Shown in pieces: positions 1 to 64,000 of a DNA stretch of 64,000 nucleotides. The position numbers and the translations under genes are program-made. The notes beneath the pieces were generated by a model. It saw only the letters and a list, made by a program, of their open reading frames with translations, had not been told where the DNA came from and made no database searches. Every line of letters starts with the position of its first letter. The first letter of the stretch is position 1. The DNA comes from Macrostomum lignano (Eukaryota): assembly GCA_002269645.1 (NCBI GenBank), contig NIVC01000040.1, forward strand, positions 868,001-932,000, in the 5' to 3' direction.

Positions 1-13
1 TTGCCGACCCCTG
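1..13. mobile_element. Terminus of a hAT (Charlie-like) DNA transposon that continues beyond the left window edge
   Basis: TTGCCGACCCCTG is the reverse complement of CAGGGGTCGGCAA, a typical hAT-Charlie TIR. Near-identical ends occur at 60890-60902 and, degenerate, at 43848-43860. Confidence 0.5.
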
Positions 14-279
14 GCTTTAGGGCAAAGATCAGACTCCTGTAAAAAGCTGAAAGCTAGTTTAACGTTGTGATCGGGGCTATTAAAATTTGGTTTTATACAA
101 AAATATACTTGATGAAAAAACTATAGGTTTATTAAACATGAGTATTAATAAGGAAATGTAGACGTAGAACACCAAAAGACAGACAATTAGAGATTACATG
201 GCACATTTGGCCGTATGAATAAAGTGAGTAGCTGCTCAAACTCCGAAAGTTCTAGTAGCAATGTCCAACACTATTTTGG

Positions 280-657
280 TTTTCGGACTTATGATATTTC
301 GGGTTTGAGATATTTTGGGTCTACGATGAGCAATGCTATTTCGGTTTTCGGAGTTGTGATGTTTCGGGTTATGATATTTCGGGTCTATGATATTTCGGGT
401 CTATGATATTTCTTCGGGTCTATGATATTTCGGGTTTATGATATTTCGGGTTTGTGATATTTCGGGTTTATGATATTTGGGGTCTATGATATTTCGGGTT
501 TATGATATTTCGTGTTTATGATATTTCGTGTTTATGATATTTCGGGTCTATGATATTTCGGGTTTATGATATTTCGTGTTTATGATATTTCGGGTCTATG
601 ATATTTCGGGTTTATGATATTTCGGGTCTATGATATTTCGGGTTTGTGATGGCGACC
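280..657. repeat. 16-bp tandem array (TATGATATTTCGGGTY) ending in a MITE-like terminus
   Basis: About 20 copies read directly. The array ends in GTGATGGCGACCC, resembling the amplified subterminal repeats of a DNA-transposon end. Confidence 0.8.
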
Positions 658-812
658 CAAAATAACTGGAGGCTGGAACAGCTGATAAATGGCTGCTAAC
701 CGAGTCAAAGTATAATGAATGAAATCCGGTCAAAACGCTTTGTTTCCGTGAACCGTGAACCGCGCGCTATGGCAAGAACTCAAGGACTTCAACGTAAAGA
801 ACATGCAATCAT

Positions 813-1520
813 TAGGGAATACCAGATCCCGAGTTTTGCCAATCCCGGGATCCCGGGACTGAAAAGGTTTCTAATCTTTGTTGGTGCAATTTTGGTTTAC
901 GAAGCCATCTAACCGGATTTTAATGGCTTTCATTGATAAAAGTAGAACAGATTTTGCAAGTAAGAAACTGACAGTGAGCCCTGATTTGGAGTGTGATGTA
1001 CGGGCTGGCGAAACAGACGTGTTTTTTACATGCCAGTATCAGCTCAGGAAAATCACACTTGATTGTGATTGTGATGCCACCTGGGGAATGATAGCCTACA
1101 GACCATGGCCCGAGGTACTGATGCCAGAGTAGAATGGGATCAGACCTCAACCTCCCAGGGGCACCTGCCCTAGATGGAGAATTATTGGTAGCTAATTGGT
1201 TGTGGTCCGAATGCAAGGTCCCACTGTTCTAATCCCAACTACGGCAAAGGAATTTTGAAGGTAGGGTCTGCTTAAAGTTGCAGCACTATAGCTTTCTACT
1301 CACCAGCCTACAGGCTGAAATGATAAGAAATGAAATCAAACGAGAACAACAGGGTTATGATTTTCACCTGACAAGTATCTCAGCTGCAGATACTACTATT
1401 CGAGAATAAATTATTGAGTTATTGCAAAGCGGGATCGGAATCCCGATGGTCAATCCCGGGATTTTCGAAAAACCCCGGGGATTAATAGGCCTTTTCAAAA
1501 TCCCGGGATTGTATTCCCTA
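813..1520. mobile_element. Non-autonomous hAT element (ATCCCGGGAT family)
   Basis: TIR TAGGGAATAC (813-822) / GTATTCCCTA (1511-1520). 8-bp TSD GCAATCAT / GCAAACAT (7/8 match). Subterminal ATCCCGGG motifs are shared with 47215-48171. Confidence 0.8.
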
Positions 1521-2541
1521 GCAAACATAACTGATGCGGGCTGGGAGTGACTAAAGCCTATCAAGGATGAAAAAATCCGGACACAGCAGATTGTTTCTGT
1601 AGTGGCGCACGAACTTGGAAAAGACTTCCAACAATGAGGAAAATAGTTGGAGCTCGAGGGGATTTCACAGCATAAGAACACGCGCATTTAGGCAAAATGG
1701 CTGAACCTCAATTGAACTAGCCTTGCAAAAATTAGAAATCAAAGAGAATGTGACTGACCGCGAGCCTAGCAAAAAAAGTGGTGGGGACGAGGCTTGTAAA
1801 TTTCTGAACACCAGGTCAGGCTGGGGGGCAGGATGGAACGCATCGTGGTTGGGACTTCTTAGCGGAACGGCCGGAGGGAGAGAGCAAAGGGCAAACAATT
1901 GGAGAGCACGAGCAAAACATCCTACCGCTCCTACCGAACCAGGTCGTAAGGATGGGCAACTTACGAGGTACGAGTTTATTTGGAAACCATTCGAAAAACT
2001 ATTTGGAGAGTAGCTCGTAAAAGGTAAACGAAGCGAAAGGAAAAAATAAGTTGCAGAGATTGCGAGAAAGGGGGGGGGCTAAAAGCAGAAAAAAAACGCA
2101 CGCAAGCTGGCGAGGAGAGGCTGAGGCGGGCACAACACACGGGGCTAAAAAAGGCCCCACAGACACCCACCCCCGGGCCAAGTACCCCCAAACACGGGCG
2201 ACGACAAGCCCCCCCCCCGGCCCTGCTAACAGCGATTGGCCAGCCAATCTACACTTATTGGTTTCGCCATGCAAAAACAGGCTATGCGTAAAAAGCACTA
2301 CTTAGGACAGCGTATACATTAAACTTGCAATGTTTTTGAGCACACTTCTAAATTAAAATCAAGTGAACCCTATTTAATTGACACTGCATTCATGTGTATA
2401 ATTGGGAATCCGGGTGATTTTTAATTTTGTCTATGTCTAAATGACGACACATCTCATTAGATAATACTACTGAATTAAAAATATATATAGCGTGAATAAT
2501 TTTTTACATATGCGTATTGAGAAGCCATAACTATAAATTTA

Positions 2542-3207
2542 ATGGACGAGTTAATTAAACCAGTTGTCGTTCGACCAGCAGACAGTACATGTTGCTGCAA
2601 ATGCTGCTGCTGCAAATGCAGTAAGTGTGTAAGCAGCCGTCGAAGACGACACCAGGACGATACCATCAGAGCATCATCAGCCGGATTGGCAGCAGATCAA
2701 GCTGAGCGGGCGACAGCGTCCACGCTGTCAAGCGGTGCATCCACGGACACCGCAGCAGATGGCGCCCACGCCGAAGCAGCTGCAGGGGACGCCGCGGTAC
2801 ATGTGGACTGTCAGCAGCGCGGCTCCAATCAACTGCTTCGCAGGATTTACGCGCCAGCCGGCACGGGGCTTGGGAATCAATCCAACGATGTTGTTGAACG
2901 ATCTCCAATTTGTCGGGTGATCCTGCCACGACGGGCGGTGGTCTCCAGCGTGTCGCGACTCCAGATGGCGAAACAGCATCGCTGGCTCGGCTCGACTGTC
3001 CTCACACTTGGTGGTTGTCGTCTGTTCGTGCCGCCGCAAGCACTGCAAGGCTTCGTGCCGCTGCTCAATACGCGGAGCCGCTCCCAGTCGGTGGCTCCGC
3101 ATCAAGGCTCTTTGATGGCAACCGCAGATGAAGCGCAGTTTAAAGCCGCGGTGTCCAGCTCATCCGAGATCTTTGAAGTTGCCGTTTACGTGCCCATGAA
3201 CCCATGA
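2542..3207 (+). CDS. Hypothetical 221-aa protein with an N-terminal Cys cluster
   Basis: ATG-to-stop ORF, GC-rich against AT-rich flanks, CCAAT boxes near 2235-2248 and AATAAA near 3402. N-terminus contains CCCKCCCCKCSKC. No domain recognised. Confidence 0.4.
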   Translation: MDELIKPVVVRPADSTCCCKCCCCKCSKCVSSRRRRHQDDTIRASSAGLAADQAERATASTLSSGASTDTAADGAHAEAAAGDAAVHVDCQQRGSNQLLRRIYAPAGTGLGNQSNDVVERSPICRVILPRRAVVSSVSRLQMAKQHRWLGSTVLTLGGCRLFVPPQALQGFVPLLNTRSRSQSVAPHQGSLMATADEAQFKAAVSSSSEIFEVAVYVPMNP

Positions 3208-4016
3208 GCTGGCGGACAAAGGAGGCAGTAGATGGACAGGGGCTTGATGAACGAGAACCGTAAATTTCTACAATAAGACCAACTCGGTCTTGAAGTTTGG
3301 CTGCAAACAGGGTGGCAACTCATTGATATATTTATTGAAGAGCTTTGCGCTGTCTGCCTGTCAGCAGAATTTGGTTGTGAATTATTGTCTCGCATTGAAA
3401 AAATAAACTGCATTTTAGTCTGAAATCTTACATTAGTTACAGTATGATGTTTTTATTACACATTTACTATACATAGTTTTCTTGACGTAAATGTGCTCAT
3501 TTTTATGCGTAACAAATTTTTTGAAATTGAATGTGTTATCTTGTGCTTTTTGTGAACAAATTCAATAGGTTTATGCATTTACAAGCGGGCCAGTAAGGAT
3601 TATTAGTGAGAGATGCGAACAGGTAAAATAAATCAGTCAGAGGTGCGAGAAGGTAAGAATAATTGAAAGCTGATTAATAATGAATAGAATTAAACAACAC
3701 AATGAAGGTGACGATTTAGCTGCAATAAGTTGCAATTTTCTTGAATTTTATTGTTGTTCTAGAATTAAAACTAGTTTGCCTCATACGGGAGAGTTCATAA
3801 AGGTGTTTGTTTTTATAATTGGCTTTGACACAGATAAACATAGACCCATAATGGAATCAGTTTAGGTGAAATTTTAGTAAAATCTGGACAGTATAAATAT
3901 CCGAATAAGTACACGAAGTTATATAGAGGCAAGAGAGGACAGCGCATAAATATAGTAATGTGAAGGATATTTTTTAAATTTAAATAGTTGACAATACTTC
4001 CGAATTTAGGAACGCT

Positions 4017-4213
4017 CAGAGACGTTCAGTTCAGGTTCAGAGACGTTCAGTTCATGTTCAGAGACGTTCGGTTCAGGTTCAGAGACGTTCGGTTCAGGTT
4101 CAGAGACGTTCGGTTCAGGTTCAGAGACGTTCGGTTCAGGTTCAGAGACGTTCGGTTCAGGTTCAGAGACGTTCGGTTCAGGTTCAGAGACGTTCGGTTC
4201 AGGTTCAGAGACG
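4017..4213. repeat. 21-bp minisatellite (CAGAGACGTTCGGTTCAGGTT), about 9 copies
   Basis: Read directly; lies about 60 bp past the stop of the fibrinogen-domain gene. Confidence 0.95.
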
Positions 4214-4275
4214 GCATGCAGATGTCATAAGACGGCATCGTGTTTCTCAGTGAGACTCAAATGCTGTCTCCAGGA

Positions 4276-5790
4276 TCAGTAACCGTATAGAGACAGGCGG
4301 ATGGCCCTCAGCGACCTCCGGGCTCCGTCGTAATACCAGGTCATCCATATTAGGCCAGACTTCTCCGTAGGCGAGTACTCACCATTTGGATTAATTAGTG
4401 TGCAGGCATTAAACCACCAGCCACTTTTGCCGTGATAGGCGTTCGAGCAGGAGCCACCAAATCTGTCATTGTCTCGATCCTTGGTGGAGAACTTCATGTC
4501 ATTATGGTAGTGAAGCCGACCGATCTCAAGGTTTGAACGCGCGAGGTCCAGTTGTCCAACAGTCATGGTATAATCAGTGCTGCCGTTTTGCACGTGAAAG
4601 TCAGGATACACCTGGTATAGAGTCCCGTTCTGCCACGTGATCATTTGAACAAGCAGATCGACACCGCTTGGATCCCGCGAGGTGAGCTGGTGAAGGGCTT
4701 GCAGACCTGATAAGATTTACCAGTTACAGGGGACTATTAGCTCAGAACAAAACTCCCAGTCTAAGTGTTTAATCTGCTCACCAATCCAATAGTTGACATC
4801 GTCGCCGAAACCAGATTCGTAGACGCTCCACGGCTGCTGGAAGTTGGAGTCGCTCACTCGCTGCTGGACGGGGCAGAACAGGCCTCCGTCTATCGCAGCC
4901 ACGACGGTCCGCTGGCACGGAGATGATGAGGCTGCAATTGCAAGTTTTGTCTCGTAAATAACATTGGAAAGCGGGTTCTTTTCTGCAGACGGCTCTCAGA
5001 TGCCGCCGTAACATCAGGGCAACGAAAGTCGACCAACAGTCAGCAAGGAGGCGAGTAGCTACACTCACACTCACAAGGATTACTTACACGCCGGCACCAC
5101 TCACACAGCTAATGAAGCTTGAAACTCCACATGTTCAAAACTGCACATTGTCATGAAGCCTTGCCAGTCACTGAAGTACCAACCAGATCCTGGGTCTAAT
5201 GATGCATTCCAGCCATTGATACAGCCGCATTGCATCAACCTCATCTATCCTTGATCTCAATAAGCTGAATTGCCCTTCCAGCTTCCCTGTGAGCTCACCT
5301 GCTCGCCGTCTTAGGCCCGAGTTGTACACTGGAAGGTCGTCAGTCGCGAGGCCTCCAGGCTCCTCGTTCGACATCTGGCACTCGGAGCTGGCCGGTGAGA
5401 AGCTGAAAGTCAGGCAGTTGGTGCGCTGGCTGCACAGAGAGGCGCAGTGGAACTTGTTCTTGACGACCAGTCTGGTGATCTCGGCGAACTCGGCGGCCAG
5501 GTTCGGCGGCGAGTTCGGTTCCGGCTCGAACACGCGACTCACTGCAAGTTGGAAAGAAAGTTGCGGAGAAATTTCAGTTGTTCAGATTTCTTTGACAGCA
5601 ATTTTTTAATTTCCCTTCGAGTTCGAATGTTGTTCCCGAGGTGCATTTTAAGCTTACATGTTGTTTTGTAAACAGGAATTTACTCAAGACAATTGAGACA
5701 CTTACATTGAATGACCGCGACTGCAGAAAAGCAAATGCTGGACCAAATAAGGCAGAAGAACACCCAGGTGCAGTGGAGATTGCAGCTAAG
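4276..5790 (-). CDS. PAN/apple plus fibrinogen-related domain (FReD) secreted protein
   Basis: Exons 5541-5299 (PAN: CASLCSQRTNCLTFSFSPASSEC), 4931-4782 (QQRVSDSNFQQPWSVYESGFG..YWIG) and 4706-4276 (GLQALHQLT..KFSTKDRDND..SGWWFNAC..NPNG). All GT-AG, all phase 1, frame-consistent. A probable upstream signal-peptide exon ends at a GTAAGT donor at 5705; its 5' boundary and the start codon are uncertain. Confidence 0.85.
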
Positions 5791-6910
5791 CTTAGTTTTG
5801 TGCACGCTTGTAAAATAGATTGCTTGCAAGGGGTGGAGAATCTTGTCAACAAGGAATGCTTTTCACGAGCTCCAAAGCCATGTTTTATACTCCAGCAAAG
5901 ACAGAGAGCCCTGCTAAGACAATGGACATGCGCCAGGGAATTCAGTTTCTATAGCCGAAGATGGGACTATGCCAATGCCGTCAATCAGGAGTCTGCTGCA
6001 CCAACCAGATTACTTTTTAGTTGGGAATCCTTTGTGGCTGTGAATGGCATGCAGAGATATACCAATGTGTTTGAGTAAGACACAGGTCCAAAAGACTCTA
6101 CCCTGTTTCTACATAGAATCTTAATTTTCTGAACAAAAAGCTTTATGAATATCAATAGAACAAAAAGAAAAGCGCAAAATATCAAAAGATGAGCATTGGG
6201 TCTGCCTCCTATCGAAAGCAATAACAATTTTTGTGCTGAAAAAATGAAAACCTCCTATCTCTCTGTAGTGTATTTTTCGGCGAAAACCAGCCTCTAACTT
6301 TTTCTAAGAAACGTGGTGTCCCGTCCTTCTAGTTGAGTAGTCCTTGGGTCCTATATGCCATGTCTGCATCGACTTGAGATACAGACAGAGCTTTAATCAG
6401 TCTAGTGGAAAAATCTCGAGGCGAAACTGACTTCATTCAGCTGTTGAGCTTGTACAACCGTTTTGTTAGTGTCCTGAGGAAAATCAATGTTTACAGCAGA
6501 AAAAGCATCAGGCCATCTGGCCCAACATAGCTCGTATCAGCATCCCCTGTGAGCTTTGGAATCAAAGCCTCCTGTAAGCCATGGCTTAACGATATTCTCG
6601 CTTCGAGGCTTGGCCTACCAACAACTCGCAATTGACCCTGACGTCTCAGCAAATACCCCCCTCCCTCATGGGCCACGGCATTTCAGCGATAAAAAAGTTA
6701 GAACAATAGGGAAGATGGAATAGGCAGCTCTGCTGCAGCAGAAGAAGCGGCAGAACGCATTTGGATGGGAATAATGAATCCCTTTCCATTTCTGAAGCAG
6801 GAGACTAGCCATGCATTTTAGATGCCGCTAATTAGCGGATCTTGAGTCACTGGAAACCTCGCCGATATGACGAGCGCAACGCGTGGCCGAGACCGGTGAC
6901 GGCCTAATAA

Positions 6911-6950
6911 ACTCATTTTAGCGCCGCAGGCACTCATTTTAGCACCGCAG
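6911..6950. repeat. Two isolated units of the 21-bp satellite that forms the 9704-11542 array
   Basis: ACTCATTTTAGCGCCGCAGGCACTCATTTTAGCACCGCAG matches the array unit. Confidence 0.85.
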
Positions 6951-7009
6951 AAAATTTGTTTGCTTTCCTGTGAAATCCATGGAGGCTGAATAAGTAGATC
7001 AAAGCGACA

Positions 7010-9055
7010 GAGAGGAGAGACAGAGGGGAGAGACAGTGGGGAGAGAGAAGAGACGGTGGACAGGGAGGAGAGGGAAGAGACAGTGGACAGGGGGAGAGAA
7101 GAGACAGTGGAGGGAGAGAAGAGACAGTGGACAGGGGGGAGAGAAGAGACAGTGGACAGAGGGGAGAGGGAAGAGACAGTGGACAGGGGGGAGAGAAGAG
7201 ACAGTGGACAGGGGGGAGAGAAGAGACAGTGGAGGGAGAGAAGAGACAGTGGACAGGGGGGAGAGAAGAGACAGTGGACAGGGGGAGAGAAGAGACAGCG
7301 GACAGAAGGGAGAGAAGAGACAGTGGACAGGGGGAGAGAAGAAACAGCGGACAGAAGGGAGAGAAGAGACAGTGGACAGGGGGAGAGAAGAGACAGCGGA
7401 CAGAAGGGAGAGAAGAGACAGTGGACAGGGAGAGGGAAGAGACAGTGGACAGGGGGGAGAGAAGAGACAGTGGACAGGGGGGAGAGGGAAGAGACAGTGG
7501 ACAGGGGGAAGAGAAGAGACAGTGGACAGGGGGGAGAGAAGAGACAGTGGACAGGGGGGAGAGGGAAGAGACAGCGGACAGGGGGAGAGAAGAGACAGTG
7601 GACAGGGGAAGAGAAGAGACAGTGGACAGGGGGGAGAGAAGAGACAGTGGACAGAAGAGAGAGGGAAGAGACAGTGGACAGGGGGGAGAGAAGAGACAGT
7701 GGACAGGGGGAGAGAAGAGACAGCGGACAGAAGGGAGAGAAGAGACAGTGGACAGGGGGGAGAGAAGAAACAGCGGACAGAAGGGAGAGAAGAGACAGTG
7801 GACAGGGGGAGAGAAGAAACAGCGGACAGAAGGGAGAAAAGAGACAGTGGACAGGGAGAGGGAAGAGACAGTGGACAGGGGGGAGAGAAGAGACAGTGGA
7901 CAGGGGGGAGAGGGAAGAGACAGTGGACAGGGGAAGAGAAGAGACAGTGGACAGGGGGGAGAGAAGAGACAGTGGACAGGGGGGAGAGGGAAGAGACAGT
8001 GGACAGGGGGAGAGAAGAGACAGTGGACAGGGGAAGAGAAGAGACAGTGGACAGGGGGGAGAGAAGAGACAGTGGACAGAAGAGAGAGGGAAGAGACAGT
8101 GGACAGGGGGGAGAGGGAAGAGACAGTGGACAGGGGGAGAGAAGATACAGTGGAGAGAGAGAAGAGACAGTGGAGGGAGAGAAGAGACAGTGGATAGGGG
8201 GGAGAGAAGAGACAGTGGAGGGAGAGAAGAGACAGTGGACAGAGGGGAGAGAAGATACAGTGGAGGGAGAGAAGAGACAGTGGACAGGGGGGAGAGAAGA
8301 GACAGTGGACAGGGGGGAGAGAAGAGACAGTGGACAGGGGGGAAAGAAGAGACAGTGGACAGAGGGGAGAGGGAAGAGACAGTGGACAGGGGGGAGAGAA
8401 GAGACAGTGGACAGGGGGGAGAGAAGAGACAGTGGACAGGGGGGAGAGAAGAGACAGTGGACAGGGGAAAAAGAAGAGACAGTTGACAGAGGGGAGAGGG
8501 AAGAGACAGTGGACAGGGGGGAGAGAAGAGACAGTGGACAGGGGGAGAGAAGAGACAGTGGACAGGGGGGAGAGAAGAGACAGTGGACAGGGGGGAAAGA
8601 AGAGACAGTGGACAGAGGGGAGAGGGAAGAGACAGTGGACAGGGGGAGAGAAGAGACAGTGGACAGGGGGGAGAGAAGAGACAGTGGACAGGGGGGAGAG
8701 AAGAGACAGTGGACAGGGGGGAGAGAAGAGACAGTGGACAGAGGGGAGAGGGAAGAGACAGTAAACAGGGGGGAGAGAAGAGACAGTGGACAGGGGGGAG
8801 AAGAGACAGTGGACAGGGGGGAGAAGAGACAGTGGACAGGGGGGGAGAAGAGACAGTGGACAGGGGGGAGAGAAGAGACAGTGGACAGAGGGGAGAGAAG
8901 AGACAGTGGATAGGGGGGTGAGAAGAGACAGTGGACAGAGGGGAGAGAAGAGACAGTGGATAGGGGGGAGAGAAGAGACAGTGGACAGAGGGGAGAGAAG
9001 AGACAGTGGATAGGGGTTTGAGAAGAGACAGTTGACAGAGGGGGGAGAAGGGACA
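7010..9055. repeat. Purine-rich ~24-27-bp minisatellite (GGGGGAGAGAAGAGACAGTGGACA)
   Basis: About 2 kb of near-identical units with variable G-runs; the source of the spurious ORFs at 7036-9013. Confidence 0.95.
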
Positions 9056-9703
9056 GAAAATAGATATAATTAATATTTCTAGTATTCTACGAATTTTTTT
9101 AACCAGAAGAGTAAGCTATATTAAGCTATCAATATCATATCCCATTGACGATTGAGCATTCGTCTGCATGGATGAATAAACCCATCACTCATGGTTGCCT
9201 TCATCCATGAAATTTCTGTGGCATTGAGTAACGTTAGATCAGTGTTCAGCTCAAGCTCAGAAAGCTCAGTTAAAGACAAAATAGACAAACACCGGGGAAT
9301 TCAGTTACTACTCGTAAATGAGAAAGTAAAAAACCAGTACCTACTCTTAGTAAGAGGATGCGACTTTTCACCCGGAGGTTTCTGAGTACATATAGTTGAG
9401 TTGAGCGATTTACTCAAAGCATAAACATGCATTTGCTTACCGACACAAAATCTTCACGGCTGAAGTACGAACGAAAATACGAAATCGATCCGATAAAAAA
9501 ACTTTAAAGTAGCTTTTTTAAAGAGTTTTTTTGTTCTGTCAGTAATTTTTATGCATTTCAAAATTGCAAATTGAACTCGAATAATCAATGAATAAATCAG
9601 ATGAATAATCTTTGCCATGGATCTGTTAATGGAGAGGTGCGAACAGAGCCAAAAATACAAATTTATACATGTATACTATTTTTTGTCGGATCTAGGCTGT
9701 AAA

Positions 9704-11542
9704 CACTCATTTTGGCGCCGCAATCACTCATTTTGGCGCCGCAATCACTCATTTTAGCGTCGCAGGCACTCATTTTTGCGCCGCAGGCACTCATTTTGGC
9801 GCCGCAGGCACTCATTTTAGCGCCGCAGGCACTCATTTTGGCGCCGCAGGCACTCATTTTGGCGCCGCAGGCACTCATTTTGGCGCCGCAGGCACTCATT
9901 TTGGCGCCGCAATCACTCATTTTTGCGCCGCAGGCACTCATTTTGGCGCCGCAGTCACTCATTTTAGCGCCGCAGGCACTCATTTTAGCGCCGCAGGCAC
10001 TCATTTTGGCGCCGCAGGCACTCATTTTAGCGCCGCAGGCACTCATTTTAGCGCCGCAGGCACTCATTTTAGCGCCGCAGGCACTCATTTTAGCGCCGCA
10101 GGCACTCATTTTGGCGCCGCAGACACTCATTTTAGCGCCGCAGGCACTCATTTTGGCGCCGCAGGCACTCATTTTAGCGAAGCAGGCACTCATTTTAGCG
10201 CCGCAGGCACTCATTTTAGCGCCGCAGGCACTCATTTTAGCGCCGCAGGCACTCATTTTGGCGCCGCAGTCACTCATTTTGGCGCCGCAATCACTCATTT
10301 TGGCGCCGCAATCACTCATTTTAGCGTCGCAGGCACTCATTTTTGCGCCGCAGGCACTCATTTTGGCGCCGCAGGCACTCATTTTAGCGCCGCAGGCACT
10401 CATTTTAGCGCCGCAGGCACTCATTTTGGCGCCGCAGGCACTCATTTTGGCGCCGCAGGCACTCATTTTGGCGCCGCAATCACTCATTTTTGCGCCGCAG
10501 GCACTCATTTTGGCGCCGCAGTCACTCATTTTAGCGCCGCAGGCACTCATTTTAGCGCCGCAGGCACTCATTTTGGCGCCGCAGGCACTCATTTTAGCGC
10601 CGCAGGCACTCATTTTAGCGCCGCAGGCACTCATTTTAGCGCCGCAGGCACTCATTTTAGCGCCGCAGGCACTCATTTTGGCGCCGCAGACACTCATTTT
10701 AGCGCCGCAGGCACTCATTTTGGCGCCGCAGGCACTCATTTTAGCGAAGCAGGCACTCATTTTAGCGCCGCAGGCACTCATTTTAGCGCCGCAGGCACTC
10801 ATTTTAGCGCCGCAGGCACTCATTTTGGCGCCGCAGTCACTCATTTTGGCGCCGCAGGCACTCATTTTGGCGCCGCAGGCACTCATTTTGGCGCCGCAAT
10901 CACTCATTTTAGCGCCGCAGGCACTCATTTTGGCGCCGCAGTCACTCATTTTAGCGCCGCAGGCACTCATTTTAGCGCCGCAGGCACTCATTTTGGCGCC
11001 GCAGGCACTCATTTTAGCGCCGCAGGCACTCATTTTAGCGCCGCAGGCACTCATTTTAGCGCCGCAGGCACTCATTTTAGCGCCGCAGGCACTCATTTTG
11101 GCGCCGCAGACACTCATTTTAGCGCCGCAGGCACTCATTTTGGCGCCGCAGGCACTCATTTTAGCGCCGCAGGCACTCATTTTAGCGCCGCAGGCACTCA
11201 TTTTGGCGCCGCAGTCACTTATTTTAGCGCCGCAGGCACTCATTTTAGCGCCGCAGGCACTCATTTTAGCGCCGCAGGCACTCATTTTAGCGCCGCAGGC
11301 ACTCATTTTAGCTCCGCAGGCACTCAGTTTAGCGCCGCAGGCACTCATTTTGGCGCCGCAGGCACTCATTTTAGCGCCGCAGGCACTTATTTTAGCGCCG
11401 CAGGCACTCATTTTTGCGCCGCAGGCACTCATTTTGGCGCCGCAGGCACTCATTTTGGCGCCGCAGGCACTCATTTTGGCGCCGCAATCACTCATTTTAG
11501 CGCCGCAGGCACTCATTTTAGCGCCGCAGGCACTCATTTTGG
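9704..11542. repeat. 21-bp satellite (GCACTCATTTTRGCGCCGCAG), about 88 copies, with 567-bp higher-order structure
   Basis: Read directly. Diagnostic variants recur at 567-bp spacing (9756/10323, 10121/10688, 10176/10743). Confidence 0.95.
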
Positions 11543-12318
11543 CTCTCTCTGAAGCAAAATTTCGAATTCCTATTGTGCTGCGCTGCTGTTTAAGAGTTTG
11601 TTTTTGGTCCTTGGGTGATGTGTTCAAAATTAGGAATAAAAAATAATCAGACATGCAGAGCACAAACGCGCGCAGTTCTAGATTTAGGTGTTTGTTAAAT
11701 AAAAGAAACGAAGTGCAACACTCAAGCAATACGCTCAGCAAAAAGTTTATTTGCGTTATGAAAGACGACAAACAAATACCATTGTGGCTCCACGGACCAG
11801 GTGCATACTGGTTCTGTTGCATGATTGAATCTCCTCACTTGTCAGACCAGCAGTTCTTCAGTTTAACGAACATTTCGACCTCCATTATACCTGTAAGCAC
11901 CTGTTGTCGGGAAGCTCCCATTACCAACGTCGCACGAAAGCAAGGTATACAATTTTTAATTTCGATTAATTAATTCGACGCAATATTTTTTTCCAAATAT
12001 TTTTTTTAGTTTCAAAATCAAACGAACAAGAATTGAATTGGCTAATTAAGTTTGTTAAAATCGGTGATGCGGCGGAGCAGAAATGGAAAAAGCGAAATCA
12101 AATATTCAAATTTAGTTTAACACAGGCAGGCGGGGGCGCAGGCAGAAAAAAATGACATCTATATGAGGAAAAGTTCCGATAACTATGACAAGTGATGAAG
12201 CAAAAGGTCGAATATCTACTCATAAATATTAGTGAAACAATTCCTTCGTCAAACACCCATCAAAAACACAGCCATGCATGCAGAAAAAGATTGGCAACCT
12301 TCAAAGAAACGTCAAATT

Positions 12319-12506
12319 CGAATCGAATTTGAATTCGCGCCACTAAGAGACATAGTTAAACAACCTTTAAAATCACCTTTTTTCCAAACGGAAATGCAGA
12401 ATTTTAGCTTTGAAAAGTCTTTTTAGTGCGCTTTAAGGTTTCCTTTTGGCGTTTAACGGTCGTTTAACCAATGACCTTTCTGTGGCGCGAATTCAAATTC
12501 GATTCG
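12319..12506. mobile_element. Foldback/MITE-like element
   Basis: Perfect 25-bp inverted repeat CGAATCGAATTTGAATTCGCGCCAC (12319-12343) / 12482-12506, extending imperfectly to about 55 bp. No TSD found. Confidence 0.6.
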
Positions 12507-12707
12507 TTTAGCTCCAGATTCTTGAAGAACACCAAGTACTGATATATATCTAGAAAAAGGTATAACCAACAGGTAATAGCAGCAACTTGTCAAGCAAAGG
12601 AAAAGGCAACTTAAACAGAAACGAAACGAACAGAGAATTAAGAGAAAATATGGATTTTTTCATTTTCTGAAATGTTTGACAGAGCCACTACAGGCCACTA
12701 CAGGCCA

Positions 12708-14168
12708 TCAGAGCTGGTGCTGCTGATGATGGTGAACACCAGGCGCTGGAGAAGCGCTAGCGGCGGCCAGAGAAGGCATGCTGCCCCAGGACTTCATGCA
12801 GTAGGCGGCACTGCCGGGCACCACATGCGGCAGGTGCTGGTAGACTGCGGGCGTCGGGACAGCCGTGCTGCTGTACATAACAGGCTGCGGCAGTTGCTGG
12901 TACTGCTGTTGTTGGTGCTGCTGCTGCTGCTGGAACTGCTGCTGGTACTGCTGCTGATGCTGCTGCCACAGGCTGGCCTGACGCTGCGACTGTACGCGGT
13001 ACATGGCAAATCGAGGATAAGCGGCGGCAGCGGCGGCAGCGGCAGCGGCGGCAGCGGCAGCAGCCGAGGTGCCCGGATCCGACGACTGATGCTGATGCAA
13101 CTGCCAGCAGGGCGTCGCAGGGGCTGCGGCGGTCACCGCGGCGCCGGCCGAGGATGCAACAGCCATCACTGGGGGAGGCGGCAGCTGGGTTTGCATCGGC
13201 GGCAGTGGCGGCATCTGCTGCTGCTGCTGCTGCTGCGGTGTCTCGCCAGCAGCCGAAATGTAGCACTCAGCCATGGCTGCCTCAATCGACTGGGACGAAG
13301 CGTCAGCCGAGGCGGCAGCGGTGGCAGTAACTGAGACGGCGCTCTCGTCGCAGGCGACGCCGCTGTCATCGCCCGGAGTAGGCGTGGCGGTTTCTGCGGG
13401 CGCCGTCTGCTGCTGCTGCTGGCGAAGGCTGGGATCAGTTGGATGGCGCTGTCTTGAATGATCGACCGACTCGCAGGTTTGGTGACCATCGGAGGCGGTC
13501 GGGCTGCCCTGACTCTGCTGATAATCTTCGTAGCCGCCGCTAGGGCACACCGGAGTTGAATAGGACGTGCTGAAGTGCAACTGGTGCTGGTAGTGCTGCT
13601 GATGATGATGCTGCGGAATCTGGTAGAGCATTGGCTGCTGCTGGTGCTGCTGGTGGTGATATCCGGCCGGCAATAGTACAGGCTGGGTCGGATAATAACC
13701 CTGGATGTAGTATCCGTGCTGTTGCTGTTGCTGGGCCGGCGTGCTAATGCTGTAGCCAACCGCTGGCGGCACCTGCATCTGCGGAGCCAGCTGCGATACG
13801 GATGATGGCGCGTAGTAACCAGTATGGTACGGGGCCTGCGCCGACCATTGCTGCTGCTGTTGTTGTTGATGCTGCTGCTGCTGATGATGCTGCTGCTGCT
13901 GATGATGATGCTGATGATGATGATTCTGCTGATGCTGTTGCTGGCTCCGAATCTTCTCGGCAACCTTGTCAGCCACCTGGTCGGAGATCTCCTGCAGCAA
14001 ATGGCTCATGTCAGGTTGTTGCTGTTGTTGCTGCTGTTGCTGCTTTGGCTGAAGCTGAGGCTGATGGAATTGATTAGACGGCTGACTCTGATGCGTCATC
14101 ATAGCTGGCTGAGATTGTTGACGCAGAAACATCGGCGCTTGAGCCGGCTTAAAATAGTAGGCCGTCAT
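12708..14168 (-). CDS. Intronless 486-aa Gln/His/Ala-rich low-complexity protein
   Basis: ATG at 14168 to TGA at 12708, with polyQ, polyH and polyA tracts mixed with non-repetitive sequence. Upstream GC-rich region with CCAAT and GC boxes (about 14400-14700). No domain recognised. Confidence 0.65.
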   Translation of the reverse strand: MTAYYFKPAQAPMFLRQQSQPAMMTHQSQPSNQFHQPQLQPKQQQQQQQQQPDMSHLLQEISDQVADKVAEKIRSQQQHQQNHHHQHHHQQQQHHQQQQHQQQQQQQWSAQAPYHTGYYAPSSVSQLAPQMQVPPAVGYSISTPAQQQQQHGYYIQGYYPTQPVLLPAGYHHQQHQQQPMLYQIPQHHHQQHYQHQLHFSTSYSTPVCPSGGYEDYQQSQGSPTASDGHQTCESVDHSRQRHPTDPSLRQQQQQTAPAETATPTPGDDSGVACDESAVSVTATAAASADASSQSIEAAMAECYISAAGETPQQQQQQQMPPLPPMQTQLPPPPVMAVASSAGAAVTAAAPATPCWQLHQHQSSDPGTSAAAAAAAAAAAAAAAYPRFAMYRVQSQRQASLWQQHQQQYQQQFQQQQQHQQQQYQQLPQPVMYSSTAVPTPAVYQHLPHVVPGSAAYCMKSWGSMPSLAAASASPAPGVHHHQQHQL

Positions 14169-15214
14169 GCTTGTTTTTCTCGATGTTTTTTGTTTGTTTG
14201 TTTCGTTGTTTTTCCTCTGCTTATTTTTGCTAGGTTCGCTCGGTTCTCATTAGCTAGTAAACAATTTGTAAACTAACAGGCTGTGTACACAGAAGCCAAG
14301 GAGCGGATTGCGCCAAACTCAGTGTATTAGATTGACTAATTAAATTATTACAGTCTAACACATCTGACTGGGACAGGGTCGGGCTAAGAGAAAAAGAACG
14401 CGATGAACGGTTGGCCTGGGATGAATATATTTACAATCCAAGTCGGGGAGGGGGGTTGGGGTTAGGCGCAGTGCGTAGGCCTAATAAAAACTCCACCCCC
14501 TCCGTTAAAAACGATAGCCAAAGGTCGAGAAGGGGAGGCGGGCTAAGCCTTGCAGCCCACCAGTTTTATTGTTTGGCGGAGGAGGGGGTGGGTGAGAAGC
14601 GAGGAAGGGCAGTACGGTTAAAGGCTTGGCCAATCAACGCTTACTGTTGCCTTTTCAGTTTCATAGGACCGCACGGCCTCGAACCCCGCTGGCTAAGGGG
14701 GTTGGTTCTTTGTTATTGAGTTCACTGTATTAAAGCGCATTTTAAACATTGGTGCAGAGGCACCAAATCGTGCTAAAGTAGCTTTTTGAAAGTCATCGTG
14801 TTCACAAGTACATTCTTATCGTTAGTGGCTTATTGAAGGTCATAAAAATTACACAGAGAAGACTGCGAATGCAAAACCACTGCATTTAAATCTATGCAAT
14901 CAAGGTTAATTAGAGTTCAGTTCGTCAGCCGCTAATCGCTAGACTTACATCCTATTTACATGCAATCCTGCTCGTAGTCTTCAGGGACAATCTGTAAATA
15001 GAGTTTAATAAAGAAATCAGGCATCATAAAAGTCGTTTAGACATTCAAATTTAAAATAATTTTCTAAAATGGGAGGAAAGCAGAAAAGCAGAGTTGACAC
15101 GAAATGACGAGGTTGAAATTGAAAGATGATCACGCGTGGCTGTGACATAGGTCATTGTGTTCTCAGAATAGAACATGAGTAGCAGTGAACATCTGGTTGT
15201 TGTGGTCTATAAAG

Positions 15215-15430
15215 TCAGAATAGCCGCAGAGAGTGGTCATAGAATAGCCGCAGAGAATGGTCATAGAATAGCCGCAGCTAGAGAGTAATCATAGAATAGC
15301 CGCAGAGAGTGGTTATAGAATAGCCACAGTGAATGGTCATATAATAGCCACAGAGAATAGTTGGAAAGAATGGCCATAGATTAGCCGCGGAGAATGGTCA
15401 TAGCATAGCCGCGGAAAACAGTCATAGAGA
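15215..15430. repeat. Degenerate 24-bp repeat (AGAATAGCCGCAGAGAGTGGTCAT)
   Basis: About 8 imperfect copies upstream of the Ly6 gene. Confidence 0.8.
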
Positions 15431-15761
15431 CAGTAGGGAATGATCATTAGGGTGGAATAACCAATACGTGTAAGGATTGTGCGGCCGCCTAAAAATTAGC
15501 CGATAGAAATTCCTGATGAAGCTAAGATATATTAGTCCACCCTAGCAACAGGGATAGCAATTTTGAATATTGAATAGAGTCAAGCAACAATGGGTCTTTA
15601 TTGGCTGGCACAATATGGTGCTCTGCACTTTGCTCTTAGTTAATAAAAAATTCGTAGTCATTGTATAGAGAGGTTCAGGAAATCTCTCCCCCCTCCTATC
15701 AGAACTCTTTTATAGAATAATTTTTGATAGCTCAACACTTGAGCAGGAGCTTCTAGGCAAC

Positions 15762-17481
15762 ATGCCGTTAGCAACAGTTAAAGCAGTGTTTATTACTCTA
15801 GCTATAATGTTGGCCAAACCCAACACAGCCCTGGTGTGCTACAGTTGCGGCAGCGGCCTCTGCACCGACTCGTCGGAGGACAGCTTCGATTCGTCGACTG
15901 TTGGGCAGGTGTACAGCGTTGGCAGCAGCGGCTGCGCACTCTGCTATGTGAGGCCTTCCTCTAGCCTAGCCGCTTGCTTAGGGATAGTACAGTATGCAAA
16001 TGGGACTGAGAGTGAGAATAGGGTCATAGAGGGTGGTTGGGACAGTGAGAGTAGGGTCATAGAGGGTGGTTGGGACAGTGAGAGTAGGGTCATAGAGGGT
16101 GGTTGGGACAGTGAGAGTAGGGTCATAGAGGGTGGTTGGGACAGTGAAGGTAGGGTCAAAGAGGGTGGTGATTGGGACAGTGAGAGTAGGGTCATAGAGG
16201 GTGGTTGGGACAGTGAGAGTAGGGTCATAGGGGGTGGTGATTAGGACAGTGAGAGTAGGGTAATAGAGGGTGATTGGGACAGTGAGAGTAGGGTCATACA
16301 GGGTGGTGATTAGGACAGTGAGAGTAGGGTAATAGGGGGTGATTAGGACAGTGAGAGTAGGGTAATAGGGGGTGATTGGGACAGTGAGAGTAGGGTCATT
16401 GAGGGTGGTTGGGACAGTGAGAGTAGGGTCATAGAGGGTGGTGATTAGGACACTGAGAGTAGGGTCATAGAGGGTGATTAGGACAGTGAGAGTAGGATCA
16501 TAGAGGGTGGTGATTGGGACAGTGAGAGTAGGGTCATAGAGGGTGATTGGGACAGTGAGAGTAGGGTCATAGAGGGTGATTGGGACAGTGAGAGTAGGGT
16601 CATGAAGGGTGATTGGGACAGCGAGAGAAGGGTCAAAAGAGGGTGGTGATTGGGACAGTGAGAGTAGGGTCATAGAGGGTGGTTGGGACAGTGAGAGTAG
16701 GGTCATAGAGGGTGGTGATTGGGGCAGTGAGAGTAGGGTCACGAAGGGTGATTGGGACAGTGAGAGTACGAGCTAGGGTCATAGAGGGTGGTGGTTGGGA
16801 CAATGAGAGTAGGGTCATAGAGGGTGGTGATTGGGACAGTGAGAGTAGGGTCATACAGGGTGGTGATTGGGACAGTGAGAGTAGGGTCATACAGGGTGGT
16901 GATTGGGACAGTGAGAGTAGGGTCATACAGGGTGGTGATTGGGACAGTGAGAGTAGGGTCATACAGGGTGGTGATTGGGACAGTGAGAGTAGGGTCATAC
17001 AGGGTGGTGATTGGGACAGTGAGAGTAGGGTAATAGAGGGTGATTGGTACAGTGAGAGTAGGGTCATAGAGGGTGATTGGGACAGTGAGAGTAGGGTCAT
17101 GAAGGGTGATAGGAACAGCGAGAGTAGGGTCATAGATGACATAGTCATAGAGGCTGGGAAACAATGACAATATGCGGCATAAAAACAGAGTATGACAAGT
17201 AATTGGACTCCATTCTCCTGACGCCAGACAGCCTTTCAATCCAATTGAACCCTTGAACACAGAAAGCAGTGGACCAGTTGTCAAAGTCGGTGAGCAGATA
17301 CTGCGTGACAGTTGACAACTGTCCAGTGATCTACAATGCCAAGGTGCACTGCTGCAGCGAACGATTGTGCAATCGCGGCTCAAGGACGTCGATGCCCACG
17401 TTGGCCTCGTCCAGATGCTGCCTACAAGCGATTGCCGTATGGCTCACGGCGGCAATTTGGATCGGAAACTTCATTGAGTGA
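15762..17481 (+). CDS. Ly6/uPAR (three-finger) family protein, probably GPI-anchored
   Basis: Exons 15762-15947 and 17263-17481 (phase 0, GT-AG). Signal peptide, 10 Cys (CYSC..C..CALC..C..C..CCSERLCN) and a hydrophobic C-terminal tail. Confidence 0.85.
16002..17135. repeat. 33/36-bp G-rich minisatellite filling the Ly6 intron
   Basis: Unit GGGACAGTGAGAGTAGGGTCATAGAGGGTGGT(GAT)T. Confidence 0.95.
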
Positions 17482-17530
17482 ATTGGCATCATTATCATGC
17501 ACAATATGCATGACAACTGCCGGCAAACTC

Positions 17531-17532
<2 letters not shown>

Positions 17533-17561
<29 letters not shown>

Positions 17562-17624
17562 GCAGACACACAGACAAACAGAAATACAGACAGACAGACA
17601 GACACACAGACAGACAGACAGACT

Positions 17625-17659
<35 letters not shown>

Positions 17660-17660
17660 T

Positions 17661-17723
<63 letters not shown>

Positions 17724-17724
17724 T

Positions 17725-17775
<51 letters not shown>

Positions 17776-17776
17776 T

Positions 17777-17815
<39 letters not shown>

Positions 17816-17816
17816 T

Positions 17817-17888
<72 letters not shown>

Positions 17889-18017
17889 GGCACACAGACA
17901 AACAGAAATACAGACAGACAGACAGACACACAGACAGACAAACAGAAATACAGACAGACTGACAGACAGACAGACAGACAGACAGGCAGGCATTCAGACA
18001 GAAACTAAGATAGACAC

Positions 18018-18060
<43 letters not shown>

Positions 18061-18061
18061 C

Positions 18062-18100
<39 letters not shown>

Positions 18101-18141
18101 CACAGACAGACAGACACACAGACAGACAGACAAACAGAAAT

Positions 18142-18188
<47 letters not shown>

Positions 18189-18428
18189 CACAGACAGACA
18201 GTCAGGCAGACAGACAGACAGACAGACACACAGACAGACAGACACACAGACAGACAGACAAACAGAAATACAGACAGACAGACAGACAGACAGAAACTAA
18301 GATAGACACACAGACAAACAGACAGGCAGACACAGACAGACAGGCAGACACAGACAGACAGACAGACAGACACTCCGACAGACAAACAGACGACATGCAG
18401 ACAGACAGACAGACAGACAGACAGACAT
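17533..18428. repeat. (GACA)n compound microsatellite
   Basis: About 900 bp, starting about 50 bp after the Ly6 stop, with interrupted blocks repeated internally. Confidence 0.95.
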
Positions 18429-18915
18429 GCAGATTATCTGCAACGAACATTTGATTGTCGAATGTCATTGGGAAAAAATAAAACAAAGTTTAACAATTCG
18501 GCGATAAATTTAACTAGTTAAATCAGCAGTTCAAATTTAAAATTATTTCAAAAAATTATATTCTATCGCAAATTACAAAAACACGCATTACATTCGAAAT
18601 CTGAAGCATTTGCACCTGGAGTAGAGCAGTAATAGAATTATGAAAATACAGAATAAAAAACTATAGAAAATACGAAGAACAATTTACTGAATTTTATTTT
18701 GTTCATAGAATTATATTAGAAATTAAGTAATCCAAGAAAAGTCCTCTAGTTTAAATAGATGATTAACGCGACAACATACTACTGCCTTCGTCAATACTCG
18801 TACAAGTAGCATCGGAGATTGGCTGATTCGAAAAAGAATATAAAAAACTTGAAATTAACGAGTAATAGGTTAATTAATTAATGGCAAGGAGATAACCATG
18901 CTCTACCCTTCTATG

Positions 18916-19315
18916 AGCCAGTTCTTCACCCCTACCCCCAATTTCAGCCAGTTCTTCACCCCTACCCCCAATTTCAGCCAGTTCTTCACCCCTACCCCCA
19001 ATTTCAGCCAGTTCTTCACCCCTACCCCCAATTTCAGCCAGTTCTTCACCCCTACCCCCAATTTCAGCCAGTTCTTCACCCCTACCCCCAATTTTAGCCA
19101 GTTCTTCACCCCTACCCCCAATTTTAGCCAGTTCTTCACCCCTACCCCCAATTTTAGCCAGTTCTTCACCCCTACCCCCAATTTCAGCCAGTTCTTCACC
19201 CTTACCCCCAATTTCAGCCAGTTCTTCACCCTTACCCCCAATTTCAGCCAGTTCTTCACCCCTACCCCCAATTTTAGCCAGTTCTTCACCCTTACCCCCA
19301 AATTTCAGCCAGTTC
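18916..19315. repeat. 30-bp minisatellite, about 13 copies
   Basis: Unit GCCAGTTCTTCACCCCTACCCCCAATTTYA, located 3' of CTSC. Confidence 0.95.
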
Positions 19316-19512
19316 TGCACACCATGTAGTTTTTAGAAGACAAAAGAAGCGAGAGCATAGAGAAATTGTATCAAAAAACCTGTTAAGATTCTGGATCATC
19401 ATTAGATTGCTATTGTACTTCGTGCAAATAACAAGTTGAAAAGTTAACCAATCAAAAGGACAGTGCGTACTATTGTTTGAAATCGATCAACATATTTTTT
19501 AACCAAAAAAGT

Positions 19513-22500
19513 TCACGGCATCATCGGGAAGGATTCCACAGCGAGGGACTCTATAGCGCACTCGTCGGCTCCTCGCACAATCCTGAAAAAGCCCTGCTCA
19601 CCCCAGCTGGTGCCCCAGCTATTCTTCACAATCCAGTACTTTACTCCGCTGTTGGAGTCGACTCCGTAGCCAACCAGCAGTACAGCGTGATTGGTCACCT
19701 CGAACGGGTTGAACTTGTCGCGCAGGCCAGTGTGCCGGTAGATGCCGCCTCGATAGTGTAAGAAATCGGAGTACACCTCGAATGAGACGCTCAATGGGCC
19801 GTGATTGACCAGGGCGATGCGCATCGCCTCCTCCGAGCAGCTGACGGTTGGAGAGGTGCGCCAAATACTCAAGCATATGTACTTTTACTAAGTCTACTCT
19901 AAAGTCTACTCAGTTGACAGGTAATAATTTGCCTAGAATACATAACTACAACCGTCAAACCAACGCAAAGTACAATTAAATTCACATAGAACACCTATAG
20001 GTCTATCTACAACCTACCTAGAACCCCTGGAACCAACTCAGAACACCTAGAACCCCTGGAACCAACTCAGAACACATAGAACCCCTGGAACCTACTCAGA
20101 ACACCTAGAACCCCTGGAACCTACTCAGAACACCTAGAACCCCTGGAACCAACTCAGAACACCTAGAACCCCTGGAACCAACTCAGAACACATAGAACCC
20201 CTGGAACCTACTCAGAACACCTAGAACCCCTGGAACCTACTCAGAACACCTAGAACCCCTGGAACCTACTCAGAACACCTAGAACCCCTGGAACCTACTC
20301 AGAACACATAGAACCCCTGGAACCTACTCAGAACACCTAAAACCCCTGGAACCTACTCAGAACACCTAAAACCCCTGGAACCTACTTAGAACACCTAGAA
20401 CCCCTGGAACCTACTCAGAACACCTAGAACCCCTGGAACCTACTCAGAACACCTAAAACCCCTGGAACCTACTCAGAACACATAGAACCCCTGGAACCTA
20501 CTCAGAACACCTAAAACCCCTGGAACCTACTCAGAACACCTAAAACCCCTGGAACCTACTCAGAACACCTAAAACCCCTGGAACCTACTTAGAACACCTA
20601 GAACCCCTGGAACCTACTCAGAACACCTAGAACCCCTGGAACCTACTCAGAACACCTAAAACCCCTGGAACCTACTCAGAACACCTAGAACCCCTGGAAC
20701 CTACTTAGAACACCTAAAACCCCTGCAACCTACCCAGAACGCTTCCAACCTACTCAGAAAACTACCAAAGAACAGCCGCAGCAACTCACGCGCCATAGTA
20801 GCCACCAACGTATTGATAATTAGTAGCGAACAGCCGCCGACAAGGCTGCTTGGTTCGGCAGACGCCATCCTGACCCTTGTAGGGATTGCACTCCTCCAGA
20901 GCCATGCCGTAGTCTTCGGCGTATTTGCCAGCAATCAAATAGGGAAAACCGCCGTCGCAGCCCTGCGAATAGGGCGAGCATTCCACAACGTCCTGCTCGC
21001 TCAGGGTGTAATTAACGCTGTTACGAGTGAGAATTTTTAGTCGAGCTTCCAGCATGCCCGTAGACGAGAACGAGTAGCAGCTGCCGCAGCTGGCCTGGTT
21101 GCGCACCGGGGACACGTAGCTTTGGCCGTTCACCTGGCGGGTGTTGGCGCGGGCTGAGTGTGTTCAGTTTGGGAGAAAAAACAAAAAAGTAAGGGACAAC
21201 TATAAAACACTGTACAGCACTGTAGAAGGGTAGAGAGGCAGACAGGGGAGTGAGAGACAGGCAGATAGGAGAGTGAGAGGCAGGCAGACAGGGGAGTGAG
21301 AGGCAGGCAGGGGAGTGAGAGGCAGACAGGGGAGTGAGAGGCAGGCAGGAGAGTGAGAGGCAGACAGGGGAGTGAGAGGCAGGCAGGAGAGTGAGAGGCA
21401 GACAGGGGAGTGAGGGGCAGACAGAGGAGTGAGAGGCAGGCAGACAGACAGGGGAGGGGGAGATTGCCAGTCAAACCTGTCTCCAATCCCAGCTGTCTGG
21501 CAATAATCTCACCTGTCTCCAATCCCAGCTGTCTGGCAATAATCTCACCTGTCTCCAATCTCAGCTGTCTGGCAGTAATCTCACCTGTCTCCAATCCCAG
21601 CTGTCTGGCAGTAATCTCACCTGTCTCCAATCCCAGCTGTCTGACAATAATCTTATCTGTCTTCAATCCCAGCTGTCTGGCAATAATCTCACCTGTCTCC
21701 AATCCCAGCTGTCTGGCAGTAATCTCACCTGTCTCCAATCCTAGCTGTCTGGCAATAATCTCACCTGTCTCCAATCCTAGCTGTCTGGCAATAATCTCAC
21801 CTGTCTCCAATCCTAGCTGTCTGGCAATAATCTCACCTGTCTCCAATCCCAGCTGTCTGGCAGTAATCTCACCTGTCTCCAATCCCAGCTGTCTGACAAT
21901 AATCTTATCTGTCTTCAATCCCAGCTGTCTGGCAATAATCTCACCTGTCTCCAATCCCAGCTGTCTGGCAATAATCTCACCTGTCTCCAATCCTAGCTGT
22001 CTGGCAATAATCTCACCTGTCTCCAATCCTAGCTGTCTGGCAATAATCTCACCTGTCTCCAATCCCAGCTGTCTGGCAATAATCTCACCTGTCTCCAATC
22101 CCAGCTGTCTGACAATAATCTTATCTGTATTCAATCTCAGCTGTCTGGCAATATCTCACCTGTCTCCAATCCCAGCTGTCTGACAATAATCTTATCTGTA
22201 TTCAATCCCAGCTGTCTAGCAATAATCTCACCTGTCTCCAATCCCAGCTGTCTGGCAATAATCTCACCTGTCTCCAATCCCAGCTGTCTGGCAATAATCT
22301 CACCTGTCTCCAATCCTAGCTGTCTGGCAATAATCTCACCTGTCTCCAATCCCAGCTGTCTGGCAATAATCTCACCTGTCTCCAATCCCAGCTGTCTGGC
22401 AATAGACTAGCCAACAATTTCTGACTCTGAGTCGGTTCGGCCGGTCTCGGCCGCTGTCCGGCCGGGATTCTGGACAGTCGGCCGCCGGCTCGCCTGGTTA

Positions 22501-24347
22501 GATCGGCCAGACTGCTCAGGTGATATTCGGGATAGTCAACTGCTCGCCAGAGACCGGCAGCTGCCGAGTTGACTCGGCTAAGATAGCCGGGATTGGGGCG
22601 GTAGAGCACCCCAGCCTGCTCGGACCGGAAGGACAGCGGAGAAAGGTTGGAGACTGCAATCGGGTCGGCATGGCCAAGCTTGGCAGCTTTGAAGCAGGCC
22701 CAGTTGCGGCCAAGCAGATCGTGAGCAGTGCTGTTAGTGCCGAGCAAATTGCACAACGACACTACAGAGGGGCCGGATTGGCGCCATTGGAAATAGCCGA
22801 AGTATTTCCGGCCGGTAATGCGAACTTCGAAGCCCTGGTGATGTGAAGGGGTTTGTCAGTTAGTGTGTTGAAGATTTATCTACAGATAGGGGTAAGGAGA
22901 TAGAGGCATGGTGGTATAGGGGGTAGAGGCATGGGGTAAGGGGTAGAGGCATGGGGTATAGGGGGTAGAGGCATAGAGTAAGGGGTAGAGGCATGGGGTA
23001 AGAGGGTAAGAGGCATGGGGTAAGGGGGTTAGAGGCATGGGGTAAGGGGGTTAGAGGCATGGGTTAAGGGGGTAGAGGCATGGGGTAAGGGGGTAGAGGC
23101 ATGAAGTAAGGGGGTAGAGGCATGGGGTAAGGGGGTAGAGGCATGGGGTAAGGGGGTAGAGGCATGGGGTAAGGGGGTAGAGGCATGGGGTATAGGGGGT
23201 AGAGGCATGGGGTAAGGGGTAGAGGCATGGGTATAGGGGTAGAGGCATGGGGTATAGGGGGTAGAGGCATGGGGTATAGGGGGTAGAGGCATGGGGTAAG
23301 GGGTAGAGGCATGGGGTATAGGGGGTAGAGGCATGGGGTATAGGGGGTAGAGGCATGGGGTAAGGGTTGAGGCATGGGGTATAGGGGGTAGAGGCATGGG
23401 GTAAGGGGGTAGAGGCATGGGTATAGGGGTAGAGGCATGGGGTATAGGGGTAGAGGCATGGGGTAAGGGGTAGAGGCATGGGGTATAGGGGTAGAGGCAT
23501 GGGGTATAGGGGGTAGAGGCATGGGGTATAGGGGGTAGAGGCATGGGGTATAGGGGTAGAGGCATGGGGTATAGGGGTAGAGGCATGGGGTATAGGGGGT
23601 AGAGGCATGGGGTAAGGGTTGAGGCATGGGGTATAGGGGGTAGAGGCATGGGTAAGGGGGTAGAGGCATGGGGTATAGGGGGTAGAGGCATGGGGTAAGG
23701 GGGTAGAGGCATGGGGTAAGGGGTAGAGGCATGGGGTATAGGGGGTAGAGGCATGGGGTAAGGGGGTAGAGGCATGGGGTATAGGGGGTAGAGGCATGGG
23801 GTATAGGGGGTAGAGGCATGGGGTAAGGGGTAGAGGCATGGGGTAAGGGGGTAGAGGCATGGGGTAAGGGAGTTAGAGGCATGGGTAAGGGGGTTAGAGG
23901 CATGGGGTAAGGGGGTAGAGGCATGGGTTAGGGGAGTAGAGACATGGGGTAAGGGGGTAGATGCATGTGGTTAAGGGGGTAGAGGCATGGGGTAAGGGAG
24001 TTAGAGGCATGGGTAAGGGGGTTAGAGGCATGGGGTAAGGGGGTAGAGGCATGGGGGTAAGTATTAAGCACACCAACCTGATTGTAGACCAGAGTCCAGA
24101 AGCCGACATTACCAAAGCTATCAACAGCCTGGTCAGGATATTGCAGAGTAACATTCAGACTGTACTTGTAATGAGCCTGGCCGTTGCAGGAGATGCTGCT
24201 GTTACCACCGTACCGTTCGGATTCCCATATCTGCCAGGTGCCGAGTGCGTCGGCATAGCTACAATTAGCCGGCGTGTCTGCTGAGCATAGGCCTATGAGA
24301 GCGGCAACAGCAGTCAGGAGCAGTAGTTGCTGAGCTCTGATGGTCAT
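19513..24347 (-). CDS. CTSC: Cathepsin C (dipeptidyl peptidase I), complete, 466 aa
   Basis: Exons 24347-24078, 22834-22376, 21133-20790 and 19840-19513 (1401 nt, phases consistent). Signal peptide; exclusion domain [18 protein letters not shown]; mature start LPDSWDWR; [11 protein letters not shown] (catalytic Cys); [11 protein letters not shown] (His); KNSWG (Asn). An alternative in-frame ATG lies at 24368. Confidence 0.95.
20010..20745. repeat. 29-bp minisatellite in CTSC intron 3
   Basis: Unit GAACACCTAGAACCCCTGGAACCTACTCA, about 25 copies. Confidence 0.95.
21228..21460. repeat. GA-rich degenerate repeat in CTSC intron 2
   Basis: GGGGAGTGAGAGGCAG(GCA/ACA)G-type units. Confidence 0.85.
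21476..22402 (-). repeat. 36-bp minisatellite spanning the CTSC exon 2 / intron 2 junction, about 26 copies
   Basis: Sense unit TTGCCAGACAGCTGGGATTGGAGACAG|GTGAGATTA = the last 27 nt of the exon plus the donor. Confidence 0.95.
22885..24058. repeat. 21/22-bp G-rich minisatellite in CTSC intron 1
   Basis: Unit GGGGTAGAGGCATGGGGTA(A/T)(A)G; G-quadruplex-compatible. Confidence 0.95.
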
Positions 24348-24409
24348 TGCGTTGATTGATAAACTCATTAAAGTGGGGAAGTTTTGAAAACTGTGAATAA
24401 TAGGGCGGC

Positions 24410-24740
24410 ACTGTGGACAGTGGGGCGGAGATGATGGGGGCGGAAGACTGTGGATGGTGGGGGCGGAAGACCGGACGATGGGGGCGGCAGACTGTGGATG
24501 ATGGGGGCAGAAATCTGTGGATGAAGAGGGCGGAAGACTGTGGATGATGGGGGCGGAAGACCGGATGAAGGGGCGGAAGACCGGATGAAGGGGGCGGAAG
24601 ACCGGATGAAGGGGGCGGAAGACCGGATGAAGAGGCGGAAGTCTGTGGATGAAGGGGGCGGAAATCTGTAGATGAAGCGGGCGGAAGACCGAATGATGGG
24701 GCGGATGACTGTAGATGGTGGGGGGGGGGCGGAATACTGT
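24410..24740. repeat. Degenerate GGGGCGGAAGACCGGATGAA repeats immediately upstream of CTSC
   Basis: About 12 imperfect copies, each containing GC-box and ETS-like cores. Confidence 0.8.
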
Positions 24741-25427
24741 AAAGATTAAGTCAGAGCACAAGGCTTGCTGAAAAAAAGGAAAAAATTAAAAAATTAAACA
24801 TTCTTCAGAACCAAATAATCAGACCCGTTTGTTTTTATATTTTCGCGAGCTATAATAATTATATTGTTAGAAAAATAAATTTCAAACAGAACTTGTGGAA
24901 GTTTTAGTTAAAGTATAAAATAAACAAATAATAAGTCGATTGCTATGAGACAAACTACAGAAAAAAATTAGTAAGCATTAATAATAGCAAAATATTTGCT
25001 GGGGTCATTAAAATGCAATTAATTAATTACGAATGCAAATTATATTGACTGGGATATAATAAAATGCACAATAATAATATGCTACTTTGAAAATGCAAAT
25101 AAATTTAAATTCAGTAAAATTGAACAGAAAAAAGCACCATTTCAAACTACTGACTGATGAAAATAGTAGTATGTACTGTATAAGGAAATAGAAGTTAGAG
25201 ACAGGTGATTATGTACTATTAATTTTTCGCGAATACATGCAATATAGAGATAAGAGATGGACAGTGTGGCACAGAGAGTGACTGTGTAAACTGTAAATAA
25301 ATTCGCGCACTTGGTAAACATTGATTAGGATGTATAATAATTACGGAAATTAGGAATCATTATGGCTAGTTAATTAGTAAAAATAATTTGGGCAGTAAAT
25401 AAATGGTATGCAATTAAATTTGCGACC

Positions 25428-26215
25428 GGCGACTGTCACTCTTAGCTACAGCAGTGTGAATGGCGACTGTCACTCTTAGCTACAGCAGTGTGAATGGCGA
25501 CTGTCACTCTTAGCTACAGCAGTGTGAATGGCGACTGTCACTCTTAGCTACAGCAGTGTGACCGGCGACTGCCACTCTTAGCTACAGCAGTGTGACTGGC
25601 GACTGTCAATCTTAGCTACAGCAGTGTGATTGGCGACTGTCACTCTTAGCTACAGCAGTGTGACTGGCGACTGTCACTCTTAGCTACAGCAGTGTGACTG
25701 GCGACTGTCAATCTTAGCTACAGCAGTGTGATTGGCGACTGTCACTCTTAGCTACAGCAGTGTGACTGGCGACTGTCACTCTTAGCTACAGCAGTGTGAA
25801 TGGCGACTGTCACTCTTAGCTACAGCAGTGTGAATGGCGACTGTCACTCTTAGCTACAGCAGTGTGACCGGCGACTGCCACTCTTAGCTACAGCAGTGTG
25901 ACCGGCGACTGCCACTCTTAGCTACAGCAGTGTGACTGGCGACTGTCAATCTTAGCTACAGCAGTGTGATTGGCGACTGTCACTCTTAGCTACAGCAGTG
26001 TGACTGGCGACTGTCACTCTTAGCTACAGCAGTGTGAATGGCGACTGTCACTCTTAGCTACAGCAGTGTGAATGGCGACTGTCACTCTTAGCTACAGCAG
26101 TGTGAATGGCGACTGTCAATCTTAGCTACAGCAGTGTGACTGGCGACTGTCAATCTTAGCTACAGCAGTGTGACTGGCGACTGTCACTCTTAGCTAGCAT
26201 CAAGTGTGACAATTG
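25428..26215. repeat. 34-bp minisatellite 3' of IQGAP, about 23 copies
   Basis: Unit GGCGACTGTCACTCTTAGCTACAGCAGTGTGAAT. Confidence 0.95.
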
Positions 26216-26351
26216 ACTGTCACTCTCAACTACAGTGTACTGTACCGTGACAGAGTCTACCAACCCGTCACATTGGTGCATTAGAAAAAGGAATTTCTAC
26301 TGTAAACAAAAATTGTCCACCCAAAACACAAAGCCACGCAGTTGTAGGCAG

Positions 26352-29300
26352 CTACTTGGTATAGAATTTCTTATTGATTAGGTGCAACAGCAGGTTGACA
26401 TTGACGCGGGCCCGGTTGAACACATGAATAGTGGCGGCGCCCTCGTGCTGCAGCCGGAGCAGCTCCTGAAGAGTCAGCTCAACCCTGTCCATCAGCACGC
26501 CCATGAAGCGGGCCACCACTTCGAATACGCCGTCGCCAATTTCCGTAACTTCGAACTGAAGATTTCGGTACTGACCGGGACTGAGGCCGTCGATTTCTTG
26601 CACAATGCCCCGCTTGTGCAGCTCGGCGGCCGTGTACTTCACCTGCTTCTGCTGCTGCTGCTGGCTGCCGCCGGAGCCGACGCGACTGGCCGCGCTGCTG
26701 GAGCTTCCGGCGCTGCGAGCCAGGGTGTGCTGACCGCGTACGCAGGCCTGACAGTAGCTGCGGCGGCGAGTGGGTGAGGGGGGAGGTGGTTTTGGTATGG
26801 ATCTGGCACTGTTGGGCTGTGTCCGACTGTCTGTATGTGTCTTGGCGGCTGTCTTTAAGCTTATCAGTCAGTGAATGTGAGTGAGTGAATGAGTGAGTGA
26901 GTGAATGAGTGAATGAATGAATGAGTGAGTGAGTGAGTGAATGAGTGAATGAATGAGTGAGTGAGTGAGTGAATGAGTGAGCGAGTGAGTGAGTGAGTGA
27001 GTGAATGAATGAGTGAGTGAATGAATGAGTGAGTGAGTGAGTGAGTGAGTGAATGAGTGAGTGAGTGAATGAGTGAGTGAGTGAATTAGTGAATGAATGA
27101 GTGAGTGAGTGAATGAGTGAGTGAGTGAGTGAGTGAATGAATGAGTGAGTGAGTGAATGAATGAGTGAGTGAGTGAATGAGTGTGAATGAATGAGTGAGT
27201 GAGTGAGTGAATGAATGAGTGAGTGAGTGAATGAATGAGTGAGTGAGTGAATGAGTGTGAATGAATGAATGAGTGAGTGAGTGAGTGAATGAGTGAATGA
27301 GTGAAAAAGAGAGTGAGTGAGTGAGCCAGTGAGTGAGTGAGTGAATGAGTGAGTGAGTGAATGAGTGAATGAGAGAGTGAGTGAATGAGTGAATGAATGA
27401 ATGAATGAGTGAGTGAGTGAGTGAATGAATGAGTGAGTGAGTGAGTGAATGAGTGAATGAGTGAAAAAGAGAGTGAGTGAGTGAGCCAGTGAGTGAATGA
27501 GTGAATGAGTGAAAAAGAGAGTGAGTGAGTGAGCCAGTGAGTGAGTGAGTGAATGAGTGAGTGAGTGAATGAGTGAATGAGAGAGTGAGTTAATGAGTGA
27601 ATGAATGAATGAGTGAGTGAGTGAGTGAGTGAATGAATGAGTGAGTGAGTGAGTGAATGAGTGAATGAGTGAAAAAGAGAGTGAGTGAGTGAGCCAGTGA
27701 GTGAGTGAGTGAATGAGTGAATGAGTGAATGAGAGAGTGAGTTAATGAGTGAATGAATGAATGAGTGAGTGAGTGAATGAGTGAATGAATGAGTGAGTGA
27801 GTAAGTGAATGAGTGAATGAGTGAAAAAGAGAGTGAGTGAGTGAGCCAGTGAGTGAGTGAGTGAATGAGTGAGTGAGTGAATGAGTGAATGAGAGAGTGA
27901 GTTAATGAGTGAATGAATGAATGAGTGAGTGAGTGAGTGAATGAGAGAGTGAGTTAATGAGTGAATGAATGAGTGAGTGAGTGAATGAGTGAATGCATGA
28001 GCGAGTGAGTGAGTGAGCCAGTGGGTGAGTGAGGTCTTACCGAGCATAGTAGTCGGCCTGCTCCTCCTGGAACCGCCGTTTCCAGGCCAGCCGCTGCCTG
28101 GTGGCGTACAGCCTGGCCAGCTCCTGCCTCCGCCTGGCCCGCTTGCCGTGCCACTGCCGGATGTCATCGGCCAGCTCCCGGAGCAGCCGGTCAACTGACC
28201 AGGCCGCGTCGCCGCCAGCCAGACGATCGAGCGCCTCGAGCACTCGCGATTTCTTAGCGTCGAGCGGCAGGCCGCCCTCCTTCAGGTTGGACCGGGACCG
28301 CCAGCCCGTGCCAGTCCGCACCTGCCGTTCGAGGCGCTCCCGCGATTTCAACAGCAACTCGTGCCGACGCTCCTCGGCCGGCGTCGATGTCGATCGGATC
28401 AGCTCGTCTAGGGGCTGGTCGGCATGGCAACTAAGCAGAATGTCTACTAATAGGCGCTTGGTACGCAGGGCCAAGGTGGCCGGGCCGGTCTGCTCGCTCA
28501 GGTAGTCCAAGTCTAGCGGATCGTGACGCGGCGACAGGTGAAGCGTGACGCGGCCGGACTGAGACGACGACGACGACGACGCGGCCGACAGCAGCGGACG
28601 GGCGCCGTCGGCTACTCGTTCGAGTTCGTCGAGTATCTCAGCCAACGGGTCGGCCGGGTCAGTCAGGCTTGGTCGAAGATCCAGCAGATCCAGGTGGAGA
28701 GTCTTTTGAAAAGAGTTGATAGGAATGGGGAAATCGGGTTTATGAATAGACTACTGCCAGATGTCTAATGTCAGCTGTGAATAGACTAGTGTGAATAGAC
28801 TACCTGTCAGCTGTGAATAGACTAGTGTGAATAGACTACCTGTCAGCTGTGAATAGACTAGTGTGAATAGACTACCTGTCAGCTGTGAATAGATAATTGT
28901 GTGAATAGACTACTTGTCAGTTGTGAATAGACTATCTGTCACCTGTGAACAGACTACCTGTCAGGTGTGATCAGACTACCTGTCAGCTGTGAACAGACTT
29001 CTGTCAGTTGTGAACAGACTTCTGTCAGTTGTGAACAGACTACCTATCAGTTGTGAATAGACTACCTGTCAGCTGTGAATAGGCTACCTATCAGCTGTGA
29101 ACAGACTACCTGTCAGTTGTGAACAGACTACCTGTCACCTGTGAACGGACTAATTATCAGCTGTGAACAGACTACCTGTCAGCTGTGAACAGACTACCTG
29201 TCAGCTGTGAACAGACTACCTGTCAGCTGTGAACAGACTACCTGTCAGCTGTGAACAGACTACCTGTCAGCTGTGAACAGACTACCTGTCAGTTGTGAAC

Positions 29301-32300
29301 AGACTACCTGTCAGCTGTGAACAGACTACCTGTCAGCTGTGAACAGACTACCTGTCAGCTGTGAACAGACTACCTGTCAGCTGTGAACAGACTACCTGTC
29401 AGCTGTGAACAGACTACCTATCAGCTGTGAACAGACTACCTGTCAGCTGTGAACAGACTACCTGTCAGCTGTGAACAAACTGCCTGTCACCTGTGAACGG
29501 ACCACCTGTCAGCTGTGAACAGACTACCTGTCAGCTGTGAACAGACTACCTGTCAGCTGTGAACAAACTGCCTGTCACCTGTGAACGGACCACCTGTCAG
29601 CTGTGAACAGATTACCTGTCAGCTGTGAACAAACTGCCTGTCACCTGTGAACGGACCAACTATCAGCTGTGAACAGACTACCTATCAGCTGTGAACAGTC
29701 TACCTGTCAGGCGTGATTAGCTAAAACTCACCTGCAGATCATCGACAGAGATATGCAGCGTAGGCACAGTCAGCCGGGCCATCTCGCTGTATTCGTCCAT
29801 GTCAAATTCTGCTCCAGGGTCGGCAGTCTCGCGGCACTCGGTGAGCAGCAGATCCTTCAAAGACTGATGCCATTCGCGCAGGCTCCGATTGAGACAGTGC
29901 AGATGAGAGCAACTCTCGGCGCCAAAGCCTTTATTAGCCGCGGCTAGTTGAAGCATCTTGGCCACGCTGCCGAGGGTGCGCCGTTGCTCCGGCGTCAGCG
30001 GCAGCAGGCTGGCGTCGTCGATAACGTCGTGCGACTCCGGCGAGGCGAGCATCGGGCTAATGAATCGGGTGATAACCTGTTGATTGGAGTGAATTGATTA
30101 TTTATTGATTTGATTTATGATTTTGGCATGTCGGCGAAGCTGGTTAGATAAATGGTGAGACAGCTGTGGTATGAACAGTGAGACAGGGGTGAGATTTAGA
30201 GTTAGACAAGGTGAGATTTAGAGTCAGAAAGGGGTGATATTTAAAGTGAGACATGGATGAGATTGAGAGTGACACAGGAGTGAGACTGAGCGAGACAGGG
30301 TGAGATTAAGAGTGAGACAGGGGTGAGATTAAGAGTGAGACAGGGGTGATATTAAGAGTGAGACACGGCACACGGATGAGATTAAGAGCAAGACAAGGCT
30401 GAGATGAAAGTGAGACAGAGGTGAGATAAAAAGTGAGACAGGGGTGAGATAAAAAGTGAGACAGGGGTGAGATTTAAGGTGTCACAGGGGTGTGAGATTA
30501 AGAGAGACAGGGGTGATATTAAAAAGAAGGCGCGGGTGAGATGGAAAGTGAGACAGGGATGAGATGAGATAATGGCGTGAGAAGGATAAGATTTAGAGTG
30601 AGACGGAAGTGAGATTTTGGTGAGACAGAGGTAAGATTATGGTGCAACACGGATGAGACATGGAGTGAGACTAAGTAATAATGGGGTGAGATCAAGTCTG
30701 ATCGAAGAAACACATTAGTTTAAATGGAATAAGGTCAGATTCAGGAACTCACCATCTGACATGTCAGCTTAATAGCGTCCTTCTCTGGACAAGTGGAATT
30801 CGAGTTAGCCAGCATTGGCACCAGGTATTCGCGAATGCATTTGGCCGCTAACCGAACAGAATAGGGCAGGCGGCACTGGGTGAGGGCCCGGACGAATTGG
30901 CCGGCTGTTTGGCGGAGGGCGCGAACGTTGGCGTCTAGCCGGGAGCGAACCTCCGGCTGCTCGAGCGCCTGCTCAGCCGTCACCTGAGTTTCAGGAGGAA
31001 TGGTTCGCAATGGCGACTTGTAAATGGCGATTCTCATGGGGAGGGTAAATGGCGATTCTCATGGGGAGGGTAAATGGCGATTATTATGGGGAGGGTAAAT
31101 GGCGATTCTCATAGGGAGGGTAAATGGCGATTCTCATGGGGAGGGTAAATGGCGATTCTCATGGGGAGGGTAAATGGCGATTCTCAAGGGAGGGTAAATA
31201 GCGATTTTCAAGGGGGGGGGGGTAAAATGCGATTCTCAAGGGAGGGTAAATGGCGATTATCAAGGGAGGGCAAACGGCGATCCTGAAGTGGAGGGTAAAT
31301 GGCGATTCTCATGGGGAGGGTAAATGGAGATTCTCATGGGGACGGTAAATGGCGATTCTCATGGGGAGGGTAAATGGCGATTCTCATGGGGAGGGTAAAT
31401 GGCGATTTTCAAGTGGGAGGTAAATGGCGATTCTCATGGGGAGGGTAAATGACGATTCGCTGTACAGTCCAGCTCTTACCTGATAGGGCAGACCAGCAGG
31501 CACACCGCTCTCCGTCTCCTTCTCGGCCAGCCAAAGCGCGTACACCTCGGCGGGGCTGGAATTCACACACAGACTGGAGTCTCGCAGACAGGCGCCAACG
31601 AGAGGACGAAGCAGAGTTGACAGACAGGCCTGATGGGTAGATAAAAAAGTTATTTTAGCGACACTACTGAAAGTAGCTAATTATTGAGTGGCTATTCTAG
31701 CTACACTACTGTAAGTAGCTGATTATTGAGTGGCTATTCTAGCTACACTACTGAAAGTAGCTGATTATTGAGTGGCTATTCTAGCTACACTACTGTAATT
31801 AGCTGATTATTGAGTGGCTATTCTAGCTACACTACTGTAAGTAGCTGATTATTGAGTGGCTATTCTAGCTACACTACTGTAATTAGCTGATTATTAAGTG
31901 AATATTCTAGCTACACTACTGTAATTAGCTGATTATTAAGTGAATATTCTAGCTACACTACTGTAAGTAGCTGATTATTAAGTGAATATTCTAGCTACAC
32001 TACTGTAATTAGCTGATTATTAAGTGAATATTCTAGCTACACTACTGTAATTAGCTGATTATTAAGTGAATATTCTAGCTACACTACTGTAAGTAGCTGA
32101 TTATTGAGTGAATATTCTAGCTACACTACTGTAATTAGCTGATTATTAAGTGAATATTCTAGCTACACTACTGTAATTAGCTGATTATTAAGTGAATATT
32201 CTAGCTACACTACTGTAAGTAGCTGATTATTAAGTGAATATTCTAGCTACACTACTGTAATTAGCTGATTATTAAGTGAATATTCTAGCTACACTACTGT

Positions 32301-35300
32301 AAGTAGCTGATTATTAAGTGAATATTCTAGCTACACTACTGTAATTAGCTGATTATTAAGTGAATATTCTAGCTACACTACTGTAATTAGCTGATTATTA
32401 AGTGAATATTCTAGCTACACTACTGTAATTAGCTGATTATTGAGTGGCTATTCTAGCTACACTACTGTAAGTAGCTGATTATTAAGTGAATATTCTAGCT
32501 ACACTACTGTAATTAGCTGATTATTGAGTGGCTATTCTAGCTACACTACTGTAAGTAGCTGATTATTAAGTGAATATTCTAGCTACACTACTGTAAGTAG
32601 CTGATTATTAAGTGAATATTCTAGCTACACTACTGTAAGTAGCTGATTATTAAGTGAATATTCTAGCTACACTACTGTAAGTAGCTGATTATTAAGTGAA
32701 TATTCTAGCTACACTACTGTAAGTAGCTGATTATTAAGTGAATATTCTAGCTACACTACTGTAATTAGCTGATTATTAAGTGAATATTCTAGCTACACTA
32801 CTGTAATTAGCTGATTATTAAGTGAATATTCTAGCTACACTACTGTAAGTAGCTGATTATTGAGTGGCTATTCTAGCTACACTACTGTAAGTAGCTGATT
32901 ATTAAGTGAATATTCTAGCTACACTACTGTAATTAGCTGATTATTAAGTGAATATTCTAGCTACACTACTGTAAGTAGCTGATTATTGAGTGGCTATTCT
33001 AGCTACACTACTGTAAGTAGCTGATTATTAAGTGAATATTCTAGCTACACTACTGTAAGTAGCTGATTATTAAGTGAATATTCTAGCTACACTACTGTAA
33101 GTAGCTGATTATTAAGTGAATATTCTAGCTACACTACTGTAATTAGCTGATTATTAAGTGAATATTCTAGCTACACTACTGTAATTAGCTGATTATTGAG
33201 TGGCTATTCTAGCTACACTACTGTAAGTAGCTGATTATTAAGTGAATATTCTAGCTACACTACTGTAAGTAGCTGATTATTGAGTGAATATTCTAGCTAC
33301 ACTACTGTAATTAGCTGATTATTAAGTGAATATTCTAGCTACACTACTGTAATTAGCTGATTATTAAGTGAATATTCTAGCTACACTACTGTAATTAGCT
33401 GATTATTAAGTGAATATTCTAGCTACACTACTGTAATTAGCTGATTATTGAGTGGCTATTCTAGCTACACTACTGTAAGTAGCTGATTATTGAGTGGCTA
33501 TTCTAGTGACACTACTATAAGTAGCTGATTACTAAATGCTATTCTAGTGAGACTACTGTAAGTAGCTGACAAAATGAGCGTCAATGTAAAGGGCTAATAC
33601 CTGACCAGCTTTAGACATGCCACTAAGCAGTTTGCCTAGTCCTGGCGTAGGTGACAGCACCTCGGCTGGCCGGTAGAGCCTGGCCAGCTCCTGCGGCAGC
33701 GCAGAGCAGAACAGCCTCATGTACAAGTACTGCTCACGATCGCCCTCTAGATAGTTGAACAGCTGCAACAATGGCAGCGACTCCGGGGTCTGCTGCAGCG
33801 AGCTAGTTAGATAAACTGGCTGAGTCTGCAGCAGGTGCACTAACTGTTGGTAGAGCTCGATCTTCTTGGCCTCCTTCTCAACTTGTTGGCGAGTTAGCTG
33901 AGATCTATGAAATTGGGTTTTGAAAATTATAGTTGAGTACGTGCACCTTGTGACACTTTGAACGAAAGTGTCACACAACCGGCGTGAGGCATTCCGCCGA
34001 CTTCCTCGACCCTGAGCAGGCACACACTCACACAGGAGTGTACAGCGGCCCCGACTTATCGTTAAGTAAAGTCAGGACATGTACACTCCACCCTCAAGGG
34101 AGCCAAATCAAAATTTTAATTTAGCCCAAAATCAATGTCACTGCACTTGGAATCGAACCTGGGCCGCTGACACAGAGTCCTAGACCACTAGGCTACGGCT
34201 ACCATTACGTGACTAAAAAAGACGAGACTATAAAAATGAAGATCACGTGACTAAAAGAGCTGAGGCTATAAAAATGAAGATCACGTGACTAAAAGAGCTG
34301 AGGCTATTAAAATGAAGATCACGTGACTAAAAGAGCTGAGGCTATTAAAATGAAGATCACGTGATTAAAAGAGCTGAGGCTATAAAAATGAAGATCACGT
34401 GACTAAAAGAGCTGAGGCTATAAAAATGAAGATCACGTGACTAAAAGAGCTGAGGCTATAAAAATGAACATCACGTGACTAAAAGAGCTGACACTATAAA
34501 AAATGAACATCACGTGACCAAGAGAGTTGAGATTCTGAACTGACCATCACGTGATTGACAGCAAACCAGACTCACCCCGACCCAGAACCAGACGACTCCG
34601 CACTGGCCGCGGCAGTACCAGAGGCGCCGCCACCGCCTGACCTGTCGCCCAATAGCCGATTTGAATGCCGAACCACCTCTTGCAGAGTGAGTCGATTTCG
34701 AACTAGCAAACCAATTTTTGTGTCCATCTCGCTTAGTTGGCGTTCAACTTTTTGGCATTGGCGAATCTCTTCAACAATTTCGGCGCGCACTCGTACTAGC
34801 TCAATTTCCTGGTGATAGTCCGACCAGCTGTGCTCGGCCGCCTGCAGGAACGGCCGAAGACTGGACAGCGTCACTGGCCGGCTAGGATCGCACAGTCGCT
34901 GGTATTGTTGCCGAACCCGACAGCCGCGCCACCAAGCTTGAATGCGAATAACTCGACGCTCCAACGAACGGTAGAGAATGAGCTGAAAAAGACGTATGAC
35001 AACAACATCTATACTTTCGATACATATCGGCTAGCTGAACTATTTTCTTAGATTCGACTATTTTGACGGTAAAAAATCTATCGTACTACTTGAACTTGTA
35101 GCAGTAATATTACAGGGATATTTTATTGTTTTTACAATTAGATACGATTCTACAATTAAAATGAATTTTCGATACATAATGGCTAAGAATACTATCTCAG
35201 ATTTGAGAATTTCAACGGTGAAAAATCTATCATACTACTGAAATTTTGAAGCAGTAATACAACTAGGATAGTCGATTGTTTCTTGTATGATTCAGCAGGT

Positions 35301-38300
35301 AAACGTAATTTTCGATACATATCGGCTATTTTGTATCCGTATGTTTTTTTACATCTCGTTGAAATAGCTAAAATACAATTTTTTTTTCTAAAAATATAAA
35401 ATCGCACCTGTTCTTTGTAAGCCCGCCTGGCGATAACCATTCTTGCTCGAGCCTGCATTTGAACAATAATAGACAAATAGCAATTGTAACGCGCTAGTCG
35501 CCTCTCCAGTTGTCGATCGCGTTGACAACGACGCCACCAACGCTGGATGGCCACAATCTGGTCTAAGCTGTTTGAGTACAGCTGTCGACGTTCTCGAAGA
35601 CGCCGTCGAACTAAGAAACCGCGCATAGCAGCTTGCAGGGTGATAATAAACGGTAAGCTAGTCTCGCGAATTCGACTCTTTCTAAACTCTTCGTTTTCCC
35701 GTCTGACAGCCTCTTCGGCTTCCTCGCGAGTTAGCAGCGGCGCCGGCGGGAGGGCCGGAGGTCGGTCGGACCAGACCAGGCGGCGCTGGGGCAACAGCAC
35801 ATAGAATGGCCGGGTTGGCCAGCGGACAACTAGCACGCTGGGCTGCAGCAGGTGCGACTGGAATGCGTTGATGGGAAGAACGAATTCAGTTAATGACAGC
35901 TGCTACTAGGCTTATAAAATCATTTAACTACATTGGACTTCAGGGACCGTTTTTTATAAACTCATTGATGTTAGCCTCAGGAACCGCTATCATAATGTGA
36001 CTGATACTTCAGGAACCGCTCCTAAAACACCCCACCGATACTTCAGGAACCGCTCCTACAACCGCACCGATACTTCAGGAACCGCTCCCACAACCCCACC
36101 GATACTTCAGGAACCGCTCCCACAACCCCACCGATACTTCAGGAACCGCTCCTACAACCCCACCGATACTTCAGGAACCGCTCCTACAACCGCACCGATA
36201 CTTCAGGAACCGCTCCCACAACCCCACCGATACTTCAGGAACCGCTCCTACAACCCCACCGATACTTCAGGAACCGCTCCTACAACCCCACCGATACTTC
36301 AGGAACCGCTCCTACAACCGCACCGATACTTCAGGAACCGCTCCTACAACCGCACCGATACTTCAGGAACCGCTCCTACAACCCCACCGATACTTCAGGA
36401 ACCGCTCCTACAACCCCTCACCGATACTTCAGGAACCGCTCCTAAAACCGCACCGATACTTCAGGAACCGCTCCTACAACCCCACCGATACTTCAGGAAC
36501 CGCTCCTACAACCCCACCGATACTTCAGGAACCGCTCCTACAACCCCACCGATACTTCAGGAACCGCTCCTACAACCGCACCGATACTTCAGGAACCGCT
36601 CCACAACCCCACCGATACTTCAGGAACCGCTCCTACAACCCCACCGATACTTCAGGAACCGCTCCTACAACCCCACCGATACTTCAGGAACCGCTCCTAC
36701 AACCGCACCGATACTTCAGGAACCGCTCCTACAACCCCACCGATACTTCAGGAACCGCTCCTACAACCGCACCGATACTTCAGGAACCGCTCCTACAACA
36801 CCTCACCGATGCTTCAGGAACCGCTCCTACAACCCCTCACCGTTACTTCAGGAACCGCTCCTACAACACCTCACCGATGCTTCAAGAACCGCTCCTACAA
36901 CCCCTCACCGATACTTCAGGAACCGCTCCTACAACCCCTCACCGATGCTTCAAGAACCGCTCCTACAACCCCTCACCGATACTTCAGGAACCGCTCCTAC
37001 AACCGCACCGATACTTCAAGAACCGCTCCTACAACCCCTCACCGATACTTCAGGAACCGCTCCTACAACCCCTCACCGATACTTCAGGAACCGCTCCCAC
37101 AACCCCAGCGATACTTCAGGAACCGCTCCTACAACCCCTCACCGTTACTTCAGGAACCGCTCCTACAACCCCTCACCGTTACTTCAGGAACCGCTCCTAC
37201 AACACCTCACCGATGCTTCAAGAACCGCTCCTACAACCCCTCACCGATACTTCAGGAACCGCTCCTACAACCCCTCACCGATACTTCAGGAACCGCTCCT
37301 ACAACCCCACCGATGCTTCAAGAACCGCTCCTACAACCCCTCACCGATACTTCAGGAACCGCTCCTACAACCCCACCGATGCTTCAAGAACCGCTCCTAC
37401 ACCACCTCACCGATACTTCAGGAACCGCTCCTACAACCCCTCACCGATAATTCAGGAACCGCTCCCACAACCCCAGCGATACTTCAGGAACCGCTCCTAC
37501 AACCCCTCACCGATACTTCAGGAACCGCTCCCACAACCCCAGCGATACTTCAGGAACCGCTCCTACAACACCTCACCGATACCTCAAGAACCGCTAATTA
37601 GAACGTTATGGAAACTACAGTGGCTGCTCCTATTCAACTTCATCAATAGTCACTAATCCGCTCACCCCATCAAGCCGGCCCGCAAAGCCCAATTCATCAG
37701 CTTTGAATCCTCGCAGCGACATCAGCCGATCTAGGTAAGTCCCAGCCAGAGCTTTCAACACTGGCACGCCCAACCGTAGCCTAGGATCGGCTAGCACGCT
37801 AACAACGCCGCTAGTGTCTATAATACTCGTATCGGCGTCTTGGTCGGCGCAGTCGGCTAGCGCCGCTTCCAGTCGCCACAGGCAGTCGACAAGATCGCGA
37901 GCCTCGCCTAGGAGACGGCCGGCCTCGCGTCGGCAGTCTTGCAGATCCTGCAGCCAGAGGTCGCGATCCAGTTGGACGCAGGCGCGATCGCGTAGCAGAG
38001 CTAAGCAGAGCTCGCTCAGCTCAGACTCGAGAGACTCAACCTGAAGTCCCGAGGCCAGCAGACCGGCAAGCCGAGACGCTTCGTCAACGGAGATTTCGTT
38101 GCCATCCGATTCGAATTCGATAGCAGCTCGAAGACGCGAGTTGAGCTCACGTATAGCGCGCAATTGACGCGCTTCGCGTTGTTCAGCATCTGCATTTGCG
38201 CGCTTCAGCTGCTGCTGCCGCTGCTGTTGCTGCTGCCGACGCGCCCGATTGACTTGGACAAGACAGTGGGCAATCTCGCGATGGGTCAACCAGCGACCGT

Positions 38301-41300
38301 TGTCATGGCAACCGTCATCGGCATTGGAGAAGCCGGTAGACTCGGCAATTAATTGTTGAGCATATTGGCTGATAGCTTCGGCCGATACTGAGTCGAAATT
38401 GAGCTCGGGCTCGCGCAGAGCTGCCAGCAGCCGCTCGGAGCCACCGTCACCATGGCGACAGTACCGACCGAGTGCATCGTTGACGGCGCCGACCTGCGAC
38501 ACAGGGAGAGAGAATCGAAAAGAGAACCGGCGTTATTTGGTGATGTTGCGAGGTTATAGACTGAAGAAAGTGAATGGAAGCTTGAAGACTGAAGAACGCA
38601 ATTAGATTGCCCGAGCCCGAAGCGCCCAAGGATCACCTGAGACATCTGATAAAAAACCTAAAGCCAAACCTGCAACTGAAAGCCTAAGCAACAAAATTTA
38701 TATTCTAAGATTAAAGAGAATAGCCTGGAAATTAAACGCATTTGCCTAATGATCAAACGTACGACTCGTATTTGTCTGTAGATCAAGGGGATTTGCCTAA
38801 TGATCAAACGGAATAGTCTGTAGGTCAAACGGATTAGCCTAATGATCAAACGGATTAGTCTGTAGATAAAATGGATTTGCCTAACTATCGAACAGTTTAG
38901 TCTAATGATCAAAACGGATTAGCCTAAAGATCAAACGGATTTGCCTAACTATCGAACAGTTTAGTCTAATGATCAAAACGGATTAGCCTAAAGATCAAAC
39001 GGATTAGCCTAAAGATCAAACGGATTAGCCTAACTATCAAACAGTTTAGTCTAATGATCAAACGGATTTGCCTAACTATCGAACAGTTTAGTCTAATGAT
39101 CAAACGGATTAGCCTAAAGATCAAACGGATTAGCCTAAGTATCGAACGGATTAGTCTAATGATCAAAACGGATTAGCTTAATGATTAAACGGATTAGCCT
39201 AATAATCAATTGAATTAGTCTAATGATCAATCGGATTAGCCTAAAAATCAAATAGATTAGCCTAAAGATTAAACGGATTAGCCTAAAGAAGATCGAACAG
39301 ATCAGACTAAAAACCCTAAACCCATGCATAAGCCAATAGAAACCATAGTCAGACAAGCAGAGAGAGGACTAGCTGACAAGATGCATTACACACATATACA
39401 TCCGCACACTATACACAAACCTTGTTAACAATAAACACGAGCAGCTCGAGCTCCTCTCTAGTAAGATCGGCCCCCTTCTCCAGCCGAGCGGAGCGCAATT
39501 CGCTTCTGTACACGCGTCTACCACGCGGATCCTCCGACCAGAGCAGCGTCGGCAAACCGGCGGATCGACGCGACAATAGCGACGCCGTTAAATTGTCGGC
39601 CTCAACAGCGGCGTCTGTATCAACATCGTCAGCGGAAGGATTCAATAGGGACGCGTTGATAGCGTCAATGGATTGGATAGTTTCGCGTTCGCGTTCCCAG
39701 CTGCGGTTGCCCTTGACAACGCAGCTAGTCAGAGCGGCCATGTCCAACGATTTGGGGGCCGCTGGCGAGGCAGGCGATCGAGGCGATTGGGGAGGCTTAC
39801 CGTGATGCTGACGCTGCCGCTTGAATGCCTGTCGTATTGGGAAGTATTGGATACGCTTGCATTATATATTTAAATCTGAAATTATCAGACGATCTAAAGA
39901 ACTAAAAAAGGGCAGCCTGAAGAATCGATGGGGAAGCCTAAAAATCGATGGGACAGCCTGAAGAATCGGTGGAACATCCTGGAACATCCTGAAGAATCGG
40001 TAGAATAGCCTGAAGAATCGGTGGGGCAGCCTGAAGAATCGGTGGAACAGCCTGAAGAATCGGTGGAACATCCAGAAGAATCGGTGGAACAGCCTGAAGA
40101 ATCGGTGGAACAGCCTGAAGAATCGGTGGAACAGCCTGAAGAATCGGTGGGACAGCCTGAAGAATCGGTGGGGCAGCCTGAAGAATCGGTGGAACAGCCT
40201 GAAGAATCGGTGGGACAGCCTGAAGAATCGGTGGGGCAGCCTGAAGAATCGGTGGGACAGCCTGAAGAATCGGTAACAGCCTGAAGAATCGGTGGAACAG
40301 CCCGAAGAATCGGTGGAACAGCCTGAAGAATCGGTGGGGCAGCCTGAAGAATCGGTGGGACAGCCTGAAGAATCGGTGGGGCAGCCTGAAGAATCGGTGG
40401 AACAGCCTGAAGAATCGGTGGGGCAGCCTGAAGAATCGGTGGGGCAGCCTGAAGAATCGGTGGGGCAGCCTGAAGAATCGGTGGGACAGCCTGAAGAATC
40501 GGTAACAGCCTGAAGAATCGGTGGAACAGCCCGAAGAATCGGTGGAACAGCCTGAAGAATCGGTGGGGCAGCCTGAAGAATCGGTGGGACAGCCTGAAGA
40601 ATCGGTGGGGCAGCCTGAAGAATCGGTAACAGCCTGAAGAATCGGTGGGACAGCCTGAAGAATCGGTGGGACAGCCTGAAGAATCGGTGGGACAGCCTGA
40701 AGAATCGGTGGGGCAGCCTGAAGAATCGGTAACAGCCTGAAGAATCGGTGGAACAGCCTGAAGAATCGGTGGGGCAGCCTGAAGAATCGGTGGGACAGCC
40801 TGAAGAATCGGTGGGACAGCCTGAAGAATCGGTGGGGCAGCCTGAAGAATCGGTAGAACAGCCTGAAGAATCGGTGGGACAGCCTGAAGAATCGGTGGAA
40901 CAGCCTGAAGAATCGGTGGGGCAGCCTGAAGAATCGGTGGGGCAGCCTGAAGAATCGGTGGGACAGCCTGAAGAATCGGTGGGGCAGCCTGAAGAATCGG
41001 TGGGGCAGCCTGAAGAATCGGTGGAACAGCCCGAAGAATCGGTGGAACAGCCTGAAGAATCGGTGGGGCAGCCTGAAGAATCGGTGGGACAGCCTGAAGA
41101 ATCGGTGGGGCAGCCTGAAGAATCGGTGGAACAGCCTGAAGAATCGGTGGGGCAGCCTGAAGAATCGGTGGGACAGCCTGAAGAATCGGTGGGGCAGCCT
41201 GAAGAATCGGTGGAACAGCCTGAAGAATCGGTGGGACAGCCTGAAGAATCGGTGGGACAGCCTGAAGAATCGGTGGGGCAGCCTGAAGAATCGGTAACAG

Positions 41301-43007
41301 CCTGAAGAATCGGTGGAACAGCCTGAAGAATCGGTGGAACAGCCTGAAGAATCGGTGGGGCAGCCCGAAGAATCAGAGAGACAAAGAATTAATAATAAAA
41401 AGCACTGACCAGCAGAGCAGACAGGTAGTGCTGTGCGCCCTCAGCTCGCACGGGCAGTGCCGGGCACTGGGTAACCAACAGGTGTAACAGTCGGTCCGCC
41501 TGGCCTCGCTGAACGGCCTCTTCGATGGCTTTGAAGTCGACCTGGGAGACGTTGCTATCCGATGGCATGTTCTCTTTGTTCTCTTCACCAAGGATGTCAT
41601 CGCCAATGCTGCGGAATTTGCTCATCTGGAGCAGCGGGTTTTATTGGAGAACGTTTATAAGGTTTATAAGGAGAAGCTCATACAAAATTATTGAGTCATA
41701 TAAGCATTGCCATTGAGTCATAACGCAATCATTGAGGTAGAGTCATACAGCAATGATTGAGGTTGAGTCATACAGCAATCATTGAGGTTGAGTCATACAG
41801 CAATCATTGAGCTTGAGTCATACAGCAATCATTGAGGTTGAGTCATACAGCAGTAATTTTTTGGTAGGGTCATACAGTATTCACTGAGTCATACAGAAAT
41901 CATGGTCATTGGGTCATACAGCATCTATTGAGTCACACAGCATCCATTGAGTCACACAAAAATCATGGTCATTGGGTCATACAGCATCTATTGAGTCACA
42001 CAAAAATCATGGTCATTGGGTCATACAGCATCTATTGAGTCACACAAAAATCATGGTCATTGGGTCATACAGCATCTATTGAGTCACACAAAAATCATGG
42101 TCATTGGGTCATACAGCATCTATTGAGTCACACGAAAATCATGGTCATTGGGTCATACAGCATCCATTGAGTCACACAAAAATCATGGTCATTGGGTCAT
42201 ACAGCATCCATTGAGTCACACAAAAATCATGGTCATTGGGTCATACAGCATCCATTGAGTCACACAAAAATCATGGTCATTGGGTCATACAGCATCTATC
42301 GAGTCATACAGAAACCATGGTAATTCGGTCATAACTCAATCATTGGCTTGCTGTCACTGGGTCAAACAGCAATAATTACAAACTATTATAACCCTCACCT
42401 GATCCGCATTGATACTCTTAGTCACGGCGCTCAACTCAGCCTCAGTAAAGGTGACTTTCCCATACAGATCTTCAATTCGAGCTGCTCGACCGCTTCTAAA
42501 CAGAAAAGCGCCCAAAGCGTGCAAGCAATAAACCAGCTTAGGCATATTTCTTCCATCGTAAATATCCGTAGTCTCAGGCCAATAATTCCTTGGCAATCCA
42601 ATATGCTGCAGAGCCTTTAGAAAATGATTAATATTATCGGTATGCCGGAAGTCCAGTCCTCTAGCTAGAAACCGGTCCTGACGCGGATCGAATATAGATT
42701 TTATAGGCACTAGGCGAGGCGCGAACGCGTTAGCCAGCTTAGCTAATGCTACGCCATTCTGCAGACAGGCTTCCAGCTGTTCGCCAGCTGGCGGCAGGCT
42801 CTCCCTGATGCAGGCCTCTAGCCAGACTCGGGCCTCCTCTAGCCGGCACAGATACTGATAAGCCAGCTGAGATCGGCGCCGTTCGTCCATCTCTTCGGCT
42901 GATAGGCGAACGCCTGCGGAAGACAGTTCGTTAGCTAACTGGGCGGTGGCATTAGCATTAGCCGTGGCCATTGCCTGAGTAGCAGCCGATGCTTTTGGCG
43001 TGTCCAT
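26352..43007 (-). CDS. IQGAP: IQ motif-containing GTPase-activating-like protein, complete, 1671 aa
   Basis: 12 GT-AG exons with consistent phases: 43007-42399, 41625-41410, 39828-39421, 38493-37666, 35857-35408, 34982-34576, 33904-33601, 31629-31480, 30983-30753, 30076-29732, 28702-28041, 26757-26352 (5016 nt). CH domain (LAYQYLCRLEEARVWLEAC..FRHTDNIN), IQGAP repeats, degenerate WW, IQ motifs (LQAAMRGFLVRR, IQAWWRGCRVR), GRD (LLQTQPVYL), and RasGAP_C/RGCT ending VNVNLLLHLINKKFYTK. Confidence 0.95.
26868..28035. repeat. (GAGT/GAAT)n microsatellite, IQGAP intron 11
   Basis: Read directly; contains repeated ~130-bp interrupted blocks. Confidence 0.95.
28765..29712. repeat. 22-bp minisatellite, IQGAP intron 10
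   Basis: Unit CTACCTGTCAGCTGTGAACAGA. Confidence 0.95.
30170..30690. repeat. Degenerate ~23-bp repeat, IQGAP intron 9
   Basis: GAGTGAGACAGGGGTGAGATTAA-like units. Confidence 0.8.
31020..31455. repeat. 25-bp minisatellite, IQGAP intron 8
   Basis: Unit GGGGAGGGTAAATGGCGATTCTCAT. Confidence 0.9.
31655..33570. repeat. 42-bp minisatellite, IQGAP intron 7, about 45 copies
   Basis: Unit GTAAGTAGCTGATTATTAAGTGAATATTCTAGCTACACTACT. Confidence 0.95.
34138..34204 (-). mobile_element. tRNA-derived SINE head in IQGAP intron 6
   Basis: A box TAGCCTAGTGG (34195-34185) and B box GGTTCGATTCC (34159-34149). The anticodon arm is missing, so it is not a tRNA gene. Confidence 0.6.
34205..34555. repeat. 38-bp minisatellite with a CACGTG E-box in each unit, IQGAP intron 6
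   Basis: CACGTG at 34244, 34282, 34320, 34358, 34396, 34434, 34472, 34511 and 34548. Confidence 0.95.
35010..35335. repeat. Degenerate ~150-bp tandem duplication, IQGAP intron 5
   Basis: TTTCGATACATATCGGCTA-like motif near 35015, 35167 and 35310; AAAAATCTATCRTACTACT near 35072 and 35221. Confidence 0.6.
35975..37590. repeat. 32/34-bp minisatellite, IQGAP intron 4
   Basis: Unit CCGATACTTCAGGAACCGCTCCTACAACCCC(TC)A. Confidence 0.95.
38730..39300. repeat. Degenerate 21/22-bp repeat, IQGAP intron 3
   Basis: GATTAGCCTAATGATCAAACG-like units. Confidence 0.9.
39905..41370. repeat. 21-bp minisatellite, IQGAP intron 2
   Basis: Unit CAGCCTGAAGAATCGGTGGRR, about 68 copies. Confidence 0.95.
41700..42330. 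repeat. 25-bp and 44-bp related minisatellites, IQGAP intron 1
   Basis: GAGTCATACAGCAATCATTGAGGTT followed by TCATGGTCATTGGGTCATACAGCATCTATTGAGTCACACAAAAA. Confidence 0.9.
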
Positions 43008-43141
43008 CAGTTATTAATTTGCAATTTATCTTTTTTGTTTCAATAATAAATTAATTGGGGTGGACAAGCTCATGAATCGATTTTGTTAGCAGAGGTAGTT
43101 AGTTTATTACAGTGCAATATGCTACCCGAATGAGCATGCAC

Positions 43142-43500
43142 GAGGTTGCAGCCTAGTGGTCAGAGCATCGGACTCGTGACTTGAAGGTCGGGGGTTCGAT
43201 TCCAGATCCCGCTGGAAAAAAATTGTCCTTGAGCAAGACGCTCAACTCTGCATTGCTTCAGTTCACCCAGCTGTAAAATTGGCACCAGGATTAGCTGGGG
43301 TACTTGGACTGAACTTAACAGCTACATACAGCCATCAGATGTGCGACACAATAACTGTAGTAGATCTACATGCAAGCATACACTTCACTAGAATGTCAAC
43401 TATTCTAATCATGATTCTAAAAAGTAAATCAAACTTGATTGTGACATTGGCTTTGCAAACTGATTTTGTATATTTTGGTTGGATACATTGAATCATTGAA
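43142..43500 (+). mobile_element. tRNA-derived SINE with a CORE-like central domain
   Basis: A box near 43149-43159 and B box GGTTCGATTCC at 43193-43203. These are followed by GTCCTTGAGCAAGACGCTCAAC..TTCAGTTCACCCAGCTGTAAAATTGG, resembling the MIR/CORE-SINE core. The 3' boundary is approximate. Confidence 0.65.
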
Positions 43501-43799
43501 TATATTTTTTATTGTTTGATCTATTTAGGCCAGGGCTAGGGTTTAGCTAACTTTGGCCTCTATATCAAGCTTTTCGGATTTTTTAAGCTTCACAATAGCA
43601 ATCCAGCCTAGTTAAGCTTTGTTGTTTCTTCTTAGTTCTTTTCTCTCCAATCTGCTTTCTTTTTGCTCTCATATGCTTTTAGCTCTCCCTTCTTTCCTCT
43701 TCTCTTCCTTCCTTCTTCTCTTTTCTATGTAATATTTTTCCTTGTCTTCTTTTTTCTCCTTTATTCCTTTGCTTCCTTTCTCTCTGCCTTTTCTCCTTT

Positions 43800-43860
43800 T
43801 CACTGGCCCCTAGTCAAATGCAAATCTGGCCTATAAGATAAAAAAGTTTGCCAACCTTTG
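43800..43860. mobile_element. Decayed hAT-Charlie terminus
   Basis: Reverse complement CAAAGGTTGGCAAACTTTTT..GGCCAGAT resembles the CAGGGGTCGGCAAAC terminus. Confidence 0.4.
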
Positions 43861-45359
43861 ATTTAAACCAACATGCAAGTCAACAACAACAAAGTCTATA
43901 TTAGATATTTGAAATAATGACTATTAAAATCTTGTTACAACATTGGCTGATTTAGTTTGAATGATCTTTCAAAGATAGCACATAGTAAAAAAATTAATTC
44001 TATATAATAAAAAGTATTTTTAAAAAGGTATTTAATTTATTAGTTGATAATACTTTATTCTTGATTTAAAATATGCAGCTATCTAATAGCTTTGTATCTA
44101 AAAAAGGCTTTAAAGTTGAAGAATAATAATCCTGTTTTTATTGGGGGTCTAGAAAAAAATTATTAAGCTTAGGCCTTAGATGAATTAGAAAGCTTGGTAA
44201 TGCAATAAAAAATAGACAAATAGCCTGACAATATCAATCTAGCTTGGTGAAAAACAAAAAGCAATCTAACACTTTAATGATTAGGGCCTATTGGCAAACA
44301 AATTGGATTTCATTTCAAGATGGTATATATGAAAAAGATAGAAAAATTCCTTTGTTATTTTGTTTTTCTAGAAAAACCTAAAAGAAACAAGGTCTACTAT
44401 TTTTCAAATATTATATAGTAGGCCTAGGCCCTAGGGCTAGGCCTATATCTCACATTGTATATTATCATTTTATAAAGATTTAATCTTTCAACATAATAAT
44501 TAAGCTTTGTATATTCCTATGTCAATCTAATTTTCTGAATCATTAATGCCAATAATAGAATTTAATATTACTTGAATAATAGTAACCATTTTGTAATAGT
44601 AATAGCCACTTTTAATAATAACCAATGGCAATAGGTATCTGAAAAAACTAGCTTAGGCCTAGCCTTAGGTAGGCTTAAAATGAAAATGGAGATTGCAAAA
44701 AAATATTCTAGTTATTTTTCCACAGCCAATGTTTTTTATAGTATGCTAAATATAATTTAATATATTGTAATATTTAATAAATAAATAAAATAGCTTTTGA
44801 AAAGGAGCCATAGCCCATAGTTTGGAAGATGACATTTATAGATCTATATATGGCAGCCATTATTTGCATGGTACCATGTAAATATTGATATTTAAAATAT
44901 TATTTTTTATACAGTAACTAGAAATATACTTTATAAATAGTTATCTTATCAAAGACTGCTAAATATTTGTTGCTATATCTCTTATTTTCATAATGATTTT
45001 AAACTAACTAAAGTGAGTAGATAGAATTTAGGTGTGATTTATATATGTTTATAGCCTAGCATTTTTTATTAGCTTATAGTATTAGTACTATAATTAATAC
45101 AGAGTATTGAAGGATGTTTCAAAATAAACAAATGAGAATATGACATTTGCCTTCAAAAAGATATTTGTGGTCAAATGTAACTGGAAAATAACTATAAGTA
45201 CTATACAATAGATAAAAGATAATAAAACTAGTCTTTATTTTTGTTACTGTGTAAATAACAATATTCCTAAAGGGTCCTAAAGTGTCCTAAAGGGTTAAAA
45301 GTTGGACCAAAAGTAAATTTCGTGTTAATTTCGGTCCAAAATCGAACCAATAGCTTGCA

Positions 45360-45745
45360 AAATGTTGGCGTTGCGTCCCAGCGGGATTTAATCCGGTATT
45401 TGATCCAGTTAGATCCGTCTCAAACAGTGGAGAAACGAGTGGAAGAAATACCAGATTAATTTCCAGACAAAAAAACTACTCTTGTCCAGGGGTCATCCAA
45501 ATTATGCTCCAGGTTTTGTCCAATTTTTGTTAGAAAATTGACCGGATAAATTTCCAGGTGAAAAACTGGACGAAAGACGTTTGCAAAAAACTTTTTATCC
45601 GGTTTTGGTCCGGAGGATCCTCTGAATTTTGATCCGGACTGTACAACCGGATAAAATCCAGATGAAATTTAGATTGATCTAAAACTGGACATTTCCGGAC
45701 CAAATCCGGACAAAAACTGGGTGTTTGGGCCAGGCGGGGAAGGCC
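45360..45745. repeat. Unclassified CpG-rich repeat island with many TCCGG/TCCAG motifs, likely a transposon fragment
   Basis: GC-rich patch in an AT-rich background with recurrent ATCCGG/CCGGAT. No convincing TIR or TSD. Confidence 0.35.
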
Positions 45746-47214
45746 TGCTATTTATATGGTAATGTGCAAATAATGATTTGCCTATATCTATACACCAAGA
45801 CAAACCAAGCATTTAGTAAGGCCAAGGGTAGGCCTACTTGCCATTTTAGCATATATATGAGGTCTTATACTTTTTTATCTCACCAGACCTAGCATATGCT
45901 AATACATGATCCAAATCCAAACTATAGAAAGGGAGCAATGTGTTTTAATAGCTTGGGAGATATCCAAAAATGCTAAAATCAGCTTTTTAGATAGAGAAGT
46001 ATGAAAACAATATCTAGTAAAATGTAGAATCTGTAGCAGAAACAGAAAAGAATAGCACAACAACATGCATAATCCACAGTAGAATGGTAAATTGCAGAAT
46101 CAACTGCAAAATCTACTAGCTTGAAATAAAATACAAATAGCAAATATAATATAGGAATCAAAATTTATCATTTTAAAGCTTTAAAGCTTTAGAGCATTTT
46201 AAAGCTATGTCTATAGCAGTGTAACCATATGAAAAGATATATAGACCTAAGAAATTTTAGTATGATTCTATATAAGACAAACTGAACTAGAAATAGCAAT
46301 ATCTATTAGGCCTAGGTCTACTCAAAATAGTAAATATAGGTTCTCTTGTGAATAATAATAATATGGCTAATACTGAAGTGTTAAATTTTAAAGGCTTTAT
46401 AGTTATAAGATGTGGAAAATGTGGAATTGGAATGGAATAGCTCAGTAAAAAGCATAATCTATAGCAAAATGGTAAAATGCAGAATGAACTATGGATTCCA
46501 CTAACTTAAAGTAAAATGCGAATGCAGGGTAGCTAAAGTGCAGTATGAATTAGGCCTATATATATAATCTTAGGCAATGCTTATCCCTAAGGTACCATAG
46601 GAATAATTTCTGTCTTATTCCAATGGTACTATGGGATTAATTTTCTGCTTATCCACATAGCACACTGATGACTTGCTGCTCTTTTCTTCTATATATATGC
46701 CTCACAGAATAATTTAGTTTGTAATTTCTGTAATTTCTGTCTTATTCCAATGGTACTATGGGATTAATTTTCTGCTTATCCACATAGCACACTGATGACT
46801 TGCTGCTCCTTTCTTCTATATATATGCCTCACAGAATAATTTAGTTTGTAATTTCTGTCTTATTCCAATGGTACTATGGGATTAATTTTCTGCTTATCCA
46901 CATAGCACACTGATGAGTTGCTGCTCCTATCTTCTATACATAGGTTCTTGGACACTTTGTCATCTAACCACTTCATCATCTTGATGACGAAGTGACCATG
47001 GTTTTTGGGTGCTTTGTCATCTCAAATTTTTTTAGTAAATCTAGATGACGAAGTGACTAAATTTTGAGGACACTTTGTCATCCCAAGATTTAGCAATGCT
47101 ATTGCTATAAATTGATATTTGATTGTTATTGTTATAAATTGTTACTCAATCAATTTAGTCTATAAAATATAGGATTAAATATGAGGGGCATTCAATAAGT
47201 TTCTGGACCATAAG

Positions 47215-48171
47215 TAGGGATTCCAATCCCGGGATCCCGGGATCCCGGGATCCCGGGATCCCGGGATCCCGGGATTGGGGCCAAAAATCTGGGATTTGAA
47301 TCCCGGGATTTTTTTGGGAATCGAATCCCGGGATTTTTAATCCCGGGATTGCAAAAGACCGGGATCGGGATCCCGGGATTTCAAGGCCTTAATCCCGGGA
47401 TTGGTCCGGGATTAGAACGACCTTTCAATGCCTAAATTAGATAATTTAAAGTCTAAACGTTTATTTGAATAATAAAACATTTATTTGTTTTTGCTGTTTC
47501 TCAATGAAACGTTAAACATTTGCAAAGCTCCTGTCCTAATTGAGCTAAAAATTGTTAATGTGAACTGTAAATTATAGATAATTTTAACTTTTTTTTCGTT
47601 TTCTACCACGAGACGAGACTGAGGGCCTTTTCATATTGCTTGCTCTGGTTCCAGAACAAGAACCAATTTGTGAAGTATAAACTTTTTGTCTCCATAACTA
47701 GAGGGAGATACGTGCTATAAAGTTTTTATAATTGAATGACAGTCGCCAAGAAGAAAGTGAAAAATTGTGCTAAGTGAGGCTGTTAAGGCAGTCAAATATT
47801 AACAGAGTTTAATAGTTATACTGCTGTTTTTCTTGGAATTCCGAACCGATTCTGGTTCTGGAATTGGTAATATGAAAAGGCCCTGAGACTCTGAGAGTCG
47901 CGAGACCATGACTACTGCACGCGGCACGCCGCACAGTCCGTCTAGCAATTTAGGGATTCCAATCCCGGGATCCCGGGATCCCGGGATTGGGGCCAAAAAT
48001 CCGGGATTTGAATCCCGGGATTTTTTTGGGAATCGAATCCCGGGATTTTTAATCCCGGGATTGCAAAAGCACCGGGATTCCGGGATTTTGAATCCCGGGA
48101 TTTCAACAGCATCGGGATTTCGGGACTATTCAATCCCGGGATTGTAAAATGTCGGGATTTTGGAATCCCTA
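47215..48171. mobile_element. Young non-autonomous hAT element inserted at the edge of the mariner left TIR
   Basis: TIR TAGGGATTCC / GGAATCCCTA. Perfect 8-bp TSD ACCATAAG (47207-14, 48172-79). ATCCCGGG subterminal arrays. Confidence 0.92.
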
Positions 48172-48330
48172 ACCATAAGAGCCAGCGCACTCTAGGCTGC
48201 TCAAAATGTACTCACATGAAAAATGTACATCTCCTGAGATTTGACATAAAATATAAAGGGTACACAACAAACCTGAATCTCACAACTTCACTTCAAATTC
48301 ACCTATCACCTCCAACTTCAAGTATCTATT

Positions 48331-49391
48331 ATAGAACTATCATGCATCCACTGGAGAGTGATGATTTTTTACAATTACAAATGTGGTCTGAACCAGTCCC
48401 AAAGCTTAGAACAGCTTTGCCTAGCCTTTGGAGATACTGCACCCTTGAGAACAACCATCTTTGACTAGTTTGCGGAATTTTGTCGGGGCCAAGTGTTGCT
48501 CAAAGATGAGGCTCGCGAAGGATGACCCCCCGAGTTTGACCATTCAAGAAGCAGTGGCTGCAGTGCAGGCCCTGGTTGAGGAAGACCTGCAATTGATAGT
48601 GCAACAGCTAGCCACTGCTGTGGGCATTTCATTGGGAAGCACCTCAACCATCCTACATGAAAGGCTTGGCCTCAGCAAGGTGTCCGCATGCTAGATGCCT
48701 CATCACCTGACCCAAGAGCAAAAACAGGCCCGGATCGATTGGTGCCATTTAATGCTCAAAACATTCGACGATGGAAGATCAACAAGCTCCTAGGACATCG
48801 TCAGTGGTGATGAAACCTAGGTGTACTGTTTTGACCCGGAGAGCAAGTAGCAGTCGGCCCAGTGGACCCCCATTGGCAGCCCGCCACCTTCAAAGCTGGT
48901 GCCGTCGCGAAGCGTCGCCAAGTAGATGGTGGCTGTTTTTGTGGCTTGCAGTGGTCCCATAGCCATGATTCCGCTGGCAACACAGCGGATAGTGACTGCA
49001 GGCTATTATGTAACCGACTGTATGCCCCAGGTGCTGCAATCCATCACTGAAAAGCACCCAAGGACTCGCCATTGCGGGTTGCTACTCCATTAGGACAATA
49101 CCCTGGCTCACACTGCAACTAACTGTAGAGTTCATGGAGCAGAATCGCGTCCAACTGCTTCAGCACCCACCCTACAGCCCCAACTTGGCACCATGTGACT
49201 TCTTTGTGTTCCCACAATTCAAGCGCCTGCTTAAGGGAGTCCAATTTGCATTGCCAGAACAGGCTGTCGAGGCCTTCCAAAGTCACCTATTTGACATCCC
49301 TCAGTCAGAGTGGGCTGGCTGCTTTGCTACTTGGTTTGAAAGGATGAGAAAGTGCAATGAAGCTGCTAGAGAATACTTCAAAAAGGCCTGA
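48331..49391 (+). pseudogene. Mariner transposase pseudogene
   Basis: WRVMIFYNY..AFGDTAP; *MPHHL (WVPHxL); IVSGDET*; LH*DNT.AH; HPPYSPNLAPCDF. Start ATG mutated to ATA, 8 in-frame stops, 2 frameshifts. Confidence 0.92.
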
Positions 49392-49679
49392 CATTTATCT
49401 TCCCTCTGACGCTTTTCATTTCTGTGCATCCAGAAACTTATTGAACACCCCTCATACACACTTAGAGATTCAACTTGTCGCTATAATTGGCATTCAATGT
49501 ACATAATATATATGTAGTTTGTATATGCATGCTTCAATGTACAAGTACATAAATGTAGATACTAATACTCATTTTAATTTTACTCTATGTTTAACCTTGC
49601 CAAGCTCTAATAATTATGTTTGCTTCCTTGCTAAAGCCTAAAATTGGCATTATCACTTCTATAACCCAGGGGAGGCAAC

Positions 49680-50020
49680 AAAGTATGTGGCCATGGATTT
49701 CTCCTTGCTCTACCTGCAGGGACTTAACCAACCCTTGAATCATAACCCCATACAATCTAAGCTAGAGCCGCCAGCCATCCAGCCGCAAGCCATCCAGTAG
49801 CAGGTAGAGCTGGTTGCAAAGCTTATCCTAGCTAAATTGTACACTATTGACGCAGGCCCCTTTGAAGAGCCACAATGGCTGCAAGAGTGTGAGCTCAACC
49901 TGCTAAGGCCTGAGCCCTATCAGTTTCTGACCGAGCTTCAAGGAGAGACGTTTCACCGCATTACAAGTGCCACAAATGGATTTGCTGCACAAGGAAGCCA
50001 AGCTTGTGCCAGTTTAAGCC
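49680..50020 (+). pseudogene. Possible piggyBac transposase C-terminal remnant
   Basis: Broken frames give WP-like, SWLQSLS and YKCHKWICCTRKPSLC segments resembling the piggyBac Cys-rich domain. Heavily degraded. Confidence 0.3.
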
Positions 50021-50594
50021 TCCCTGGTACGTGAGCAAGGAGCCCAAGAGCGTTAATGCAAGTTGTGTTACTAGCAGCTGCAGGAGTCTGCAGAGTGCAA
50101 CTGGGCTAAATATTGAGCTGGTGAATTCTCCTTTCACAGCTTCCTGCTTAGCTGCTTTCACCTAGGTCACATCCTTGGTTTGGCAGTCAAGTGCAAAGCC
50201 ATCAGTGAGTATATATTAAATGTATGTAAGTTCTTGCTTGATTTTAAAAATCAGCCATGGAATTATTCTGTTTAGAAAAAATCATACTTGCAATTGTGCA
50301 ACTTTGAAATTTTACTTAGCTACATTTTTTGCTTAATACTAGCTGGTACTATTAATTCTGCAGTAATTTAAATGTATAGGTCTTAATGCTATTCTCTTTG
50401 TGCTTTGTGAAATTTGTGATTTTTGTGCCTACATATAGCTACAAATTACAGTATTAAATGACTATCTTTATGGGTCGTAACTCTGCCATTGTCTGATCCC
50501 AAGCCCAGAATGTGAAAGGAGGAAGGCGACTAAATTTAGATACATATACATGTATAATGTTTAGTCTTTATCTTTATATAGTTATATAGTCATA

Positions 50595-50882
50595 CAAGCA
50601 TAACCTCCAAAATTTGGTCAGCCATGCAACTTAGTTTTAACAAAAAATGCGACATAGTTTTTGGCCAAAAATGTGACTTACCTGTGAAAAAACCCTATAG
50701 CAAAATTAATGCAACTTTGGGTAAACGGCAGGAGTAACTACGACTGTCTTTTAAGGGCTAAATGCCTTGTCATCTAATTTGTACTATGTCTGTAATCTTT
50801 GGGTGGGCATTTTTGCAACTTACCTTGGTTGGCTGCCAAATCGGTTGACCGGATTGGCCAACTCGGCTGACTGTTGCGCATG
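50595..50882. mobile_element. Short TA-flanked TIR element (CATGCGCAAC family)
   Basis: Right TIR GTTGCGCATG+TA; degenerate left TIR TA+CAAGCATAAC. Internal sequence is shared with 59533-61834. Confidence 0.6.
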
Positions 50883-50966
50883 TATGTATATAGTTCTGTA
50901 GTTGCATGTACCAGTATTCATGTTACATATAGCAAAGTTTTTTATACAAAAAGTGGATAACAAAGT

Positions 50967-51654
50967 GGGTCCATGAGAATTACCCACAGACAAATTGCCT
51001 GCTGAGATTTGCCCGCAGGAGATTTGCCCACCAAGCTTTTCCCGTGGAGATTTGCCTGCAGTGCATTTTGCCTGTGAGCAAATTGCCCGTGGAGATTTGC
51101 CTGCCAAGATTTACCCGCAGTGCAATTTGCCTGCAAGTGAATTGCCCGCAAGCGAATTGCCCGCCGAGTTTTTTCCTGCCCAGGTTTGCCCGCAATGCTT
51201 TTTTTCTGCAGTGCATTTAGCAACGCAGCAGATTTTGTCTGCATTGCCTTTCCAATGCTTAGTACGTGTTAATCTCAATAGAGATTTACACGATCAAAAT
51301 GTTTTGATAGTAACTGTATATCAAATGCATATTTTTTTTGGAGGGAGGGGGGCAATGTAGACAGAATCTAGCTGCCAAATGTGCTGCAGGAAAAAAGCAT
51401 TGAGGGCAAACCTTGGCGGGAAAAAACTTGGCGGGCAACTTGCTTATGGGCAAATTGCACTGCGGGCAAATCTTGGCAGACAATTCTCGGCGGGCAAATC
51501 TCCACGGGCAATTTGCTCACGGGCAAAATGCACTACGGGCAAATCTCCGCAGGAAAAGCTTGGCAGGCAAATCTCCATGGGCAAATCTCGGCAGGCAAAT
51601 CTCCATGGGCAAATCTTGGCAGACAATTCATCTGTGGACATTTCTTGTGCTCCC
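50967..51654. mobile_element. MULE-type MITE with ~290-bp inverted arms
   Basis: Arms at about 50967-51249 and 51352-51654 built of GGGCAAAT motifs; GGG...CCC termini; perfect 9-bp TSD TAACAAAGT (50958-66, 51655-63). Confidence 0.88.
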
Positions 51655-53017
51655 TAACAAAGTGTCTAGGGAGTAGATGATAAAGTGTCTACATTAGTAT
51701 TATGGATAACAAAGCGGTAAAATGACAGTGTCCAATAATAAGAGTGGATATGAAGTGGTTAGATGACAAAGTATCTAGGAACCTTATATATATACCTCAC
51801 AGAATAATTTAGTTTATTACTTATGATTTGAGTACAGTAGGCCTAGGCCTATAACAAAATAACTTTGTTTGATATTTTGTATTTATAGGCTTTTTATTTT
51901 GACGAACTTTTAGGAGCTTTAAAATCTTAGGAGAAGAAGGATTTATAGGAGCAACTATCTTGTCAGTGTGCCATGCAGATAAGTAGAAAATTATTCCCAT
52001 GGCATATGAAGAAGATAGGAGCAGCTGTTTTGTCAGTGTGCCATGCAGATAAGCAGAAAATTATTCCCTTATTTGATCTGCATAATACTATTGGAATAAG
52101 ACAAAAATTATTCCTATGGTACTGTAGGGATAAGCACAGCCTAAGATTATATATCTTTAGGGTATCTATGCAAAATTCAATATCAATTTCTAGGTTTTTC
52201 CAGGTTAAAATAAGTAAAGCTCCAGGTTGCTACCTGGTGGAGCTTTATAAAATGAAACATATGTATGCAGTAATGCAGCAATGTTTCTTGATTTAGTGTT
52301 TCCTACTATAAACTATATATTATATATTTCATAGATTATTTAGATTAGGCCCTATTTATTTCTTGTATTATACTAACTGAAGAACAAAATTAAAAGTATA
52401 AAATAAAAGACTTTTGCTATAAATATACTACTTAATAATAATATAACGATACAGGAGAGATTGTATTTGTAACATACTGACATGGTAGGCCTAGCAACAT
52501 TTTTTAATACCAAAGTTTCTATCACATCATATAGCATTATGGCATCCTATATACTAAAAATGAGTTGTCTGTGGGTATGCGATAGATTTCAGAAAAATTG
52601 GCTCAACCGATTTTCTTCAAACTTGCACCATTCATTCAGAAATTTTCCTGGCACGGTACATGCATCTTGGCTAAGAAATTGCTAAATGCTAAAGGGATTA
52701 AATATTCGAAAAACATGCTTTTTTGCAAAGGTCAAGCAAAATTTTCGACTTAAAATGCATTTTAAGAATGCTAGAGAAAAAACTGACTGGCTGAATTCTG
52801 ATTGTGGTAATGATTGCATCACAACAAGTTCAAAACAGTGCCGAAGAAATGCACACAAGACTTGATTGTAATTGTGTAACCATATTGCTAACTTGAATTG
52901 AGACTGATACTGGCTGACTGAGAAATTGATTATGTCATAACTTTTTACTCTAACCGATTTGCTATAAGAATTTAATTATAAGGGCCACAATTCATGTACT
53001 CCAATTGACAAGAGATA

Positions 53018-53079
53018 GCATAGATGCGAACAGACTGGACTGCTAATGCAGCGACCTGGGTTCGAATCTTAGCTGTGCA
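53018..53079 (+). ncRNA. tRNA-like unit lacking a D-arm (GCT anticodon-like loop) inside the Helitron
   Basis: Acceptor stem GCATAG/CTGTGC; anticodon arm CTGGA-CTGCTAA-TGCAG; T arm CTGGG-TTCGAAT-CTTAG; T7 run at 53086-92. The A box is degraded. Confidence 0.45.
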
Positions 53080-53119
53080 AAAAGATTTTTTTATTCAAAA
53101 ACCTTAAAAACACAAAATG

Positions 53120-56100
53120 CTAAACACAAAAAAGCACAATGTCAAACATTAAAGAGCCACCATATCGAACATTAAAGAGCCACCATGTCGAACATTAAAG
53201 AGCCACCATGTAGAACATTAAAGAGCCACCATGTCGAACATTAAAGAGCCACCATGTCTAACATTAAAGAGCCACCATGTCGAACATATATGTGACTTCA
53301 TGTCAAACATTAAAGAGCCATCATGTCGAACATTAAAGAGCCACCATGTCAAACATTAAAGAGCCACCATGTCAAACATTAAAGAGTCATCATGTCGAAC
53401 ATTAAAGAGCCACCATGTCTAACATTAAAGAGCCACCATGTCGAATATTAAAGAGCCACCATGTCTAACATTAAAGAGCCACCATGTCGAACATTAAAGA
53501 GCCACCATGTCTAACATTAAAGAGCCACCATGTCCAACATACTGTATATGTGACTTCATGTCAAACATTAAAGAGCCACCATGTCTAACATTAAAGAGTC
53601 ACCATGTCTAACATTAAAGAGCCACCATGTCTAACATTAAGGAGCCACCATGTCTAACATTAAAGAGCCACCATTTCAAACATTAAAGAGCCATCATGTC
53701 GAACATTAAAGAGCCACCATGTCAAACATTAAAGAGCCACCATGTCAAACATTAAAGAGCCATCATGTCGAACATTAAAGAGCCACCATGTCTAACATTA
53801 AAGAGCCACCATGTCGAATATTAAAGAGCCACCATGTCTAACATTAAAGAGCCACCATGTCGAACATTAAAGAGCCACCATGTCAAACATTAAAGAGCCA
53901 CCATGTCCAACATATATGTGACTTCATGTCAAACATTAAAGAGCCACCATGTCTAACATTAAAGAGCCACCATGTCAAACATTAAAGAGCCACCATGTCG
54001 AACATTAAAGAGCCACCATGTTGAACATTAAAGAGCCACCATGTCGAACATCAAAGAGCCACCATGTCGAACATAAAAGAGCCACCATGTCAAACATAAA
54101 AGAGCCACCATTTCAAACATTAAAAAGCCATCATTACAGACATTAAGGTGCCACCAGGTCAAACATTAAAGAGCCACCATGTCTAACATTAACCAGTCAC
54201 CATGTCAAGTATATTCGTGACTCCATGTCAAACATCAAAGAGCCATCATGCCAAACATATAAGAGCCACCATGTCGAAAATAAAAAAGCCACCATGTAGA
54301 ACATTAAAGAGCCTTCATGTCAAACATAAAAGAGCCAACACGTCAAACATTAAAGAGGCACCATGTCATGCATTAAAGGACCACCATTTCAAAAATTAAA
54401 GAGCCACCATGTCGAAGATTAAAGAGCCACCATGTCTAACATTAAAGAGCCACCATGTCAAATATTAAAGAGCCACCATTTCAAACATTAAAGAGCCATC
54501 ATTACATTAAGGTGCCACCAGGTCAAACATTAAAGAGCCACCATGTCAAACATTAACGAGTCACCATGTCAAGTATATTCGTGACTCCATGTCGAACATT
54601 AAAGAGCAACCATGTCAAGCATTAAAGAGCCACCATGTCAAACATTAAAGAGCCACCATGTCGAACATTAAAGAGCCACCATGTCAAACATTAAAGAGCC
54701 ACCATGTAGATCATTAAAGAGCCACCATGTCAAACATATACGTGACTACATGTCAAACATATACGTGACTCCCTGTCTAACATTAAAGAGCCACCATGTA
54801 AAACATATACATATGACTACATAACAAACATTAAACAGCCACCATGTCGAACATTAAGGAGCCATCATGTCGAACATAAAAGAGCCACCATGTCAAACAA
54901 TAAAGAGCCACTATGTCAAACATAAAAGAGCCACCATGTAAAGCATATACGTGACTCCATGTCAAACACATACGTGACTCCATGTGAAACATTAAAGAGC
55001 CACCATGTCAAACATTAAAGAGCCACGATGTCGAACATTTAAGAGCAACATGTTAAACATAAAAGAGCCACCATGTCGAAAATTAAAGAGCCACCATTTC
55101 AAGCATAAAATAGCCACTATGTCAAACATTAAAGAGCCACCATGTCAAACATATACGTGACTACATGTCAAACATATACGTGACTCCATGTCAAACATTA
55201 AAGAGCCACCATGTCGAACATTAAACAGTCACCATGTGAAGCATATACGTGACTCCATGCCAAAAACATACATGACTCCATGTCAAACATTAAAGAGCCA
55301 CCATGTCACACATTAAAGAACCACCATGTTGAACATTAAAGAGCCACCATTTCAAGCATAAAAGAGCCACTATGTCAAACATTAAAGAGCCACCATGTCA
55401 AACATATACGTGACTACATGTCAAACATATACGTGACTCCATGTCAAACATTAAAGAGCCACCATGTCGAACATTAAAGAGTCACCATGTAAAGCATATA
55501 CGTGACTCCATGCCAAAAACATACATGACTCCATGTCAAACATTATAGAACATTAAAGAGCCACAATGTAGAACATTAAAGAGTCACCATGTAAAGCATA
55601 TACGTGACTCCATGCCAAAAACATACATGACTCCATGTCAAACATTATAGAACATTAAAGAGCCACAATGTAGAACATTAAAGAGCCATGATGTCAAACA
55701 ATAAAAAGCCATCGTTTCAAACAATAAAGAGCCACAATGTAGAACATTAAAGAGCCACCATGTCGAACATTAAAGAGCCACAATATGTAGAACATTAAAG
55801 AGCCACAATGTCAAACATTAAAGAGCCATCATGTCAAACAATAAAGAGCCACCATGTCGAACAGTAAAGAGCCACCATGTCGAACATTAAAGAGCCACCA
55901 TGTCGAACGTTAAAGAGCCACCATGTCGAACATTAACGAGCCACGATGTCAAACATAAAAGAGCTACCAAGTTAGACATAGAAGAGCCACCATGTGAAAC
56001 ATATATGTGACTCTATGTCAAACATTAAAGAGCCACCGTTTCTAGCATTAAGGAGCCACCATGACAAACATAAAACTGGCACGATGTCAAACATTAAAGA

Positions 56101-56190
56101 GCCACCATGTAGAACATTAAAGAGTCACCATGCCAAACATTAAAAAGCCACCAATTCAAACATAAAATAGCCACCATTTCAAACACAGGA
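53120..56190. repeat. 23-bp satellite (AAACATTAAAGAGCCACCATGTC), about 130 copies
   Basis: Read directly. A variant monomer CATATAYGTGACTYCATGTC recurs, indicating higher-order structure. Confidence 0.95.
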
Positions 56191-56319
56191 GAGACATTTT
56201 CAAACGTAATAAGAAGCGTCATGCCAATCATAAAGGAGCCCCTAGAAAGCTAAAAGGAAATGTTGCACTATATACTTTTTGTCTGGTGGATGCTTGCTAT
56301 TTAAGGATAGATACTTGCT

Positions 56320-56635
56320 ATCAATTGGACGCTTGCTATCTGGGGGTTCTTTCTATCTGGGGTGCTTACTATCTGAGGGATGCTTGCTATCTGGGGGTGC
56401 TTGCTATCTGGAGGTGCTTGCTATCTGGGGGTGCTTGCTATCTGGGGGTGCTTGCTATCTGGGGGTGCTTGCTATCTGGGGGTGCTTGCTATCTGGGGGT
56501 GCTTGCTATCTGGGGGTGCTTGCTATCTGGGGGTGCTTGCTATCTGGGGGTGCTTACTATCTGGGGGTGCTTGCTATCTGGGGGTGCTTGCTATCTGGGG
56601 GTGCTTGCTATCTGGGGATGCTTGCTATCTGGGAG
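56320..56635. repeat. 17/18-bp repeat (ATCTGGGGG(G)TGCTTGCT) inside the Helitron
   Basis: About 17 copies. Confidence 0.9.
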
Positions 56636-56993
56636 GAGGGGGGATGTTTGCTGTCTTGGGATGTTTTCTTTTTGCATTGCGCTTCATTTGAGCAGTTTTT
56701 CTATTGTCTTTGTGAAGACTCTATTTGGCGGGTTTTTTTTTATTTGTAGAGAACAGAAGTTCTATCCAGATGTCCCCCATCGGGGGGCGAAGATTGCTAG
56801 TGCATTACTAAATTATAGTATATTTCCAGTTTCACATTACACAGATCATGGGAAGAATGATAGGCCTAATTCCAGGTTTCCCCTCCCAAATTGGTCCATT
56901 TCCAGGTTTTTTCTTTTGTTTTGGGGCGTTTCCAGGTTTTCCCAGTTTTTTTGCATTTTAAGTTGCGGACACCCTGTTAATATAATTAATACC

Positions 56994-57079
56994 CTGTCGC
57001 CCTTTTGACTGTCGCCCTTTTGACTGTCGCCCTTTTAACTGTCGCACTTTTTATCTGTCGCCCTTTTGATCGGCTGCCC
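56994..57079. mobile_element. Solo MITE terminus with CTGTCGCCCTTTT repeats
   Basis: 5 subterminal repeats ending in GATCGGCTGCCC; the partner end was not found. Confidence 0.5.
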
Positions 57080-57617
57080 TAGGCCCCTAGCCTAGGCTTT
57101 TATATTAGAATTTTATTTTACTTCAGGTCTTGAAGTTGAGGCGACTAATCAAGCCTTCACAGAATCACAAAAAATCCTAACTTGAACAAAATTCGAGCGT
57201 GATCAGCGTGATCGAGCGTCACGTTTTGACTATTCGATTTAAAATCAATAATCTGAATGTTTTGAAATTCTGCGCTTTTGTTGTTAAAGCTTAGACTTCT
57301 AAAGACCTTTTTATTTAAGACTATGCACTTTGTGAGTCTTATATTTTTTACTGAAGCTTGACTGTATTTTGACAGAATTTGACAGAATTTTTTCAGACAT
57401 TTTGTTACTTCTGACATTTTTTCAAACTGTAAAAACCAGCGCCAAGCATTGAATAAAATTAAGCTGACTGACGCTCATCTGACAGTGAGTAATGGTGGGC
57501 CTTCCTTGTCTCCTCACCGATCTATTTTAAGAATGGAGTTAGGCCTATTCTGTATTCTGCTTGGCTGTTGTGTTACAATTACATTGTTTTAATTCTGCTG
57601 TTCAGGTTGTGTCAAAA

Positions 57618-57990
57618 GGAAACAGTCCATTTCGGCGACAAGTCATTTCGGCGACAATACTTTTGAAGTCGTGGAACAAATTTATTTTATTTATATATTT
57701 TTTTACTTTTATTTAAATCGAATAAAAGAAGTCACAAATCCGTCAAATCGGCAGAAGCGCGGAACAAATCGGCAACAAATGTAAGTAAAAGATTAAAAGT
57801 AAGATTAAAAGTAAAAGACTTTTATTTAAATCGAATAAAAGAAGTCACAAAACATACTCAATAAGCAAACACTATCAGATCCATTATTACTGCGGTTTCG
57901 ATGTTTGTCGCCGAAGTGGTTGTCGCCGAAATGACTTGTCGCCAAAATGGTTGTCGCCGAAATGACTTGTCGCCGAAATAGACCGGATTC
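57618..57990. mobile_element. MITE with ATTTCGGCGACAAGTC subterminal inverted repeats
   Basis: Left CAGTCCATTTCGGCGACAAGTCATTTCGGCGACAA is inverted at 57905-57985. Flanking direct repeat TGTCAAAA (57610-17, 57991-98). Confidence 0.75.
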
Positions 57991-60119
57991 TGTCAAAACT
58001 ATCAATGTCGTTTTGACTCGTTTCTTTGCATTTCTTTGCATTTTTGGATTTCATAGTTTTAGGCCTAACTGCGAAGCCAAAAACTTTAACATTTTTACTT
58101 TTACTTAAGAAAAAATTGATTTGGAAATGGAAATTGGTCAAACATCAGATAAGCCTAGGGTCTATTAAAAACAATGTTTTTTAATTCTTTCAATGGGCCA
58201 TTGATTGTTAAATATTGAATTTTAAAGGCTTAATACAATAATATGTTAGGTCTAGGTCTACTATTGTACTAAGGTCTAGCCTAGTCTAACTTCTAAATTT
58301 GTTTCTTTTAAGTTTTTGTCATTAAATTTTGTGTACCTACCTTTTTATATAATATCTTTTTATTGCGATTGTGTTATTGTTAGTAATTAGTTAGTAGGAG
58401 GGGCCTAGCCTAGGCTAAAAAAATAAAGTAAAAAATTTTAACTTTTGATTTTTTATTCTACGCCCCTATCTAAAAGTAAAAATCATCTTTGATTTTAATT
58501 AAAAATCTATTTGGATCTATTTCTATTTAGCATAGGCCCTGGTTTAAAAAAAATTGCTGATTACAAGCCTAGGCCCTAAAATTATAAAATGTGATTTGCA
58601 AATAAATTTTGTCTTGTCTTTTTGTATGCTAATAGAATGGTGAACTAATCTTAAACTATTTGAATTTTTTTTTAATTTTGAATTTAGGAAGTCTTTTATC
58701 TTTGCTAAACCTATTATAACATTTTGAAATTAATAGTTGCTATTGAAGAAAAAGGTTTCTAAAATGGAAAATTTTTTATAGACACCTTTTTATTTGTTGC
58801 TATAATATATTAAATTGTCATAGTTTTATTGATAAAACAATTATATTATAAGCCTAATCAAATATAAAAACAGAATTCAAAATAAATCAAATGATAGTAT
58901 TTTAAAATATAATAATTAATCCACATATTTTGACATTAATTAAATGTTTTCTAAATAAGATTCTTAAGGACATTAAAAAGTATATAAAGTATACTAAATT
59001 AATTTTTGCTTACATATTATTCACTATTACTAGAGCCATTTCTATATGGCGAAATCCAAAAACGTGGGATAAAACGGTAAAACAAATCTGTGGACATTCG
59101 ATAGAAAGTAATGTATCTAAAAAAGGTTTTTGAAAGATAGATAGGTCTTTAGAAAATAGTTCTGGATAAAAACTATTGTTTTCATGTTTTATATTATTGA
59201 ATAAATAAGAAAAAACCACAAAAAAAGCATTTTGAAAGTCCAAGTTGACCGATTAGCAATTTTTTGTTTCACTTTTTTTCATTATTAAACAATTAATTTT
59301 AAGACTTGTTGGCCTTAGAGAAGGCTAATTTTTTTACTACTTACAAAACAGAAAGTAATCTGTGTTTTACTTTTTATTCTATTCAAATAATAAGAAAAGA
59401 AACTAAGAAAAGAAACTAAAAAGAAACCATTTTTGCTCCACCTATTATTTTAATTATCATAATTACAAATTTATCTAAGCAAAAAGTCTAAATATTAATA
59501 TCATAGGGCTTCTTATATTCTTATGATACATACATGCGCAACTTCTGAAATTACGCTGGCTGTGTGACTTAGTTTTTGATAAAAAATGCAACTTACCTAT
59601 GAAAGAACCAAGCAAAAACTTTAGGTAAACGGCAAGAGTAACTATGAGCATATTTTTAAAGCTAAATGCCTCGCCAGCTAATTAGTGCTGCGTGCAGATT
59701 CCACGTTTTTATAACAGCTAATCAGTATGTCATCTAGTGGCGGCATGAAGCAATTAGTAAATTGTCAGTACAGTGTAGTGAGCACACTACAAAAGTCATG
59801 ATTCATGTTCATGAATGTCCAGAAGTAAGTGAAGTGAATACAGTGTGACCTATAGCTCAAGAACGATTTGCTAGACGATTCGGCATTGAAGATGAGAGCC
59901 CTGATTCAGATGGCTCATCAGATGCGAAATACGAATCCAGTAGAGATACAAGCTGTGAAAACCCACAGATTTTTAAACCACTGAATTCTAATTCCCGGAA
60001 CTATTTTTGCATAGATTCTAAATTTGAAGTCATGCTCAAACAAAAACTTGTTAACAGTTAGGAAAAAGGCAAAGATGGGAGTAATGCATATTAAACTAAG
60101 ATTTGAGGCCTTTGCAAAT

Positions 60120-60790
60120 TCTCTCCATTCCTCAATCTTCTCATCCTCTTTCTTTTCTCTCTCATCCCTTATCCCTTCTCTCTTTCCTCTCCTCTCTCCT
60201 CTCCTCTCTTTCCTCTCCTCTCCTATCTTTTCTGTCTCCTCTACATTCTTATCTCTCCTCTCGTCTCTCTCCATTCCACTCTACTCTCTCATCTTATCTT
60301 CCCTCTCATCTCTCTCCACTCTACTCTCTCATCTTATCTCTCCTCTCTTTTCTACTCTCTCATCTCTCCTCTCTTCACTCTCCTCTCATCTCCTCTATCC
60401 TCTCTTCTCTCATCTACTCTCTCCTCTTTCCTCTTTCCTCTCTTCTGATCTCATCCATCATCTTTTCTTTCCTCTTTCCTCTCATCTCCTCTTCTCTCTC
60501 ATCTCTTTTTCCTCCCTCAGCTTTTCTCTCCTCTTCTATCTCTTCCACCATCGCATTGCTCGCCTCTCCTCGTTTGCTTATCTCTAATCTTCTATTCCCT
60601 CTACTTTGAAGTAAGAAAATATGCACATATTTTTGTTGAAGATAAGAGGAGAGAAGAGGGCATTGAGGAGAAAGGGTAGAGAGAAAAGGGGAGAAGAGAG
60701 GAGAGTAAAAATGAGAGGAGAGAGAAGAGGGAAAAGGGGGGAGAGAGAGAAGAGGGGAGGCAAGGTAGAGAAGAAGAGAGAGATGAGAGT
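60120..60790. repeat. CT-rich then GA-rich low-complexity tract
   Basis: Polypyrimidine to about 60600, then polypurine on the same strand. Confidence 0.85.
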
Positions 60791-60849
60791 TGAAGAGACA
60801 CCAACCTTGCTATGAGTAGTTAGTAAGTTAGGAAGTTTCAAAGAACCCG

Positions 60850-60902
60850 AGGGGCAAGGGCCAGATAGAGGGGCTTCGCGAGCCGGAGTTTGCCAACCCC
60901 TG
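60850..60902. mobile_element. hAT-Charlie terminus
   Basis: Reverse complement CAGGGGTTGGCAAACTCCGGCTCGCGAAGCC, followed on + by CTCCAGAG (Charlie-like target). Confidence 0.55.
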
Positions 60903-61039
60903 CTCCAGAGTTTAAGAAATCAATGGGAAACTGTTGACGCGGGCTTCTGATTTCAAAGATCTTGTCTGTTGTTGAAGGCTTCTATTCTGTTTTTGCTCTC
61001 CTGCCACACTTGCACCTACTACCCCCTGATTGCCTCTGA

Positions 61040-61775
61040 TTGTGACTTACTTCCCTCTTATTGCGACTTAGTTGCTTCTTTTTGCGACTTACCTAATCCT
61101 TTTGCAACTTACCTAACCCTTTTGCGACTTACCTAATCCTTTTTGCGACTTAATCCTTTTTGCGACTTACCTAATCCTTTTTGCAACTTACCTAATCCTT
61201 TTTGCGACTTACCTAACCCTTTTGCGACTTACCTAACCCTTTTGCGACTTACCTAACCCTTTTGCAACTTACCTAATCCTTTTGCGACTTAGCTGATCCT
61301 TTTGCGACTTACCTGATTCTTTTTGCGACTTACCTGATCCTTTTGCGACTTACCTGATTCTTTTTGCGACTTACCTAATCCTTTTTGCAACTTACCTAAT
61401 CCTTTTTGCGACTTACCTAACCCTTTTGCGACTTACCTAACCCTTTTGCAACTTACCTAATCCTTTTGCGACTTATCTGATCCTTTTGCGACTTACCTGA
61501 TTCTTTTTGCGACTTACCTGATCCTTTTTGGGACTTACCTAATCCTTTTTGCGACTTACCTAATCCTTTTTGCAACTTACCTAATCCTTTTTGGGACTTA
61601 CCTAATCCTTTTTGTGACTTACCTGATTATTTTTACAACTTAGTTTGCTTCTTTTGCGAATTGTTTTTCTTTTGCTTCACCATTTTCCCTGAACTGCTCT
61701 TTCTTTCACTTTCCTCTTGCCTTTCTTGGTTCTTGTGTTTTTCTGTTTTTGGTTGACTCAATTTTGCGACTTACC
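61040..61775. repeat. 21/22-bp array (TTTTGCGACTTACCTAATCC)
   Basis: Read directly; lies within the 59533-61834 element. Confidence 0.9.
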
Positions 61776-62807
61776 CCTGGTCAGCCACGATTTACGGTGG
61801 CCAGATTGGCCAGGTCGGCCAGCAGTTGCGCATGTATGTTATGATATCTTATTGCTTAGTCACCAAAATTGTTGTAGGGGTTATTTCTATCCCTAATATA
61901 ATCTTTACAAACTGCTACCAAGTTGTAACAGGGGTTAATTCTATCCTGTTGTTACCAAATTTTGTACTAGGCCTAGGGTTATTTCTTACTACTTGATTTT
62001 ATTGGTTATTTCCTATACTTGTATATTTACTGATAGCATATGTACTTTTATTGGTAGCATATATACTTTTAGCCTGAGCAGTCTAATGGCACTATATTTC
62101 TAATTCTATATATCCCCCAGTTTTCTCCTCTAAGAGGGTTTCTCTCAGTCCAGGCATTACTGGGATCAGAGGGTCATAGCTTTTTTGCTGGGTATTCTAC
62201 CCTAGGCCTAAGGTAGGTTTCTTAGACTCTAAGTCTAGATCTCTCTATTACCCTGTGGTAGGATTTCTGCCTTTTAAAGGCAAATTCTCCTGTTCTGAAT
62301 CTGGATGTCTTGTTCTTTGAAAATAATTTGAATTCTCCCAGTCTTGGGGTTTCTAGTGCTTCTAAATAACTAAGTCAAAAAGTATTGATCAAGCTTCAAT
62401 TCAAGATACTAAAATAGACTATAAACCCAAAGCAAGTGGCAAGTTGTTTCTTCTCTTGCTAACAGCTCGTGTATTTATATTCCTTTTCAGTAAGTTTTAA
62501 AACAAATAAAATTTTGTAATATTTATAATATTTACAATATTTTTGATATTATACTCATTAAAACAAAATAGCCTAATTTCAAATGCAATACTTTCTAGGA
62601 TAATAACAAAGCCTATTTCATTAAGAAGACAAAAGTATTCTTAGAATTTTTTTGTGCACAAAAGCAAAATTTTGGCATAATCTGGTTAAAGCCAAAGATT
62701 CAAATTATCCAATGTGCCAATTATATTAGTAAAGGCAATCTGAACTTGGGTTTTTATTGCACCTATGCTTTTATTGCTTATATATAGGATTGTTGTATAC
62801 ATGCATA

Positions 62808-63510
62808 GGTCACTGGTCAGATTGTCATATTCTATTTCGTCATATTGGATGACAAAGTGATTGTTATAGGTTTGTACTAAACACTGGGCTTAATGCCCTG
62901 AATATGTGCCGTAGTACCTTTGGCCTTCTTTTGCCAATGTCTGCTTGGCACCATTTAAACTTTATATTTATTTTACTTATTTCCAAGCGGTTTGCCTTTA
63001 GTTAGGCTCTTGTGCTCAATACAGGCAAATGAAATAGTCTATGATCATATTTCAGTTAAAAATAAACTTTAATCTGCTCGGGCAAAAGCCAGCCCGCAGC
63101 AGTAATCAAAAGCAAAGTAGCTTGAAAAATAATATGACAAAGTGACCAAACATTTATTTATGCTGGATACTTCGTCATCAACCAACGCAATCTGTGTGGG
63201 ATTTGAGTTTGTGTAAGCTATTTTTTGTTTAATAACAATAAGTTGTGGCAAGCAGAATTGATCGACAGGTTTTATCAGATGACATATTAGATGACATTAG
63301 ATGACAAAATGACTGGGATCATTAGGATTCCAAGATATGTTTGATTGTTACATTAATTCACTTGAAGTTGGAACTAATATGATTAGTAGATGACGAAATG
63401 ACTCTCTTCAGGTAGTGCATGTTAATTAAGATGACAAAGTGACCATAGTTAAGGTGAGCACCCCAGACACCCAGATGACAAAATGACAGATGACGAAATG
63501 ACTAGGAACC
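62808..63510. mobile_element. Second member of the GGTTCCTRG / GATGACAAAGTG MULE-like family
   Basis: Right end GATGACGAAATGACTAGGAACC; degenerate left end GGTCACTGGTCA; flanks CATGCATA / CATGCATG. Confidence 0.55.
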
Positions 63511-63883
63511 CATGCATGCATAGCACTTGGTTAAAAATCTCTATAGTCCATCTGTCTTTAATTTAACTTCACAAGTTAAATGCTTTAACTATTAGTGTAT
63601 ATTATTATATAAATTCATACATAACATCTGGCTAATTTGGCTAAATTTTTCTGGTTTTATTTTTCACAAGTGACTAAAATTAATGATTGTCTAAGGCAAC
63701 ACCATATGCAAAAGTACATTGTCATCTCATAAATTTATTTTTATTCTTTAGCCCTGAATGAGTTTACAATTAATTTCCATCCTTTGTAAACTTGAATAAG
63801 CAGCAAACTCCTGTCATAGCACCTGCATACCCTAAGACAATCCAATGCATTACAGTTGTTAACCAGTCAGCCATAGTCAATTG

Positions 63884-64000
63884 ATGCCGCCAAAAAATCA
63901 GAAGCCCGACCCGAAAAAGTCGGCGCCAGCTAAGAAGAAAGATGCCGGATCCAGCGGCGGCAAGGCTAAGAAAAAGAAGTGGTCCAAAGGAAAGGTTCGC
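63884..64000 (+). CDS. RPS25: 40S ribosomal protein S25 (eS25), 5' part, truncated by the window edge
   Basis: MPPKNQKPDPKKSAPAKKKDAGSSGGKAKKKKWSKGKVR carries the diagnostic GGKAKKKKWSKGKVR motif. Confidence 0.95.
   Translation, partial: MPPKNQKPDPKKSAPAKKKDAGSSGGKAKKKKWSKGKVR

What the first reader, a model, noticed from the sequence alone, without database searches (positions are those of the whole stretch)
48331..49391. C>T mutagenesis focused on CAG/CTG (CWG) context: possible CHG-type methylation or RIP-like repeat defence in an animal
Seen: 7 of the 8 premature stops in the dead mariner are TAG (48466, 48692, 48791, 48818, 48848, 48923, 49091); the eighth is TGA from CGA (CpG); none is TAA. 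Three TAGs replace conserved Gln (CAG>TAG). Four sit where Trp is expected (48791 less certain), and each of those is preceded by C, so CTGG>CTAG is again CAG>TAG on the other strand. No Trp went to TGA, and many CpGs survive in the same ORF. The same change recurs as satellite variants (CCCAGC>CCTAGC and TCTGGC>TCTAGC in the 36-bp array, TTCAGCC>TTTAGCC in the 30-bp, CTCAGAA>CTTAGAA in the 29-bp, CCTGTC>CCTATC in the 22-bp). It also appears in the MULE-like TIR (inferred CCTGG>CTTGG at one end, CCTAG at the other) and in the tRNA-like T stem. Decayed DNA at 43.5-46.5 kb and 57-63 kb is visibly rich in CTAG/CCTAGG. Established: 5mC deamination leaves C>T in the methylated context; CHG methylation of repeats is a plant hallmark and CpA RIP a fungal one. 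Inference: an unusual non-CpG cytosine-modifying system may act on this genome. The sample is small, ancestral codons are inferred from family motifs, and Gln-to-stop changes are CpA by necessity.
Basis: partly seen in the sequence, partly recalled or inferred. Interest (0 to 1): 0.8.

Follow-up and report, generated by a model that had tools for sequence, protein, structure and literature searches.

The report
CWG-focused C-to-T decay in flatworm mariner
A dead mariner transposon in what is almost certainly the flatworm Macrostomum lignano has lost cytosines at CAG/CTG sites nearly as often as at CpG sites, which hints at non-CpG cytosine methylation of a transposon in an animal, but the evidence is one 1-kb element and nothing else in the window repeats it.

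Summary
The core observation holds. The mariner fossil has seven TAG stops and one TGA at the stated positions.

I tested every site that four relatives conserve. C>T in this copy is 16/45 at CG, 14/52 at CWG (CCAG 7/10), 0/11 at CCG and 7/165 at CHH. CWG against other non-CG gives p = 7e-6, and p = 0.01 once the seven TAG events are removed. The same method on a related mariner family from other genomes gives a CpG-only signal (CG 13.6%, CWG 2.6%, CHH 2.7%).

The supporting claims fail:
- Satellite variants show no CWG excess. They show no CpG excess either, so they are uninformative.
- The CCTAGG richness comes from a dispersed TAGGCCTAGG motif.
- CpG-depleted DNA around the element is not depleted in CWG.

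A neighbouring exon is 98% identical to a Macrostomum lignano protein. Reviews say this flatworm keeps DNMT1 and DNMT3.

Best reading (about 0.45): 5mC deamination at CG plus CAG/CTG on a targeted transposon copy. This is a lead that can be tested on public data, not a demonstrated system.

The parts
48203..49463 (+). Mariner-type transposon fossil. It is 76% identical in DNA to an intact-looking relative (L001) over 1,265 bp. No 5' inverted repeat was found.
   Evidence: blastn against L001. Pfam Transposase_1, HTH_48 and DDE_3 on the repaired translation. Mos1 and SETMAR matches in the PDB. TIR comparison.
48331..49391 (+). Remnant of the transposase reading frame. The start codon is ATG>ATA at 48331-48333. 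There are eight premature stops and two frame breaks.
   Evidence: Three-frame translation and codon alignment with L001, L007, L008 and L009.
48466..48468 (+). TAG from TGG (Trp), in GAC|TGG. This is CTGG>CTAG, which reads CCAG>CTAG on the other strand.
48523..48525 (+). TGA from CGA (Arg of the GRP motif). This is a CpG transition.
48526..48532 (+). One-base insertion in or next to a run of six C. It shifts the frame.
   Evidence: Sequence. The frame is restored by dropping one base.
48692..48694 (+). TAG from TGG (Trp of ARW-VPH), in TGC|TGG.
48791..48793 (+). TAG from TGG (Trp in 11 of 16 homologues, including the closest), in TCC|TGG. The ancestral pentamer was CCTGG.
48818..48820 (+). 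TAG from TGG (Trp of DETW), in ACC|TGG. The ancestral pentamer was CCTGG.
48848..48850 (+). TAG from CAG (Gln of KQQS).
48923..48925 (+). TAG from CAG (Gln of AKQM).
49004..49006 (+). TAT from TGG (Trp), in GGC|TGG. The middle G>A is a fifth CTGG>CTAG-type hit, followed by a G>T.
49090..49093 (+). Adjacent CC>TT: CAC|CAG became CAT|TAG. The TAG derives from the Gln of HQDN, and the ancestral pentamer was CCAGG.
49121..49121 (+). Second frame break. One orphan base sits where the relatives have a codon.
48597..48597 (+). C>T, Thr>Ile. The context is CAG judged by this copy's own flanks. It could instead be CpG, because the closest relative has ACG here. Counted as ambiguous.
48721..48721 (+). 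G>A, a synonymous CAG>CAA change. CTG context on the other strand.
48990..48990 (+). C>T, ACA|G>ATA|G (Thr>Ile). CAG context.
49079..49079 (+). C>T, CTG>TTG. CTG context.
49154..49154 (+). G>A, CAG>CAA. CTG context on the other strand.
49368..49368 (+). G>A, GCT|GGN>GCT|AGA (Gly>Arg). Another CTGG>CTAG change.
49429..49458 (+). 3' terminal inverted repeat. All three of its CpGs have changed to TpG/CpA relative to both TIRs of the relative L001.

Best explanation
WHAT IS SHOWN. The element is a dead, 5'-truncated mariner copy. Its decay is dominated by C>T transitions (37 C>T against 4 T>C at conserved sites). The transitions concentrate in two sequence contexts, CpG and CWG. Within CWG they are mainly CAG, and above all CCAG/CTGG. 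CCG and all other non-CpG contexts are spared. The excess of TAG stops is a by-product. CAG (Gln) and C|TGG (Trp after a C) are the codons in which a CWG transition makes a stop, and both give TAG.

WHAT IS INFERRED. The most likely cause is deamination of 5-methylcytosine in the germline or stem-cell lineage of the host, with this transposon copy methylated at CAG/CTG as well as at CpG. The host is Macrostomum lignano or a very close relative. That flatworm is reported to retain DNMT1 and DNMT3. The leading candidate is therefore persistent de novo DNMT3-type methylation aimed at the transposon, with a CAG flank preference like that of mammalian DNMT3B.

This would also explain why neighbouring DNA is CpG-depleted but not CWG-depleted: its methylation could be merely maintained rather than renewed de novo.

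The methylation itself, the enzyme and the targeting are inferred, not shown.
For: - At the 499 sites where L001 and at least two of L007, L008 and L009 all agree, C>T in this copy is CG 16/45, CWG 14/52 (CAG 11/31, CTG 3/21, CCAG 7/10), CCG 0/11 and CHH 7/165. Fisher for CWG against other non-CG gives p = 7e-6. Leaving out the seven TAG events that prompted the idea gives 7/45 against 7/176, p = 0.010.
- The effect holds separately at codon position 1 (5/24 against 3/74) and position 2 (7/19 against 1/57).
- Trp codons make a clean internal test. Five of 6 C-preceded TGG are hit at the middle G. None of 4 others is hit, and none of 10 is hit at the third G.
- Method control: seven copies of a related mariner family from other genomes give CG 26/191, CWG 11/426 and CHH 42/1533. 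With L001, L007 or L009 as the target, CWG is 0/35, 0/44 and 2/46.
- The specificity lies in the 3' bases, as it does for methyltransferases. A 5' C alone has no effect (2/49), CCAH is 1/18 and TC is 1/43.
- Host identity: the IQGAP exon is 98% identical to UniRef100_A0A1I8JPU1 of M. lignano. Reviews state that DNMT1 and DNMT3 are conserved there, with low 5mC (PMC11292947; PMC9246332).
- DNMT3B prefers CAG among non-CpG sites (PMC5595995).
Against: - The evidence is one element and 14 events, of which one (48597) may really be a CpG event. The hypothesis was also formed on part of the same data.
- Nothing in the window replicates it. The satellites show no CWG effect, and no other transposon coding remnant is present in 43-64 kb.
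- CpG-depleted non-coding DNA around the element is not depleted in CAG+CTG: 368 observed against 338 expected from dinucleotide shuffles.
- The CWG rate is nearly as high as the CpG rate. Known animal non-CpG methylation is far weaker than CpG methylation (PMC9246332).
- The preferred 5' base here is C, which is not what I recall for mammalian mCAG (own knowledge).
- Less strictly polarised third-codon positions show no CWG excess (6/33 against 16/92). The CpG signal is also weak there (6/21), so those sites are noisy.
- Methylation was not measured.
Confidence: 0.45

Rival explanations
1. CpG-only methylation plus chance. The copy decays by ordinary CpG deamination and background transitions. 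The clustering of the remaining C>T changes at CWG is a small-sample accident, made visible because CWG transitions are the ones that create TAG stops.
For: - There are only 14 CWG events, and the pattern was noticed first and tested afterwards.
- The hold-out test is modest: p = 0.010, or about 0.03 by my rough estimate (not run) if the ambiguous site 48597 is dropped.
- There is no effect in the satellites.
- Neighbouring CpG-depleted DNA is not depleted in CWG.
- There is no excess at relaxed third-codon sites.
Against:
- The effect is seen separately at codon positions 1 and 2.
- The Trp comparison (5/6 against 0/4 against 0/10) does not depend on any outgroup inference.
- The control family and three relatives show no such pattern under the same procedure.
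Confidence: 0.25
2. A dedicated CWG- or CCWGG-type cytosine methyltransferase, either a chromomethylase-like enzyme or a bacterial Dcm-like enzyme gained by horizontal transfer, methylates transposons in this flatworm. Deamination then follows.
For: - CWG is hit and CCG is spared (14/52 against 0/11). Plant chromomethylase-dependent CHG methylation shows the same bias (PMC5221884).
- The strength is close to that of CpG.
- Inner cytosines of CCWGG are hit 3 times out of 4, and CCAG 7 times out of 10.
- There is a precedent for a bacterial cytosine methyltransferase adopted by an animal: N4CMT of bdelloid rotifers (PMC10406627, listed; also mentioned in PMC11292947).
Against: - Eleven of the 14 events lie outside CCWGG, so a strict Dcm-type site does not account for them.
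- CAG is hit more than CTG (11/31 against 3/21). A strand-symmetric CWG enzyme should hit both equally, although the difference is not significant.
- No such gene is known in animals, and none could be searched for here.
- CWG is not depleted in adjacent old DNA.
Confidence: 0.1
3. Direct enzymatic or repeat-induced deamination without methylation. An AID/APOBEC-like DNA deaminase, or a RIP-like process triggered by repeated copies, edited the element.
For: - The bias is strong: 37 C>T against 4 T>C.
- The effect is confined to a multi-copy type of element and is absent from unique neighbouring DNA.
- There is an adjacent CC>TT at 49090-49091.
- The 5' base matters: CCAG 7/10 against other CWG 7/42, and TCG 11/17 against other CpG 5/28.
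Against: - Known deaminases are defined by their 5' neighbours. Here a 5' C or T alone has no effect: CC outside CWG 2/49, CCAH 1/18, TC 1/43.
- Fungal RIP targets CpA generally. Here CAA is 0/14, CAC 0/20 and CAT 2/19.
- C>T and G>A are interleaved along the element (14 against 23) rather than lying in long single-strand runs.
- The element is still 47% G+C.
Confidence: 0.1

Closest known systems
Non-CpG methylation by DNMT3B at CAG in mammalian pluripotent cells (PMC5595995)
   Same: It occurs in an animal. It is CpA-directed with a G at +2, so CAG is preferred over CAC, CAA and CAT. It accompanies CpG methylation and depends on continuing de novo activity. A DNMT3 is reported for the host species.
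   Different: Here the mutational footprint is almost as strong as at CpG. The preferred 5' base is C. CTG is also somewhat raised. The host is a flatworm and the target is a transposon. No mutational footprint of mCAG of this size is known to me in mammals (own knowledge).
Plant CHG methylation by chromomethylases (CMT3 with H3K9 methylation), which is biased against CCG (PMC5221884)
   Same: It targets transposons, CAG/CTG is favoured over CCG, and it coexists with CG methylation.
   Different: Animals have no known chromomethylase. Symmetry between CAG and CTG is not evident here. No CWG depletion is seen in adjacent old repeats.
Fungal repeat-induced point mutation (RIP)
   Same: C>T hypermutation of a repeated mobile element produces many stop codons.
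   Different: RIP acts on CpA, or on other dinucleotides, irrespective of the +2 base, and it drives sequences AT-rich. Here only CAG, not CAH, is hit, and G+C stays at 47%.
Dcm-type CCWGG methylation, including the old and disputed reports of CCWGG methylation in mammalian DNA (own knowledge)
   Same: The inner C of CCWGG is hit at 3 of 4 conserved sites. The hottest 4-mer, CCAG, is part of that motif.
   Different: Most events are outside full CCWGG sites.
CpG methylation-driven decay of transposons in animals
   Same: It is fully present in this copy (16/45 conserved CpG cytosines, and all three CpGs of the 3' TIR) and in the control family.
   Different: It does not explain the 14 CWG events.

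Membership tests
Tc1/mariner DNA transposon | Transposase with an N-terminal HTH and a DDE/D catalytic domain of the mariner type | tested here: met
   Pfam HTH_48, Transposase_1 and DDE_3. Mos1 and SETMAR matches. 76% amino-acid identity to P0001.
Tc1/mariner DNA transposon | Terminal inverted repeats at both ends | tested here: not met
   The 3' TIR is present at 49429-49458 and matches the relative's TIR. No 5' TIR was found, and the alignment to the relative stops at 48203 next to a CCCGGGAT-rich repeat block. This is consistent with a 5'-truncated copy.
Plant-type CHG (chromomethylase) methylation | CAG/CTG favoured over CCG | tested here: met
   As a mutational proxy, C>T is 14/52 at CWG and 0/11 at CCG.
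Plant-type CHG (chromomethylase) methylation | Strand-symmetric methylation, so CAG and CTG cytosines are hit equally | tested here: inconclusive
   CAG 11/31 against CTG 3/21. The numbers are too small to decide.
Plant-type CHG (chromomethylase) methylation | A chromodomain-containing DNA methyltransferase in the genome, and 5mC measured at CHG | not testable with these tools
DNMT3B-type non-CpG methylation | CpA preference with G at +2 (CAG above CAC, CAA and CAT) | tested here: met
   CAG 11/31 against CAC 0/20, CAA 0/14 and CAT 2/19.
DNMT3B-type non-CpG methylation | Level far below that of CpG methylation | tested here: not met
   The mutational proxy gives 27% at CWG against 36% at CG.
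DNMT3B-type non-CpG methylation | A DNMT3 enzyme present in the host | not tested
   Stated for M. lignano in two reviews (PMC11292947; PMC9246332). Not verified here.
Fungal RIP | C>T at a dinucleotide (typically CpA) regardless of the next base | tested here: not met
   CAH contexts are 2/53 against CAG 11/31.
Dcm-type CCWGG methylation | Events confined to the inner C of CCWGG | tested here: not met
   Three of 4 conserved CCWGG inner cytosines are hit, but 11 of the 14 CWG events lie outside CCWGG.
AID/APOBEC-type DNA editing | Hotspot defined by the 5' neighbours (TC, CC, WRC) | tested here: not met
   CC outside CWG 2/49, CCAH 1/18, TC 1/43.

The most novel reading that the evidence does not exclude
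Macrostomum lignano, an animal, methylates transposons at CAG/CTG (strongest at CCAG/CTGG) about as heavily as at CpG in the lineage that gives rise to gametes. That would amount to a CHG-like silencing mark outside plants, and it would leave a second class of hypermutable cytosines in animal repeats.
Probability: 0.25. Interest if true: 0.85.

Novelty: new variant of a known kind. Interest (0 to 1): 0.6.

Why it matters
Cytosine methylation in animals is regarded as essentially a CpG phenomenon. The exceptions are weak and limited to certain cell types. [quoted passage not shown]

A transposon-specific CWG footprint as strong as the CpG footprint would have several consequences:
- It would point to a non-CpG silencing mark in an animal whose germline is renewed from adult pluripotent stem cells.
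- It would bear on how the flank preferences of DNMT3 enzymes evolved.
- It would matter for dating and reconstructing repeats in this genome, because CpG-only corrections would be wrong.

The idea can be tested immediately on the published genome assemblies and on a base-resolution methylome of the species.

Tried and rejected
FAILED OR EMPTY SEARCHES
- Three protein searches timed out, and one of them counted against the cap.
- The exact-protein look-up of the CH-domain ORF found nothing.
- The metagenome scan for close mariner copies returned only relatives at 57% identity or less, so I could not build a same-family consensus from the host genome.
- The window holds only one mariner copy and only seven short dispersed repeat pairs. 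That is too few for a second spectrum.
- A look at all stop-free stretches of at least 50 aa in 43-64 kb showed no other transposon coding remnant.
- Rfam and tRNA scans found nothing.
- The primary M. lignano genome paper (Wasik et al. 2015) is not in the library. What it reports on bisulfite data is known to me only through reviews.
- Four literature searches found no described CWG-type methylation or hypermutation in animals.

ANALYSES SET ASIDE
- My first polarisation, by parsimony over all sites, gave only p = 0.058. I replaced it because it counts unchanged variable sites in the denominator while dropping changed ones.
- A first context assignment used the relative's flanking bases and misfiled two likely CpG events (49104, 49182) as CWG. 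I redid it with the copy's own flanks.

REJECTED READINGS
- A reassigned TAG codon: TAG replaces both Trp and Gln.
- Selection for stops: none can act after the first stop.
- Codon usage alone: the copy still has 13 CAG and 12 CAA Gln codons, and no CAA became TAA.

Full report
WHAT IS THERE

Positions 48203-49463 hold one copy of a mariner-type transposon.
- The repaired translation matches Pfam HTH_48, Transposase_1 and DDE_3. It also matches the Mos1 and SETMAR transposase domains in the PDB.
- Its closest relative in the protein collection is 76% identical (P0001). The DNA of that relative (L001) aligns over 1,265 bp at 76% identity.
- The copy is dead. Its start codon is ATA. It has seven TAG and one TGA, a one-base insertion at a run of six C (48526-48532), and a second frame break at 49121.
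- The 3' inverted repeat is present at 49429-49458 with all three of its CpGs mutated. No 5' repeat was found.
- It is the only mariner copy in the window.

CHECKING THE OBSERVATION

Mos1 and SETMAR alone leave two of the TAGs ambiguous. An alignment with 16 closer homologues and a codon alignment with the DNA of four relatives settle them. The ancestral codons were TGG, CGA, TGG, TGG, TGG, CAG, CAG and CAG.

The Trp codons give a clean pattern.
- The four Trp>TAG codons all follow a C.
- A fifth C-preceded Trp (49004-49006) is TGG>TAT and carries the same middle G>A.
- One C-preceded Trp (48352) is intact.
- The four Trp codons that follow T or G are intact.
- No Trp was hit at its third G.

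Under context-free mutation models, TAG should make up 43-51% of new stops in this frame. Seven TAG out of eight stops therefore has P = 0.014-0.04.

A TEST THAT DOES NOT DEPEND ON STOPS

I took every alignment column at which L001 and at least two of L007, L008 and L009 carry the same base. That gave 499 sites. I then asked where the window's copy differs.
- The copy has 37 C>T against 4 T>C.
- I took each flanking base from the conserved state where it is known, and otherwise from the copy itself. C>T is then 16/45 at CG, 14/52 at CWG (CAG 11/31, CTG 3/21), 0/11 at CCG and 7/165 at CHH.
- CWG against all other non-CG contexts gives p = 7e-6.
- Removing the seven TAG events that generated the hypothesis leaves 7/45 against 7/176, p = 0.010.
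- The excess is present at codon position 1 (5/24 against 3/74) and at position 2 (7/19 against 1/57).
- Within CWG the hottest 4-mer is CCAG (7/10, against 7/42 for the rest, p = 0.002).
- A 5' C outside CWG has no effect (2/49). CCAH is 1/18 and TC is 1/43.
- One CWG event (48597) may be a CpG event. Two events that first looked like CWG (49104, 49182) are better read as CpG and are counted as CpG.

CONTROLS

- The same procedure with L001, L007 or L009 as the target gives CWG 0/35, 0/44 and 2/46.
- Seven copies of a related mariner family from other assemblies (L002-L004, L010-L013) give the classical picture: CG 26/191 (13.6%), CWG 11/426 (2.6%) and CHH 42/1533 (2.7%).
- Neither the method nor mariner sequence as such therefore produces a CWG signal.
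- An outgroup-free comparison with L001 points the same way for positions 1 and 2. Sites where L001 has C and this copy has T are 15/86 at CWG, against 2/67 for the reverse. At third positions there is no asymmetry (7/44 against 6/34).
- Relaxed polarisation at third positions shows CWG 6/33, CHH 16/92 and CG only 6/21. Those sites are too saturated to be informative.

WHAT DOES NOT SUPPORT THE WIDER CLAIM

- I aligned 24 satellite arrays to their consensus, which gave 866 substitutions. C>T per copy-site is 2.8% at CWG, 3.2% at CHH and 1.7% at CG. Per distinct site it is 26%, 34% and 21%.
- The arrays lack even a CpG effect, so they neither support nor refute the idea. They behave as unmethylated or rapidly homogenised DNA.
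- CCTAGG is enriched against dinucleotide shuffles. The sites belong to a dispersed 10-mer, TAGGCCTAGG, with 20 hits at up to one mismatch against 3.6 expected.
- The non-satellite DNA around the element has CpG o/e 0.29-0.58. Yet CAG+CTG is 368 observed against 338 expected. A long-standing, region-wide CWG hypermutability comparable to CpG is therefore excluded for this DNA.
- Whatever acted on the mariner was specific to it, or to elements like it.

HOST

- The minus strand carries an IQGAP-type gene, with CH, IQ and RasGAP_C domains. Its introns are filled with minisatellites. Its CH exon is 55-61% identical to IQGAPs of vertebrates, molluscs, echinoderms, cnidarians and insects.
- A less conserved exon (37630-38502) is 98% identical to UniRef100_A0A1I8JPU1 of Macrostomum lignano.
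- Reviews state that this free-living flatworm keeps DNMT1 and DNMT3 and has low 5mC, and that genome-wide patterns were unknown in 2022 (PMC11292947; PMC9246332; PMC10658182).
- I could not read the primary genome paper.

INTERPRETATION

It is shown that this copy has two classes of hypermutable cytosine, CG and CWG, and that the TAG excess follows from the second class. The rest is inferred.
- The cause is probably 5mC deamination.
- The specificity sits in the +1 and +2 bases, as it does for methyltransferases, and not in the 5' bases, as it does for AID/APOBEC enzymes.
- CCG is spared.
- Only CAG is hit among CpA contexts, which argues against RIP.

Among known systems, two resemble the pattern. 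One is the CAG preference of DNMT3B in mammalian pluripotent cells (PMC5595995). The other is plant chromomethylase-dependent CHG methylation with its bias against CCG (PMC5221884). Because a DNMT3 is reported for the host, I favour persistent de novo methylation of the transposon with a CAG flank preference.

Three things do not fit that picture well:
- the near-CpG strength of the effect;
- the 5' C preference;
- the absence of any replicate.

Chance, aided by post hoc pattern finding, keeps about a quarter of the probability.

VERDICT

The supporting examples from satellites and CTAG-rich DNA should be dropped. The decisive work is spectra from all copies in the M. lignano assembly and base-resolution methylation at CAG/CTG on transposons. 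It is straightforward but cannot be done with these tools.

Noticed in passing
window 44419-44445, 44652-44663, 46307-46320, 51838-51851, 52486-52495, 57078-57097, 58150-58159, 58247-58256, 58405-58415, 61966-61977, 62201-62212: A G+C-rich, partly palindromic 10-mer, TAGGCCTAGG, and close variants recur in AT-rich DNA: 20 hits at up to one mismatch against 3.6 expected. They often form small inverted clusters. This looks like the end or core of a dispersed short repeat family, and it accounts for the CCTAGG richness.
   Followed up: partly
window 28037-43007, minus strand: An IQGAP-type gene has large exons: CH domain 42354-43007, 37630-38502, IQ motifs 35192-35836 and 34572-34964, and RasGAP_C 28037-28645. 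Its introns are almost entirely filled with minisatellite arrays of 21-46 bp units. One exon is 98% identical to a Macrostomum lignano protein.
   Followed up: partly
window 23928-24761, minus strand: This ORF carries a cathepsin C exclusion domain (Pfam PF08773, E = 1.6e-14). It runs straight out of the 21-22 bp GGGGTAAGGGGGTAGAGGCAT array.
   Followed up: partly
24 satellite arrays, e.g. 9704-11540 (unit CACTCATTTTAGCGCCGCAGG): CpG sites in the arrays are no more variable than other sites. For example, there are 0 changes in about 337 copy-sites at the four CpG cytosines of the 21-bp array. The mariner has lost 36% of its conserved CpG cytosines. The exception is the array at 61057-61642, in CpG-poor DNA, where the CpG is hit in 8 of 48 copy-sites. 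This suggests a mosaic of methylated and unmethylated DNA within the window.
   Followed up: partly
window 48413-49380 (the CpG events in the mariner): CpG decay is strongly biased by the 5' base: TCG 11/17 against ACG, CCG and GCG together 5/28. Several events lie in TCGA.
   Followed up: no
window 47217-47400 and 47950-48170: Two blocks rich in the octamer ATCCCGGG and its inverted copies are 92% identical over about 140 bp. The second block abuts the point where the mariner loses similarity to its relative, so it may have replaced the 5' inverted repeat.
   Followed up: no
L001 1449-1451 (relative from JGI metagenome 3300038379): The only premature stop in the closest relative is also TGG>TAG, but it follows a G (GAG|TAG), so it is not in a CWG context.
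   Followed up: no
window 12708-14168, minus strand: A 486-aa ORF very rich in Gln and His has no Pfam match. It overlaps CTG/CAG-type triplet repeats at 12884-12965 and 13848-13943.
   Followed up: no
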